Position numbers and translations under genes: made by a program
NCBI GenBank assembly: GCA_001643675.2
Contig: LSRY02000006.1
Coordinates: 434,001 to 498,000 of the forward strand
Origin: Monocercomonoides exilis PA203
Lineage: Eukaryota > Protista > Preaxostyla
Direction of reading: 5' to 3'
Length of the DNA: 64,000 nucleotides
Notes under the pieces: generated by a model
What the model saw: only the letters and a program-made list of their open reading frames with translations
What the model was told of the DNA's origin: nothing
The model's database searches: none
Part shown: piece by piece, positions 1 through 64,000 of the stretch
Numbering within the stretch: the first letter of the stretch is position 1
How the letters are laid out: each line of letters begins with the position of its first letter

Positions 1-1
1 T

Positions 2-2437
2 GTTGTCAGCTGTGTTTCCACTTCACGAGAGATATTGTCCGTCTGTGAAGGGAGCAAGGCTGCGATATATCAGCTGAGGATGAGCGATATCGAGAGCGAG
101 GATGGAGGGATTGTTGATGCGAATAAAGCAAAGATGGAGGCGAAGGAGATGTCGATGAGCAACATCACCAGACAGAACAGAGGGAGCATTGTGAAGATCG
201 TGGAATGTGCAGAAAGAGTGGATTTGATGAATTGCTCGATGAGGATGTGTTTGGGAAAAGAAGAGAGAGGATGGATGGTGAGCGTGTGGAACTGTGAGCG
301 TGTGAATGTTGATTGTTGTGAGTTTGATGGAGAAGAGGGAGAGAATGAAGAAAGAACAAGAAATGAGCAGAATGAAGGAGAAAAAAGAGAGGAGATATGC
401 AAATGGAATGGGTCAATGGTTGAATTTGAGAAGAGTGAAGTGGAGATGAAAGTGACTTCGATGAGAAACAGCAAGAATGGGGGATTGTCAGTGAGTGGAG
501 GAAATGTGGTGATTGAGAAAGGAGAGTTTGTGAACAACAATCCATCGATTGGAAAATATCCCTCAGCTCGGAGAAACATATTGTGTTTGGATTCTGCTCA
601 GCTGAATATCATGAGCTTGAAGGGAGGAGACGGAGTGAAGGATGATTCATCAATGTGGATTCTGAATGATGGATGCAGTTTGATGGGGATTGTTGAGGAG
701 CGAGCATCACCATTGTTCATCCCCACACTCCGATCGGTGGAGACAGAGGAGAAGGAAGGGGTGCTGGATGTTGTGTTCAGGGGCACACTTCTTCTGCCGT
801 GCAACCTGTCGTTTCGGGTTGTTTCGTCGGTGGGGGATGTGGAGCTGGTGGAGACACACGAGATAAGTGAGTCTGGGTTTGTGAGTGAAGAGGAAGTTCG
901 TGGCACAATTGGGTTGGAGATGGTCAGAGGAGCAGAGGCGAGTGCGGAAGTGAGGGTGTGCATCTTGTTTGGAGATGGCCATTCTCCCTCGGCAACTGAG
1001 TCATTCATCCTGAAGAACAGGAGCGAGGTTGAATCGAAGGGAGATGAAAGGATTGTTGAAGGTGGAAAAGAAGGGAAATCGATATGGCCAATCATTGTTG
1101 TTATATTGGCTGTGATGTTTCTAATTGTTTTCGTTGTTTCGATTGCATTGGCGGTCAGATGGAGAAAGGTTAAAAATGAAGCAGAAGATCTGAGAGAGAT
1201 TGTGAATGATAACATCAGAAAGGATCCGAAGGCGTTTGAGATGGTGACGATGGAGATGTCGCCTGAGGAGCAGTGGAGAAGAGCTGAGAAGGAGGCAGAG
1301 AAGAAGAATGAAGAGAGGATCAAGAAGAGGGTGTATGGGAAGCAGATGCAGCACTCGGAATCATCAGAGCATCTTCTATCTGAGAGCGGATCGACTGAAT
1401 ATATCCTTGGAAGAGACTCAGACAAGATCCCTCAATGGATGCTCGAGAAGGTTGATGAGAAAGAGGAAGAAGAAGTGGAAACAAGGAAGAGAACACCATC
1501 TCCATCCATTTCATCCATTTCATCCACTTCAACCACTGATTCAGATTCCACTTTTGTTCGGAGAGAGGATCTGTGCCCAACCACTTCATCGATGTCGAAT
1601 CTGGTGGATGCAATGGCATGTTCGTCTCCTCATGAGAAATTGATTGTGGATCTGAGGGATTCTCTGTTCATGTTGCTCCATGGAAGGAATAAGACAAAAG
1701 AGATGGCGATTGGCACTTTGCAGGAAAGAGAACAAACAGCTGCTCAGATCCTGTTCTGGGTGGCAAATGGAGCTCTTCATTCATTTGACGAGATGGAAAA
1801 TCCTCTTTCTTCTCTTTCCAGTTTGAGCCCTCACATTGTGCTGTTCTCTGAGCACATGGTCATCTGCATCGTGATGCATTCTGACTTATTATCAGAAGAT
1901 TCAGATTCCTCATCCATCTCTTCGTCAACAATTGTGACATCTGCAAGTGATAATGATGATGATGATGACTCCCTTCCCTCGTCTGCCTTTGAGGATGAGG
2001 ATGACTTCAAGAAAGAGTGTCTGAGGTGGAAGGCACCTGAGTTGCTGATCAACAAGAAGATGGGGGCAACCAAGGAATCGGTGGCATTTTCGATTGGGAT
2101 GATGCTGTGGGAGTGTTTAACTCTAAATATTCCGTTTGGAGAGTATGAGGCAGAGGTGGCAGGGCAGAAGATTGTGAATGGGGAGAGGCCAGCCCTGGGC
2201 AGCGCGGAGCAATCATCGTTCTGCTCTGTGGTTGAAAACTGCCTCAACAGCCTTTCGCAGAAGCGCCCATCCCTCGCAACCCTCAAAAGAGAGCTCTTCC
2301 AGCATTTTCCTCCGGGAGCGATGGTCCTCACAGCCTCAGATGCCATCGATCGCACAATGGATAGCCAGCAGTCTGGAAGAGGTGCTTCGAGTGAACTTGC
2401 TTGCAGCGAAAGCGAAATACTTGAAAATCGCTGCTGA
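2..2437 (+). CDS. Receptor-like pseudokinase family member (beta-helix ectodomain end, single TM, TKL-like kinase C-lobe remnant); 5'-truncated by the window edge
   Basis: The frame is open from base 2 to TGA 2435-2437. TM helix IWPIIVVILAVMFLIVFVVSIALAV is followed by RWRK. Kinase subdomains VIII-XI are visible (LRWKAPELL, SVAFSIGMMLWECLT..IPF, KRPS), with no recognisable VAIK, HRD or DFG. Near-identical blocks are shared with 18728-26473. Confidence 0.85.
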   Translation, partial: VVSCVSTSREILSVCEGSKAAIYQLRMSDIESEDGGIVDANKAKMEAKEMSMSNITRQNRGSIVKIVECAERVDLMNCSMRMCLGKEERGWMVSVWNCERVNVDCCEFDGEEGENEERTRNEQNEGEKREEICKWNGSMVEFEKSEVEMKVTSMRNSKNGGLSVSGGNVVIEKGEFVNNNPSIGKYPSARRNILCLDSAQLNIMSLKGGDGVKDDSSMWILNDGCSLMGIVEERASPLFIPTLRSVETEEKEGVLDVVFRGTLLLPCNLSFRVVSSVGDVELVETHEISESGFVSEEEVRGTIGLEMVRGAEASAEVRVCILFGDGHSPSATESFILKNRSEVESKGDERIVEGGKEGKSIWPIIVVILAVMFLIVFVVSIALAVRWRKVKNEAEDLREIVNDNIRKDPKAFEMVTMEMSPEEQWRRAEKEAEKKNEERIKKRVYGKQMQHSESSEHLLSESGSTEYILGRDSDKIPQWMLEKVDEKEEEEVETRKRTPSPSISSISSTSTTDSDSTFVRREDLCPTTSSMSNLVDAMACSSPHEKLIVDLRDSLFMLLHGRNKTKEMAIGTLQEREQTAAQILFWVANGALHSFDEMENPLSSLSSLSPHIVLFSEHMVICIVMHSDLLSEDSDSSSISSSTIVTSASDNDDDDDSLPSSAFEDEDDFKKECLRWKAPELLINKKMGATKESVAFSIGMMLWECLTLNIPFGEYEAEVAGQKIVNGERPALGSAEQSSFCSVVENCLNSLSQKRPSLATLKRELFQHFPPGAMVLTASDAIDRTMDSQQSGRGASSELACSESEILENRC

Positions 2438-3399
2438 CAGCAGGGCACGATCAAAGTGAGACTGACTCTTCAACTGCCCATTTTTCTCGTATTTCTGTCT
2501 GCTTGAAGCACATCGCAATGCAGTATTCCTTATATTTCTTTTCTTTTCTTTTTTTGATGTTTTGTGCCAAATGGCTTTTGTTTTTGACTTTCCTTTTTTT
2601 ATTTTTCCTGTTCCATTTGAATGTCTTCACATCACCATCCATCCTTTTCCTGTTCATAGGCTTGGAGCAACCCTTCATTTCCCAGTGCTGCTTCTTTCCT
2701 GCCATTCCATTCCTCATGTCCTTTTGCACTTCCACAGAAAAAAAACCCAAAAAATTAATCTCGACAATCTTGAATCAAAGACGGTAGCGAAGCATTTTGT
2801 GCAAGAGTGAGAGAGAATCAGCTTTCAAAAAGAGTTGAAGCAAACGAACAAAAGCGATTCCAGATAAATCTTGAATGGATCATGTGCCGTTTCTGCCCAT
2901 TTCTGAATTCTTCCATTGAATTGTAACACATGCACATATACAGAGAGAAAGAAATGCATTTCTTTTCCCTCCAAAACAAAGATCGGGCAAGACTCGCATT
3001 GCTGCTCACACATCAAGCGATTGTTTGAAACACTGCTGAAAAACACAAAATCCTTCTGGCTTCCAAAACCTCCAGCTTTGCTTTTCCCCTTCGTGTTATC
3101 GCAATTCTGCGTCCTGCCACCAATAAATCAATAAAAATGACTCGCCTCAAGTCCGTTTTGCTGAGCGCTTCGCGAAAACACTTTTGATCCAACTTTCATT
3201 CCTGAAAATCGAAATGCCTCCTCAAATCTAAAATAACAAAAATGTTTGGCAAATGTTTTTTCTCTCTCTCTCTCTATTTCTGCTTCGCTGTTGCCTTTGC
3301 TTCTTCAGATAGAATGAAGCACTTTCAAGAGAAAATAAAAGGTTGTCTGATGTGTATTGAAATGAATAATGCTCCATTTCACGGATTCCATCCATTTGA

Positions 3400-4300
3400 G
3401 CCTTTTGAGCCAAAACTCACAAATGACCAATTGATTGGAAATGCACCAAAAAACAAAAAAATTGAATATCCCTTCGGCCTTGCTGCCTCGTGTCGGCTCG
3501 AGCATTCCCAGCTTCGCAAATGCCTCCTCCAATGAGCAACTCCCTTGCTTTGCTGCTTTTCACGCCTCTCCAAATCCGAAGGTCAAAAATAGATATACGA
3601 CGGAATCCCCCCGTTCGTGCGCCAGACCCAAAGCATGTTCCTCCCGAGCCGTTAGCAAACAATTCGAGCAGTGCATTCAACAAGTCGGCCAAAAAAATAA
3701 AAAAATGATGATGTTTCAACTCGAATCATGGCTTCTTCATCGCTTGTTTGGGTCGCAATTGCGGAGCACAAAATCAATTATAACATCTTTATTCTTGCCG
3801 TCCCTTTTTTTGCTCCCAAGAAACACCACAGCCGCTGGGCGCCTCCAACAGTTTGCTTTTTCATCCATTCCGTGAAACGCAGTGTCATTTGGCAATAAAG
3901 CGTCCACCACTCATTTCCTCTTCGAAGCAAATAGCATGTGGCGGTTGCACGAAAAAACGATCATGTCCGTGCAGCAACACTTGCATCGTCTTTTTCTTCA
4001 AATGGTTTTTCGTTTTTTCTCAAGCAATCCAAAAAAAGATGGGTTCGACAACTGTAAGTGTGGCACTGCTACCCGCATGCAATAAATGCAGAATGGCTCC
4101 CATCCTCGACATTGGATCATTTTCCGTTTCCTTCAGCAGGCCCAATAAAAGATATCTTCAATTATTGTCAATTTATTCATCGTCGCATGAATGTTTCGCT
4201 TTCAATAATTCCATTCCTCTGAAAACAAAATCGCATGCACCATCGTCGCATCAAGCGCATTTTGCATGTCTCGGCTGTGCTCGGTGAAATCTCAATTTCA
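3400..4300 (-). pseudogene. Probable highly decayed relic of a receptor-family ectodomain
   Basis: Minus-strand fragments GAILHLLHAGSSATLTVVEP (~4040-4105), compare GGALYVHDNSSATLTVENSSF in the intact paralog, plus GSGGTCF and IGGGICE, in broken frames. Boundaries approximate. Confidence 0.4.
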
Positions 4301-5365
4301 TTGCAAAGATTAATTGCAGCATAAATCAACCCCAGCCCAGCGTCTCTTCAGCTTTTCGATCCATTTCCAGAAGTGATGACAACCATTGGGCAAAAATAAT
4401 CAAAGAGAGGCCTTAGCCTTTGCAGTTGCAAAAATGCTTTTTCGATTGATCAATCTCATTAACTATTTTATTTCAGTCCACACAAAAATTATTTTCTGAG
4501 TTGATATATTTTTCTTTTTTGGAATCAAACTAATTGATTGAAGTGGTTTGGTCAATAATTTGAAGCATTTCCGTTGAAAATTATTTCATAAATTAAAAAA
4601 GTTATAAATTTATTCCATTTTTTTAATAGATAAAAGTTGTTTGATGAAAAAAAGATTCCAATTTTGTGAAGAGAAACAATTGTAAATATCTGATATGTGA
4701 GATAAATTGTATTCAATATCTCACAAACGAAAAATTGAACAAAAAATCATTTTAATAAGTTTAAATGAAATTGTATTTTGACTGAATAACAGATAATAAA
4801 AATGTTTTGAATCTATTTTTAATTTCTTTTTGTGCAACGTGCAAATAATAATAAAGGAGTTAAATTCAAACATTTTTTATGATGGTTCAGATACAAAAAA
4901 TAAAAAAAAAAGTTAAGTTGGATTTATAATTTCATTCATTGTTTAAAAAAAATGAACAAAGGCGATGCATCAACTTAAAAATTGCAAATGCTCAAGTTTA
5001 ACAAACATAATACAAAACATGAAAAAAGCGAACAAATATTTAACAGCAAAACTTAAATGAATGAAATGGAAAAGTGATATGGCTATTCGCAAATCTGCGA
5101 AAGACTATCAAAAAAAAACAAGATTCGCAAATGTTCAGAGCAGCCTATGAAACAAAAATGAAACAGATTGTAACAAACAAATAAAATGAAGCTCAAATAA
5201 AACAGTTCTATTTTTTTTTCCTTGCAAAATGAAACAGAAAAGGTTAAGAATAAAATAAATGTGACAACAACAGGAGCAATTAATACATAAATTAACAAAT
5301 AATTAAATAAATAAACGGAAACTTTCATGTCAAAATCTTTCTGAATGCAAATGCCAAAATGCACT

Positions 5366-8300
5366 TCATTCACTCGTAGAGCTTTCTTCATCGCTTTCGT
5401 CGCTCTGCTTGTCTTCGCTGGAGTCATCAGAGGAAATGCCATTAGCATGAGGGGCTGCTTCCTTCTCGAAATCAGAAAATTCGGATTCTCTGCCACTTGT
5501 GCTATCATCTTCGTCATCATCATCATCATCATCATCTTCTTCTTCTTCTTCGCTGCTGTCATCTTCCTCAGACGACGACGACGAAGAAGAAGAAGTGGAA
5601 GACGATGATGAAGACGATGAAGAACTAGAAGAAGATGATGATGAGCTTGCATCGCTGCTGTATTCATCATCAGAATCTGATATTTTGACAGTTTTCTTTT
5701 TTCGCTGCAAATTTGATGCAATCTGACCATTCGCTTTTTTTGGCAATGATTTTGGTGAAACACCTTTTCTGATTGTGCTTTTGGCAGAAGAACCAGAAAC
5801 ACATACAGAAGCAGTTGAAGAGGAGGAGGAAGAGGAAGAAGAATTGGATGAAGAAGAAGAAGTGTGTAATAAACATTTAGGCTTTTTCCCCTTTGCATTC
5901 TTCGTGCTATCTTTCTTTTCGCTTTCTTCATCGCTGTCTTGTTCGCTATCATCATCATCCTCTTCTTCTTCTTCACTTTCGCTTTCACTTTTCTCTTTCT
6001 CTTTCTCTTTCTTTTTTTCTTTTTCTTTTTCTTTCTCTTTTTTATTCTTTCCGTTTTTCTGAGGAGGAGTGCTTGGAGTTGCTCGATATTTTGGTTTTGT
6101 CTTCGCTTCCTTCTCTTTCTTTGCCACTTCCTCTTTCACTTTAACCTTCCTCTTCCATTTTGGTGTTGGAGTTTTTATTTTAACTTCTTTTTCATTCTTC
6201 TTTTTTGTTAGCACATTAACATTGCTTCCTTCTTTTCCCATCTTTTCTCCTTCTTTCTTCTCTTTCTCTTTCTCTTTCTCTTTCTCTTTCTCTTTCTCTT
6301 TCTCTTTCTTCGAAATCGACCCTTTTCTCCTTCTCTTTGACGCATACAGCAAAGATGAGCTGCTCGATGCAAAAGAAGAAGCTGACGCCCTCGAAACTGA
6401 TCGTTTAATGCCAAACTTCTGCTTCTTTTCCTTTTTCTTGAGCGATTTTGGTGTGTGTGGCAAATCAACCTTCGTTGAATGAGAAGAAGAGAATGCTGAA
6501 ATCGTCAAGGGAGATGCTGAGAATGTGAAAGGAGGCAAAGAAGAAGTATCAGTTGCCTTTGCATTTGAAGAAGAAGAAGAAGAAGAAGGGAAAGAAGGAG
6601 AAGAAGATACAGTGGAAGTAGCATTCAAAGTGTTTGCAGGCGTTTTTGGAGGAGAGTTCTGAAGAGAAGAAGAAGACACAAAAGCAGAAGATGTCGAAGC
6701 AGACGAAAAAGAAGGGCATTCAACAGTTGATTGAAGGGGTTGCATTGAAGAGATATGCTGTGGTGATTGAGAAGAAGAAGAAGAGGGGGATGAGGAGGAA
6801 GAAGAGGAGGATGAGGAGGAAGAAGAAGATGATGATGACATTAATTGTTCTTTTTCTGAGCGAAGAGAAGAAGAACGAGGAGAAGAAGAAGGATAGGAAA
6901 GAGGAGCTTTGCCTAGCAGAAGATAAGGAGGAGTGGCAGAATCAGCAGAAGGCTGAGAAGAAGAAGAAGAAGAAGAAGAAGCAGAGTTTTGACTGGAAGA
7001 TGAAGAATTCAACGACAAATTTTGAGTGCCTGGAGATTTGTTTAAAGAGCGAAATGAAGAAAAAGAAGAAGAAGGAGAAGAAGTAAAAGAAGAAGAAGAA
7101 GAAGAAGAAGAGAAAGAGAAAGAGGTGCTCTTCATATTTGGAGAAGAGGAAGGGGTGGCATTAGCATCACTTTTGGGAGAGGAGCGTGAGAAAAAGCGAT
7201 GAAACGGATTGCAGCCAGTTTTTGGTGGGGAAACGGGCATTTTGTGTGGAGGGAAGAAAGGTTGAGACTGAGAAAGCATTCGTTCAGAGGGAGAAGAGAA
7301 GGAAGAGGAATAAACAGAAGAAGAAGAAGAAGAAGAAAGAGAAGAAGCCTGAGGCGAAGAAGGATAAGAATGCAAAGAGTAGTTAAGCTTCCCCTTTTGA
7401 GTCAAATTTGTCTGATTGTCTCCGTTTGACACAACAGCAGTGCATTTGAGCTCGTCCTGATGGAAAACAGAGGAACTGAAAGGAGAAGAGGAGAAAGAAG
7501 AAGAGGAAGAAGAAGAGGAGGAGGAAAAAGAATAAGAAGGCAAAGAACCAGTGAGTTGAGAAGGAGGTGGCTGAGACGAATATGAATAAAAAGAGGAAGA
7601 CACGTTTGATTCAACATTTGTGTGTTTCATTTCATATCTGATCTTCCTTCGATGTTTCTTCAGCCCTGCGACAGAAGAAAGAGATGAAATAGAGGAATAA
7701 GGAGGGAAATGAGAAGAAGATGAAGAAGTATTTGAATTAGAAATGGAAAAAGAAGGAGAAGGAGAAGGAGGAGAAGAAGCAGCAAGAGAGTCTTTTCCAG
7801 ATTGCATTTCAGACAAAGCCGAGTTTTGTTTGCCTGCTCTTTTCGAGTCAGCGTCTGTGAAAGATATTTGTGAATACTCAGGACATCTGCCAAACTGCTG
7901 AAGTTCTGATGATTTGTCTGCTGTTGAAGAAGAAGATGATGATGACGAAGATAATAGCAAAGTTACTTGACGATCCTTGGGATTGCTTAGTTTGTCGGGC
8001 ACTTCAGAGGAAGAAGGGTGTTTTCCTGTCTTGTCTGAAGAAGGAAGGTGAGAAGATGACGAAGAGGATGAAGAGAAAGAAGAAGAAGAAGGCAGCACAT
8101 CAGAAACATGACTAGGAGGAACAACAATGGCTCCTCTGTTCTCCAAAAGAAGCGAATCGGTCACAGCTTTTCTTCCTTTCCCACTGCTTTCAACGTTTTT
8201 TTCGTTTTCTTCTCTGTTTGTTTGTGTCACCCCAACAACATTTCGAATCAATTTTTGTTTTTTCTTTGCCTCTTTTTTGGCTTCCTTGTTTGTTTTCAAT

Positions 8301-9154
8301 TCGCTTTCAGCAACTTTTTCAGTGTTTTGCTTTGAACTTAACAGTTTTGAATGGTTATTTTGATTGTCTTTGTTAGCAACTTCATCCCCTTCTCCTTCTT
8401 CTCCTTCTTCTGCATAACTCTCCTTCTTCTTCTTCTTCTCTTTCTCTTTCTCTCTCTTCCTCTTCTTCTCCTTCCCTCGTCCTCCTCCTCCTCCTTTCTT
8501 CCTCACTGGAGACAGAGAATGAGATGCACTGTGAATAGAACACACGCTCTTCACTGACTCATCTGCTGTTGATGCTCTTGGAACAGAAGAAGAACGGAGA
8601 GGAAGCAAAGGAGGGGATAAAGAAGGAGAAGGAGAAGGAGAGGGGGAAAGGGAAGGAGAAGGGGAAGGATGAGCGGAAGTGCGACGGAAGAAGAGAGAAG
8701 GAGAAGAGGAAGAGATGGAAGAGGACGGAGATTCAGGCAAAAGAGAATGGAAATCTTGTTTTCTGAGAGTGTTGTGTCTGTTGTGTGCGGACTGTTTGGC
8801 TGTTTTGGAAAAAGAGTTCTTTGGAGACATCGCCAAAGCAGATGGATGTGAGTGTGATTGAGATTGAGATTGGGAGTGAGGTTGAGGTTGCAATGGGTTT
8901 TGCACAGATCTTGGTTGAGGAGCAGAGAAAGAAGATGAAATGGAAGAAGAAGAAGAAGAAGAAGAAGAAGAGGGAGAAGAAGACAATGAAATGTGAAGTG
9001 ACTTGTGAGATGGCTGAAGCGGCTGATGTGAAGGCGATGTGGAAGGCGAATGAGCAGATGAAGTGTGTTTCGAATTGGATGTGGGCGATGAATGAGGAGA
9101 AGCAGTGGGAATATGATCGGGTTTGGAAGGTGGAATGGAGTTTTGCGAAGTGAT

Positions 9155-9193
<39 letters not shown>

Positions 9194-11318
9194 AGAGGTC
9201 GTTGTTGATTTAGAATGAGAATTTTCTGCTGTACTATCAGAAATGTTATGTTTCTTCGCATCAAAATCATATTCAGCTGTTTTGTGAACAAACTCACTTT
9301 TATCTGCACCTTCTTTTGTCACTTTCTGCACATTCATTCCATTTTGCGCTTCTTTCCTTGCTTTCGATGGCGAACGTGGCACTCCCACAGAAAACGACCT
9401 CGAAGTTGGCTTTTGTTTGATGATTCTGCATTTGTTTGAAGGAACATTCGATGCAGCTGTTTCTTCTGAATACGTTGTTGCTTCGCTTCCTTCATTCAAC
9501 TCTTTGTATTTCTTCCCTCTTTCCCTAATTAATGTCCTTGTTTTTTTGGTCTTGAATCTTGCCGACATGATTCTCTTTGTGTTTAAAGCAGTAGTCGAAG
9601 AAGCAGCAGTGGCAGTTGTAGCAGCAGCTGCTGAACCTTCCTCGCTTTCTCTCCCACTCTTCACCTCAGTCTGCTCCATCAGCACACTCCCTTCTTTTGC
9701 TGCTGTGCTGTTTCTTCTTTTGATCCTCCGCCTCACATTCTCTGCCACCACAGCCGTCTTCCCTGTCAGCACCTCCTTTGCAGCAGAAGTGATCCTTCTG
9801 AAAAACAGAGGAAGAGGCGGAGGGTATTTTCTGAGGGTGCGCTGCAAGGGAGGAATAACAATATCTGCTGGAAGCGCATATCTTTGCGAGGAAGGGGTCA
9901 GCAGCTGCAGCGGAGGCACCACAACACCTGGTGAATTAAGCCCACCAACGTTCCCTTCTTCGATCACTCCTGTGCTTTCTGCGCCTGACTCAGCCAGCGC
10001 TGCCGCGATGGCTGTGGCATCGGAGGGGCTCATTCGCTTTCCCATCGCCACTTTCGCTGCGGCCTCGTGTCCTGCTGCTGACAATGTTGATATCGCTGAA
10101 ATTGAATTTGAAACTGAATTTGAAGCTTTTGAAGCTGTTGCTGTTGATGCAGCTGCTATTGCTGCTTCTCTTCGCATAGCAGATGAACGCTGTCTTGCCT
10201 GCCTCATCGATGCCTTCTTCTCCATCTTCTCCAGCTTCTTCGCTCTCTTCCTCTCTTTCTTCTCAAAAGGCGGGGGAGGCTGCGGAATCGACAGGAAAGC
10301 AGACGTCGAAGGCAGCAGTGTTTCGTCGTGGGCTACCATGTTCTGCCCAAACGATGCTAAAAGCGATGTCATCGTAAGCTCTTCTTTCCCACTGCTTCTA
10401 CTCTCTTTCTTTTTGGCGCTTGTTTTTGTTTTAGTTTTCGTGTTTGTTTTAGGTTTGGTTGTTCTTTTCTCTTTCTCTTTCCCTTTTGTCTTCTCTTTCC
10501 TTCTATTCAACTTTCCCCTTCTTTTCCTCTTGTTCCCTTTGCCATCGCTGACATCCGTGTCATTTTCTGTGTCTTCTTCTGAACTTCTGTCTGTTTCCTC
10601 ATCTGAACTCGTCTCTTCTGCAGAATCAGCTGCTGCTGAAGACGAAGCAGAGGAAGAAGACTCTTCAGACGAGGATGTGTCAGAATCGCTTGCTGATCGC
10701 TTCAGATTGGACTGCTGGGTTTCATTAACGTCATCATCATCTTCTTCCTCTTCTTCCTCTTCTTCCTCTTCCTCTTCATCGTCATCATCGTCTTCTTCTT
10801 CACTGTCTTCCTCACTTTCATCTGAATCAACAGCTTTCCTTCTTTTGTTTTTCGTCTTTTTGTTCTTTTTCTTTGTTTGTCGTTTTGTTTTTATATCAGA
10901 AAATTCTGCCTCTTCGCTCTCCTCATCATCATCACCTTCATCATCATCGTCGTCTTCTTCGTCATCATCTTCATCTTCATCAGCATTTTTGTTTGGCTTT
11001 TTCTTTCTTCTTTCTTCTTCATCGCTCTCTTTTGTTGACTCATCCGTGTTTATTTCTGTCTGCTCTGTTGCTTCTGCCGTTGAAGTTGCTCGTTTTTTGT
11101 AGTTTTCCTTCTTTTTCTGTTGTTTTTTCTTCAAGTCTTTCATTTCTTTCCTCTTTCTGCTTCTTTTCTCTCTCTCTTTCTGCTTCTTCTCTCGTTTTTC
11201 TTTGGAATTCATCGCCTTTTTGATGATTTTGCATCCTTTTCGACTGTATTCATCTTCATCTTCTGTGATGTTTCCGCTGTCTTCTTCTTCACTCTCGTCT
11301 CCATCGTTATCTTCTTCT

Positions 11319-11349
<31 letters not shown>

Positions 11350-12928
11350 GGCTTTCCTCTTCTTCCTCTGTTTCTTCATCATTATTGTATCTTCTTTTCC
11401 CCTTTCCTTTTCGATTCTTTCTCGATTTTGTAGCTTGTGCTTTTGATTTTTGCTTTTTTGTATTTTTTGAGTCCATCACTTTCCTATCTGTTTTTTGATA
11501 ATCTTCTTTTTCTTGTCTGCCTTTCTTTCTGTTATCTTCCAATTCTTTTCTGTTCTTCTCTTTCTTCTTATTTTTCTTTCCTTTCTTCTTCTTCTTCATC
11601 TTATTCCCCTTCTTCCTCTTCTTCTTCCCTGCTTTTTTCCCTTCCTCCTCTTCCTCCAGAAACGGAAGCGCCGGCAAAAGCGGCCTCCTCCTCAGCTCGT
11701 AAATATGCCCATCCTTCCACATCGCCCTCTCCACCCCGTCTGTGTCGATAACGCGGATGAACCGCCGCGTATCAAACAGCCGCGTCCCGCGCGCCATCTC
11801 CTCCATCGCCTCGTCCAGCGGCATCGCCTTCTCCACACACACAGGCACCCGGTTCAGCGGATCATACATGTCTGGGAACGTGCCTTTGAGAATTGGCTGC
11901 TTGCCAGCCTGCGAGGAAGTCCTTCGAGATTTTCTGCTTTGAGAGCCAGCGGGCGGTGTTATTTCGCTGGATGGATTCGATTTTGCACCTTTTGTTTTGT
12001 CTTTGATAGTTTGCTGGCATTCCTGTTCTCCTCCTCCAATATAACTCTCAACTTTCTCAGGTGGATAGATATTTTTTGCTGCTGGAAGGTCAAACACAAC
12101 AGCAGGATGCATTGGCTTATAAGCATCATCTACAATGGAACAATTGACAAATACCGTTTGTCCATCGTAGCTAACGCCATGACCTTCGTGTGTATGCCCA
12201 AATACATGGACTCGAGGTTGAAGAAATTTTCTCACAGCTTCAAGAGTTGAAACAGATCCGCAATGCTTCACTGGATCAACATCTTGCCGCCCAAAAGGTG
12301 GGCCATGAGTCACCAAAACATCCATTCCTCTTTCAACTCTTTCCCATGATGTGACAAAGCTCACGTTTGAGTAGCACTTACACATTGCAGTTTTATATCT
12401 GCTCGGAATCAAAAGCCCAAAGACACGTTGATTGAACACCATCGTACCGCTTGATTCAAGATACGTTGCTACCCTATTTATTCGTTTCAGTTCATCGTCA
12501 TACGAAAGAGGTTCCTCAAGAAGTCGTCTTGAATAAAACATATCGTAATAAAAATGATCGAACACTAAATCATGATTTCCTGCAACGACTATTTTGTGCT
12601 TGTGGGGCTGTTGTCGTAGCCAATCATAAAAAGAATCGAGCTCAAGCCTGTGCGATCTTTGAGTGAAATCACCTGCATGAATCAAAACATCACCCCAAGG
12701 GACTCCACCAGGAATTGCATTATGGTGCCCATGCGTATCAGAAATGCATACATATCTTACAACATCTTCACTAGCCTTTGGAACTGTTGGATCTTTTACA
12801 ATATACGGAATATCTTCAATGAAAGTATCAGTTTGTTCAAGGCACTCATATGCTCTCCTTGATTTGGTACCGTACAATAGCTTCCAATCTAAATCCCGTG
12901 CACGTGGGACTGTGCAATCATCCTCCAT
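5366..12928 (-). CDS. Calcineurin-like metallophosphoesterase (MPPED1/2, 239FB-like) N-terminal domain plus ~2200-aa K/E/D/S-rich low-complexity extension
   Basis: All five metallophosphoesterase motifs are intact: VCISDTHG, VLIHAGDFT, KHKIVVAGNHD, VLVTHGPPFG, VHVFGHTHEG. Uninterrupted 2520-codon ORF; a small upstream exon cannot be excluded. Confidence 0.88.
6258..6308. repeat. (TCTCTT)n microsatellite encoding a KEKEKE run in the metallophosphoesterase tail
   Basis: Hexamer tandem repeat read directly from the sequence. Confidence 0.85.
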
Positions 12929-13233
12929 GGATGAGTGGCAATCGTAACTTTAATAAGGCACTGCTTTTTCCTGATACTGATGGTATTATTGATCGGAATA
13001 TAGAAAAATGAAGTATTTCTATTATGCAATTTATATCATAAAATATTTTGCAAACATATCGATTTTTCAATCTCAAAATGTTTCGAAAAATAATTTTAAG
13101 GTTATATGATATTAATCTTTTTTTGTTTTTCACTCAAAAAACAAATTAATTAAAATTGAATTATTAAAAAAAGTTGTTACTTATTATTGTTTTAAGTGGC
13201 TGACCTGCAATAATTGCTATATTGAAATTGTGT

Positions 13234-16200
13234 ATGCAAGAAACGACGTTATTTCAAGAAATGTCTCGTCCGCGTCCATCAACCGTTTCATTTGGTCAAA
13301 AATATAATCATGACAACATAAAAAATGAAGAAAAGTTCAAAATTTCGTCGGACCCTCTATCTTTGAATTCTTCACGCGTTAAACAAGATTATTTATTCCA
13401 AGAGAAAACAATTCAAAAACAAAAGTCAAAGAAAAAGCTAATGCATAATGATGATGAAATAAGCCATCGCTCTCAGAAACACGGTATCTTTTAATTGATT
13501 GTTATCGATTTAAGAAAACATTTTTGATTTAGTTTCTCTTGAAAGTTTGGATGATGTTAGCCAGATATCATTATCATTGAATAAAGAACTTGAACAAGCA
13601 CAATTTTTAATGCCTGAAGGTGAAATAGGAAATTTTAAGAAACGAAGCTTTCAAGCATCTCCATCATTTTCTGTAAATGTTGCTGAATTTGACAAACACA
13701 AAGCGGAACACGAAGAGAGTTACAAAAATCTTCTTCGTGAAATAGATACTCTTATGACTTCTTCACATAAAAATCATAGCATTGGTCTTGGAAATGCGGC
13801 CGAACGATTTTCGCTTGGAGTTAGCAAAGATTATGATCAACTTTTACAATCTCAGTTAAATAGTGAAAAAAGATCCTCCTCGAACTCAAGGATTCAGCCA
13901 AAAACAGACACATTTGATCATCGTAGTTCGTATTATTTTCTTCTTTCTTTTTTTACGTTGATTTGCGATTCTTTTTTTGAATTTTTCAAATATGATATTG
14001 CTATTTAAAAAACAAAATAGAGCATGAACGGATATCCAATATTTGGAAATCAAAGCCCGCAGAACGCTCACACCGCAATACAAAAGCCAAGCTGCCTGCC
14101 ATAAAAGCAGGAATGAAACACGGCAAAGTGCGCTTGGAAGAAGAAGTGGCAGAGCTGGCGAAGACAATCGAAGAAGCTCAGAAGAAAAGAGCACGCGCTC
14201 AAAATGCCTTCTCAATGACGCTGAGCTCTCCACTTGGTGCGCCATCTTTCTCGCGAATTGCGCTTAGCCCGTCGATGCCTTCTCCATCTCCTTCGCCGTC
14301 TCCATCCTTTTCAAAGGAATCTTCAGGCGATTATTCGTTGTCCTCTTCAAGTGTTAACTCATCTCCGCATATGTCAATCGAGTCGATGGAAGAGCAAGTT
14401 CGACTAAGCTGTCCAGTCGATCGCCAGGCAACGCTTCTAATGAAAGGGCAGCCAGGCTTGGAGGAGGCAGACAGCGAAGATGTGATGGAGGCGTTTGTGC
14501 TGAAAACGCAGTGGCAGAGGAAGAAAGGAGGTGACACTGTTGAGAGGCTGATGAAGCAGAGCGAGAAGGAAGAGCAGCGGCTTCAAAAGGAGGCAGAAGC
14601 AATGCGAGAAGAGCTGATAAGGATCCGAAGGCTTCAAAAAGAAGAGGAGGAGAGGAAAAGAGAAGAGGAGGAGAGAAAGCTGAGAGAAGAGAAAGAAGCA
14701 AAAGAACAAGAGAGGCTTCGTATTTCTCAGTTGCTTGGGATTTCTATTGCTCGCCCTGTTTCTCCTATGAATGTACCATCGCCGTTACCATCTTCTGAAC
14801 CCTCAACTTTCAATTGCCGTGTGATTAATCGGACATCTTCAACAAATTCATTCTCATCTCCAAATGTCTCACAATCAACAACATCAATTCCTTCTCTCAA
14901 GCTTAACACACGCCCACGTCCAACTGAATCATACTGCAAAACAGACAGAGATAGAACCAGAAGAGGCTTAGCCACTGCCTCTTTGACTGAAAGAAGAGAA
15001 AGCAGAAAGGATTACTCAACTCCTAATCAAACAGGAATGCTTGGAAGTTCTGCAAGAAGAGAAAGATTGTTCTCATCTGATGTTATATCACGCAATTGTT
15101 ACATCTCTCCAAATGAAGAAGAGAAAGCCGAATGGGAAGATGAGAGTTCTCCGTTGCATCCAGGCTTCTCTTTTGCTCCGATTGTATTCTCTTCACTTCG
15201 TTCAACATACACCGCCCCTTCGTCGTTTTCTTCGTTGACACCAAGAATTCATCCTTCTTCAAACATATTCTCATCTTCCACTTCATTCTACACAGCAAAC
15301 AAGCAATTCGCACCTCGCTTAGAACAGAATTTTTCCGATTCAATGTGCTCCTCTTCAATTTCTCCTTCCTCCACTGTTTGGAACACTTCTGGTTATTCTC
15401 CAATATTCCCTGTTCAAAATTCAAATGCATTTGATTCGCTGACTCCAAACTCAAATGCGTTTTCTGGATTTCGCCATCCACAAATACCTCCCCTTCGAAT
15501 GTCATGCACTTTGCCAGCAAGCGCTTCAAACAGGAATTCATCTACTTTTCGTTCAAGTGCCATTTATGCTCCATCACCGCGAACTGCTAAGGAAGAAGCC
15601 TCGCCTCATGAAAAAAGGAGAAAAGAGGTGTTGGAACGCTACAAGAAGCTGACAAAGAAGGCTGAGACGGAAAGAGAGGAAAAAAGAAAAAAATGGGATA
15701 TCGAATCTCAAGCGAAAAAGATGGAAAGAGATAACGCACAACGCACTTCATCACCAAAAAGCAAAGGAAGCAGGAAAGTGTGGCTTGTTCAATCACCACA
15801 GCAAAGTTCTTCGACAGATTGTGATTTTGCTTATCCAGCAACTTCATCAGATTCGCTATCATCTCCCAAAACAGAACGAAGTTCATTCATTTTATCAGAT
15901 GCTTCCTCAACTAATCATTCAGAGCACACGTCACAAGGGTCAATTGAAGGTGATTGCACGTTTTCGCAGCATTTACCTTCACTCTTCTCGAAAGACTTAT
16001 TATCTCCTGTTGCAAGAAACTCTGCAACGCTCGAAACGCCATCTCAAAGGAATCAAAAACAACGTCAACTTCAACAGCAGCAAGTGGCAGTTACCTCTGT
16101 CGTGCTGCCAATGAAGCGCACTCAGCTTCGATGGAACATTCTTGTTCATGCTGCCTCACGTATGTTTTGCCTGGCAGATCAGCTGAAAGAAAACAGGATG

Positions 16201-18090
16201 CAAAGATCAGTCAAAATGATGATTAGAAATGTTATTCAGGAAATGAAAGAAAAAGACGAGGCACTCAAATTAAAGCAACGGAGAATAAAGATAATAAAAG
16301 CGTTCTGCGTGATTTCAAGGTATATTTTGTTGATGTTCTTTAATTTTTAACATTTTATTTTGTGTGATAAACAACTGTGATTCATCTGCTTTTCGAAAAA
16401 AAAATAATGTAAATTTTTGTGCAGAGCTATTGGTCGATTTGTTCTTATGTTCCGCACAAAAGAAAGAGAGACATCTTCAAAGTTGATTTATAACTTCCTA
16501 TTTGAAACGCGAGTGCAGATGGTATTCAAACTTCGGATGAGGACTTTCCATTACCTCGGTGTGACTTTAGCCATTCTTTTTATCTTTTGTTAATTCTCTT
16601 ATTGTTGAAATTGTTTGCCTTTGTTAACAATAAATGTTGAACTTGCAGTTATGCATGCGCAAAAATACATTAAAAACTACGTTGAATGCACAAAAGCTCG
16701 GTTGAGGGCACTTGATTTAATGGTGTGAATTTTTCTTTGAATAAATATTTTTTATTTTAATTTTTTATTATTTTTAATTATTATAATTATTATTTGACTT
16801 TATTAATTCTTTCAAATGCTTGTAATGATTTTTTATTCAATTTGAATTATTTTACATGTTATCATTTTTTAAAAGTGGTATGAAATGGAAGGGATGCTTG
16901 TTCAAGGAACTCCTTTTTCCTTGGCAAATCCTCGGCACTATCCAACAATTAGGGAAGATGGTCCAACACTCAATACTGGCTTGTCACTGAATTCAAACAG
17001 TTCCTCTTTTTCTTCTTCTTCATTTTCTCAGTCTATTCCTGATCAGCTTCCCATTTCGAGCTCACTGAATTCTCTTCTATCGGAACAAAATGTGTCTCAG
17101 GATATTGGATCTGATGCTGTTCAAAATCTTGCTCTTGATGCTCCAAAGAATTCCTCTGTTGTTTTGCCTTGTTCAAGCGGCATGGTTTTAATCGCTGAGG
17201 GAGATGAGCAACGTGCCAATACAATACTTGTAGACGGTTGTAAGTCAAATAATGTTGACGAAGCATTTGAAGAAGATGAGATTTTTAGCGAAGGAAATTC
17301 AGTTCACAGCAAAGCACCTTTTTCTTCATCTGTACCAATTGAGTATCGAGCCGAGCAGATTGTTAGAGATTTTCTGAATTGTGTTGGCTTTTCAATGTTT
17401 CCTTCTCTTTCGACAAGTAACTCCACTTCTTCTCTCAGCAGTGCATCGTCTTTATACTCTCAAAATAGTAACTCAGCGTCTACAAATAATCTTTTGCAGA
17501 AATCTGCTTCATCATCAACAGATACATTGCCTTCTCTTTCGGCCGTCTCTCTGAAGCAGTCACCATCGATTTCAACTTTCATTCCAATCTCAAACAGAGT
17601 CAAGGATATTCGCTGCTCACAAGCTGAATTTGAAAAAGTGAGGGAAAATGAAACAAGAAAAAAGACCATGCACCAATCAAGAAAAAAGGAGAGGCCATTT
17701 CTCGTTCCTGAGGGGATAAGACATCGTATATTAAAGGCGAAATTACGAGAGATGCGGAGGCTATATATAAAGGAGGAAGAAGCCAGAAAGAAAGATGAAA
17801 TAGAGAAAAGGATGATAATAGAAGAAATCAGACAAAAAAATAAAAATCAACACAATTATTTCGATATCGGAGAAAAGGAAAATAATAATAATCTTATTGG
17901 TTGTTCTGGAAGATCTAATTCAGAACTATGGAAACCATCAATTTTCTCTGAAGAAGAGAAAGAAAAGATGAATTTCGAAAACATATCCATAAAAGAACAG
18001 TCTATTTTTAAACTATTTGGGAAGATGAGACTTTTGATGAAGAAATTTGTCCTTGAAGGAATGCTTATAATTGTTCAAAATGGTAAATGA
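13234..18090 (+). CDS. Uncharacterised 6-exon protein (~1454 aa) with coiled coils, Ser-rich tracts and a short helical IQ-like region
   Basis: Exons 13234-13483, 13533-13925, 14021-16319, 16425-16558, 16649-16722 and 16876-18090 join in frame through GT-AG, AT-rich introns and link four separate ORF-track entries. The spliced core reads ...RAIGRFVLMFRTKERETSSKLIYNFL...VMHAQKYIKNYVECTKARLRALDLMWYEME. Start could be ATG 13261. Confidence 0.72.
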
Positions 18091-18727
18091 ACCAAAAACA
18101 ATGGAAGAATTTTTTGTATGAATTTTTTACAAAATATTTCGTTTTATTTCATTTTTATTTTTATTTTTTTGAGTATTTTGTTTCACACTTGTCACCTTGG
18201 ATGCATTTCATCCAAATGATTTATATACTATTGTAGCCTAACATATCGTGTTGCATGCCATTATTCATATCCATTTCGAAAAGAATAATAAAAACGAAAA
18301 TTTTAATAAACTAATGCTTCCATTTGTTGGTGTTAAATGCATTTTGAATGCTCAAAAAAGATTCAACTTGATCATTAAATCGCAATCTTTTTCACTCTTA
18401 ATCGCATTCTCATCATCAAGCAAGCAAATGGAAATACCACATCCGAAGCGATGTATTCTTTGATGCACAATTTTTCGAGAACAACTTTCGAATCAGCAAC
18501 TATCATTCGTGTTGCTCTTTGCAGCATTCACATTATCTTCTGAACCAATTTCTTTTCCTTTTCCTTTTTGACTTTTTGCTTGAAGTTTCCGAGCATTGAA
18601 TCAAAAAAAAGGAAAGGCTTCTGATTGCAAATGAATGAAATGTGAAATTACAATTTTTCAATATCTCCCCTTTCGTTGTGTTTCCTCATCACCTATCTTC
18701 ACTCTCCACTTTTCTTTCTCACTCTAT

Positions 18728-21700
18728 TCAAAAACTCACAAAGCTTGTTTCAGCATCTCCACTTTCTTTGTTTCCATGCTTCTCCGAAACAAGTTCATAA
18801 TCCACCGCATCTGACATCGTCAGCACCTGAGCAGATTCGGGGAATCGCTGGATGAACACTCGCTTCAAATCATTCAGCGAAGGTCTTCTGCTCACATGAT
18901 TCGACAGACAATTCTTAATGATCTCCAGCAATGGTGTTTGCATCACACCATCCAACATTGGCCTCTCCCCATTCACGATCTTCTGCCCTGCCACCTCTGC
19001 CTCATAATCACCAAACGGAATCTTCAGAGTCAGACACTCCCACAGCATCATCCCGATCGAGAATGCCACCGACTCCTTGGTTGCCCCCATCTTCTTGTTG
19101 ATCAGCAACTCAGGTGCCTTCCACCTCAGACACTCTTTCTTGAAGTCATCCTCATCCTCAAAGGCAGACGAGGGAAGGGAGTCATCATCATCATCATTAT
19201 CACTTGCAGATGTCACAATTGTTGATGAAGAAATGGATGATGAATCTGAGTCATCATCAGACAATAAGTCAGAATGCATCACAATGCAGATGACCATATG
19301 CTCAGAGAACAACACAATGTGAGGGCTCAAACTGGATAATGACTGAAGCTTGTTTTCCATCTCGTCAAAGGAGTGAAGAGCTCCATTTGCTACCCAGAAC
19401 AGGATCTGAGAAGCTGTCTGCTCCCTCTCCTTCAACGACCCGATCGGCATCTCCTTTGTCTTATTCCTTCCATGGAGCAACATGAACAGAGAATCCCTCA
19501 AGTCCACGATCAATTTCTCATGTGGAGATGAACAGGCCATTGCATCCACCAAGTTCGACATTGATGAGGTGGTTGGGCAAAGATCCTCTCTCTGAACAAA
19601 AGTCGAATCAGAATCAGCTGTCAAAGTGGATGAGATGGATGGAGAAGGAGTTCTCTTCCTTGTTTCCTCTTCTTCCTCTTCCTTCTCATCAACCTTCTCC
19701 AGTGCCCATTGAGGGATCTTGTCTGAATCTCTTCCAAGAATGTATTCAGTCGATCCACATTCGCTCAGCAAATGCTCTGATGACTCTGAATGCTGCATCT
19801 GCTTCCCATACACCCTCTTCTTGATCCTCTCCTCGTTCTTCTTCTCTGCCTCCTCCTCTGCCCTCCTCCATTGCTCTTCAGGCGACATCTCCATCGTCAC
19901 CATCTCAAACGCCTTCGGATCCTTCTTCACCGTGTCTTCCACAATTATCTCCAACTCTTCCGTTCTTCTCTTTTGTTTTCTCCATCGAACAATGAATATC
20001 ACTGCAATTATTAGAATTATTAAAAGAACAAAGGCCATTATAATCACAATTATTGGCCAGATCGATTTTCCTTCTTTTCCTCCTTCAACAATCCTTTCAT
20101 CTCCCTTCGATTCAACCTCGCTCCTGTTCTTCAGGATGAATGACTCAGTTGCCGAGGGAGAATGGCCATCTCCAAACAAGATGCACACCCTCACTTCCGC
20201 ACTCGCCTCTGCTCCCCTCACCATCTCCAACCCAGTTGTGCCATGCACTTCCTCTTCACTCACAAACCCAGACTCACTTATCTCGTGTGTCTCCATCTGC
20301 TCCACATCCCCCACCGACGAAACAACCCGAAACGACAGGTTGCATGGCAGAAGAAGTGTGCCCCTGAACACAACATCCAGCACCCCTTCCTTCTCCTCTG
20401 TCTCCACCGATCGGAGTGTGGGGATGAACAATGGAGATGCTCGCTCCTCAACAATCCCCATCAAACTGCATCCATCATTCTGAATCCACATAGATGAATT
20501 GGGATAAACCCCATCTCCTCCCTTCAGACTTATGATATTCAGCTGAGCAGAATCCGAACACAATATGTTTCTCCGAGCTGAGGGATATTTTCCAATCGAT
20601 GGGTTGTTGTTCGCAAACTCTCCTTTCTCAATCACCACATTTCCTCCTCTCACTGACAATCCTCCTTCTGATGAATTTTTAATTGTTGATTCTTTCAAGA
20701 AAACTTCACTTCTTGTGAAATCAACAATTGATCCATTCCACTGGCAGATCATATCGGTGGAACCATTCATTTCTTCTGCTTTTGATATTGTGTTTCCCTC
20801 AAACGTACACAATTCCATCAGAACGTTGTTGGACGAAGATATTGTCACCTGACTTCCTTTCTCAGAATCTGATGTGCAATCACAAATAGAGCAGTTGAAC
20901 ATTTCAAATGCAGATCTCATGTTCGACAAGTGAACAATGCATGCATCTGATGCCGTACGGCTAATGTGTTCAAACGACGAATGCAACAATGAAAGCGAAA
21001 AAGAAGGATCATGACTAATCGAAATCGAACACTCGCCTTGCAGAGTGATGTTTGTTGCTGCCAACTTCGAAATTCTTATTTTCTCACTCTTTACACAATT
21101 AATCACTGAGCTTGTGCATTGGGCATTGCAAATCGTTAGCTCTTCGAAAGTTGCTCTTTCTGAATTCAATATCATGAACACAGGCTTCAAAATTTTTAAA
21201 TTATCAACATTGCATCGATCAACTTCACAGATCCCACTTTCAACAACAATCAGAGAAAAGTCAAAAAGGGCTTGTGAATTCTCTGTTGTTCTGCTTTCTG
21301 GCAAGAATGAAACAGATTCGAGAACGACAGATCCATTCAATTGGCGAATTAAGCACGAGCAGAAAATATTCTTCATTTCATCAAAAACAAATGCAACTTT
21401 CTCAATTCGAACAGAATCTGAAGTTGTCATTGCCCCTTCATCAGCCAAATCGATTTCATTCATTTTTATCTCAGCATTCCTGCTCACCTCCATCGACTTG
21501 ATTGTCACCTTCTGAGCGGAGCATGAGCCAGTTAGTGTTGTCTCATTCCATATCAGCAGTTGTGAATAATCAGATGGGATGATGTGGCCCACCCCAACAT
21601 TCAGAGATGAGCATGCACCCTTCATTTCTCCACAATTCTTGCTGTCACTGTTGTTCCCCACAATCGAAGACACAAATATGAATTCGCTCCTAAACACATA

Positions 21701-24700
21701 CACTCTCCCCAACAGATCCTCTTCATCCACATAATCATTAACAGTGCATCCCCAAATAGCCAGATCCTTCACAAACGGCTCTCCAAAATTTATCAAAAAC
21801 TGGGATTCACTTATTTGCGAGTCAAGATCAGTGCACTTCACAAACACATCTCTCCCTTTCAGTGCAACGTTCCCCCTGAATGAAATGTTCGACAGCACAA
21901 ATGACAATGCCTTCTGTGTGGCGCTCATTGATTTCAAAAACAACCCTCCTCCTCTCCCATTGTTCGAGCAGAAACAGTCTGTCACATTCGTGTGATTCAT
22001 CTCCAAACTCCCTTTCTCGTTGAGAAGGAAAAACATTCCTCCTCCTTCATTCGAGTTTGTCGATCCACATTCATCAATTGTGGAATTCTCCATTTTCAAT
22101 CTCACTTCATTCGGCACATCACAGCAAAGCAATGAGGGATTGTTTGACACACTGTGCTTCACATTCATGAATGTGCATTGCTCAAATACAATATTCCATA
22201 TTTCTTCTGAATTATCATTTCCACTTTTGAAAATCACACTTTCACTCATCGCAATTGCGCTTTTCCCAATCAATGAAATATCTTCAAAGGCCACATCGCT
22301 CATGGTAATCACACAATCAGCTGATAAACTCATAATCTCGTGCATCGTTGAGAATCCTGTCATCTTTGTCTTTTCAATTTCAACAATTCCTTTTTTCGCA
22401 CTGATCAGCACAAATGACACCTCGCCTTCCACATTGTCACTCATATGTATTGAGCAACAAACAATACTCGTTTTGATTGCGTCTGAGCTTGTCTGAATGA
22501 GAATGCTTGCTCCGTTGTCAAAGGAGCTGGGAATCAGAATCCCCACTTCTTTGAATTGAACAATTCCTTTGCACTCAACAACAGCACCGCTATTCCCTTC
22601 AAGTGCTTGAGCAAATTGGATTTTGTCTGATTTCATATTTGTTCCTTTTAGTATCATTCCACTCATGCACGTTTCATTCCTCACATCGCATAGTCCCTGA
22701 ATGGCAATTGATTCAATCCCCAAGTTACTCCCTCGCTTCACTCCATAGTCAACAGAACCACATGGATACTCTTCCAATCCACACACAACCACATTGTTTC
22801 CTTCCCGTGCAACATACACACTCGATTCAATCGCTTTCCAGAAATAGATCAGGGGAATTGCACATTCCATGTTTCCTCCGTCATATCCTCTCATTGAGTC
22901 TTCGGTCAGTATCTCCAATCTGTCTTTCACAAATGGCAGAGTTTCGTTCTTGACGCTGCTTGCAAGCGATGGAGACGAAATGAACAGATCCTTCCCATAT
23001 TTCGCATTGTTTGGTTTGTCAGATGAAAAAACAGGTGATGATATCACAAACCCTGCTTTTCCTTCTTCTTCTTTCAGTATCTTCAGCATTATTCCTCCTC
23101 CATATCCAACACGTTCCCCTTCATATGGTGCTCTGCAACAATAAAACTTGCACTCTTTCATCAACAGGTTCGTATATGTTGATGCTTCATAAAAGAGCGC
23201 ACCTCCTCCAATCTCAGTTCCCTCCTCTTCAACAGCACACCCTTCAAATGTGCAGTCATTTATTTCCACTTTGTAATCTCTTCCATCATCATCATTCTCA
23301 TTGTTCACAACACGTATGCACCCTCCGCTTCCCTTCGAACGAGAAACAGAAGAAAATGTGCATCCCGACATCTCTTCAATAATCCCTTTGCGGCACTCAA
23401 CAACGCATCCATCACCAAATGTGATTTCTTCAAAATCGCTCTTCGTCATATTCATCGAAGGCACACTTTCGGCATTCCCTTCAACAACAAATACCGATGA
23501 ATCTCCAATTTTCATATTCTTTGTTGCAAACTCACTCACCTCCACAACCCCTCCAATAGCCTTCACAAGCACTGTAGAAATTGCTTCAGTGCCTCCTTCC
23601 ATCCCACATTCATTAAGTTTAAGCTTCCCTGAACAGCACTCAAACACTCTTTCATGAAAAGTCAGTGACTTTTTCATTGAAAACACAATACCTATCACAG
23701 ACGCAGTGATTGTATTCTCTATCAATCCTCTTTGTGCTCCCTCTTTCTGATCAGAAACATCACACTTTATTTTTCCCACTTTTCCTTTGATGCTCCATTC
23801 ATTCGAAGTCAACCTCAATTCATCCTCAAAGGCAAATGGCTCAAGAAGAGCAACATCCTTTTTCTTCCCTTCAAAGTGGACTGATGCTGCCTTCGCAATC
23901 GTGGAGCATGGAAACTCTTCATATCCACACTTCGAGAAATCATGGCTCGATGACCCTCCTCCAACAAATGCAGATCCTGAAAAATTGTTCCACAAATAGA
24001 TACACAGCGGAATTGAAAACGATTCATCCCCATTTTCATATCCCTGCATCTTGCTTTTTGTATCAAACGAAGCTGTCAATGAAGTGATCTTCTCACTTGT
24101 TGCTGTTGATTCCAGATCGATCGAGTCAGCAAAAATGTCACTTCCCCATCTGGCCCTGTTTCCTTCAAATGCCGATGAGATCAGAAAGTCTGCATTTGTA
24201 TCTCTCACTTTCAGCCCAATTCCCCCTCCTCTGCCTTGTGTGGTTGAAGCATAACAATTTTTCACAATTCCTCCTTTCACATTCAATGAATTCCCGCTTC
24301 CTAATTCAACTATCATTCCCCCTCCAAAATCACAGTATTCATTCCCACACCCATCAATCGTGCATCCTTCAAAAGTTATCGAAAATGGAACTTCACCCAC
24401 ACTCATCAGAGATGATCCTGCTGTTGTTCTCACAATGTTGCTGAACACACAGTTATCCAGAGACAATGTCACAGATGATTCTTGGGGCACAGATATCAAA
24501 CTTGTGGTTACGAATGTTTGACCCCATATCACATCTTGCATCTTCAACTCTCCATCATCGATTTTAACAAGCGAATTCTGAATGCTCCTCTCTTCTGAAT
24601 GAGCTGCATCCATCGATATATTCATTCTCTTCACATCCATCGATCCACTTCCCTTCACCTCAAACAGTCTGCATTGTCGGTTGTTTTCAAATGACGAGTT

Positions 24701-26473
24701 GTGAACCACAGACAGATCGCTTGCACACAATTTCCCTGTTACAACACAGAATAGACTCAATCCATTTCCCTCAAATTTTGTTTCAATGATAGAGCCAGAT
24801 GAAGAAACACCATTCACAGAAATTGCTTTCTCCCCAACATCAACTCCTTTTCCTTCCACAACTGTTCCAGAAAGCACTTTGATTTCTTCAACAAACCCAG
24901 AAATCATTTGGGACAAGCAATGGCTGATTGATAAGCATGCACAACTTTCATTCAATCCACAGCTGAATGTGTCTTTCGCGTTCTCTTGACTCTCCTTTGA
25001 AGCAACAAATCTGCTTCTTCCACCATTGTTCGGCAACCATCCACTTTTATCACCATTTGCATAATATCTCACTCCTTCTGTTCTTGTTGAATAACACCAC
25101 ACAAGTTGAGAATCTGCTAAGTCATCATTTACAAATACGTCATTACCATATGGTGCTGAGTTATTGTGGAAAAAGCAAAACCACACAAGATTTCCATGAT
25201 ATTGATTTGTCATAATACTTAATGCCCCGCCTCTCCAATCTGTTCGGCATCCTTGAAAAAGGCAATTACGGGAAACAACTTTATCTCTCGCACCCCAATT
25301 AAACAATCCCCCTCCATCGGAACTTGTGGCACTGTGGCAGCTACAATTTTGGAATAAACAATTCAATACGCTATCATTTGTATTTGTTGTTTTTGAACTC
25401 CAAATTCCAAGTCCACCACCATCATTTTCCGACCATCCATCCTTGAAGAAGCAATTCTCAATTCTCGCTTGAATATGCAATACATCAATTTCAACGCCAG
25501 CTCCTCCACAGTCTTCCGATGATGCACAGAAACACCCATCAAATGTTGAATGCTTAACTGTGCATTCTCCAATGTTCAAAGCATATATTCCACCACCTCT
25601 TGTGGATGTCGCATTGCATTTCACAAATGATGAATTCTCAACTGTCAGTGTTGCACTTGAATTATCGTGGACATAAAGCGCTCCTCCACAAGGTGCAGAA
25701 CATCCATTCCATTCCGCATTCACATACGATTGATTTTGTGTTGTTTCATTTCGCTCAGTGTTTTTCATCTTCCAATCCACTCTTTCGCTTTGGAGGAATG
25801 TGCAATTGCTGCAGGAAAAGGAAGCAGATCCTTCTGTTCCTCCCACAACTCCTCCCTCCAGCACATTCATCGAACTCTTGATCCTGCAATCTTCCAGTAT
25901 GCTTGCCTTCATCATTGTTCTTTCTTTCATCCCTTCTTCGATGAAATATCTTTGAGTGATGTTGTCGAACTCACAGTGCCTGATTGCTTCAAATCCTCCT
26001 TCGCCACTTCTCAAAAAGCTTCCTTTCCCACAAAATCCAACATTTCTCCACTTGCTGTCGCTCACCAGCAACGATGCACTTTCTTTCCCCATGAATGCAA
26101 CACTCTTCACCTTTGAAAGCTCTCCATTGTCTTTCAATGAAACATTCTTCAAATTCAACGCTCCCATCACCATTATCATGTTTGAAGATGCCGCACTCAG
26201 CCATCCAATCTGGCTGCAGCTGATGCTCAAAGTCGAATGTTCGTCAACATGCGATGATCCACTCCAAGACGTCTGTATTATCGATAGGCCTCCAAGCTCC
26301 ACTGATGAGTTCTTCAGACTCCATTTATTCTCCACAATGCTCAGCTGCAATAGACTTCCGCTTCCTTTCATTTCAGCAATTTGGCTTTTGATGCTTTTTT
26401 CATCTCTCTTGTAACTCTTTCCGCTGCAGACAACTGCCAAAATAAAAAGAAAGCAGCCAGCAATATTTCTCAT
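18728..26473 (-). CDS. Full-length intronless receptor-like pseudokinase (~2581 aa): signal peptide, ~2100-aa Cys-rich right-handed beta-helix (pectin-lyase/Pmp-like GGA/GGG repeats) ectodomain, TM, kinase C-lobe remnant
   Basis: ATG 26473 gives the signal peptide MRNIAGCFLFILAVVCSG. Repeated F..C.A...GGA(L/I) motifs, TM IWPIIVIIMAFVLLIILIIAVIFIV-RWRK, and LRWKAPELL...FSIGMMLWECLT..IPF...RRPS. Confidence 0.88.
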   Translation of the reverse strand: MRNIAGCFLFILAVVCSGKSYKRDEKSIKSQIAEMKGSGSLLQLSIVENKWSLKNSSVELGGLSIIQTSWSGSSHVDEHSTLSISCSQIGWLSAASSNMIMVMGALNLKNVSLKDNGELSKVKSVAFMGKESASLLVSDSKWRNVGFCGKGSFLRSGEGGFEAIRHCEFDNITQRYFIEEGMKERTMMKASILEDCRIKSSMNVLEGGVVGGTEGSASFSCSNCTFLQSERVDWKMKNTERNETTQNQSYVNAEWNGCSAPCGGALYVHDNSSATLTVENSSFVKCNATSTRGGGIYALNIGECTVKHSTFDGCFCASSEDCGGAGVEIDVLHIQARIENCFFKDGWSENDGGGLGIWSSKTTNTNDSVLNCLFQNCSCHSATSSDGGGLFNWGARDKVVSRNCLFQGCRTDWRGGALSIMTNQYHGNLVWFCFFHNNSAPYGNDVFVNDDLADSQLVWCYSTRTEGVRYYANGDKSGWLPNNGGRSRFVASKESQENAKDTFSCGLNESCACLSISHCLSQMISGFVEEIKVLSGTVVEGKGVDVGEKAISVNGVSSSGSIIETKFEGNGLSLFCVVTGKLCASDLSVVHNSSFENNRQCRLFEVKGSGSMDVKRMNISMDAAHSEERSIQNSLVKIDDGELKMQDVIWGQTFVTTSLISVPQESSVTLSLDNCVFSNIVRTTAGSSLMSVGEVPFSITFEGCTIDGCGNEYCDFGGGMIVELGSGNSLNVKGGIVKNCYASTTQGRGGGIGLKVRDTNADFLISSAFEGNRARWGSDIFADSIDLESTATSEKITSLTASFDTKSKMQGYENGDESFSIPLCIYLWNNFSGSAFVGGGSSSHDFSKCGYEEFPCSTIAKAASVHFEGKKKDVALLEPFAFEDELRLTSNEWSIKGKVGKIKCDVSDQKEGAQRGLIENTITASVIGIVFSMKKSLTFHERVFECCSGKLKLNECGMEGGTEAISTVLVKAIGGVVEVSEFATKNMKIGDSSVFVVEGNAESVPSMNMTKSDFEEITFGDGCVVECRKGIIEEMSGCTFSSVSRSKGSGGCIRVVNNENDDDGRDYKVEINDCTFEGCAVEEEGTEIGGGALFYEASTYTNLLMKECKFYCCRAPYEGERVGYGGGIMLKILKEEEGKAGFVISSPVFSSDKPNNAKYGKDLFISSPSLASSVKNETLPFVKDRLEILTEDSMRGYDGGNMECAIPLIYFWKAIESSVYVAREGNNVVVCGLEEYPCGSVDYGVKRGSNLGIESIAIQGLCDVRNETCMSGMILKGTNMKSDKIQFAQALEGNSGAVVECKGIVQFKEVGILIPSSFDNGASILIQTSSDAIKTSIVCCSIHMSDNVEGEVSFVLISAKKGIVEIEKTKMTGFSTMHEIMSLSADCVITMSDVAFEDISLIGKSAIAMSESVIFKSGNDNSEEIWNIVFEQCTFMNVKHSVSNNPSLLCCDVPNEVRLKMENSTIDECGSTNSNEGGGMFFLLNEKGSLEMNHTNVTDCFCSNNGRGGGLFLKSMSATQKALSFVLSNISFRGNVALKGRDVFVKCTDLDSQISESQFLINFGEPFVKDLAIWGCTVNDYVDEEDLLGRVYVFRSEFIFVSSIVGNNSDSKNCGEMKGACSSLNVGVGHIIPSDYSQLLIWNETTLTGSCSAQKVTIKSMEVSRNAEIKMNEIDLADEGAMTTSDSVRIEKVAFVFDEMKNIFCSCLIRQLNGSVVLESVSFLPESRTTENSQALFDFSLIVVESGICEVDRCNVDNLKILKPVFMILNSERATFEELTICNAQCTSSVINCVKSEKIRISKLAATNITLQGECSISISHDPSFSLSLLHSSFEHISRTASDACIVHLSNMRSAFEMFNCSICDCTSDSEKGSQVTISSSNNVLMELCTFEGNTISKAEEMNGSTDMICQWNGSIVDFTRSEVFLKESTIKNSSEGGLSVRGGNVVIEKGEFANNNPSIGKYPSARRNILCSDSAQLNIISLKGGDGVYPNSSMWIQNDGCSLMGIVEERASPLFIPTLRSVETEEKEGVLDVVFRGTLLLPCNLSFRVVSSVGDVEQMETHEISESGFVSEEEVHGTTGLEMVRGAEASAEVRVCILFGDGHSPSATESFILKNRSEVESKGDERIVEGGKEGKSIWPIIVIIMAFVLLIILIIAVIFIVRWRKQKRRTEELEIIVEDTVKKDPKAFEMVTMEMSPEEQWRRAEEEAEKKNEERIKKRVYGKQMQHSESSEHLLSECGSTEYILGRDSDKIPQWALEKVDEKEEEEEETRKRTPSPSISSTLTADSDSTFVQREDLCPTTSSMSNLVDAMACSSPHEKLIVDLRDSLFMLLHGRNKTKEMPIGSLKEREQTASQILFWVANGALHSFDEMENKLQSLSSLSPHIVLFSEHMVICIVMHSDLLSDDDSDSSSISSSTIVTSASDNDDDDDSLPSSAFEDEDDFKKECLRWKAPELLINKKMGATKESVAFSIGMMLWECLTLKIPFGDYEAEVAGQKIVNGERPMLDGVMQTPLLEIIKNCLSNHVSRRPSLNDLKRVFIQRFPESAQVLTMSDAVDYELVSEKHGNKESGDAETSFVSF

Positions 26474-28729
26474 TTTCTGCTTCCAAATAATGGGTGGATC
26501 ACCCACACAAAAATTATTTATTACTTCTGCTAAAAAAAAGCGACAAATGAAATTCCGAGAAGCACGTTATCTTGTCAAAGCCATTTAAATAGCGAAACAA
26601 AATATTCTGCGTTTGTAACTTTATTCCAGGACAATGGGAAAATCAAATCTTTTTGAGCATTCTTCATTCAATCATTGCCAGTCGAACAACGCATTCAACA
26701 AAGACCATATTAATGTGGATAAGAAAAATTCATTGATCTGCTTTTTACAAAACGTCCATTGAATTAAAATATCAAACAAAAAAAGAACAAAAAATAATCA
26801 AAGGAAATTGAGAAAATAAAAAAGAAAAAGAAAAATATGAAACAATTCGAAAACAAATCCTTGAAGCAACCCAATTCGAGAGAAAAAATAAAAAGTTATC
26901 AATGTTCGTCACTGCTTTTCATTTGCAACGATTCAAATTGTTCCAATTCCATTTTCACAAATTTCTTGCTTTTTCTTTGATAGTTTCGAAAATACCTCAA
27001 AAGCACTTAAAATGTGTCGACATCTGTATTTGCCGAATGCAGCATATATTGAACACATTTATTGAACCGAAAGTTACAGGCGATAGGACATTTGCAACTT
27101 TTTGAAATGGCTTTCAGAGTGGAGCAAAGAATCAGTAAAGCAAATAAAACTGCGTTCGCTTCAAGTCAAATAATAGTCGTGTTTGGTGTTTCCAAAAAGA
27201 TGCATAAATTCACTTAATATTCATGAAATTGTTTTGGTATCTTGTTCTTCTGGTTTTTGTGTTGTAGTTGTGTATCATCGAGAATTAGCAAATCAATAAA
27301 ATTGGAATCCCTGCAACAAATGAAACAGTAAATTCAAATGAAAAGATACACACCATGCAACACATTAAATTTTCATCACTTTTCAGAAGTTACTGAATCA
27401 GTTCTCAGTTTCTGCTGCAAGAACAGGCACGTTTCGAAAAGATAAAAAATACTCCTCTTCACAAACATTTGACAATCTCAAAGCATGCATCACATAAAGA
27501 ACATGAATTAGGTTTTTTTTCATCAAAAAGTGACTTGCATGTTTTCCTCCTTTCTCTCGAGTATTTTGTCAATTATCATTTTTTTCTGAAAAGAGGAAGA
27601 AATGTTGGGCAATAAACGAAAATGGAAAATGCGTTATCCGGACAGATGACGGCTTCATCAACGTGCCAACTGCTGCACTGTCATTCCAAAAAGTGTTGCA
27701 ACACTTATGCAAGGATGCACACAATTTGAGACAGGTTTGCGTGGAATGCTGATTGTTTTTATTGATTTTGTTGTTTTTTCGCTTTGGCAGCGTCTTTTCT
27801 GTTGTCTTTGAAAAAGAGCAAATGAAACATGTGTTGCATTATTTTGTGACATCTGTTCGTTGGGTCATTATGGCATTTAAGTTTTTTGGATTTTGTGCAG
27901 AAAACAAGACAAATAAAGCACGAATTGCCCTTCTGAGCCTTGAACTCTGGCATTGCAAGATCTGCAGAAGGATTTGTGTTGCATCGAATGATTTCGTTGC
28001 GAAAGGTGTTATATTGGGCAGAGATGCTCAATGGAGGAATTCTTTATTTGACGGAGCAAAACTCTGTTTTTATAAATCTTCTCCTTTGTCTGCTGAGACA
28101 ATGGAGCAATTGCAAATAAATTCTACTGTTGAATTGAGGTCAGGTGCATTAATGGTGAATTGTTTGTTTCTTTCAGTTACGAATAACTGTTTTTAGTTTA
28201 TCTGAATTATTTTTTATCAACGCATTTCTCATCATTTGGCCAGGTTCGATAAAACGCACTAGCTTCGGGGTTCTCGTTTCGTATCGCATGTTAATGGATA
28301 TCCACTTTTCTTGGCTTCGATTTGAAAGCAGTTATTCAATCCTTTTGTGATGATATGGAATCCAAGGTTGATGAAATGGATGTGAAAATGAAGCAATGGA
28401 GTGGTTTGCAGAGCATCGCTGCGAGAAGGTTGTGAAGAGGCATTCTCTGTATGAAGTTGTGAAATGCATTTGTAGCGATATTTAGAAAAGTTCAATTAGG
28501 AAAAGAATTGATGGCGCAGAGTTTGGAGGCTGGCAATTTTATTTTGGAAGGAATGGAAAGGCAAAGAAATTGAAGAGTTGTGAAAGGAAAGATAACTATG
28601 CATGATGCAATGAGAAAAAGGAGCAAATGATCGGAAAAGCAATGGAGATGAGCAAAAGGAACAGCGCCAAGACATATAATGGATGAATAATCAGAAAATG
28701 ATCTGCTGCATCATTTGATATCATTTTGT

Positions 28730-29630
28730 TCAGCTGAAGGAATCATCGATGACAATTGCAACTGATGCAATTCTGATGGCTGGGTCAGCTGGGAAATGAG
28801 CGGGAAAATCTCTTTTGAGCAGAAGAAGAGACAGATGCTCGGATGGTGAAGGGAATGCGCAATTCTATGTGGGCTTTCGGAAAGTGGGGCATCTGAGAAC
28901 TGTCAAATTCGATTTTTTGCCAATTGCAATCTTCAACCCAGCAAACTCTGCCTCATGCGCACCAAACTGAATCTGGAGAACCAGGCACTCTCACAGCATC
29001 ATCACAACTGAAAGCACAGTCATCTTCTTCTTCATTGCATGCATCTTTGTTCCATTCATCAGTTCTGTTGCCATCAACCTTGAGCACTTTTTCCAATTGT
29101 TTGAGTCATCTTCAAGTATAGATGGAAGAGAGAGGCAAGTCTGTCAAATCCTCCCTCTTTGCTGAAATATCAGACAAAGAAGAACCAGTCGTTAATGAAG
29201 AGAAGAATGATGAATCAGAATCAGAAGAGCAGTCGGAGTGCATGGTGATGCGTATTCTCATATGTTGGAAAAAAAAGCACTTCGAAAAAGTTTAAATTAG
29301 TTGAAAACAAATGTTTTTCGTCATCGCTGCGGAACGAAGAGGAACACGTCATTCGTCATCCAGACTATTTCATGGATGCATATCATCTCCCCATTTCTTC
29401 CAGTGATACGATATATGTGTATTTTGTTAGTAGCCTCTTTCTCTTTCTCCATTTTCCTCCATTGCTAATTTGGCGATATGCCCAAACCACAATTTCGATT
29501 TCTTTCATATCATTTCTCGCTGTTGCATAAACGGTCTGTTCAAGATCTTCTGCTCATTCTTTGCCATCTTCCTCATGAAAGCAAACTTACCAAACAGAAT
29601 GAGAAATGATCCAATAAACACTCAGCAGGC
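28730..29630 (-). pseudogene. Decayed, internally deleted copy of the receptor-pseudokinase 3' half (TM-proximal part and kinase C-lobe)
   Basis: Broken translation FQHMRIRITMHSDCSSDSDSS...PSILEDDSNNWKKCSRLMATELM...VMML*ECLVLQIQFGAHEAEFAGLKIAIG...LLKRDFPAHFP aligns with FSEHMVICIVMHSDLLSEDSDSSS...PSSAFEDEDDFKKECLRWKAPELL...GMMLWECLTLNIPFGEYEAEVAGQKIVNG. A KNE(A)EDL-like and SP..QWRK remnant lies at ~29440-29570. Contains frameshifts and an internal stop. Confidence 0.85.
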
Positions 29631-30213
29631 AAAAATTAAGATTTGTTGAAAAAAGCAGAAATGGCTCGTTTAATCTTGTTTGTTTTTTCGACTGAATTTT
29701 TTTTCCTTAAATTTTCAAAAAGAATTGTTTTTTATCAGAAAAAGAATGATTGTGGCTGTTTTTATTTTTCATTATTTATTTGGCAAATCTTTTCGACTTT
29801 TCAATTTTCCAAAGTTTTCATTCAAAACAAAATGAAAATAAGAATGTTTTTGTAAAACCGTTGAAACAACAATCTTCAGAAAATAATGCAATCACCGGGC
29901 ATTTTGCAAATTAATCAAAAGTGTTTGAACACAAACAATTCTAGAAGTGAATTATGTTAATGGAGAAACAAATGATGAGTGATACTTATTGAAATCATAT
30001 TTTTCCGTTTTATTTTTTGATTCGAAAATTTGTTAAACAAAACAAGAAGATGAGTTCAAATAAAGAATCTTTTAAGTTGTGTGGTTCGTCATTTTTCGTT
30101 TGTGTGAATCAAAGTTTTTAGTGATATTGGCAATGCATAGAACATTTATTATTGAATAATCCATTCCATTTGAACAAAGTTTGTTGTGAGTCAAACTGTG
30201 AATAAAATGAATA

Positions 30214-30253
30214 GGGTTGTCATTTAACCCCAACCCATTTTTTTGTTCTGACC
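30214..30253. repeat. Left terminal inverted repeat
   Basis: GGGTTGTCATTTAACCCCAACCCATTTTTTTGTTCTGACC, preceded by TA. Confidence 0.88.
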
Positions 30254-30308
30254 CAAATTTTTGAAGTGAAAAATTTTGAAAAATTTAAAAAAAAATACAA
30301 AAGAAGAA

Positions 30309-31877
30309 TCAATTCTTCGAATTATCTTTTTTTCCTGGATTTCTTTGCATCTCTTCGTTTTCCTCTTCGTTTGGGTCATCAAAAATAACGTCAGAGCGTT
30401 TTCTTTTGATTTTAGGCTTGAATTCAACGATTTCATCTTTTTCGTTTTCCTTCTCTTGTTTCAAATCTTTTTCATTCTCTATCTCTTCATTAATCCCCAA
30501 AAATCTTTCCCAATCGTTGAGAAGTTCTTTTTAAGTGATTAACTTTCCTTAATAATCAAAACGGTTACGATGGGAAGGAAGATGGTATTTTGATGTTTCT
30601 GGTGGTTTGCGAAGAACCGGACCGAATGTATAATGAAGGATTCCGCTTTGTTAAAAAGCTTTTTTAATGACAGAAGGAGTGAAAGCGGAGTGAATTGCTT
30701 GAGGAAGCACTTCGACAAGTGCTTTTCTTGAAGCGGACGATGAAGCAGATGATGGAACATCAAATGATGAAGAAATAGAAGTTTTGAGAATTGCAAATAC
30801 TCCTCTATCAAGTGGCTGAGACAAATGAGTACTGTGGGGGATGAATTTTACGACATCTATGTTATTTTCTGAGAAAGTTTTCCAAATTGAAGGATCACCG
30901 CGTAAAGGATGAGAGTCGATGAAAAGAAGACATTTCTCTGTTTCCAGTGACATGCGCTTTCTTCTTTCTATGATGAAAGGGAGAAGAACTGTTTCTGCAT
31001 ATTTTTTGAAATTTAGCTTGTCCATCCAGCCACTTTTATTGGGCCAGATGTCCAGAGTTGGAGAGAGAAGAGGCTTCAGTTCGTCCGGTTGTTTAACACT
31101 TGGCCAGAGAATGATGCAAGGCAATGGATTACCATCTGCTACCACGGCAGCAACAAGTGCTGCATTGTTCATTCTTTGTGCTTCTTTGCAATATTCAGCG
31201 CTTTGTGCAGATGGATGAATAAATTCAAAATTCGCAGCAGATGGTACACGTAAAGAAGATTCATAAACATTATATATTAATGAAGGTGTTCAGTGATTTT
31301 TTTCGTATAATTTTGTAATCATGTCATACCAAGGCTTCATCACACTCTTGCAGGAAACAGCCAGCCGATTTATGTCCAAACTTTTTGGTTTGCTCTTTTT
31401 CAACTCAGGATGCCGCTTCAAAAACAAAGAAGCTGCAGCATTTGAAACCTTGAAATATGGCTCGTTTTCGTCTTTTGTGTCATTTTATAATTTTTCCATC
31501 TAAAAAAATAACAAAATTAAAATACAAAAAGTGAACAAACTTATTCTCTTGTTTTCTTCATTGTTAATCTGCTTCCACAAATAGAATCAAATTAGATTTC
31601 ATCCAGAACTGTTTCTTCTTTCTCTTTGCTGATTGCCTGCGATCTCCCTGGTTTTCCAACTTGCCTTTTAGTTCGCAACGCCCGAACAACGTTTTTAATA
31701 CAGCTGCGGCTGAATTGCTTAGAATTGATGGCGTCCGTGATCCTGACGACGCCATCATACACAATATGTGCCATTCGTTCAAGTTTATTCTTGTATTATC
31801 TGTATTGAAAAGATAACATGGCATGCTTTAATTTAGTCTGCCCTGCTTTTCTTTTTTTCTTCAACGAGTATTTTCAT
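30309..31877 (-). pseudogene. Pogo-family transposase pseudogene (N-terminal HTH, CENP-B-like HTH, DDE_1 domain) with one intron at 31500-31540
   Basis: Motifs FSRSCIKNVVRALRTKRQVGKPGRSQAISKEKE, LFLKRHPEL, LIYNV(Y)ESS (first catalytic D now Y), ADGNPLP, NKSGWM, LLFIDSH, then 35 residues to the D of PHSTHLSQPLD-RGVF. Eight internal stops and an apparent 1-nt frameshift just after ATG 31877. Confidence 0.88.
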
Positions 31878-32030
31878 TTTTTATTTTATGGTTTTGATCT
31901 TATTTTCATTTTTTTCAAAAAAATTGTATTTCAAAATAAAATATACATATATTTTGAATGAACAAAGTGGCCTTATACCTCTTGAAACCAACAAATTTCT
32001 CGTGGAAGCTTGATGGAAGGTTCAAACCCA

Positions 32031-32051
32031 CCCCCCCCCCCCCCCCCCCCC
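32031..32051. repeat. C21 homopolymer inside the transposon, upstream of the transposase
   Basis: Read directly; strongly anomalous in this AT-rich context. Confidence 0.9.
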
Positions 32052-32183
32052 GCAATATACCCCCATGAGAAATAGGCTTCATTTCAAAATACATTTTAAA
32101 CATTCAATATAGATTCCTTTTATACAAATAATCAAGTTATTATATCAAAAAGTGGGATATGAAACTTTTGAAATAAGAAAAAA

Positions 32184-32223
32184 GGTCAGAGTAAAAAATA
32201 AGGTGGGGGTTAAATAATAACCC
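32184..32223. repeat. Right terminal inverted repeat
   Basis: Reverse complement is GGGTTATTATTTAACCCCCACCTTATTTTTTACTCTGACC; followed by TA. Confidence 0.88.
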
Positions 32224-32950
32224 TAACCATATATGAATGTTTGTTTTTTGTGTTGATGATTTTTCTCACAAGAGCAATATTCACAAATCATAATTTGATA
32301 TCTATTCATTGAATCCAATTTAAGATTTTCTTATCAAAATTTAATGCTTTGGCTTCATTTCATCGATATTGCGTTTTAATTTGCCTAACTATTTGTATGT
32401 GTTCAATATTTAACGTAAAATGAAATTTTTTTTCCCCCTGTTTTATATGATTTAAGTTTTGTAATCTGAAAATAAATTTGTTTTCGCTCAAATGAAATGC
32501 ATGAAAATGAAAACAGAAAAGAAACATTGAAAAAAGAAAGTAATTTAATACGTGCTTTGTAAGTTTTGCAGATAAAGCAGAAAGGCCAAGGTCAATTGCA
32601 TGAAACAAATATACAATGCTTCACATTTTCAGATGATATTTAAGATAATTACGTTATTTTCTATTTTACAAATATTTCACATAGCAAACAATATTTTTCA
32701 AAGAAATAATATTCAATTGATGATATAGTCAAAGAACTTCAAGAGATATATGATAGCAAATTTTTAGAATGCATACCACCCAACGAAGAAATTGAGAAAT
32801 CTTTTCAAAATAGATCAACAAAAAGCTTTATGCGACAAATGTTGATAATACCTAAAAAATTATAACTATTTTATAATTGTCTACGCTTTGATTACAATAA
32901 ATTCAAGTTATGAATGTAATGATATTCATCCACAGAAATCAGTAAACACA

Positions 32951-35900
32951 CTAATAAGTGTGCTCATAATCTCCAAATCCAAATTGAGAATCGTCAAATG
33001 TTGGAAGAAATCCAAATTCACTTCCACTAACATTTCCAAGTCCATTCAATGCAGCCTCTTCTCTCTTTCTCTCTTCTTCTCTTCTTCGAGCGAGCTCTCG
33101 TTCTCTTTCGGCAAACTCTTCTTTTTCCTTCAACCTTGAATACGCTTCAGCTTCTTCTTTTTCCCTTTCATAAAGAAGAAGTCGAGATGCATCAACGCCA
33201 ACTTCGTCCATAATCATATTGTTGCGTTCTTCTATCAGCTGATCGGACCATTCAACACCTCTTCCACCTCTTCCCGTTTCTCCTCTTCCTCTAAAATGCC
33301 CATCAAACCCAAACGATCCGATCACCTCTCCGCTTCCATCTCCCCACTCATCCCACTCATTTCCTTGTTTCTTGTTTCGATATGACGGATGAGTCATTGG
33401 TAGCGGCTGGGCAACTAGAGATGGTGCGGTTGTGCGCAAAAATACACTATCGGCACCTGAGATAGCTCTGCTAACTTGTGGCATTGTAAACGAAAATGAA
33501 CCTTTTGGCTCATCGGAAGCTGCGCTTGAAGAAGAAGTATCCGATAAGCCCGATGGAACAGGCGGTGGTGAATAGTTGAAGCCAGTTACAGGAGAAAACG
33601 GATGAAGTTTGCTAGCCTCTTTTTCAATTTCTTGATAGCACAGCAAATGATATACAGTGTTATCTGGTGCAATAGCAACTGCCATTCCAGTCGAGCCTGA
33701 AGCCCGCCCTCCCATCACATTTCCACATTTGCCGCAGCGAGTGCCAGCAGTTATAGTTACGCGGCGAGACATCTCAGCCACTCTTCTTCCCTCCGAAAGC
33801 ACATCTTCAGACCGCAGAAGCGAATGCGCCAGTCGAGTATTCCGCAATGAACATCCCAGCGATTCAAACACAAGGCGAAGGAAAGGCACAGCGTCGCTAA
33901 CTCGAAGAGTTTCTGGAAGAAGCGAAAGCATCGATTCTTTTTCCAAATAGCCAAAGAATTTGACAAGGTACTCTGTAACCACAGGAACATTCTTTGATTC
34001 AAGCAACACTTTCACTAACGTTTCGTGTATCTTGTGCTCTTCCCTATGATCATCGTCCAATCTGGGATCATAAAATACGCAGCAATAGTCTTCAGCCGCT
34101 TGAATATCGCCCATTGTGCACACCAAAAGTCGAAGTGCTTCGACATGCTGTCCAGCTTTGCTGAGTAAGATAACCTGTTCTTCCAGGAAATCTTCATTGT
34201 CTTTAAATGGAGTTAAAAGCTCTGATGGAGAATAGCATCTGGAATACTTCAAGAAGTTTATCAGCCTCAAACGAAGATAACCAATCTCGCCTTTTTCTTC
34301 CACTGCTGGTACAAACCGCTCCTTTTTCTTTGAGTAAGCACGCTTGGCGGATGCAGAAATTATTGGTGTAGCAGAATTTGTGGATGAATCCAATGGGCCA
34401 GGCATATCGTCATCCTTTTTCCCCAATCCAGAAGTCACAGCCATTAAATCATCTTCTTTTGATTCTTCAGTAACAGATTTCAGTTTTCTAAGATCAATAA
34501 TCCTTTCCCTATACAGCAGGGCAAGCCTGTTGTGTACAAATGGTTCAGTTGAGTTGCGTTCCTCGACAAGAAACTCCAAGAACGGTAGTCGATGCGGTGG
34601 GCACTGAGCTCCGATGATTTGCAGCGCTTCATGTGGATCGAGTGGGTCGATCTCGTGAACTGGATCGTGAACAAATACACGCAAACCAAATGGCAGCTGG
34701 TTCATGCGCTGTAAAGGCCATGTTGATCTCTCGGGAATCTGAGGTGTGGGACCAAAGAGAACAGAAGAAACGGGTGAGAGAGAGGCAGATGATCTTTGAG
34801 AGGAAGAAGAAAGCAAAGGCAAAGGCCGGAGAGGAAGCAGATGATGATATGGGAATTGCTGCTTGCTGTGTGCTGCTCCTCCGTGCTCTGCAGATCCTCT
34901 TGACAAATGTCCAGAAAGTGCTGATGATCCTGTTGAGGACATGCTTGTTGGTGCTCCATTTCGAGCAGATCCGTACGACGAAGAAATACTTCCAGAAGGC
35001 ATCGATGAAGACATGTCAATGGGAATGGGACGTGCCCTAGAATCGAGATCATACCCGCTCGCTGTTACTCTTTTCTCTTCATCTGATCTTTCTCTTTTTT
35101 CCACTTCTCCTTTTATGAATGTGTTGATATTCTTTCCGGATATAACACTTTGGATTCTATCCACATCCATATCATGAAGCAACGCTTTGCCTTCCTCACA
35201 CACGCCAACAGTTTCTTGTTGAACGCTATACACATCCATCGCCTGCTTCATTGACACATTCAACTGAGGAAGAGGTACTTGCTCTCTCTTTCCAAGCGGC
35301 GTTTTCCCTTCTCTCCATTCTTCAATGCTCGCCAAGTCTGTTCCGTTTTCTGCGTATTCGTGGTCAGAAAATGAAGTGAAATCAACTGCGTGTGGCAGCA
35401 GTGATCCTTCGTTCTCTGGTGGAGTGAGAGGACGTGGAACAGATGCAGAGTTAGGCTGTGCTATAGAAGATGGTCCTGCACTATATCCAACTGATGTTGC
35501 ATCTACACCAGATCTCCGCTTGCCACCCAGCTCAGGACGAGAAAGCCCAACTGCACCAAAGCCGAAGTCGTCCTGATTCGCTGAGTCTCCGCGCTCTCTT
35601 TCAATTGCACTGACTACAGCAGCCTCTTCACTGTCGACGTAGAACTCGCTCACTTCATACGGATACTTCAGCATCAGCATCCTCCGGTCGTATCCATAGC
35701 TCACACAGTTGGCAACATCCCGTGTCAGTGCAAAGAATGAGAAGGGATACTTCTTCTTTGCCTCAAGCAGCCGATCCCCTGCTCTGTCATCTTTCTCTCT
35801 CCACACTTCCTTGTTTCTCTGTGAGGAGCTGCTGCCAAACCCAACTCCTCCATTTTTGTAGATTGACACAATTTCACCCGAGTCTGGGATTCCGTGTAAG

Positions 35901-38900
35901 TACGTGGTGTTGATGAGCTCGTTGTCTTTGATTAGAAGAGGGGTGGAGAATTCAGATATCAACGGAAGATGTTCAGGGCCAAGCCGCTGGAGATAATGCA
36001 TAATTTCCTTAAATGCACTAATCCGTTGGCTTTCTTTTTGCAGAGGTGCAGACAACTGCTTCATTGTTTCTGAGAACACAGCCGATGATGCAGATGACGA
36101 AGCAGAAGAAGAAGATGATGAACTTCCGGCAGCACCATCATGCTCATCGCCACCTTCCCCAGCGACAGATCCGATCACTCTTTTCCCGCCAGCCACACCT
36201 CCAACATCTTTGATTCCTTTTCCTTTCTTTTGATCCAGCACCATTCTCCCTTCCATCTTTGCTCGCATGTTCTCAACCGCTGCTTCTTTGTCCAGAAGCA
36301 TCGAAAGCGCCTCCAGATGCAGCCCGCGCTGGTGCAAGAAATTGACCAGAATTGAATACTGCTTAGCTTCACCCAGCTTCAGGCACATTTCATCCGCATC
36401 GGCAAAGAAAACAGGCTGATTCAGCAGTGAAATGATAAGCCCATTCACTTTCTCGTGCGATTTTTCGTTCTGAGTGACATCAGGATAGCAGTAGAGGATG
36501 ATCTCAACAAGCGACGTGTCGATAAGTGTTAGAAGAGACAAGGGATCAGGACAAACACATGAATGCACATTCCCCGACAGAAGAGTCGGAAGACACACAC
36601 GCGGAAGCTCTTCCTCTGCGTCTGCAGCCATTCCGCTTGCATTCTGCGAATCTTCTCTGTCTCCCCTTGTTCCGCGCTCTCTTTCTTTCGTCTCTTCCTC
36701 TCGAATGATTCTCATCCGCTCTTCTGCTTTCTCTCTAGGCGACATCAGCGTGGGTCGGGCAAAGAGATACGCAAGCTCATCGTAGAATGAAGGAAACGCA
36801 GGCAAATCAGATTCAGAACTCTGCACAAAAGATAGCTTCATTGCGTCTCTCAGCGCAAACGTCTTTTCAAGTGCGTTCAGAGGTACGCTCCGAGTCTCAG
36901 CTGAAGAAGTGGATGAAAGTGGAGGAATGACATGCGAAGGAAGTGGGTATTGTCTGACGAGCTCCTGCGACGAATGGAAATGCGCGCTGGCTGTTTCTAC
37001 AATCGCCTTTAGCGCATCCTTCACGCCTTCCACGGGAACGTGTGTGCGGCGGTGGATCTCCTCAGTCTGCGCAATCAGCGCATTGAAGTTCTGTGCGATC
37101 ACCATATTTCTGCAATGCCTCAAAAACCCAACAAGAGCAGCAAGAAACATAATGAAGATAGGCGAAGTTGGGGTCGTTTGAAGTGTGTATGAAGGAAGTT
37201 CCTCTCCTCCGCCTGCTCCGCCTCGTCCTGCTTTGCCCTGGCAGAGCACCTTCAGACGATTGAGAAAAGGAGACTTGCGAATAAGCAGAGTGAACCAGTT
37301 GAGAGTGAAGAAGATGTCGTGCCTCGCCAAAAAGTAGTGGTAAAACGTGGCAGTCGGCGACAAGCGCTCCAACTCAGCAAAACCCAAGTTTCTGTTGCAG
37401 CTTTCGATTAACTCTCTCTTTCGACTGCGCACTCCTGAAGCACCACGCGAACCTCTTTCTCCTTCACCGCTGCTCCCAACTCTTCCATCTCCTTCTCTCT
37501 CCCTCTCTCTTTCTCTTTCTCCGCCTCCGCCAATCCACTCCTCATCCACAGCCATCAGTAGGGCGAGTGCATCAGCATCGCGGTGGTCCTTCTGCAGCAG
37601 CGCTACAACATCCTCAACTTGTGCTGGGACGAGCTCAAACACAGCACGCTGGCTCAGCACAAAGAGACGAAATCGGGTGACAGAGCGAACCGGTGGGCGG
37701 ATGGGTGAGGCAGATGAAGAATCCAACTGAGAATACGAGGCAGACTGCGAAGAAGAAGGAGAAGGCATTCCAGGACGAGAGGATCCAAAAGCCGAAGAAG
37801 AAGGGGAAGAAGACAGAGACATGAACGATGGATTGAGAGAAGAAGGCGAATTAGCAGTGTATGTGATGTCCATCGGGTTCAAAGAGTGCAGAATGGAGTC
37901 TGTCGATGCCAGACCCACCAGCTGAATGGGCGACTGCATCTCTTTCGAAGCAGTCCCATCGCCAGTCATGTTCAAATACGTCACAAGCGCCTCTCTGAAG
38001 CGGTCTTCTCCAATCACACCGATTGGCTCCTGCGCATATGACAGGCCAATTTCGATGTGCGAGCCACGCAGAGCAGCCACGTAAGGATACAAAGATGAAA
38101 GGCATTGCACTCCTTCCAGCCTCGCTCCGCAGATCTGCTCGACTTCACGGATAAGAGGCGTCTTGCTGGCATCAGGTCGGTCAAATGTGATCCTGAGAGG
38201 GATAATAATTTTGAAAAAATGAAAATTATTAAGTCAAAAAATAAATTACAAATTTTAAAAAACGCAAAAAAATATGTAAAAAATGTTGTGAATATCATTT
38301 TAAACAACTTTTCACCCACGTACCATTTAAATGATTCGCGTTCTGTTGCTCTATTTTGAATGTTTATAAGATCGCAAGTTGTTGGCGTTGCCAAGAGAAG
38401 GAGTTCTTCTTCATCTAATGATGTTGGGCACACAGCTCCAGCTCCTTCACCCAATATCACTTCTGTTGATGTTTTTCCAGTAGCCACATTATGGTTAATG
38501 AATCCTCTCTTCGTGAAAATAAACAGTAAATTTCCGACAAATCTCATCTTACGGATTGTTTCAGGTTGAATAATCTCATTGAACCATTGAAAAGTCTGTC
38601 CATCCCAGAAAAAAAACGAAATTACTTTTCTATCTTCACGCTTTCCGGTTCTGTTTAATAAAAGAAAGAAAAAAGAAAAGGAAAAAGAAAAAAATTAAAA
38701 ATGCATCTTTGAAAGAAAGAAAGCCAAACTTCTTTTCAAGAGAGCAAGCGAGTATTGGCAGCTTCCCTGCTCCGTTCATTCCTTTAAAGCCTGGTTGAAA
38801 AGCGGCCTTCGGAACTTGAAATGCCTTTGTAGCTGCACCAACAGCAAACAAGGTTGTGCCTTTTGTATCCGGTAAAGGAACAGGTGTGCTCCATTTTTTG

Positions 38901-39340
38901 ACATCCAACATGCAGCACACTTTTTAAAATAAATTTTTCAAATATTCATTTAATATAAAGGAAAATCAAAACAAGTTTACCTTTTTTCTCCGACAAAAAT
39001 ATAATGATAGAATCCATTAGAACTTGGACGTCCAATGTTTTGTCCAATGGCAATTCTTGAACATGTCCACGAAGATTTCTTCCAGCTTAAAAGATAATAA
39101 AAATAAATGAAAAAATAATCATAAATCCATCAAAAGTACAAACATTCTGGAGGTTCTAATTGGAGAAGTTGATGAGCTCCAGAGCTAAGTCCAACAAGAA
39201 GGAGATCATCTTAACAAAAAGAAATATGCCAATTGAAAATTATCAGACAAAGTCAAACCTCGTATCAAACGACAATATGAAAAATATTGTTTTGGAGGAA
39301 GTATGTACCTGCAAACAGGTTCTAAAGCGTTTATGCTCAT
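32951..39340 (-). CDS. VPS39: Vps39/Vam6-like HOPS/CORVET subunit (CNH propeller, Vps39 repeats, C-terminal zinc knuckle), ~1996 aa, 6 exons
   Basis: Exons 39340-39259, 39209-39144, 39085-38981, 38919-38730, 38629-38324 and 38192-32951 splice in frame through GT-AG introns. The N-terminus MSINALEPV...DDLLLVGLSSG resembles the Vps39 start. Other matches: LIDTSLVEI, QYSILVNFLHQRGLHLEALSML, YLQRLG, FLEFLV...VHNRLALLY, LRLRLINFLKYS, LEEQVILLSKAGQHVEALRLLV...AAEDYC, and CGKC...YHLLC. Vps3/TGFBRAP1 identity is not excluded. Confidence 0.85.
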
Positions 39341-39524
39341 TACTTCCTTTTTGTTAGATCAATTGAAAATGAACAAAGTGTAATGGGGGAAATTTTCAAA
39401 TTCTGAATTTGTTATTTCAATGCAGTTTGTGTATTGTCATATCATAGAAAATGCAATTTATTTGTTTCAAATTGAGTTAGAAATGCACCCTTTATTCGTC
39501 AAAAAACAGTGACTTCGATCAAAA
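39341..39524. promoter_or_regulatory. Putative bidirectional promoter between VPS39-like (minus) and the giant gene (plus)
   Basis: Only 184 bp separate the two inferred ATGs; this depends on the inferred first exon of the giant gene. Confidence 0.5.
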
Positions 39525-42500
39525 ATGGTCTGCAACTCGAATAAAAATTATTTAATTGATTTCACTCCAATGAAATATTTTTAAATTTATATTTACGTGA
39601 AATAACAAATTCAATTTGCGTTTTTTATTTGTAATTCTTTCTATTCGCTGTGTCGGATTTGCTCTTCGCAGTCTTTGACAGTGACGGGAAACAAAGACAT
39701 AAAACTAATTGCACTTAGTGCAGAATGCTTTCAAAAGTATATTTTATATTTTTATTATATTTTTTGTATTTTGTCACATTTGCATTTATCATTTGTAATT
39801 GAAATAGGATCCATGGTCGATCTGATCCAAGAGGATTTGTCACTGTCACAATCGAAAAACGAATGCCATCACATATTGTTTATTGCATTGTGATTAAAGA
39901 AGGAAAAGATCAAACAGATCCCTTGCTTTTTGATGATATTTCCAAAGAAAATGTTGCTATAATTGTATGAAATAGAAATGTTAAATTTACAATTTTTGTA
40001 CTTTATTCTATTCGGACATCAAAATTTAACATATATTTTTTATCAATCAATTTATTTTGATGATATTCAGACCGTGAAAGACAGAACGATAACATTCAGA
40101 GATTCAAGGCAACGCGTTTGGATGTTCAAATTCAGCTCCACGGAAGACGCTTTGAATTTTGCATCAATAATTAAGAAAGAAAGGGAACGAGCAATTGCTT
40201 TAAATAGAGAATCCTTTCTTCATCAGCACGGAGCGAACCAGCAAATTAATCCAGTCGGATTATCATTTCATTCAAAAAATGCTTCGCTTTCAGGGTCAGT
40301 TAAACATGAAGTAAACACAATCGCACCACAATCTCACAGCACTTCTCAGACATCTTCTGTTCATTCATCTGCGCCTTCTGCAAACATGCAGCAAGCCCCT
40401 TCTCATTCTGTTGAACATTCATCATTCAGCGGACCTTCTTATTGTTCGTCTTTATCTCACACTTCTCTTTTACCATTAAAAGACTCAGGCTCATCGGTTT
40501 CATTCAACCAGCGTCAGAATGCAGACATCACTAAAAAGGAAGAGCCTTCGCTTCTTTCAAACAGCCCTTCCTTCAATGACAAAGCACCAGCACATTCTTT
40601 TCATTCTTCTTCTTCGACTGCTCCGTCTTCAAACCAGACAATATACTTCAAAGATGGATTCACCTCCACTTTTTCTTCTTCACTATCGCCCACACTTCAG
40701 TCTTCCTCTCCTTCTTCCTCAACATCTTCAAATATCTCTTCACTTCAGCCAACTTCTTCCTCGTTTCAGACTCAATCTTCATTCCCATCTATGAATACAT
40801 CACACCCACAAACAGCTCCCCAACTCTCTTCATTTCACTACCCCACCGTTTCGAGTGTCAAGCAGCCATCTCCTGCTTTCTCATCATACATGTCGTTTCC
40901 TTCTCCCCTCACATCCTCCATCACTTCAGCCCAGTCACAGCTCAAACAAGCCCCGCAGATGCCTTCTTCTGCCTCTGCCTTCATCTCCACCTCAGCTGCA
41001 ACCTCATTTCACTCATCGTTGCAGGCCCAGGCACAAGTCCAGTCTCAGCTGCAGGCTCCTTCTTCGAAGTTGGCCCAGGCAGCAGCTCAGGCACCTTCGT
41101 CGTCGTCTTCTTCATCTTCGCTTCACACTTCTTCAATGTCCTTTCCTGCAGCTCCATCTTCTGTGCAGATACCTCAGCCAACAGCAGCAGCATCCACACC
41201 TGCTTCAACCTCCACTTCATCTTCATTTCCATCTGCTACTGTCAAATCACAGCCACAACATGTTAACAACGATGCTTCAATTTTATCAAATTCAACAGAC
41301 TCATCGTCATCATCTTCTTCATCGATATCTTCTACTTCTTCAACAAGCACACCACAGCAGCCTCGTTTATCTTCACCGTCTGTTTCAGCCCCGACGCTGA
41401 TGACACCGACAGCCCGCTACAACAGCTCTTTTGCACCCACACAGCGATGGAATGTGAGAGATTTCATTCCATCGTCTGTGATACGCGAGGGAAAAGGAAC
41501 GTGGCGTGCGCTGCCTGGTGATTATGTCGGGGTGAATCTGGCGATATACGAGCAGAACAGGAAGGATGACTCGACGAAGGGAAGGCTGATCTACTCGATG
41601 AGAGACGGGCAGATGCTGAAGGTGCTGCTGCACGACTGGATAGCTGCAGAGGACGCGGCTGCTCTTGAATCAGAGGAGAAGAAGAAAGAAGCAGAAAAGA
41701 AGGACAGAATTCTGCCGAAGCGCAGCGAAAGAGAGAAAAACGAGAAGCCTGTGAAGCGGACTCCGTTTGAGTGCGATACGGCGGAAGAGCTGAAGGAAGT
41801 GGCAGCAAAAGAAGAGGCGCGGATGGAGAGAGAGCTGAAGGAGATGGAAAGAAACGAGAAAGAACGAAGAGAGCGAATTCTCAAATCCCAAAAGGTGTCT
41901 TCTGCTTCGCAGTCGTCATCATCGTCGGCTGGGCAGCTGGGCAGCGGGAGAGAAGACAGAAGAGGAAGAGACGCTGATTCAAAGTCGTATTCTTCATATT
42001 CAATGGCTTCATTGGGCTCTCCCATCCATTCACCGACTTTGGCTTCCCGTCTGCTTCCATCGCTGCCTTCGATTAGCTCAACAGCTTCTGCTTCTGCGCC
42101 TTTCTTTTATTCTCTGTTTTTACCGCCGAATGTTCCGACATCGTTCAAATACAGCCACGAAAGCGACAAAATCCAGGCGACCATCCCAGTCACGATCGAG
42201 CGGTCGATAATTGGGATGAAGAAAGATGAGTGCAGACAGGTTTTGATCCCGCTGTCAGCGCTGGGCCCGCTCTGGACGAAAGAAGGGCCGATTAACGTGG
42301 CGATGAAGCATCATGTGAGGAGAGTTGGAGGAGATGGACATTTGCTGTACACACGGAGAGGAGAAGAGGAGCTGCTGGACATTTGGATGGAAGGGAAGAG
42401 GAAAGGGAACGAAATAGCTGCTAAATACAAAGGTGTGTGATTGGTGAGAATTGTGAACTGTGGATTTCAAACTGTGAAGCTTTTAATTGTTGAATTTATT

Positions 42501-45500
42501 TTATTTTTTTTTTCCCTTTTTTTCTTTTATAACATTTTGTTCACTCATTTTTTTTTCCAACTTATCAACTTCATTTTCTTTCAGTGTGGAGAGATTGTCT
42601 TCATGACCAGAACTTGCCAGAAACTTCTTCTGGTTCAAGCAAAGCTGCACACAATCAACAAAAAGGGAAATCTGGTAGCTCCAAAAAACCCGATGAAAAG
42701 ACACCTTCAAGCGGAATGAAGCAAGAACTGAAGCAGTTGTTAGTCAAACCTAAACGACCATCAAGCTCTACATCAACTTCAAGTTCATCATCTTCATCAT
42801 CTTCATCTTCATCTTCATCAACTTCTTTAGCACCTTCTTCATCTCCTCGTTCAACCTCTCCTTCTTCCTTGTCATCTTTGTCATCTTTGCCTTCATTATC
42901 TTCTCTCTCTTCTCTTTCATCTCTTTCCTCCCTTGCTTCTCTTTCTTCCCTTTCCTCTCTCACATCTTCAGCGCCTTCTTCTCTGTCTTCTTTATTGCAA
43001 CAGCAATCCCTCCAGTCAAACCCTGGTCCAAAATCTGTGTTTCCTTCATTTTACAAATATCTTGTCTCTTTCTTTCCAACCACACTTCCTTATGACAATT
43101 ATGCCTCTTCCTCCTCTTCTTCTTTCGACTCTGCTTTTTCTCTCATTTCTTCTCCTGTCTTTGGCCACTCTGCCACACCTTCAGTTTCTTCCAGCGGGTT
43201 CTTGTCGCCCACGTTCACTTCTTTGGATTACTCAGATCCTCTTTCATCGTTGCTGTCTATTTTGATTGGCGACAGCTATTCAACTGAAGACAACTATCGA
43301 ATGAATTTGGAGGAGGAAAATAGCTCTGAGAGTCGGCAAGGCACAGCCGGATACGACCCGGCAGAGTGTTGTGTTCTGGTTGAAATAACTCTTTTCGGGA
43401 TGAAAAGAGACGAGAAAAACAAAAAACTCACTGAAGATGAGCAGATCTCAATTTCAAACAGAATTTCTGAAGGATATTTGCAGAGAATAAAGAAAGACAC
43501 AGAAGAAAATGTTGTGCCTAATGAAGATGCTGTTTGTTTTTGTGTTGAAGATGTTATGAAGAAGAAGCAACAGAGGTTGAAGGAGATTGTTAAATGTGTG
43601 GCGGATGTGTGGTTTGAACACAAAGAGAAATGGATGGATAAATTGAGGCACATCAAAGAGAGAGAAGACGAAGAAGAGGAAAGAGAAAGAGAGAAAGAGA
43701 AAGAGAAACGGAATGAACGAAGAAGAAGATCGATAAGCAGCAAGAAGGAATTGAGAAGTTTAAGAGAAGACAGAGATGAAAGTGATGAAGCATCAATTGA
43801 AGAAGAAGAAGAGGACGAGGAAGAAGAGGAAGAAGAGAATGAAGAAGAAGGGGAGGAAAGCGGAGAGCGAGACGAATGGGAAATCAGCGACGAAGATTTG
43901 AGGCCAATGCAAAGAACAGAAGAAGCAAAGCTGAAAAACTTGCCACACGGAACGATTTTGATTCTGCGTGAGCTGCTTCGTGTGGAAGATGAGTTTGCGT
44001 TTTATGAGGGACTTTCACCATTTGAATGCGAAAAGGTGAAAAAGAAGTTGGCACAGAAAAGACTGGTTGAATTGATTGATGAAATGGACGAGAAAATGAT
44101 TGACAACATTGTTGGCACAACAAAAGAAGATGAGAAGAAGGAGAAAGACGAAGCTCCTTCAGTTTTGGATGAAGCAGAACAGACGGCCACGACTCCTCTT
44201 CCGCATTCAACTGACACTGCCATTGCAATGCCATCCGCACAACCCATTCAACTGAAAGACGAGCCAAAACCTCTTATCGAGCAGTCGGACACAGATCCAA
44301 ATGCAGTTCAGTTTGTGCCTTTGGAGCCTGTGTCAGCTGCTTCAAGGCAAAATGGCGAACTTCCATCGAATGTTGAATCAACTCCAAACAAGAATATTCA
44401 AAACAATTCTTCATCAATTGATTCACCAAGAGCAAATCAACCAAATAAATCTCCATTGAATTTAGCTAAGATCAGTAATTCAAACATATTGTCTGTTTCG
44501 CCAACAGCGGCTCGTATTCACTCTTCATCAGCTCAGAAGGACGAAACGACTGTTACTTATGCGCTGAAAGTTCGGGCATCTTTGTTCACAGACGGATTGA
44601 AAGTGAAGAGATTTCATCCTCTTTCCGATTACGATGGAACAAAAAACGGAGAGCGTTTGTCTGCAAACTTGTATTCCCCACAAGGAAACAACGCTGGCTC
44701 ATCAAGTTTATCTTCATCATTGCAATCCCTCAGTTTATCTGTTTCATCAAATTATTCTTCAGGAGGTGTTAATAACGCTTCATCGAATGATGGAATTCCT
44801 CAGCCACTTTCAGATGTGGATGAAAAGCCATCTCGTAACAATCGCAGGTCTCATAATGACTTTCAATCAAAAGAATCTGTTCATTCAGCTCTTCAACCTC
44901 AAAAGTTTTTTCTTCGTTGTTTTCAACAGACTGCCGTGAACTGGATGATGAAAATGCATGAGAGGAAAATGAGTGTGGTGCTTGCAGATGAAAGCGGACT
45001 GGGGAAAAGAGCATCAATTTTGGCTTTTTTTGGAACGCTCTCTGCAAAACGCCAACACAATCGTGAAAAAAGCAGCAATTCTTCTCGCGATTCTGCTTCA
45101 ATGGAAGTTGAAAATGCAGCACAGATCACTCAGGGAAGCAATACAGATTTGATGAAATGCAGATATCTTGTTGTTTGTTCGACTCTCGCTGTTGCAAAGC
45201 ATTGGGCTAAAGAAGCTCACAAGTGGTGTCCAAATCAAAAGACAGTGATACTTCTGTTTCACAATGTGGATGAAAAAAATAAAGATGCTGAAAGATATGC
45301 AATGGATGAAGAGGAAGCAAGTTCATCAGTTGAAAAGGAAGTTAAAATGCATAAAAAAGATGGAAAGTTGGGAATGAATAAGCAATTATGTGGTTTCATT
45401 GGAAGCAACAATGGTTCCTTACATCGTGTTGTTATGAAGGAATCTCCATTTAGTTTGTTTGAAGCTAGCTTGAATGAAGAAGCAAATAGAATGCCAAATA

Positions 45501-48500
45501 TTTTCGCAAATAAACGTAATGCATCATCTGAAACACAGCATTTTCACAGTGATGATGCAATAAACTATTTATCAATACCAATATCTTCTTCAATGACTTC
45601 GAATCAACTATCAGCAGACAAACAATCACTTATTTTATCTGAAGATTGCGAAGAGTGTATTTTCATTCTTCCATTAAGTCTTCTTTCACAAACTTTATCT
45701 TCAACAATTCTGAACCCCGAATTCGCAAAATGGTTTAACAATAAGAACGACAACATCCAATTATCACAATTTATCAACAAATCTTTTGTTAATTCGTCCA
45801 ACGACATTTTCTCAGAGAGTGCAACTGCTCAGAAAGATGAGCATCCTGTAAAATCTGATCCAGACGGGTTGCTGTTCCCATCATCAACAAGTACTTCTTC
45901 GTTGTCTTTTTCAACCACTTTGGAGAGTAAATCGCAAACACCATTGCGAAACTCTTCCACCCTTTCAAATGGATATGATTTGATGCAAAATAAATTCGGA
46001 AAATCTTCTTCGACATCCACAACAGTTGCATGCTTACTCGATTCAATTCTCAGTGTGAATCCAGAACTTCTGTCATTGCAGTCAATCAACTGGGATACGA
46101 TTGTTCTTGATCTTCATCATCGACTACAGGAACTCTCTATCAATGCATCAGTTCAGATTCCATCTATTCCACAGCTTGAGACTCGAATGAAATGCATTCA
46201 AAAAATCAAAGCACACAATTTGCCATTTGAAAACAACAATGATGCAAATAGTTCATCATTTGCTCAAAGCAATTTTAATGAAATTATTTCTCAATTTGAC
46301 TCAATAATCTCCGAAGCTGCACTTGTCCATCCCTTTTTAGCTCTCACAAAATCTCAGCAGCGTATTATCATTCTTCGACAGTCGCTTTCTGCTTTGTCTG
46401 TGTCGAGCTTCCATCTTCTTCGAGGAGAGAAAATTCCTCGATGCATTTATCAATCAATGAAGAATGCGAATCCTTTAACAACAAAAGAAAAATATTCAAT
46501 TTTTCCAAAAGAATACTCTTTTAATGCATTAAATTCTTTTTCTTCAATTAAAAGAAAGCTGAAGCGATATTCTGTTGCTTCTTCCAACAACTCCAGCGAA
46601 AATGAACCAACAAAAATTGTTCCTCCATCATTTTTCAACAAATCTGAGTCTCTTTCTGCTCTATCATCATTGTGCTCTATTTTCTCACTGCTTCTTCTTC
46701 TCAGACCTTCTGCTGTGGTTGTCTCAAAGATGACACAGCAGCCAATCATAACAGCCAGACTCACACAATTTTCCAATGGCCCTCTTCACAAGCGATCTTT
46801 TCCAAAACTTAACTTGAATTATTTGAGACATGCAGAAAATTTAAGAGAATACAAATCACACGGAAGAGCATTTCAAATGAAGAAAGATCCTAAACTCCAG
46901 CTTCGCATTAGAGGACAGATTCCTGGGCCATTAGGAATCGTTACAGACAACTGGAAGCTTAGCAAGCAGCTTTTGCTACAGTCTCGAAAGGGAAGAAATA
47001 CATTCCACAATCAAAACAGAACTGTAACTCGACTTTATACTGATGGTAATGGATCGATACAAAAAGTTATCAAACAAAATCGAATTAAATCAGCTGGAAA
47101 TGACAGATCAACTTCAGATGATTCGCAAAAGCAGGTTGCATCTTCCCCAGCGAATAATTCTTTGAATTCTTTATCAACCAGCAAGACATCGCAAAATCAG
47201 CAAACTGGGAATGTGAATAATATTTCTTTATTTGGAAAACAATTACATGATTCTCCAAAAGTTGTGTCATCGTCAAGTTATCAAGTGAATGAAAACAGTT
47301 ATGACAGAACTTTGAATACACTGAAAAAGAAAGCTGCTTTTCTTTCTCGGTTTATCACTGTTGATGCATCACAAATAATGCTGATGTTGATGCCATTTAT
47401 TCTCAAACGACGATGGGAGGATGTAGAGTCACAGATTGTGAATCCAACTCAAGCATTCTCTTCAGCTGCATCATTTCCTCAATCATCAACTTCATTTGAT
47501 TCATTGGCAAACAGCTCCCCTGTTCGCCCTATTCGCAATACAGCTGGACAGGTTTCTGCAAGTTGTAATGAAGTTCAATGCTTGGCCAAGTCAAACGAGA
47601 ATTTATTTTCAAGAACTGAAAATTCTCATCTATTAACATCGCATTTTAACACTCATAAGTCTGCATTAACATTCCATTTATTTCGTACTCCTTTGAGCGA
47701 TTCACAGAAAGAGCGTTATTTGAATGAGTTGCAATTTTTTGAGAGAAAGATTCTGCCTTCACTGAATGAATATACCACTCAATGCAGAAACGCTGAGGAA
47801 TTCAACAGAAACAATGGAAATGAATGTCAAAACAGTTTGTGTGCAATTGATAATAAAGCCAACTCAACAAACAATTCTTGCACAAAGACAAAGAAATCAT
47901 CAATTTCTTTTTCTGACGCATTGCAAAAAGAAAGGGACTTGCTTGCATCTGTTGTGACAACTCAATCACGTCTTCATGCAATCACAGTCACTGGATTTCC
48001 TTCGTTTATTCCTCAGTCTCAAGCAGATACATCTTTTCCAAGGAAAACTCGTCCAATGTCTTTTTTAATGCCTTCTCAATTTTATTTTTATCAGCCTTTT
48101 TTCGATTTGACAAAGAACAATTTAGATACATCCATTGCTTCAGATTTGCGAAGGAAGATTTCAAGCGTTCCGGTCATCTTTCCATATCTTTCTGCTCAAT
48201 GCGATGAAGTCAGCATTTTTCAGTCAAATGTTTCTCATCCATCAAACCAATCAGTTTTTTCTATCAAATCTCTCAGCATTCTCCAAACTGCTTTGTGTCA
48301 TTGCAACAACAACTTTAATTTATCTTCAGAATCGTCATCCCCCCTCCGCATCCCTTTCCATGCACGCAGCGCAATGAAAAAGCTTCTTCTTTTTCTTCCT
48401 TCAGCACTTCGGTCTCTTCTCACTCTGACTTCAAGGGATCTTGCCAGTACTGCATGGGAACATGGAATGTCTTATCTCTATTCAGTTTTTTCATTTATTC

Positions 48501-51500
48501 CACAAGCTGCACCAACACACAATTTATCACATAGAATCACAGAGCTTAATTCAAATTTGGAAGAAGATGATCAGTTGGATGACAGTCGAATGGACTCTGA
48601 AGACGACGAACAAAATGAATCAAAGGAAGATGAAGAAGAATTTGTTTATGTGGAAGACAAAATTGATGATCACTTCGTCTGTTTCAAAAAAACCAGAGCG
48701 ATGGATATTGATTATGAGATAAGCACGAACAAAGAAAATTCACGATCATCATCAAAAGAAAATGGAGATTCATCCAACGAGTCAATTGCAATGGAGATTG
48801 ATGAAGAGGAAGTTAATGAAAGCAATTCGACAACAGATGAACTTGAGCTTGAAATGAGCAGATTATCAAGGACACAACAAAAGCGAAGTATCGTTTCTCA
48901 CAACACTTCTTGTGTGACTTCAACAATTCTTTCTCCAATTTTTGGATTGGATTGTTTGAGGGTGATGATGTTGCCTTCACAACCGATTAGCTTACTTCCT
49001 CATTTTGATAACAACTCTTTTGAACGCGTTATTCAATGTTCTGACGAATACATTGAAACATCTTCTCAATTAAAAGGCTTGCCCAAAGTTAGGGATATGT
49101 CAGGAATATCATCATTCGGTCTTTCTTCATCTGCACATCCATTCAATTCACATATTTCCTCACTTGTTTTTGGGCATCCAGTTTCATCTTCCATTCGCAT
49201 TTCTCAGTCAGAGCCAGCAGGATCAAATTCAAAGAAATCTGGCTCTGGTCAATCAAAAAATGAAAAGTCAAAACAATCTCAGAATGAAAAATCAGAAAAG
49301 AAATCCAAAAAAGTTGGCTTTTTCATGGGAGGATGGAAGAAATCACCAAGTGAGAATCAAGAAAAAGATATTCCTGATGTTCATGGAAACTCAAATTTCC
49401 ATTCGCAAACAGAACGTTCAGCCTCATATATTCAATATATTGACAAGATCAACAATCACTCATTATCTACAATCAATCCTTTATTCACAATATCTCAATT
49501 GAAACTATTCAACTTGTTTAAATCTCCTATTCTTCTCAGTGCATTTTGCGCTGATGAAGGAGTGCAATCTCTTCATCATCTTAATCTTTTGTTGAACAAA
49601 AGAGAACAATTAGAGAGTTATTCTTTTGAACATTCTGGCAATTCCTCAACACAAAAATCATCATTTGCTTCGCACAATCAGAAACATAAATCAAATCAAA
49701 TTGCTGAAGTCACACCTTCAAATGCTCATCATTCATTCTTTAAGAATTCGTTCGCAATGAATTCCTATGAACCTCTGCGGTTTAATTTTTCAATTTCAGA
49801 AATATCTCACAATCACGAACTGTTCTTGAAAGAAACACAACTTGAATCATCAGAATTATTTTCCTCAGTTAACGATACATCCAATAAAATCGAAAGAAAA
49901 ACGGATTCTTATGGAGTTTACAGCTCACAAACTTTACCACAAAATTCAAAGTCCGTTAAATTGTCAAGCAGTCCGCAAAAACGCAAAAATTCAGATTCTC
50001 AAAGAGAAGTTGAAAAATCAGATAAAAGCCCAGAAATTTCTAATAAATACCAAAATCAGCTGAATATAAGGCGCTTTTTACAGCCTTCTTCAGCATTGCT
50101 CCCATTCTTTTCTCGAAATCGGAATTCTTCTCCAAACTCTGCTTTGTTTGCAGCCTCGACAAAACTGCAATCGTTGTACACACTTTTGCACTCATGTTGT
50201 GGTTTTAAGGAGAATTCTTTGATATTTTCGAATGTTCCTCTTTCTCCTGCTTCTTCATCAAAAACTATTCATACAATTAATTCGTCAATTAATAATAATA
50301 AAACAAATCTTTCAACTTCTTCAAAGCAGCAATCTCGAGTTCTTGTGTTAACATCAACAGATGCTTCATTTGAACTTGTGTCATCTTTTTTGACAGCTGT
50401 GAATATTCCGTTTTATCAGTTTTTTCCGTCAAGCTATTTCAGCCAAAGTGAAAGCTCATCAAATAAGTCTTCTCATATGAACTCTATAAAGATGGATGTT
50501 GATTCAGAGAATGAAACAATACACGCTAACAACACATCTTCAATGACGAACTCCGAAATGGCTCAACAAAATGAATGGATTTTGTCTCATGCAGATCGTT
50601 TGGAATCATTTGTGTTACTTTGCTCTCTAAATTCTTTCGAAGACGAGCTTCAACTCGAAAGCACAACTCATAAAAATCTTGTTTCTGTTTCACTTTTCAC
50701 CACGTTTTCCAACACAACACCAGAGATGCTCTTCCATTTACAGAAAAACAGCCGTGTTTCTGCAGATGCATCTCGATCTTCTGTTATCCCCACGTATTTT
50801 CTTGAAGGTCTTCATCTTTCAGCTGCAATTGTGTTTGATCAGCCTCCATCACCTGAAGCACTTCTGAGATCATATGCATGCTCACCAGTTGTGCATAGAG
50901 AGGTTCCAACATTCAAAAACTTAACTATTTCTGGTCAGATTTCATCGAAAGATGAAAATAACTCAAATGCTGAAACGAAGTCATCATATTCTCTTATTTC
51001 TTCTTCTGGCAATGAAATTGCATCGTTAACAACGTGCAATCCTCCTTCCATTATCAATGCTCGAATTGCAAACCTTTTCAAGCGTTTGTGCTGGACACAG
51101 TGCAAATTAATTGATGAGCAATCTTCTTCTACTGATCAAGTTTCTCAAGATGATGTGAATCAAGGGATGAGCATCTTTGTGATTGTAGCATCAGACACTT
51201 TGGAAGAAGGAGTTAATCCATTGATTCAAAGCAAATCTGGAAAGCTGCAATTGGAACAGGATTCATCAAAATCTTCATTGCTCCATGCTCTGAATGCAAG
51301 AGATTGCCCCAAAGACAAGTTGATTCAAACACACAAGTTATTATCACAGCGATGCTTTAACTCTTCAAATTCTACAGATACTGTTCTGTCTCGAACATTC
51401 AGAACTTTGTCATCAACAGTTGCATCGACTTCGTATTTTCATTCGTTTTTCGCTCATTCTTTTGATTCTCTTGCTCGTTTAGAGAGAAATGGATGCTTTA

Positions 51501-54500
51501 ATCCAATAATGCATATTGGTCACTATTCATCTTTCCCATGCACTAACTCAGCTATGCTAACTCCATTGCAAATTAAGAATAACAACATTCTCCGTTTCAT
51601 TCAAATGTCATTTTATGCATCCATTTTCTATTCCACGTTCCAGTTCCTATCAAGGACACATCATCCTTTGGTCACTCTACACGAAGTGTTTAATGGAAGA
51701 TCACTTTTATCGACTTCTTATTTATCCCAGCCGCTGAGGCCATTAAACTCTGTAAACATCACACGGCCAATGTCAACATTCGATTTAGCATCTCTTGCAC
51801 TTGCCAATCCATCTTTGAGAACAAACTTTTCTGTTAATGCTTTATCACAGACAGCGCATTCAATTTATTTGATGAAAAAGTCTTTGCGTTCACAGCTTGC
51901 GCTTCAGATTGCTCGAATTGTTTTCTTTTTCATGAACCCTGATGAGTCAGCAAAAACAGATATATGCGCTCCAAAGACGAAACAAGAACTGCCAACTGTG
52001 CTGAACTCAAAAGAAAAGCAAAGCAAGTTGACAAAAGTGGACAAATTAGATATTATTGAAAAGTTAAATGAAAAGCAAGGCTCGCAAATGAATTCAAATA
52101 ATGGAGATATAATTCAAAATTCCGATTCAATCTTTTCATATCTTAGCATCTCCCAGTTTATAGGAGCAGCAACTGCAATTTCAATAGCTACGCAATTCGT
52201 AACATTTCTTTCTGACAATTTCTTGCACTCAGATTCTTCAAATAGCTCTTCACAATTAATATTGTCTCCTATTTCTCCATCAAAGTTTGCCTCTGCTGTA
52301 AATGTCTCTGTCACTCCTTCATCAATTCATTCAATTGCAAAGTTCTTCTCATTCAATCCAAAGCAGAATCTAAATTTGGCTTCGTTGGATGTTCATCGCT
52401 CCATGGAATTTGTGTTTCATAACTCGGACGCTCTTTCAGCAAAGAGAATTGGAAAGCATTTGAAGGGTGGTTGTACAGCAAATCAAGAAAGTATTGTTTC
52501 ACTTGAAGTTAATCCTTTGTCTTCGGCTCCTTCAATTAAACATGGAATCAATAGCGATATTATCTGCTCAAAAGAAATCAATCCAAATAGCTTTTCTCCC
52601 CTTATTCAGTCTCCAAAAAGTGCTTCTGATGAATTAAAGACACAGTTAAATAGCTCAGTGAACGTTGAAAACGAATTAATTTCTGATTTTAAACAGATGC
52701 TTAATCGAGGAAGAGTGGAACTTGAATCGTCTAAGCATTCTATTTCTGAAATTTTATCAACTGCTTCACAATTTGTTCCATTTAGTGAAGGAGCAAAGCC
52801 TGCGAACAAACCTCTGCCTCTTTCTCTTCTTCCTCCTTCGTTCACTCGGCGTTTGTCAGCCTCTCAGAAAATGGCTGGTTTCATCAACAATCGGTTGATA
52901 TGCTCTCTTGAAACGAAACTGAAACAGCTTGCAATTTCAAAAGTTGCATTGTTGAATGAAAACCAGACTAAGCATAAGAACATCAATTCTGCTGATTCTT
53001 CTCAGATTCAAGAGCCACAGCATGCTAATGATTCTGAAACATCTTCATCTCCATCAAATATGGAATTGGATGATAAGACGAAATTTTCAACAACAGAAAC
53101 ACAACCAAATGGAATGATAGCAGACAATGAATCTTTACAAGCATCAGGCCAACCATCAACTCAATCATCAACAGAACAATCAACTTCGTCGAACTTGATT
53201 AATCCAATAAGCCAAGATAACAACTTACCTACTGCTTCATCCAATTTAAATTCCGATTCTTCTGTTGTAACTTCTGATGCAGCCGCGCAGCCACAGAATC
53301 AACAGCCTTCAGAGACATCTTCTTTGAACAGCGACTCCAGCAATCACAACACAGAGACGGATGATCCTTTTTCAAGTGATGAGCAGCCAACTGATTCGTT
53401 GAAAGAAGAAAAAGATGCAAACAAAGCATCTTCAGAAAGTGTTGAACCAGCTGCTTCTTTGGATGTGAAAGACATTCAAAAAGTGATACCAAATGAAAAT
53501 GCAATTTCTCAAGATGAGCTGAGGAAGCTGTACGAAGCAATTCTTACCATTCATCATTCTGTTGAAGCATGGAGACAGTATTTCTTCGTCAATCCACCTG
53601 AAATTTCATTCAATCACAGGCATACTAATTCTTCTGAAAACAACAATTTCAGTGGACAGTTAAATCATTCAAGAAAAATGCACAGACTTTCTGTTTCTCC
53701 ATATGCAAGTGCACCTCAAAGGTATCTTCTTGAGAAGAGCATACAATTTGTGGGAGAATCATCGCTTTTCGTTGGATCAGTTGAAAGAGGATTATCACAT
53801 CTTTCAATCAAACAAAAGAGGCCTGTAAGAAAATCTGAAATTTTGGAGCAAAAAGAACAAGAAAATGAACTGAAAAGACAACAAAAGCAAAGTTATCAAC
53901 GAGTTCTTCAGCAAAAGGAGTATAAGATGAGTTCATTTGAATTGCAAGATTTGCCTTCTGATTCTGATGATTCATTGTGGGACGAAGCAATTACAGACAG
54001 AGCAAACAACAACGGAATTGTCAAGCGACTCTCTCGTTTGTCTTTAACACCTGAACTTCTGATGAATACAGCAGACAAAGAGAACGTACTTCATTTCTCT
54101 GCCTCAACTCCTTTATCCTTGTTTATCCTTCCTGTTCTTTTGCCTTCCTCTCTGCTGATTGGCAGCAACCTCCGCCTCTCATCCCTTGACGAGGTTCCCA
54201 AGCGCCGTGCTCAGCTGTCAATGATCGTTCTTAAGCGCCTTCAAGAAGTGAAAGCGAAAGGCGAAGACGCTCTTCGTAGTTTAATTGCAGCACATCCAGC
54301 GTCAAGGTCAAAGCAGCAGCCTGGAGCTATTTCAATGGATGCTCTGCTGTCTATAAACTCAGAAAACAAGAAGGTTGCTCGACTGGCCGAAAAAATGAAG
54401 ACAAAAATGATTGAAATACAGACGCAAGCGTTTATTGCAAGGGAATCGAGGAAAGAGAATGCAATGAGGCAGCAAATGAAGGAGAAAATGAAGAAGCAAA

Positions 54501-57500
54501 GCAGAGTTGATCGAAACAAGCTGGTCAAACAGCGATCGAGCAGAAGACTGCGAGAAATAGAGAACTATGTGGCCCCTTGGTCGGATGTGTTGAACGAATT
54601 TAACCGGAAAAGCAGCAAGCAAAAGAAGATGTCTCCACATTGCTTTGTGTTCAAGTCACTTCTTCAGCACTTCAACGCATCTGAACTTCAACTGCAGATT
54701 ATTCTGATTTATTATTCAGCTCTTTATTCAGATTCTGCTGCCAAGCGCAGTCTATTCCATCCAAAGGCTTCGCATCCACAGTCATCGAAGTTCAATGCAA
54801 GCAATGGAAGATCTGCTTTATCGCCTTCTTCGCCATCTGCTTCAAATAGTCTGATTGTTTATTCTCCTGCTTCCTCCTCTTCTTCTCCTTATTCAGCGGC
54901 TGTCACATCCTCTAATTTGATGTCAAATCAAAAGAATTTTGAGCTCTCTGCCAAAAACATGTCAAAATTGCTGCGATTCGTCGAATGGTGCTTCTCAAAG
55001 AAGTACAACCCCCATCTTTCAATGATTTGGAGGACAAGAGTAAGGGATGCTATCACAGAACTGAACAAAAAACCGCCTGTGATGCTGTTTTTGGATCATC
55101 CGGATGTTCTGGAAGTGCTTGTTGAACTGATAATGGAAAAGGACGAGGCAGAAAAGAGAGAGAAAGAGATGAGCAACGACAAAAAGACTAAAAGAGACTC
55201 AAATCAGCGTTTCTCTTCTCGTTCTACTTCTCCTTCTCCGTCTGCAACAACATCACCTTCATCTTCTGTTATCTCTCCTTCGAACACATTCTCCTCTCAA
55301 AATGGTTCATCAACTTATTCTCAAAGATCTCACACTCCATCACCTCCGTCTTCATCCACATCTCTTCCTTCATCTGAAACAGCACTCCTTTCAGACAGCC
55401 TCTGGACAGTTAGCAACATCCCTGCCAACTTCACGCAAACAGCCAATCCACTCACTGACTTCTCTGGAGTTCCTGGTCTCTACGTCAAAAGAGCATCACA
55501 GCAAAACCAGTTGAAGTCTAGTCAAATGACTTCGCTGCATTCAACAGGCAGTTCATATCTGCACCCGGCAACGAGATTGTCAGGACAGCCTTTCTCGTTG
55601 GAGAGTGGATCAGCTTTATCTTATTCATCTCGGTATTCGTCAGGAAATAATTCATTGGCATCTGCTTCATCAACATCAGCCATGCTGAAAAGCCTTCCTT
55701 CTTCATCTTCCCTCACAACGCAGCTGTCTTCCATGCTTACCACTCCTCTTTCCTGCGCCATCATTCAATCAGCAACAGCCTCACAAGTTCATCTTGCTTC
55801 ACCTTCCACACATCATTTGTCTTCAAAGTATCACTACGCCATCTCAAATTTCAACAACCTGATTGCAAAGAGAAGAGCAGACGGACACGCTGCTCCTGTT
55901 TTGTCTGAGCCAGGCGACTATCCATTTGTTGCATCGCGTGTGCAGACACGAACAGGCGGAAGACGCACTCAGCAGGCTGTTGCTGCAGTTGCTGCATTGG
56001 CTGCGTCTTCTTCGTACTCTGTGGAAAGCGCCCAGAGATCGCTGGAGCTTCCAGCGTATCCTGCTGCTGCATCTGTGCCTATTAATTCGTCTGGCAATTA
56101 TGCAAGAGGCAATTCTTCAGCACTTTATTCAACAACAGCCACTTCTCCTGTACCTTCTGCACCATCAATTTCTCCCATGTCATCTTTGAGCGGTGCCACT
56201 TCAGCATCTGTCACTCCATCATTTGTGTCTGCACCTTTTTCACTTTCAACGTCGCCTGATCCAAATGCTGCTGATTCTTCATTATCTCCCTCATCTTCTG
56301 GCCTGTATGAAGACCAGTGTGATCCTCTATCTTATCGCAGTGGTTTAGCCCAGGCTATTAACACAGCCATCCGAGCAGCAAACAGCAGAATCAAAGAAGA
56401 AATGGAGCGATGTGGCATTTCTGAACCTTCTCTGCTGAATGAAGAGAATCCATTTGCGTATTCTTCTTCTTCTTCTGCATATGAAGCAAATGCACAAAAC
56501 AGAGCATTTGTACCGTCTTTGGAAGCTTCGACAAGAAATCATGAAGGAAATAACAATACTTGGCAAAACAACAGAAGTGGTTCTTTGAATCAATACTGTT
56601 TGGGATATGTTAATTCCTCAATGCTCAAAGGGTTTGGATTGGGTATTGATGAAGAAGATGAAGAAGACGAATATGATATTGATGATGAAGACGAAGAGGA
56701 AGATGATGAAGATGAAGATGAAGAGGAGGAAGATGAAGAAGAAAATGATGAAGCGAATGACTTCTTTGATAATAACAAGAATGATATTTCTCAAACAAAG
56801 AAAAATGGAAAATTTGGAGAGCAAAGCATTCAAATGGAAGAGGACGTCAAAATTGCATTGCCTCAGAAAACAGAAGAAGGAAATGTTTCAGTGAAATCAG
56901 AGTTCAATTCAGCTGTTTCTTCACCATTTGCGTCAACTTCTCTTTCAATTGCACCTTCTGCATCCAGCAAGGTTTCTATTCCTTCTCCTTCTTCAATCTC
57001 CTCTAAGTTTGCTTCTCCTTTATCCCCATCTGAGCTGAGGCGCCTGATGCACACCGTCCCCTCTCCTTCTCGCATGCTTTCTTTGGGAGATCATCTGCTT
57101 CTTCCTCAGTTCGCATACATATTTTCGCGCGAGCAGCATCTTTTGCATGAAATGTACAGCAAAACAGCACCAGCTCCAAAGGACGAACACACAAACAGTC
57201 CAAAGGAAATGCCAAAGTTTGCTGTTCCGCCGTTGAATTCATCATCGATTCGCTTTGTGGACGATGCATCTGTATTCACATCTTCGTTACTGCTCGACCA
57301 GAAGTCCTCAAATGGTTCAAATGTCAAATCTTCGAATTCAAAGCACAAAAGCATAAATGCATCCTCTTCTCAGTTAATTTCCCACTCTCATTACCAAGCC
57401 CTCTTTTCAGACCCCAACTCACCTTCTTTGGACTCTTCTTCTTCCTCCTCTTCTTCTTCCTCTGATTCATCTCCCAGTGCATCCTCAACACCTGTTGCAT

Positions 57501-60346
57501 CTGCAACACCAAAGTCCTCCTTATCGTTTACCTCTGCCTCTGCCTCAATTGCCGTATCGCCTCAGCTGTGTCTGGAAAAATGCGACAGAAAACAGCTGGC
57601 GTGCGACCTGTCCACACAGCACGTGTCTTCGCTTGCTGCTCTTTTCGAGGCGCAAAAGGCGATTTGGAGCAAAGCGACGCTGTTGAATGCAGAATTGATG
57701 GAGTCGCTGAACGAAGCAAAGGCAAAGAACGAAATGGCATTCAACAACTCCGTTCGCGATCTGATTAAACAGATATTGGCTGAGCTTAATGAAGAGAAGA
57801 AGGAAAGAAGCCAAACATCTGCTACATCTTTTGCTTCAACTATTTCAACAGTCAACAATGAAGCCACTTCGGCGATGGATAATTCTGTGGTTCCTCTGGC
57901 AAGATCACGGCCAGCGTCTCCTTCACCTGTTGGTCTATCATCTGCTTCGGCTCTTTCTTCTCCTGCTTCTCCTTCTCCTTCTCCTTCTTTATCACCTTCT
58001 TCAACTCAATCCGACTTCTCAAACTCTTCTGCTGGTTCAACACAAATTGCATTGTTGTCAAAACAGAAGAATGTGAATGATGGCTTAATCGAAAAATCTG
58101 CTGATCTGCCAAAAATACGAACATTTTTCTTTGGCGGGTCACATGGTTATCCAACATATTCATCATTCAGCAATTCCAATGAAATGGATCAATCAAATCC
58201 AAACAATTCATCCAGCTCATCTTCTCAAATTGTTCCTCTTCGATCATCAATTAATAACAGAAACAGTCAGAACTCTTTACTCCGAGTGTACAACTTATCA
58301 TTGCATTCCCCCATTCGTCAGTCAGTTTTGGGTCTGCCTCCTCCAATCGTGCGCCGCCGCATCCCTCCGCAGATTGAAACTGCCGAACAGCAGCTGCTCC
58401 GAGCAATGAAGACATTTGTCATTTCCACAGTGCGAAAGGAGATCTGGCGGAACACACCTGCCCAGCTTGGATCGATCTTGTCTAACTTGTCAGAAACACA
58501 GCGAGAGCTGGTTAGTTCTTTGAAACCTCCGCCTTTTAGCACTTTGAAGGTGTTTGGGGTTCAATCGCACCAGAAACAGCAGAGCGGCAGTCAATTGCAT
58601 GGAAGAAAAGGAGCAGAAAAGATGAAGAAGACAGCTGCTGGTGGATGGCAGAAGAGGCGAGCCACACGCCAATCGCAGGACGACAGCGAAAGAGGAAGCA
58701 GAGGAACTGGAATTGGCGCGGGTGCAGCCTCAGGTGCTGATCAGAGAGGAATGTCTGGAAGGAAAGTGGGAACGAAAATTCGGATCACATCAAGAGGAGA
58801 CAGAGAAAAGCGGACACTTGGCTTGACTACGCAGGAGAACGACGAAGAAGCGCTCTTCGCAAACAGCCCGACACCTTCTGAAAGCACAGCCGCTGCATCT
58901 TCTGCAGATTCATCAGCTGGCTTGGGTACTTCCAGTGCGCATGCACCAGCAGGTGCTGAGAAGGCTTCGGCGTCTGCTATGAGGCAGATCCAACAGCTGT
59001 CGGATCGGAGATTGATTCCATATGATTATCTGAACGAGGCACTGAAGAAGGAATCAGCTGAGCTTATAAACAAACTGAAGCGCATCGACACACCTACTCC
59101 TCTGCTCTATCGCTGGGTCAGAGCAACGCGCTGGATGAAGAATGCCATCCGTGGATTTGTCGTGACAATACAAGAAGCTCCAATCGTCACCAATCTGATA
59201 GCTCCTCAGACTCAGCCCAAAAACGGGAATGTGATGAACAAGCCGCAAGGCAGTCAGCCTAATCCAAATGGCTCACCAGCATCTTCTGCCTCATCTGCTG
59301 TCTCCACTCCTCAAAGCACCACACTTTATCCCAATCCAAATTTAGGCCCTTTGGCAAACAGAAATCTGCAGCAACCTTCAAATGCTGCTGGTTCATCCAA
59401 TCCTTCAATGAAAGCTGCTTCTTCTTCCTTGTCTTCTCTGAAGCTCTCAACAACCGAGCAGCAGCCTGCTTCTTCTTCAGCATCAGCCTCACCTTCTCAA
59501 TCTCCTCAGACTCAGCCTCGCATTCAGCGGAGAATTGTGACTAGATACATGCCGTACATGACTGTATACACTCCTCACGGCACCATCAGCTCCCAAACGA
59601 AGGGATTCCGCTGGTATCCTCAGGCCGACTTCAACAGATACTACGAGGCGCTGTGTGGAACGACGTTTTCAACGCCTGCTGTTCCTTTCACTCACTCGCT
59701 GCTGTCGCGTGCTGCACTTGCCCACTACACCTCCATTGGCGATGCTTACTGGCAGAAGGCAAAGAACATTTCTGGTGTGAACTACTTCCGGAAGTTCTTC
59801 GACTCTGCCGTTGAGATCTCTGCTGAGGTGAACAGGGAGATTGCCAAGTATGCGAGTGCTGAAGGGAAGGTTATTCTGACGCGGGGGATAAGAGGATGGG
59901 AAGAGGACCTCAGCAGAGAAATCCAGCTGCAGCGGGAGAAGCTGCCGGCGGGGACGAAGCTGAATGTGGATTACCTGCGGATGATGAAGGTAAAGTCCGC
60001 AAAGATCAGAGAGGAAATGGAAGTATCGCTGAAGAAAAAGAAGGAGAGAATTGCAGAAGTTGAAAAGGAGAAAGAGAGGCTGACAACTCTGTTGAGCATC
60101 ATTCTTTCTCAGATCGGTGATAAAATGGTTCAGGAAGGACAAATGACAAATGAGAAAGAGCAGATGAAAAATGATGGATCAGCTTCTACAGCTCCGTCCT
60201 CTCCAAACGCATTACCTGCAAATACCAATCAGCAAGAGATGTCAAATTCTTTATCATCTTCAGCATCATCATCATCTACTTCTTCTTCTTCTCAAAACTC
60301 TGCAAATCCAACTGCATCTTCCACAGCTGCATCTGCTCAAAACATG

Positions 60347-60378
<32 letters not shown>

Positions 60379-63361
60379 TGCATCGCCAACTCAATCTCAA
60401 TCTCCATCATTAGCATCAACACCAGTCTCGCCAGCAGAGTCATCAGGCTCTTCAACCCCAACGACTCCATCGCAAAATCAGACTCCAACTCCAAATGCTA
60501 ATGCCAATACAAATGCTTTTGACAGAGCCAACTCACCAACAACCGATCAAAAGCCCTTCCCTTCGATGTCCACCCTCATTTCCTGCATCGAGCCGTCCAA
60601 CCTGCGCCTTCTGTCAGCGCTGAATGTGATTCCGACCGAGGCGCAGATTGCGAAGTACCGCCACCGTGTGGAAGACGAGACGCTGGTGCAGGCCTTCAAA
60701 GAGCGCATGATCGACGCTGCACAGCTGAGCGACCTGACCGTTGCGTCGTGTGTAAAGTGGCTCAACAGCTACCTGCGCTCCACCACCAACGCCATGATCA
60801 ACTATCTCCCGCAGTTCCCGCAGCCGTTCAGCACGATCCAGACACGGTCATTGTCGTCAACAGGATTCAGACAGAGGACAGACAAACTGGCTTCGCACAG
60901 AATGTACTTCGAGAAGATGCTTAATGATGTCAGATATTCTCAGCGGAATTTGAGTCAGCAGGCGAAGCTGGCTGAAAGCAAGGCTGCTTCATCATCTTCA
61001 TCTGGATCTGCATCTGCATCTTTATCAGCTGTTAGACTTGTGCAATCACCAGCTTCGGTTTTAGGCGGTCTTTCTTCATCGCCTTCTCCTTCAGTGACAG
61101 TATCCACCTCTTCTGCAACAAGTTCGAGTTTGACTTCGCCTTCTCCAACATCCTCGCCAAATCCTGCAATAACATCACCTGAGCCAACATCTTCTCCTCT
61201 TCAATCAACTCCACAGACTGAAAAGAAAGAGCTGCAGACAGGAGCAACTCCTTCAACAGATGCGCTTTCAAGACAGAAATCAGCTTCTCCTTCGAATGTC
61301 TTCCAGTCTTCGTCGCCTCTACAGCCAACAATAGTGTCTGACTCGTCGTTGGCTCAGTCGTCCTCCACCCCTTCTCCTGCTGTGGAGAATGCAGCAGAAC
61401 AATCCAGTGCTCGCCCAGCAAGTGTTTCATCTCCTTCTTCGTTGTCTGTCTCTCCAGCAGCACAGCACAGCTCTCAATCTTCGCAGCAAGCTTCTCTTCA
61501 AAAACACAATCAGGTGAATCCAATGAGGCAGAATGTAATGCCCCAAACACAAATTTTGGAATTCTTGCTTGCTCATTCAGATTTTGCTTCAACTGGCAAA
61601 AGCGCAATGCCTCGAACTTCACCTCTTTTGACAGTCCTTTCAACAAATGTGAATTCGACCTCTGTTTCATCCATTATGTTCAACCATGCTTCATCTTCAT
61701 TGTCCTCTACGCCTTCTGTGTCTTCTCAGCATCTGAAGTCATTCAGTGATGCGGGAGTGTCGATCAGTCCGTTGGCGTCGTGCACGCCTTTGCACGGCAC
61801 AGGAACTGACTCGTCAATTGATGTGCCTGCTGTAATCACTGCTGCTTCTGCTGCCAACAAAGCAAATGCTTCATCGTCCTCATTGGCGATTTCTCCACCT
61901 CCCTCCTCTCTTCAGGTTTCTTCTCTTTCTTCACTTTCTACCTCTCCATCTACAGCAAGCATTAAAAGTGAAGAATCTGCGGTTCCTTCAACAACACCTA
62001 AAAATGTTGAATCTATTAGCTCGGAAACGCCAAAGTCTGAAAAATCTTCTTCTCCACTCACAATTAGCTTTTCCTCTCTTCTGCCTGAATCTGCAAATGC
62101 ATCGTCGTTATCTTCATCATCTTCTTTGAGCATCGATTCATCGGAAATTGTTTCAGAGGCATCGCAAGATGCTTTACAAAGGCAAATTAATGAAAGGAAG
62201 CTAATGATTGGAAGAGGCAAAGGAAGAAAAGGAAGAAAGCAACAGAACCAAAAATCAGAAGAAATTGATGTGCAGGAAATAAGTAGTGAATTATCAGCAA
62301 CGGAAATGAATAAAAATAGTAATGCTTATAATGGTGATGTTTCAACAGCCGATGAGGATAGCGATGTTAACAGCGAAAAAGAAGAGAGAAGCAAGAAAGG
62401 AAATAACTCAGAAAATAACCAAAATGAAAATGATGGAAAGTTAAGAAGAAATAAAAAGCACAATGAAAAGGAAGAGAATAAAAACGGACAGAGAAAAGCC
62501 GCTTTGCAGGAGAAGCAGAAAGATGATTCACAAATTTGGGACTTGAGCAAAGAAAATCACTTACTGATTTGTGATGTGGCTCAATACAGCGTTTGGGTAT
62601 CAATGGCAGATCAAAATGCAAGCAGCAAGGAAACAGACTCATTTTCATTCAGAAACAGCAATCTTCCCAAGTTTGCTGATTCCATAAGGTTCTCATTTAC
62701 TGCTGATCAGTCATTCGCCCAGCTCTTCACGCCTCTGATTAATCACCAGCTTCAAGTCGCGTTTGCCAAGCAGATTTCTCAAATAGCATCATCTTTGCTG
62801 GTTTCACAGCGGGGCGTCTCGCGCATTCATCTGGAAATACTAAGACGAGGAAAAGTGCCTTTCCCACTTCCGAAGCGTCTGACTGCGTTGGAGCGGGCGA
62901 TTGTCCTTCTGCTGGAAATATCTCTGTGTCTTCTGCAGAACAACCATCTGCTTCCGCCTGCTGTTGTTTCGATGCTGCTGTCATTGAAGGAACTGCCTGG
63001 TTGTGGGAACTTTGTTGATCGTTTGGTTGAGATTATTCCTGCTGCGATGAGAGAAATAGCAAGCAGTGCATGTCCTGTCAAGATGCTCAAAATAGCTGAA
63101 GATGCCACCCCGCAGATTGGTGGCTCGAGTTTTGATCGAAGCTATCGGAGAAACAAGAATTCAGATGAAAATGATACGAAAGTTGAAAGAAATACAGAAG
63201 CAATCGAAAAATTAAATGGGAATAACAGCTCTTCCATTGCAGATTCATCAAGGAAAGATGGGAAATTAAAGAGGCATCTACCTTTCTCTTCAGGTTCCTC
63301 AAAATTGTTTCAAATAGAATCAGCACTTGCAAATTCCCCAATAACAACCTTGTCATCATCA

Positions 63362-63396
<35 letters not shown>

Positions 63397-64000
63397 TTCC
63401 TCTTCCTCTTCCTCTTCCTCTTCCTCTTCCTCTTCCTCTTCCTCCTCAACTGCTTCTTCCTCTTCTTCTTCCTCATCTTCTGTTGGCGATTTAACGATCA
63501 GTCAGAAGCTTTCCAAAGCAAATCTTGTCTCCACAGATACTGTTCATGCATATATTCAAATTGCTCAAAAACAACATGTTTATTATGAAGATCTGAGGCG
63601 ACCAATTACGTATCTTCTGGAAAAAGAGGGGGTTTATCACACTTTCAGTGAGAAGGCACAGAGTGTTGCTCAAGCAGCGGAGTCATCTGCTTCACTTGAA
63701 AAATCTAATTCTTTGGATAATTCTGATAGAGCTCCTCAAAACAATGCAAGCAACAAAGCCGATGGAAATAAGTCAGAAAATTCAATAAGCTTGCCGGAGC
63801 AGAAAGTCAGTTATGGAAATGACAACAGAATGGACATTGAACCTTCTTCTGTCAGTTCGGAAGCGGCGCAAGAAAGTCAAACTATCACAACCTCAACCTC
63901 TCAATCAAATGGAAATAATGAAACAGCATCTGCAAATAACCAAGAAAAGAAAAGTTTTCTGATGCAAAGAATCCAACCACGAAGACACAAATACTCTGTG
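39525..64000 (+). CDS. Giant (>8000 aa, 3'-incomplete) protein: FKBP15-like PH/WH1 + FKBP module, HSA-like helix, degenerate SWR1/p400-type Snf2 ATPase, and >4000 aa unassigned C-terminal region
   Basis: Inferred exons 39525-39527 (ATG only, least certain), 39672-39736, 39808-39964, 40071-42432 and 42585 to beyond 64000, all phase-compatible GT-AG. In the last exon, codons start at positions = 2 mod 3. I found no stop in the many lines translated, and the ORF track lists no stop-terminated ORF in that frame. Snf2 motifs: LRCFQQTAVNWM..MHERKMSVVLADESGLGKR (Walker A 44984-45010), YLVVCST....HWAKEAHKWCP, WDTIVLDLHH (Walker B 46109-46120), PFILKRRWEDVESQI, STKLQSLYTLL, SRVLVLTS...LVSSFL, IFVIVASDTLEE. 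Confidence 0.85.
63353..63448 (+). repeat. (TCTTCC)n-based tract encoding ~32 consecutive serines in the giant protein
   Basis: Read directly in the coding frame. Confidence 0.85.

Follow-up and report, generated by a model that had tools for sequence, protein, structure and literature searches.

The oxymonad Monocercomonoides exilis probably carries, in the 64,000-nucleotide stretch of DNA analysed here (the window), one very large multi-exon gene in which an FKBP15/WAFL-like head is joined to a tail with a decayed Snf2 N-lobe, and the product would be a non-enzymatic scaffold. The gene has around 9,400 codons, and the tail is huge and rich in serine. A first-pass annotation of the same DNA had proposed a fusion of an FKBP15-like module to a SWR1/p400-type chromatin remodeler; the domain fusion and the FKBP15-like head stand, but the assignment to the SWR1/p400 type does not, the nearest Snf2 relative in this genome being a gene on contig C16.

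Reading frame, exons and introns

A stop-free frame of 8,541 codons runs from 42533 past the end of the window (64000) to a TAG at window-equivalent positions 68156-68158 (G000:C58:502156-502158 in genome coordinates), so that the end placed earlier at 51250 falls about 17 kb short of the gene end. Most of the gene lies in one giant exon of around 25.6 kb, which may contain more introns, or an internal promoter. There are at least four coding exons, and one more upstream (a fifth) is tentative; conservation of this 39172..39300 exon was looked for in the paralogue loci and none was found. The WH1-like domain probably has its first strand in the exon at 39672..39736, which has no statistical support of its own. 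The three GT-AG introns are AT-rich (15-26% G+C, against 34-48% in the adjoining exons) and of a length typical of published M. exilis introns, which average 119 nt and 27.6% G+C (PMC8767320). With intron 2 removed, the DIS and FRD motifs stand 21 residues apart, which is also their spacing in the paralogue on contig C50. Intron 3 contains an in-frame TGA at 42438 and connects the giant frame with that at 39963-42437; it is needed to bring the middle of the FKBP-like domain together with the last strand.

The peptides quoted in the first-pass annotation are, with one exception, found as typed in their frames and places: YCIVI at 39881-39895, TITFRD... at 40086-40160, VIREGKG at 41478-41498, ALPGDYVGV at 41508-41534, GRLIYS at 41580-41597, IERSIIGMKK... 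at 42195-42251 and PAECCVLVEITLFGMK at 43358-43405. The exception, SAECFQKIHGRSDPRG..., crosses the first splice and so gives no single-string match, both of its halves being visible in the translated frames.

Table 1. Predicted features of the gene in window positions, with the evidence for each (paralogue profile, built from the copies on C47, C50 and C14).
Feature	Position	Strand	Evidence
Tentative first coding exon (ATG; before GTATGT donor)	39172..39300	+	Sequence inspection; phase-compatible with exon from 39672
Short exon, the first in the earlier annotation, ends ...ECFQ(K)	39672..39736	+	AG acceptor 39670-39671, GT donor 39737; inferred
Predicted intron 1	39737..39807	+	71 nt, GT-AG, 15.5% G+C
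Exon: N-terminal half of WH1/EVH1-like domain	39808..39964	+	Paralogue profile positions 6-50, E 0.015; alignment
Predicted intron 2	39965..40070	+	106 nt, GT-AG, 18.9% G+C, phase 0
C-terminal half of WH1-like domain (last strands and helix)	40077..40196	+	Pfam WH1 E 0.044, profile positions 81-109; paralogue profile positions 55-94; BLASTP vs C47 E 0.026
Ser/Ala/Pro-rich low-complexity linker, WH1-like to FKBP-like part	40197..41456	+	About 420 codons; translation, composition
FKBP-fold domain, first half	41457..41714	+	Paralogue profile positions 112-184, E 3e-7; BLASTP vs C47 E 3e-5
FKBP-fold domain, middle (GMKK...IP motif)	42183..42263	+	Paralogue profile positions 184-210, E 8e-6; BLASTP vs C47 E 6e-7
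Predicted intron 3	42433..42584	+	152 nt, GTGTGT...TTTCAG, 26% G+C
Giant last exon	42585..64000, on to window-equivalent 68155	+	8,523 full codons, 18% Ser, no stop
FKBP-fold domain, last strand and conserved helix, inside giant exon	43352..43513	+	Paralogue-tail profile E 4.9e-10; BLASTP vs C50 41% identity over 46 residues, E 1.6e-5; vs C14 E 0.003
Charged, acidic helical region	43514..44300	+	Position of coiled coil in paralogues and FKBP15; from translation
Snf2-family N-lobe, motifs Q, I, Ia	44921..45277	+	Pfam SNF2-rel_dom positions 1-91 of 290, E 5.9e-13; genome scan E 3.4e-12; PDB phmmer best E 1e-5; local Snf2 profile E 3.4e-17
Candidate degenerate motif II, DLHH for DExH	46091..46120	+	Weak: colinear local-profile match E 0.24; no Pfam support
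Candidate Snf2 remnant after motif III, LRRxKxDV-like	47288..47626	+	Weak: local profile E 0.012-0.025, colinear; no Pfam match
C-lobe (motifs IV-VI) of the earlier annotation	50333..51250	+	Not detectable

The FKBP15-like head and its paralogues

The identity of the head comes through three FKBP15-like paralogues elsewhere in the genome (G000:C47:1962128-1964227, C50:293774-296119 and C14:2438447-2443762, all on the minus strand), which were found by a search with the C47 protein, scans for WH1 and FKBP_C having pointed earlier to C47 and C50. When all 1,396 ORFs in the six frames of the window were searched with a profile of the three, the ORF at 39963-42437 scored E 2.2e-18 and that at 39803-39967, which holds the 39808..39964 exon and is colinear with the next exon, came second at E 0.015. 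The BLASTP matches to C47 are likewise colinear. Of 1,650 chunks scored with a profile of the paralogue tails, 43352-43513 came first at E 4.9e-10, and the runner-up had E 0.85. The match of window to paralogues is well beyond chance. Since this last strand sits in the same giant stop-free frame as the Snf2 motifs, the fusion does not depend on the splice model alone, as was claimed earlier; the FKBP-like domain is predicted to span the 42433-42584 intron and, as read from the DNA, the fusion is genuine at that level.

Against Pfam the FKBP-like pieces of the window gave no FKBP match at E<=10, and a profile of this genome's own FKBPs scored them at p 0.02-0.09; below significance as they are against canonical FKBP profiles, their assignment to the FKBP fold is transitive, by way of the paralogues. 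In C47 the head matches Pfam WH1 (E 0.0025) and then FKBP_C (E 0.0036), both sub-threshold. An AlphaFold model of C50, for which the alignment contained no canonical FKBP, matched FKBP51, FKBP12 and AtFKBP53 with a Foldseek probability of 1.0 (TM by target 0.50-0.59) and the Homer EVH1 domain with a TM by target of 0.62 and an rmsd of 2.0, and its top ESM Atlas row was 'FK506-binding protein 15', a match that extends over the two domains but is weak (TM by query 0.38). The Pfam FKBP15 model PF23649 matched none of the paralogues. Together the profiles and the C50 model support the earlier reading of the N-terminus as an FKBP15/WAFL-type module, WH1/PH-like and then FKBP-fold.

All four copies have the WH1-like and FKBP-like module in common, with its last strand and a conserved NKKL...EQ helix. 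The window copy is the most divergent of the four, its GMKK piece, which follows a charged insert of around 155 codons, scoring E 0.135 in the genome-wide protein search. Its WH1-like and FKBP-like parts are joined by a linker far longer than the counterpart in C47 and C50. The paralogues have the whole module in one open frame whereas the window copy is split by introns, and C14 resembles the window copy in the large acidic inserts within its FKBP-like domain. After the module C47 and C50 continue in long coiled-coil frames where the window copy has its tail, and no Snf2 match was found in C47, C50 or C14.

The Snf2 segment

The Snf2 match scores 49 bits, where the Pfam cut-off is 24.9, and keeps the invariant Q, W, L-DE-GLGK, W, E and P columns. 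Significant similarity is limited to about 120 residues, and of the Snf2 motifs only Q, I and Ia can be detected; motif I (the Walker A, within 44981-45010) reads GLGKR and not GLGKT, and an insert of around 40 residues separates motifs I and Ia, as it does in the best database matches of this piece. The candidate at 47288..47626 is unreliable, the local Snf2 profile having also given a spurious match of E 8e-4 in a charged region. The proposed C-lobe matched neither Helicase_C nor a Snf2 protein of the PDB at E<=10, the local profile gave E 1.7 just upstream of it, and a single-sequence AlphaFold model was uninformative (pLDDT 32.6). The HSA helix implied earlier was not borne out: the Pfam HSA model matched nothing at E<=10. 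With GKR in the Walker A and DLHH at the candidate DExH site the ATPase looks dead, which makes a working remodeler unlikely.

Alternative readings

The DNA could hold two transcription units, a head-only FKBP15-like gene and a separate giant Snf2-like gene with its own internal promoter and methionine, the head ending at the TGA at 42438 by intron retention or soon past 43,500 and the Snf2 part starting for example near 43907 or 44084. In-frame methionines do exist (42716, 43301, 43400, 43556, 43634, 43907 and 44084) and the three paralogues do without a Snf2 part, but this arrangement is unlikely: the giant frame includes the final FKBP strand and its helix, and a protein ending at 42438 would be without a core strand; between 43,513 and the Snf2 motifs one frame stays open for some 470 codons, with no stop before 68156; and were the two genes to part at 42441-42715, a 3' UTR, an intergenic spacer and a 5' UTR would have to fit into 275 nt in total, the published means being 312, 1855 and 62 nt (PMC8767320). 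That unrelated loci were joined artefactually between 43,400 and 44,900, or that the Snf2-like match arose by chance in low complexity, seems very improbable. The assembly is ONT-based and polished (PMC8767320), the region is rich in simple sequence and the significant Snf2 similarity is short; against this, the linker at 43856-44900 is open in frame and single-copy genome-wide, so that no repeat is there to invite mis-assembly, and the Snf2 match is well above its cut-off with invariant columns kept. Contigs from four RNA runs of one study, labelled 'synthetic metagenome' and possibly mock or simulated, contain 92% of the sampled words of 39600-45599, and this 0.92 share, about that expected were all exon sequence present and the introns absent, lends weak support to the join.

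A working SWR1/p400-type remodeler equipped with a histone-chaperone-like FKBP/acidic module, or a cleaved polyprotein, is already largely refuted and retains at most a slim chance. The start of the Snf2 N-lobe is real, p400 and SRCAP are among weak PDB matches, acidic stretches follow the FKBP-like domain, and the N-lobe and the proposed C-lobe lie far apart, a layout that split-ATPase remodelers also have. However the PDB matches cover motifs Q and I only, with Fft3, ISWI and Rad26 scoring above p400 and SRCAP (2e-4 and E 0.007, over 45 residues only), HSA and Helicase_C matches are missing, and the motif I and the candidate motif II are altered as above. Long inserts are common among the Snf2 genes of this genome, and so the long gap is not diagnostic. 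Canonical SRCAP/SWR1 genes are found on contigs C13 and C25 (1e-213 and 1e-227 vs SRCAP) and in neither of them are motifs I and Ia separated by the insert that the window copy has in common with C16; the window gene as the SWR1 of the cell was accordingly rejected. The earlier annotation had proposed a look for another SWR1 or FKBP15 in the genome; besides these SRCAP/SWR1 genes there are the FKBP15-like genes on C47, C50 and C14. The FKBP-like domain is of the FKBP15 type rather than the nucleoplasmin-FKBP (Fpr3/4) type, there is no evidence that it serves a remodeler as a histone-chaperone-like module, and nothing suggests protease sites for a polyprotein.

A single gene with a scaffold product would have a head of a WH1/EVH1-like (PH-fold) domain and then an FKBP-fold domain, each broken by introns and long low-complexity inserts, and after the charged helical stretch around 8,000 further, mostly serine-rich codons would replace the long coiled coil of the paralogues, with the start of a Snf2-family N-lobe some 1.5 kb into the tail and no recognisable C-lobe. 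Most likely read-through joined an FKBP15-like paralogue to a Snf2-family gene lying downstream, the nearest surviving relative of which in the genome would be the C16 gene, and decay of the ATPase would have come after the fusion. As a non-enzymatic scaffold, the most likely function, the protein may use its WH1-FKBP head as FKBP15 does, in association with the endosome, the WASH complex and the actin machinery, and the Snf2 remnant would be a binding surface at most.

Comparison with known systems

No orthologue of the window gene was found among 1.84 billion representative proteins, nor in any database searched. Its likeness to SWR1, SRCAP and p400 is confined to a generic Snf2 N-lobe start and the long distance to the proposed C-lobe, and it differs from them in lacking HSA, SANT and a detectable C-lobe. 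The nearest Snf2 paralogue in the genome, on C16 (G000:C16:645882-651488, minus strand), has complete SNF2-rel and Helicase_C domains, scores 8e-78 against ISWI and is not of the SWR1 type; in the window copy, by contrast, GKR replaces GKT, motifs II-VI do not reach significance and Helicase_C is not matched.

Metazoan FKBP15 (WAFL, FKBP133) has a WH1 domain at 69-171, an FKBP domain at 178-290, a coiled coil and an acidic C-terminus, and its partners are the WASH subunits strumpellin and SWIP (PMC2850539). The window copy has the same order of a WH1/EVH1-like domain, an FKBP-fold domain and a charged helical region, with sequence similarity between FKBP15 and the window family that is sub-threshold (WH1 E 0.0025-0.044; FKBP_C E 0.0036, in a paralogue only). 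At the position of the canonical FKBP pocket tryptophan the window copy appears to have an isoleucine, as judged by an ungapped count back from the GMKK motif. In contrast to FKBP15, hundreds of low-complexity residues separate its WH1-like from its FKBP-like domain, long inserts and an intron break up the FKBP fold, and a tail of around 8,000 residues with a Snf2 remnant stands where the coiled coil would be expected.

Reading frame and introns

The fusion proposed in the first-pass annotation, of an FKBP15-like head with a Snf2 part, is borne out in that the last FKBP strand, PAECCVLVEITLFGMK at 43358-43405, lies inside the giant exon, in a stop-free frame which it shares with the Snf2 motifs and which is open from 42533 past the end of the window. 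The genome-wide scans were made on an assembly of 82,301,135 bases in 101 contigs, in which the window is G000:C58:434001-498000 (the published ONT assembly of Monocercomonoides exilis PA203 has 82.3 Mbp in 101 contigs, PMC8767320), and there the open frame has 8,541 codons. In the next 6 kb read it stops at a TAG at window-equivalent 68156-68158, and so the gene extends far beyond 51250, where its end had been placed. The standard genetic code fits, long frames already appearing with table 1, and serine makes up 18% of the giant exon. No Pfam family was found in the remaining ~5,500 residues of the giant protein, and the C-terminal 1,000 residues of the frame matched themselves and no paralogue in the genome; acidic patches are present in the C-terminus. 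All but one of the peptides quoted in the first pass were recovered as typed at their coordinates; the two halves of the first are visible in the printed frames but do not make a single string, as it spans a splice.

Three GT-AG introns are proposed for the head, with a G+C of 15-26% against 34-48% for the exons; the mean M. exilis intron has 119 nt and 27.6% G+C (PMC8767320). The splice phases agree, 40071-42432 leaving one spare base and 42585 being the second codon base of the giant frame, and removal of the second intron gives exactly the spacing that the paralogues have between two conserved motifs. The FKBP-fold domain appears to be split by the third intron, its end sharing an exon with the Snf2 motifs. 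Taking the phase-compatible ATG exon of the table as the 5' exon of the gene is a guess; tentative 5' exons gave no significant tblastn match at the paralogue loci. The divergent upstream neighbour is of the endosomal Vps39/Vps41 type, and that it adjoins an FKBP15-like gene may be coincidence.

Coordinates of features in the window and of related genes elsewhere in the genome (positions without prefix are those of the window)
Feature	Location	Strand	Remarks
Long frame	2-2434	+	811 codons, partial protein-kinase domain at end
Long frame	5369-12949	-	2,527 codons, N-terminal calcineurin-like phosphoesterase domain
Long frame	18731-26566	-	2,612 codons, partial protein-kinase domain at end
Upstream neighbour, divergent	32954-38233	-	1,760-codon frame, Vps39 and Vps41-type matches (HOPS/CORVET tether)
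Candidate first coding exon, ATG (guess)	39172-39300	+	phase-compatible, GTATGT donor
Proposed intron 1	39737-39807	+	GT-AG, 71 nt
Proposed intron 2	39965-40070	+	GT-AG, 106 nt
Proposed intron 3	42433-42584	+	GT-AG, 152 nt
FKBP15-like paralogue (L014)	G000:C47:1962128-1964227	-	WH1-like + FKBP-fold head, coiled-coil frame downstream
FKBP15-like paralogue (L017)	C50:293774-296119	-	WH1-like + FKBP-fold head, coiled-coil frame downstream
FKBP15-like paralogue (L018)	C14:2438447-2443762	-	1,772-codon frame, large acidic inserts inside FKBP-like domain
SRCAP/SWR1-type gene (L015)	G000:C13:127242-137000	-	human SRCAP E 1e-213
SRCAP/SWR1-type gene (L016)	G000:C25:2168003-2177998	+	human SRCAP E 1e-227
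Complete Snf2 ATPase (L019)	G000:C16:645882-651488	-	best scores vs ISWI and INO80

The FKBP15-like head and its paralogues

Assignment of the head as FKBP15-like holds up on the profiles of its three in-genome paralogues (on contigs C47, C50 and C14), on a structural model of the C50 copy and on the WH1-FKBP_C order of the C47 copy. In genome scans weak WH1 and weak FKBP_C matches share one 700-codon frame on C47, and the hmmscan listing for its first 276 residues consists of WH1 (E 0.0025) followed by FKBP_C (E 0.0036) and nothing else. A genome search with the C47 head leads to C50 (E 5e-33), to C14 (E 2e-11) and to the window (E 0.135). Every Pfam WH1 and FKBP_C score, for the window and the paralogues, lies under the curated cut-off, and the Pfam FKBP15 model PF23649 had no match on C47, C50, C14 or C58 (the contig of the window) at E<=10 in the genome scan and is absent also from the C47 hmmscan listing. 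A database homology search with the C50 module returned no homologous protein.

The C50 head was modelled with AlphaFold on an alignment of the paralogues and the window's pieces only, with no canonical FKBP in it, and reached pLDDT 75-91 in the first domain and ~60-86 in the core of the second. The first domain has six strands and a helix and matches the Homer2 EVH1 domain (TM by target 0.62, rmsd 2.0). Foldseek against the PDB matched the model to domains of FKBP51, FKBP12 and AtFKBP53 (probability 1.0, TM by target 0.50-0.59), the top 27 matches being FKBP-type proteins at probability 0.99-1.0, and in an ESM Atlas shape search the first row was an "FK506-binding protein 15" cluster spanning both domains, a weak match with a TM by query of 0.38.

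The exons of the window served as queries one at a time. In the window itself Pfam gives WH1 at E 0.044 on 40068-40220 and no FKBP_C match, neither on the pieces nor in the genome scan, and a profile of our own from ten canonical in-genome FKBPs gave p 0.02-0.09 for each window piece, which is not significant. The frame 39963-42437 found no homologous protein in a database homology search, and PDB phmmer with the FKBP-like pieces found nothing except a TRF2 Myb-like match (41433-41543, plus strand, E 0.4). This match overlaps the FKBP-like start and was judged to be chance; it is a caution that short motifs mislead easily.

The paralogues do find the head. BLASTP of frame 39963-42437 against C47 gives three colinear matches (E 6e-7, 3e-5 and 0.026). 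A search of the window's 1,396 six-frame ORFs with the three-paralogue profile, every filter being off, puts this frame at the top (E 2.2e-18; profile positions 55-94, 112-184 and 184-210), followed by 39803-39967, the frame of the small exon (E 0.015; positions 6-50). A paralogue tail profile, of the last FKBP strand and the next helix, picks out 43352-43513 with E 4.9e-10, the runner-up among 1,650 chunks having E 0.85, and BLASTP of this strand and helix against C50 gives 41% identity over 46 residues (E 1.6e-5). The window's FKBP pieces are colinear on the paralogue profile (E 3e-7, 8e-6 and 4.9e-10). The gene has an N-terminal WH1/EVH1-like domain of the PH fold, as FKBP15/WAFL has, and after it an FKBP-fold domain, the latter assigned transitively via the paralogues because the window is not significant against canonical FKBP profiles directly. 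An alternative last strand at ~42270-42310 of frame 39963-42437, with which the fusion would have rested on the splice alone, was dropped, as the paralogues put the last strand at 43352-43405. In the one alignment inspected, an ungapped one anchored at the GMKK motif, both the window and C50 have Ile at the position of the canonical FKBP pocket tryptophan, and so PPIase activity of the head is doubtful.

Evidence for a single coding unit

Without the sequence on either side of the third intron the FKBP-like domain would be incomplete, which argues for a single coding unit. Pointing the same way, the frame stays open for ~470 codons from the FKBP-like helix to Snf2 motif Q and closes only 23 kb later, and the linker 43856-44900 is single-copy in the genome. 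If the head and the Snf2 part were separate genes with their boundary at 42441-42715, both UTRs and the spacer would have to fit into 275 nt, as against a total of more than 2 kb for the published mean UTRs and intergenic spacer (PMC8767320), and this too speaks for one unit. An internal promoter or further introns within the giant frame could conceivably be present; a polyprotein, which had been offered earlier as one reading of the fusion, is not indicated.

Sampled words of 39600-45599 occur at an identical share of 0.92 in four RNA runs (X1-X4, ~60-65 million letters each) from one study, available as contigs only. By our own count introns and junction-spanning words make up ~8% of this stretch, and the 0.92 share agrees with fully covered, spliced exons; with contigs only, and with the label 'synthetic metagenome' on the runs, this is consistency and not proof. 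Under the full label, 'synthetic metagenome, metatranscriptomic', the runs may be mock-community or simulated material and so not independent evidence of expression.

The Snf2 part

Pfam SNF2-rel_dom matches at 44921-45277 (E 5.9e-13, 49 bits), covering profile positions 1-91 of 290 only. The significant motifs are Q, I and Ia, and the PDB phmmer matches, ~45 residues long, lie at motifs Q and I. Motifs II and III have no Pfam match, and a local Snf2 profile gives them E 0.24. An exhaustive HMMER search with 44699-48298 against 1.84 billion representatives returned neither an orthologue nor a self match; its best E was 2e-10, in the motif I-Ia region only, and the top matches were ordinary Snf2 proteins. 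In the ESM Atlas, a first feature search yielded nothing usable and a second generic SNF2 only.

Beyond this N-lobe the rest of the giant frame, searched in pieces, had no Pfam SNF2, Helicase_C (motifs IV-VI) or HSA match at E<=10, although heavy divergence could hide a remnant of the Helicase_C lobe. The C-lobe proposed at 50273-51250 has no PDB Snf2 match, and a single-sequence AlphaFold model of 49958-51250 is uninformative at pLDDT 32.6. Weak traces in colinear order come from the local Snf2 profile at 45986-46153 (E 0.24), 47288-47626 (E 0.012) and ~50123-50233 (E 1.7); we do not rely on them because the same profile gives a spurious E 8e-4 in a charged region.

Walker A reads GLGKR where the column is GLGKT in all aligned relatives, and the sole, weakly aligned candidate for motif II reads DLHH, and so a catalytic Walker A (GKT/S) with a DExH motif does not appear to be present. 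Taken at face value, GKR and DLHH would leave the Snf2 remnant unable to hydrolyse ATP. With these two motifs and no Helicase_C match, the working remodeler of the first-pass annotation is not indicated.

A SWR1/p400-type origin was the subfamily first assigned to this lobe, and p400 (2e-4) and SRCAP (7e-3) do appear among its PDB matches, but in the order Fft3, ISWI, Rad26/ERCC6, SMARCAD1, then p400, CHD1 and SRCAP. No HSA domain was found anywhere in the window (E<=10) by a scan that does detect it in the SRCAP/SWR1-type gene on contig C13, the genome's only above-threshold HSA match. The in-genome order for the N-lobe is C16 (8e-9; 5e-8 for the C16 N-lobe against the window in a separate search), C25 (6e-8) and C13 (9e-7), and these differences are small. 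The window and C16, the nearest in-genome Snf2 relative, have in common an insert of ~40 residues that separates motif I from motif Ia; the C13 and C25 genes lack it. In C16 this insert has ~45 residues, and there are more charged inserts in its N-lobe; ERCC6L2 also carries an insert between motifs I and Ia. The SWR1/p400 assignment is thus not upheld, given the missing HSA, the lead of Fft3, ISWI and Rad26 in the PDB and the insert shared with C16.

A long gap between the lobes would not be diagnostic of a SWR1-type split ATPase here, since such gaps are common among the Snf2 genes of M. exilis, several of which have their lobes 4-6 kb apart. The genes on C13 and C25 have open frames of more than 3,200 codons each with ATPase lobes 4-5 kb apart, and yeast Swr1 matches both at ~1e-192 to 1e-196. 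The genome thus already has its canonical SWR1-type genes, and nothing marks the window copy as a further one; for annotation of the locus the label SWR1 or p400 is unsuitable, the genuine SRCAP/SWR1-type genes being those on C13 and C25.

Origin and comparison with FKBP15

The most economical reading is of a giant scaffold that would have arisen when an FKBP15-like paralogue fused by read-through with an adjacent C16-like Snf2 gene, after which the ATPase part decayed. So read, the locus is a clean example of how fusion and then decay may leave a pseudo-enzyme within a giant low-complexity protein. By analogy the head should act like FKBP15, an endosome-associated protein whose binding partners include strumpellin and SWIP of the WASH complex (PMC2850539). 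It is a good deal less likely, and we put it forward as a speculation, that the gene yields a single chain of ~9,400 residues, a giant scaffold peculiar to this lineage, whose FKBP15 head, of the endosome/WASH/actin type, co-opted a catalytically dead Snf2 lobe for binding. If true, this would be the first Snf2 pseudo-ATPase linked to membrane-traffic machinery instead of chromatin; conversely, the fusion might bring a head of FKBP15 type to the nucleus. Provided that the predicted chain is indeed made, FKBP15-type WH1-FKBP with a Snf2 remnant would be an undescribed combination, and a full-text literature search found no paper tying WH1-FKBP or FKBP15 to Snf2 beyond unrelated gene lists. The practical weight of this is modest. 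More broadly, M. exilis has a four-member FKBP15-like family, which bears on the endosome and WASH-type traffic of an amitochondriate flagellate.

The FKBP15/WAFL plan is WH1, FKBP, coiled coil and an acidic end (PMC2850539). In the C47 and C50 paralogues coiled-coil frames of ~600 residues come after the heads, and their order of WH1-like domain, FKBP-like domain and coiled coil is that of FKBP15/WAFL. In contrast, the window copy has ~420 low-complexity codons that part the WH1-like from the FKBP-like domain, which in the FKBP15 type are directly adjacent, and its FKBP-like domain is followed by ~250 charged helical residues in place of a long coiled coil.

What the first reader, a model, noticed from the sequence alone, without database searches (positions are those of the whole stretch)
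42585..64000. Hidden stop-free exon of >21 kb: a >8000-aa protein missed by the ORF track
Seen: after the intron 42433-42584, one + frame runs ~7138 codons to the window end. No stop was found in the lines translated by hand. Every + ORF the track lists there lies in a different frame, as expected if this frame never closes. Composition (Ser-rich spacers between hydrophobic islands) is coding-like throughout. With the upstream exons, the product is at least ~8000 aa. Inference: it is one of the largest genes in this genome, and the many short ORFs listed here are shadows.
Basis: seen in the sequence. Interest (0 to 1): 0.85.

Follow-up and report, generated by a model that had tools for sequence, protein, structure and literature searches.

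The report
Giant single-exon degenerate Snf2 gene
A real, uninterrupted 25.6-kb coding exon in the mitochondrion-less protist Monocercomonoides exilis encodes most of a roughly 9,350-residue (about 1 MDa) protein that descends from Snf2 chromatin-remodelling ATPases but has lost their catalytic residues. It is very large but otherwise an ordinary kind of gene, and the public protein sets searched here do not hold it.

Summary
The + frame is stop-free from window 42533 to a TAG at 68156, 4.1 kb past the window end. That is 8,541 codons, where shuffles give about 490 stops and the other five frames hold 327-625.

Codon usage matches other genes of this genome along the whole length. There are no intron-like segments, no tandem or dispersed repeats and no paralogues. 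Four RNA runs hold 97-100% of the sampled words of 44000-50000.

The ORF list missed the frame only because it omits ORFs that run off the window.

The genome is Monocercomonoides exilis (82.3 Mb, 101 contigs). With the two upstream exons the CDS is at least 9,345 codons.

The product is an Snf2-family derivative. Pfam PF00176 matches residues 797-916, and both ATPase lobes are colinear with active Snf2 proteins. Walker A is GKR, DEAH is EEAN, and both motif VI arginines are Gln, so it is probably a non-enzymatic scaffold.

A SWR1/p400 assignment is not supported. No self or orthologue hit turned up in public protein sets that do hold other M. exilis proteins.

This scan has already noted a larger giant ORF elsewhere in this genome.

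The parts
39808..39964 (+). First recognisable coding exon. The frame is open from 39803, an acceptor-like AG sits at 39806-7 and the first in-frame ATG is at 39863. It codes the N-terminal strands of a possible WH1/PH-like fold. The true 5' end is unresolved.
   Evidence: Reading of the sequence. A weak WH1 match lies in the adjoining exon.
39965..40070 (+). Intron 1: 106 nt, GTATG...AG, phase 0.
   Evidence: Sequence. A 110-nt stretch around it (39962-40071) has GC 0.18. The published mean intron is 119 nt with 27.6% GC.
40071..42432 (+).
   Evidence: The frame is open from 39963 to 42437. WH1 scores E 0.064 on its first 60 aa. There is no FKBP match in Pfam or PDB sequences.
42433..42584 (+). 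Intron 2: 152 nt, GTGTG...TTTCAG, phase 1. It joins exon 2 to the giant exon in frame.
   Evidence: GC is 0.26 in the intron against 0.44 just after the AG. No AATAAA or AAATAA lies between the unspliced stop (42438) and the first ATG of the giant frame (42716). The junction itself was not tested with reads.
42585..64000 (+). Giant terminal coding exon. It continues past the window to 68155, with stop TAG at 68156-68158 (= L003:4156-4158). In all: 25,571 coding nt, 8,523 whole codons and 936 kDa.
43816..43854 (+).
44921..45280 (+). Snf2-related domain match, ORF residues 797-916: the Q motif, motif I and motif Ia.
   Evidence: PF00176 at 53.7 bits, E 2e-14, cut-off 24.9. The six-frame search gives 50.6 bits. 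PDB Snf2 chains align here.
45005..45010 (+). End of Walker A: K825-R826, so GLGKR where active Snf2 proteins have GLGKT.
   Evidence: Alignments.
45476..45487 (+). Motif II position: E982-E983-A984-N985 in place of DEAH.
   Evidence: MAFFT alignment A2.
45584..45736 (+). Motif III remnant (SSSMTSN, residues 1018-1024, in place of TGTPLQN) and the FxxWF motif (FAKWF, 1064-1068).
46328..46333 (+). HPxL motif (H1266-P1267) at the end of the N-lobe and protrusion. About 1,330 residues of insert follow before motif IV.
50309..51262 (+). Degenerate C-lobe, residues 2593-2910. It holds motif IV (2593-2630), a GxxLxxA..D...P block (2759-2774), motif VI with both Arg replaced by Gln (2863-2872) and a post-VI strand and helix (2879-2910). 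Two inserts of about 40-90 residues lie within it.
   Evidence: hhalign E 0.047, BLASTP E 0.002 and the colinear MAFFT alignment A3. Pfam Helicase_C, PDB sequences and my C-lobe profile do not detect it.

Best explanation
Window 42585 onwards is the terminal exon of one protein-coding gene of Monocercomonoides exilis. The exon has 25,571 coding bases and ends at TAG 68156, 4.1 kb past the window. With two upstream exons (39808/39863-39964 and 40071-42432) the CDS is at least 28,035 nt, or 9,345 codons, giving a protein of about 1 MDa.

Shown: the open frame, its coding-type codon usage along the whole length, the absence of internal intron-like or repeated sequence, a single copy in the genome, and RNA-derived contigs covering 44000-50000.

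The protein descends from Snf2-family ATPases. Residues 790-1270 are colinear with the N-lobe and protrusion: Q motif, I, Ia, II, III, FxxWF and HPxL. Residues 2593-2910 are colinear with the C-lobe: IV, V and VI.

The residues needed for ATP hydrolysis are replaced. Walker A GKT is GKR, DEAH is EEAN, TGTPLQN is SSSMTSN, and both motif VI arginines are Gln.

About 60% of the chain is low-complexity sequence (18% Ser overall, several acidic runs) between ordered-looking islands. None of those islands matched a family in the searches run.

Inferred: the protein no longer remodels by ATP hydrolysis. It would act as a very large, mostly disordered, probably nuclear scaffold that keeps an Snf2-like nucleosome- or DNA-binding core. 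Its N-terminal WH1-like module and acidic and Ser-rich linkers would serve as docking and phosphorylation surfaces.
For: Open frame.

Coding signal: RSCU correlation 0.95 with three reference genes, 0.82-0.92 per quarter, and shadow ORFs lower.

No internal introns by donor, composition and pyrimidine-tract scan, and only one T7 run in 25.6 kb.

No tandem, direct or protein-level repeats. No RNA family.

The sequence turns AT-rich right after the stop, with the published poly(A) motifs 390-570 nt downstream.

Expression: four metatranscriptomic RNA runs of one study hold 0.97-1.00 of the sampled 31-mers of 44000-50000. Each run holds 60-65 million letters, fewer than the 82.3-Mb genome, so an even DNA carry-over could not cover the stretch. 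The likely source is the rRNA-depleted directional RNA-seq of the M. exilis culture (PMC12308965).

One gene rather than two: the intron keeps the frame, GC jumps from 0.26 to 0.44 at the AG, and there is no poly(A) hexamer in the 275 nt between the unspliced stop and the first ATG.

Snf2 descent: PF00176 above its cut-off, PDB Snf2 chains and colinear alignments.

Single copy.

Organism: 82,301,135 bases in 101 contigs agrees with the published ONT assembly (PMC8767320). A 100% hit named Monocercomonoides exilis lies on a contig of the same length as C16.
Against: Neither splice junction, the transcript ends, nor coverage of the other 19.6 kb of the exon was seen.

Logan contigs cannot exclude rarer spliced or prematurely polyadenylated isoforms, and 33 AATAAA/AAATAA hexamers lie inside the exon.

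The C-lobe assignment rests on weak statistics (E 0.047 and 0.002 for single comparisons). Pfam Helicase_C, PDB sequences and my own C-lobe profile all miss it.

Loss of activity is read from motifs only.

No orthologue was found, so purifying selection could not be measured.

Nuclear localisation is not shown, and only three short K/R clusters were found.

The single-sequence structure model was useless (mean pLDDT 45).
Confidence: 0.82

Rival explanations
1. Two genes, not one. A WH1-like protein of about 830 aa would end at the TGA at 42438. A separate gene would start at ATG 42716 and encode about 8,480 aa. The '42433-42584 intron' would then be 3' UTR, intergenic spacer and 5' UTR.
For: Read unspliced, the upstream frame closes two codons after the proposed donor. 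An in-frame ATG lies 44 codons after the acceptor. The donor is GTGTG rather than the common GTATG. The junction was not seen in reads. The M. exilis paper describes gene-dense regions where gene models overlap in their UTRs.
Against: Frame is kept across a GT...AG of typical length and GC. GC rises from 0.26 to 0.44 exactly at the AG, not at the ATG. No AATAAA or AAATAA lies in the 275-nt gap, although these are the published poly(A) motifs. The gap is also far shorter than the mean 3' UTR (312 nt) plus any promoter. No separate protein of 432-1,375 aa matching exon 2 is in the protein collection.
Confidence: 0.13
2. The frame is open but is not all exon. One or more in-frame, stop-free introns, or internal polyadenylation or re-initiation sites, would break the 25.6 kb into a shorter mature message or several products.
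For: Only 6 kb of the 25.6 kb was tested against RNA contigs. Such contigs drop rare forms. 33 poly(A)-like hexamers occur inside. Five 90-130-nt windows reach GC 0.26 or lower.
Against: No segment combines a donor, low GC, T-richness and a pyrimidine tract before AG (0 candidates in two scans). M. exilis introns average 27.6% GC, and a 120-nt AT-rich stretch seldom stays stop-free. Codon usage is gene-like in every quarter. Words of 44000-50000 are 97-100% present in RNA contigs.
Confidence: 0.07
3. It is an active remodelling ATPase of the SWR1/p400 type (the reading of finding s1-471188), only very diverged and inflated by inserts.
For: Both lobes are present and colinear. The catalytic Glu position of motif II is still Glu (E983) and the Walker A Lys is kept (K825). 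An insert of about 1,330 aa sits at the SWR1/INO80 insertion site. The genome keeps ARP4 and ARP6 (PMC6759080).
Against: Walker A Thr is Arg, motif III is lost and both motif VI arginines are Gln. No HSA match lies in this gene, while locus C13 has HSA plus an intact split ATPase and is the better SWR1 candidate. PDB similarity ranks Fft3, ISWI and RAD26/ERCC6 above p400 and SRCAP. Inter-lobe spacings of 1,400-2,000 aa occur in at least five other Snf2 loci here, so the insert is not diagnostic.
Confidence: 0.08
4. It is not a functional gene: a chance or compositional open frame, an assembly artefact or a decaying pseudogene.
For: No homologue is known beyond the Snf2 motifs. 60% of the chain is low-complexity. 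It is absent from the protein sets searched.
Against: About 490 stops are expected and none is seen. Nanopore errors break frames rather than open them. Codon usage is gene-like. The stretch is present in RNA. Ser is coded by all six codons in proportions broadly like the reference genes, and repeats are few.
Confidence: 0.01

Closest known systems
SRCAP / EP400 / SWR1 (INO80-like split Snf2 ATPases; PDB 6igm, 8qr1, 9b1d matched)
   Same: Snf2 N-lobe and C-lobe separated by a long insert; very long, largely disordered chains of about 3,100-3,200 aa in the human proteins; weak sequence matches to motif I.
   Different: About three times longer. No HSA domain detected. Catalytic motifs I, II, III and VI are replaced. 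Sequence similarity is no better than to Fft3, ISWI or ERCC6. This genome has another locus (C13) with HSA and an intact split ATPase.
Yeast Eaf1, the NuA4 scaffold related to p400 that lacks the ATPase (from my own knowledge; the relation of NuA4, SWR1 and TIP60 is stated in the abstract of PMC11995519)
   Same: The idea of a remodeler-derived platform protein that works without ATP hydrolysis.
   Different: Eaf1 has HSA and SANT domains and no ATPase lobes. Here the lobes are kept in degenerate form and HSA and SANT were not found.
C16 Snf2 paralogue of M. exilis (P0070, 'putative SNF2 superfamily family', 1,598 aa)
   Same: Closest relative inside the genome: 26% identity over 130 aa, E 6e-7. 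Same organism and same habit of long inserts.
   Different: P0070 has full PF00176 and PF00271 matches and strong PDB hits. It is publicly annotated and about one sixth the length.
Other giant uninterrupted genes of M. exilis (scan note s1-463717: a 50-kb gene of 16,659 aa for a beta-helix surface protein)
   Same: Same genome; a single huge exon; reported as not found in public protein sets.
   Different: That one is built of 34 tandem modules and belongs to a large family. This one has no internal repeats and no paralogue.

Membership tests
Snf2 family (SF2 helicase-like ATPases) | Snf2-related N-terminal domain (Pfam PF00176) above the curated cut-off | tested here: met
   53.7 bits against a cut-off of 24.9, E 2e-14, but only profile positions 1-92 of 290. 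The six-frame search gives 50.6 bits. The rest of the lobe is colinear in MAFFT.
Snf2 family (SF2 helicase-like ATPases) | Helicase C-terminal lobe (Pfam PF00271; motifs IV-VI) | tested here: inconclusive
   No Pfam or PDB-sequence match, and missed by my C-lobe profile in the genome search. Colinear remnants are present: hhalign E 0.047, BLASTP E 0.002 and MAFFT A3 with 7 invariant columns.
Snf2 family (SF2 helicase-like ATPases) | Catalytic motifs: Walker A GxGKT/S, motif II DExH, motif VI with two arginines | tested here: not met
   GLGKR (R826), EEAN (982-985), and Q2869 and Q2872 in place of the arginines. It is therefore filed as a descendant of the family, not as an active member.
SWR1 / SRCAP / p400 / INO80 subfamilies | HSA (or DBINO) domain N-terminal to the ATPase | tested here: not met
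   A PF07529 search of the whole genome matches C13 and a weak C8 site, not this gene. PF13892 matched nowhere, in the controls either, so that search says nothing. Pfam found nothing on residues 19-750.
SWR1 / SRCAP / p400 / INO80 subfamilies | Long insert between the two ATPase lobes | tested here: met
   About 1,330 residues lie between HPxL (1266-7) and motif IV (about 2593). This is not diagnostic here: C13, C25, C69, C8 and C14 have spacings of 1,400-2,000 aa.
SWR1 / SRCAP / p400 / INO80 subfamilies | Closer in sequence to these subfamilies than to other Snf2 subfamilies | tested here: not met
   PDB ranking: Fft3 30.1 bits, ISWI 28.3, RAD26 26.2, ERCC6 25.4, p400 23.8, SRCAP 18.6. The best library hits include SMARCAD1-named proteins and, by my own reading of their sequences, ERCC6-like fragments.
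FKBP15-like N-terminal module (WH1/PH-like fold plus FKBP domain) | WH1/PH-like domain and FKBP-type PPIase domain detectable | tested here: inconclusive
   WH1 scores E 0.064, below the cut-off, on the first 60 aa of exon 2. FKBP_C was not detected in Pfam at E up to 10 on the whole exon or on its halves, and no FKBP chain appears among the PDB matches.

The most novel reading that the evidence does not exclude
A megadalton pseudo-remodeler. M. exilis would keep a single-copy Snf2-derived protein whose ATPase is dead but whose two lobes are retained as a nucleosome-binding module. That module would be fused to a WH1/FKBP-like head and embedded in about 5,000 residues of Ser-rich and acidic disorder. 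It would be a naturally occurring intermediate between an active p400-type remodeler and an ATPase-less scaffold such as Eaf1, and it is missing from the public gene set.
Probability: 0.25. Interest if true: 0.55.

Novelty: new variant of a known kind. Interest (0 to 1): 0.36.

Why it matters
First, it is an annotation point. A gene of about 28 kb, roughly 1 MDa of protein, in a model amitochondriate eukaryote was not found in protein collections that do hold other M. exilis, Paratrimastix and Blattamonas proteins. Proteome-based inventories of chromatin machinery in this organism may therefore be incomplete.

Second, Snf2-family proteins that keep both lobes but have lost Walker A Thr, DExH and both motif VI arginines are, to my knowledge, rarely described. 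If this one is stable and nuclear, it would be a natural test of what an Snf2 core does without ATP hydrolysis.

Third, together with the other giant open frames in this genome, it shows that M. exilis tolerates and expresses very long intron-free exons. That bears on how its gene-prediction pipelines should be tuned.

Tried and rejected
(1) Read laying on 39501-45400 with the four RNA runs.

(2) Pfam on the long pieces (4,000 and 3,155 aa) found nothing real. Only pieces of about 600 aa showed PF00176. Tiling the whole ORF gave no other family above its cut-off.

(3) The search for homologous proteins found nothing with the N-lobe region in the 3.9-12.5k-aa class or with exon 2. The control with the C16 paralogue shows that the M. 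exilis proteome is in the collection.

(4) The representative library gave only distant Snf2 fragments, at most 38% identity over 150 aa or fewer, among the best hits.

(5) The ESM-atlas feature search on residues 5675-6115 gave no usable hit.

(6) Single-sequence AlphaFold on residues 7157-7456 gave mean pLDDT 45, so no fold search was run.

(7) Exact look-ups of neighbouring ORFs, and the look-up of encoding contigs with the downstream acetyltransferase, were tried to see the public gene calls. Neither was on record, and that tool may withhold the window's own genome.

(8) My first by-eye motif II (DLHH, about residue 1193) was rejected after MAFFT placed motif II at 982-985, with FxxWF and HPxL colinear.

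(9) A nematode-operon or trans-splicing reading of the TTTCAG acceptor was dropped once the organism was identified.

(10) The spliced model was not joined.
Full report
**1. Observation**

A script over the window shows that the + frame with codon starts at p mod 3 = 2 has no stop from 42533 to 64000, 7,156 codons.

The window is G000:C58:434001-498000. I fetched the next 30 kb and followed the frame. The first stop is TAG at window coordinate 68156 (L003:4156-4158), so the open frame is 8,541 codons. The genome search tool reports the same on its own: open_frame_aa 8541, no stops inside.

Over these 25,623 bases the other five frames hold 327-625 stops each. Shuffles give 492 +/- 20 stops in this frame. 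Chance is excluded.

All 19 + ORFs of 60 aa or more listed for 42585-64000 lie in the other two frames. The list lacks the giant frame because the ORF listing leaves out ORFs that run off the source.

**2. Is it one exon?**

- Tandem Repeats Finder sees only eight short rows, the longest 110 nt.
- There are no direct repeats of 60 nt or more.
- SEG-filtered BLASTP of 300-aa chunks against each other finds nothing. The open frame is therefore not a repeat artefact.
- No segment combines a donor (GTATG, GTGTG, GTAAG and similar) with GC of 0.30-0.32 or less and a pyrimidine tract before AG. The second scan also required T-richness. The 25.6 kb holds a single T7 run.
- By contrast, the 39962-40071 stretch around intron 1 has GC 0.18 and intron 2 has GC 0.26, both with long T tracts. 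The published mean intron is 119 nt at 27.6% GC.
- Relative synonymous codon usage in the frame correlates 0.95 with three other genes of the genome: the C16 Snf2 paralogue, the Vps39/41-like gene and the Metallophos gene. The two other + frames give 0.71 and 0.44. The four quarters of the exon give 0.91, 0.91, 0.82 and 0.92.
- The listed short ORFs, pooled, give 0.67 (+) and 0.78 (-). The same intervals read in the giant frame give 0.94. They are shadows.
- After the TAG the sequence turns AT-rich. The published poly(A) motifs AAATAA and AATAAA occur 390-570 nt downstream.

**3. Expression**

The look-up of sequencing runs found four metatranscriptomic RNA runs of one study (2024, 'synthetic metagenome'). 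They hold 0.97-1.00 of the sampled 31-mers of 44000-50000.

Each run holds 60-65 million letters, fewer than the 82.3-Mb genome. Even DNA carry-over could therefore not cover a given 6 kb completely, so RNA is the likelier source.

The runs fit the rRNA-depleted directional RNA-seq of the polyxenic M. exilis culture (PMC12308965). That link is my inference.

As a result, no junction, strand, end or depth was seen, and 19.6 kb of the exon is untested against RNA.

After that call I sent no reference covering 43816-43854 to any search tool; queries start at 43856 or 43900, or end at 43813. Two local scripts handled the whole translated ORF offline, including a self-comparison. The ORF listing read the window without translation.

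**4. Organism**

Earlier follow-up notes of this scan name Monocercomonoides exilis. I checked this in two ways.
- G000 has 82,301,135 bases in 101 contigs. The ONT assembly paper reports 101 contigs and about 82.3 Mbp (PMC8767320).
- The C16 Snf2 paralogue hits, at 100% identity, an NCBI/UniRef protein named 'putative SNF2 superfamily family [Monocercomonoides exilis]'. It lies on a contig of 1,407,046 bases, which is the length of C16.

**5. Gene model**

- Exon 2 is 40071-42432, preceded by a 106-nt GTATG...AG intron (39965-40070).
- Before that lies an exon ending at 39964. Its frame is open from 39803, with an acceptor-like AG at 39806-7 and a first in-frame ATG at 39863.
- Intron 2 (42433-42584) is phase 1 and keeps the frame: G of 42432 plus TG of 42585-6.
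- Counting from ATG 39863, the CDS is 102 + 2,362 + 25,571 = 28,035 nt, or 9,345 codons.
- The exon-3 product alone is 936 kDa with pI 6.5.
- The 5' end is unresolved. A short-exon gene on the minus strand fills 38240-39400.

The one-gene reading is favoured over two genes for three reasons. GC jumps from 0.26 to 0.44 at the AG. No poly(A) hexamer lies between the unspliced stop (42438) and the first ATG of the giant frame (42716). The gap is only 275 nt. I put the two-gene rival at 0.13.

Exons were searched apart by reference.

**6. What the protein is**

Pfam on pieces of thousands of residues found nothing real. On a 600-aa piece it finds the SNF2-related domain PF00176 at ORF residues 797-916 (53.7 bits, cut-off 24.9). 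Tiling the whole ORF in pieces of 300-785 aa gave no other family above its cut-off.

PDB sequences of Fft3, ISWI, RAD26/ERCC6, SMARCAD1, p400, CHD1 and SRCAP all align to the Q motif and motif I.

A MAFFT alignment with seven Snf2 proteins from the library search is colinear through these features:
- motif I: GLGKR, K825-R826
- motif Ia and the W..E..KWCP block
- motif II: EEAN at 982-985, where the others have DEAH or DEGH
- motif III: SSSMTSN at 1018-1024, against TGTPLQN
- FxxWF: FAKWF at 1064-1068
- the Q..Y helix
- HPxL: H1266-P1267

This corrected my first by-eye motif II.

About 1,330 residues later a degenerate C-lobe follows:
- motif IV (2593-2630; hhalign E 0.047)
- a G..L..A...D....P block (2759-2774)
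- motif VI, with Q2863 and D2868 kept but both arginines replaced by Gln (Q2869, Q2872)
- the post-VI strand and helix (2879-2910; BLASTP E 0.002; alignment)

Pfam Helicase_C, PDB sequences and my C-lobe profile miss this lobe, which itself measures how far it has decayed.

I conclude descent from an Snf2 ATPase (shown) and loss of ATP hydrolysis (inferred from four motifs). This agrees with the first-stage note s1-471467.

**7. Subfamily**

The SWR1/p400 label of note s1-471188 is not supported.
- No HSA match lies in this gene. Locus C13 has HSA, an intact N-lobe (E 4e-88) and a C-lobe 1,434 aa away.
- PDB scores do not favour p400 or SRCAP.
- A huge inter-lobe spacing is not diagnostic here. 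C13, C25, C69, C8 and C14 all have 1,400-2,000 aa.
- The nearest paralogue is C16 (26% identity over 130 aa, E 6e-7), an active-looking split Snf2.

The 'FKBP15-like' head gets only a sub-threshold WH1 match (E 0.064) and no FKBP match.

**8. The rest of the chain**

A crude hydrophobicity and entropy scan calls about 3,200 of the 8,541 residues ordered-looking, in 32 islands. Ser is 18% of all residues. There are nine Ser runs of 6-32 residues, three acidic runs, and three short K/R clusters. Ser uses all six codons in proportions broadly like the reference genes.

Three islands searched against the genome have no paralogue. Only weak hits (E 1e-4 or above, 26-39% identity) appeared for one of them. 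The atlas feature search and a single-sequence AlphaFold model gave nothing usable.

**9. Public record**

The collection behind search for homologous proteins holds M. exilis, Paratrimastix pyriformis and Blattamonas nauphoetae proteins. Even so:
- the N-lobe region found nothing among proteins of 3.9-12.5k aa;
- the representative library, which has no stated length limit on its proteins, found neither a self hit nor a close relative for residues 751-1350;
- exon 2 found nothing among proteins of 432-1,375 aa.

Either the gene is not in the public protein set or records of the window's own locus are withheld. One tool says this may happen. I could not tell these two cases apart.

Papers on the genome do not mention the gene. 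Text searches of the 2019 and 2021 genome papers found chromatin mentioned only for ARP4/ARP6, centromeric chromatin and one cited reference.

**10. Verdict**

The thing itself is a very large, single-copy, apparently expressed gene for a decayed Snf2-family protein. That makes it a new variant of a known kind.

It is among the largest genes of the genome, not the largest. This scan has already noted a 16,659-aa ORF on another contig (s1-463717, unchecked by me).

Interest is moderate to low. It is a useful annotation correction and a possible natural pseudo-remodeler, but no function has been tested.

Noticed in passing
G000 loci C13:128214-135605, C25:2171579-2177635, C69:874855-882459, C8:1015625-1023554, C14:2109839-2116043: At least five other Snf2 genes of this genome have 1,400-2,000 residues between the N-lobe and the C-lobe, all inside single open frames of 2,200-3,640 aa. 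C13 also carries the only HSA match above the Pfam cut-off, so it is the best SWR1/Snf2-type candidate.
   Followed up: partly
L003:4948-5529 (-), i.e. window coordinates 68948-69529: A 193-aa intron-less ORF with bacterial-type hexapeptide-repeat transferase domains (PF00132, E 1e-14) lies 0.8 kb past the giant gene's stop, convergent with it. It is a possible laterally acquired acetyltransferase.
   Followed up: partly
window 38240-39400 (-): A gene of several short exons on the minus strand fills the gap between the Vps39/41-like gene and the giant gene. It was not identified, and it limits where the giant gene's first exon can lie.
   Followed up: no
window 5369-12928 (-): A 2,520-aa open frame whose only recognisable domain is an N-terminal calcineurin-like phosphoesterase (PF00149, residues 58-248). 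It is another very long, mostly unannotatable single-exon gene.
   Followed up: no
window 18731-26506 (-) and 35-2434 (+): Two open frames (2,592 aa and at least 800 aa) end in a partial Tyr/Ser-Thr kinase domain that matches only the C-terminal part of the profile. This fits the giant receptor-pseudokinase family already noted by this scan.
   Followed up: no
window 32954-38110 (-): A 1,719-aa open frame with Vps39 domain 1 and Vps41 TPR-like matches, a HOPS/CORVET-type tethering subunit.
   Followed up: no
The tool says its filter also trips by chance and is no evidence of anything. I worked beside the stretch.
   Followed up: no
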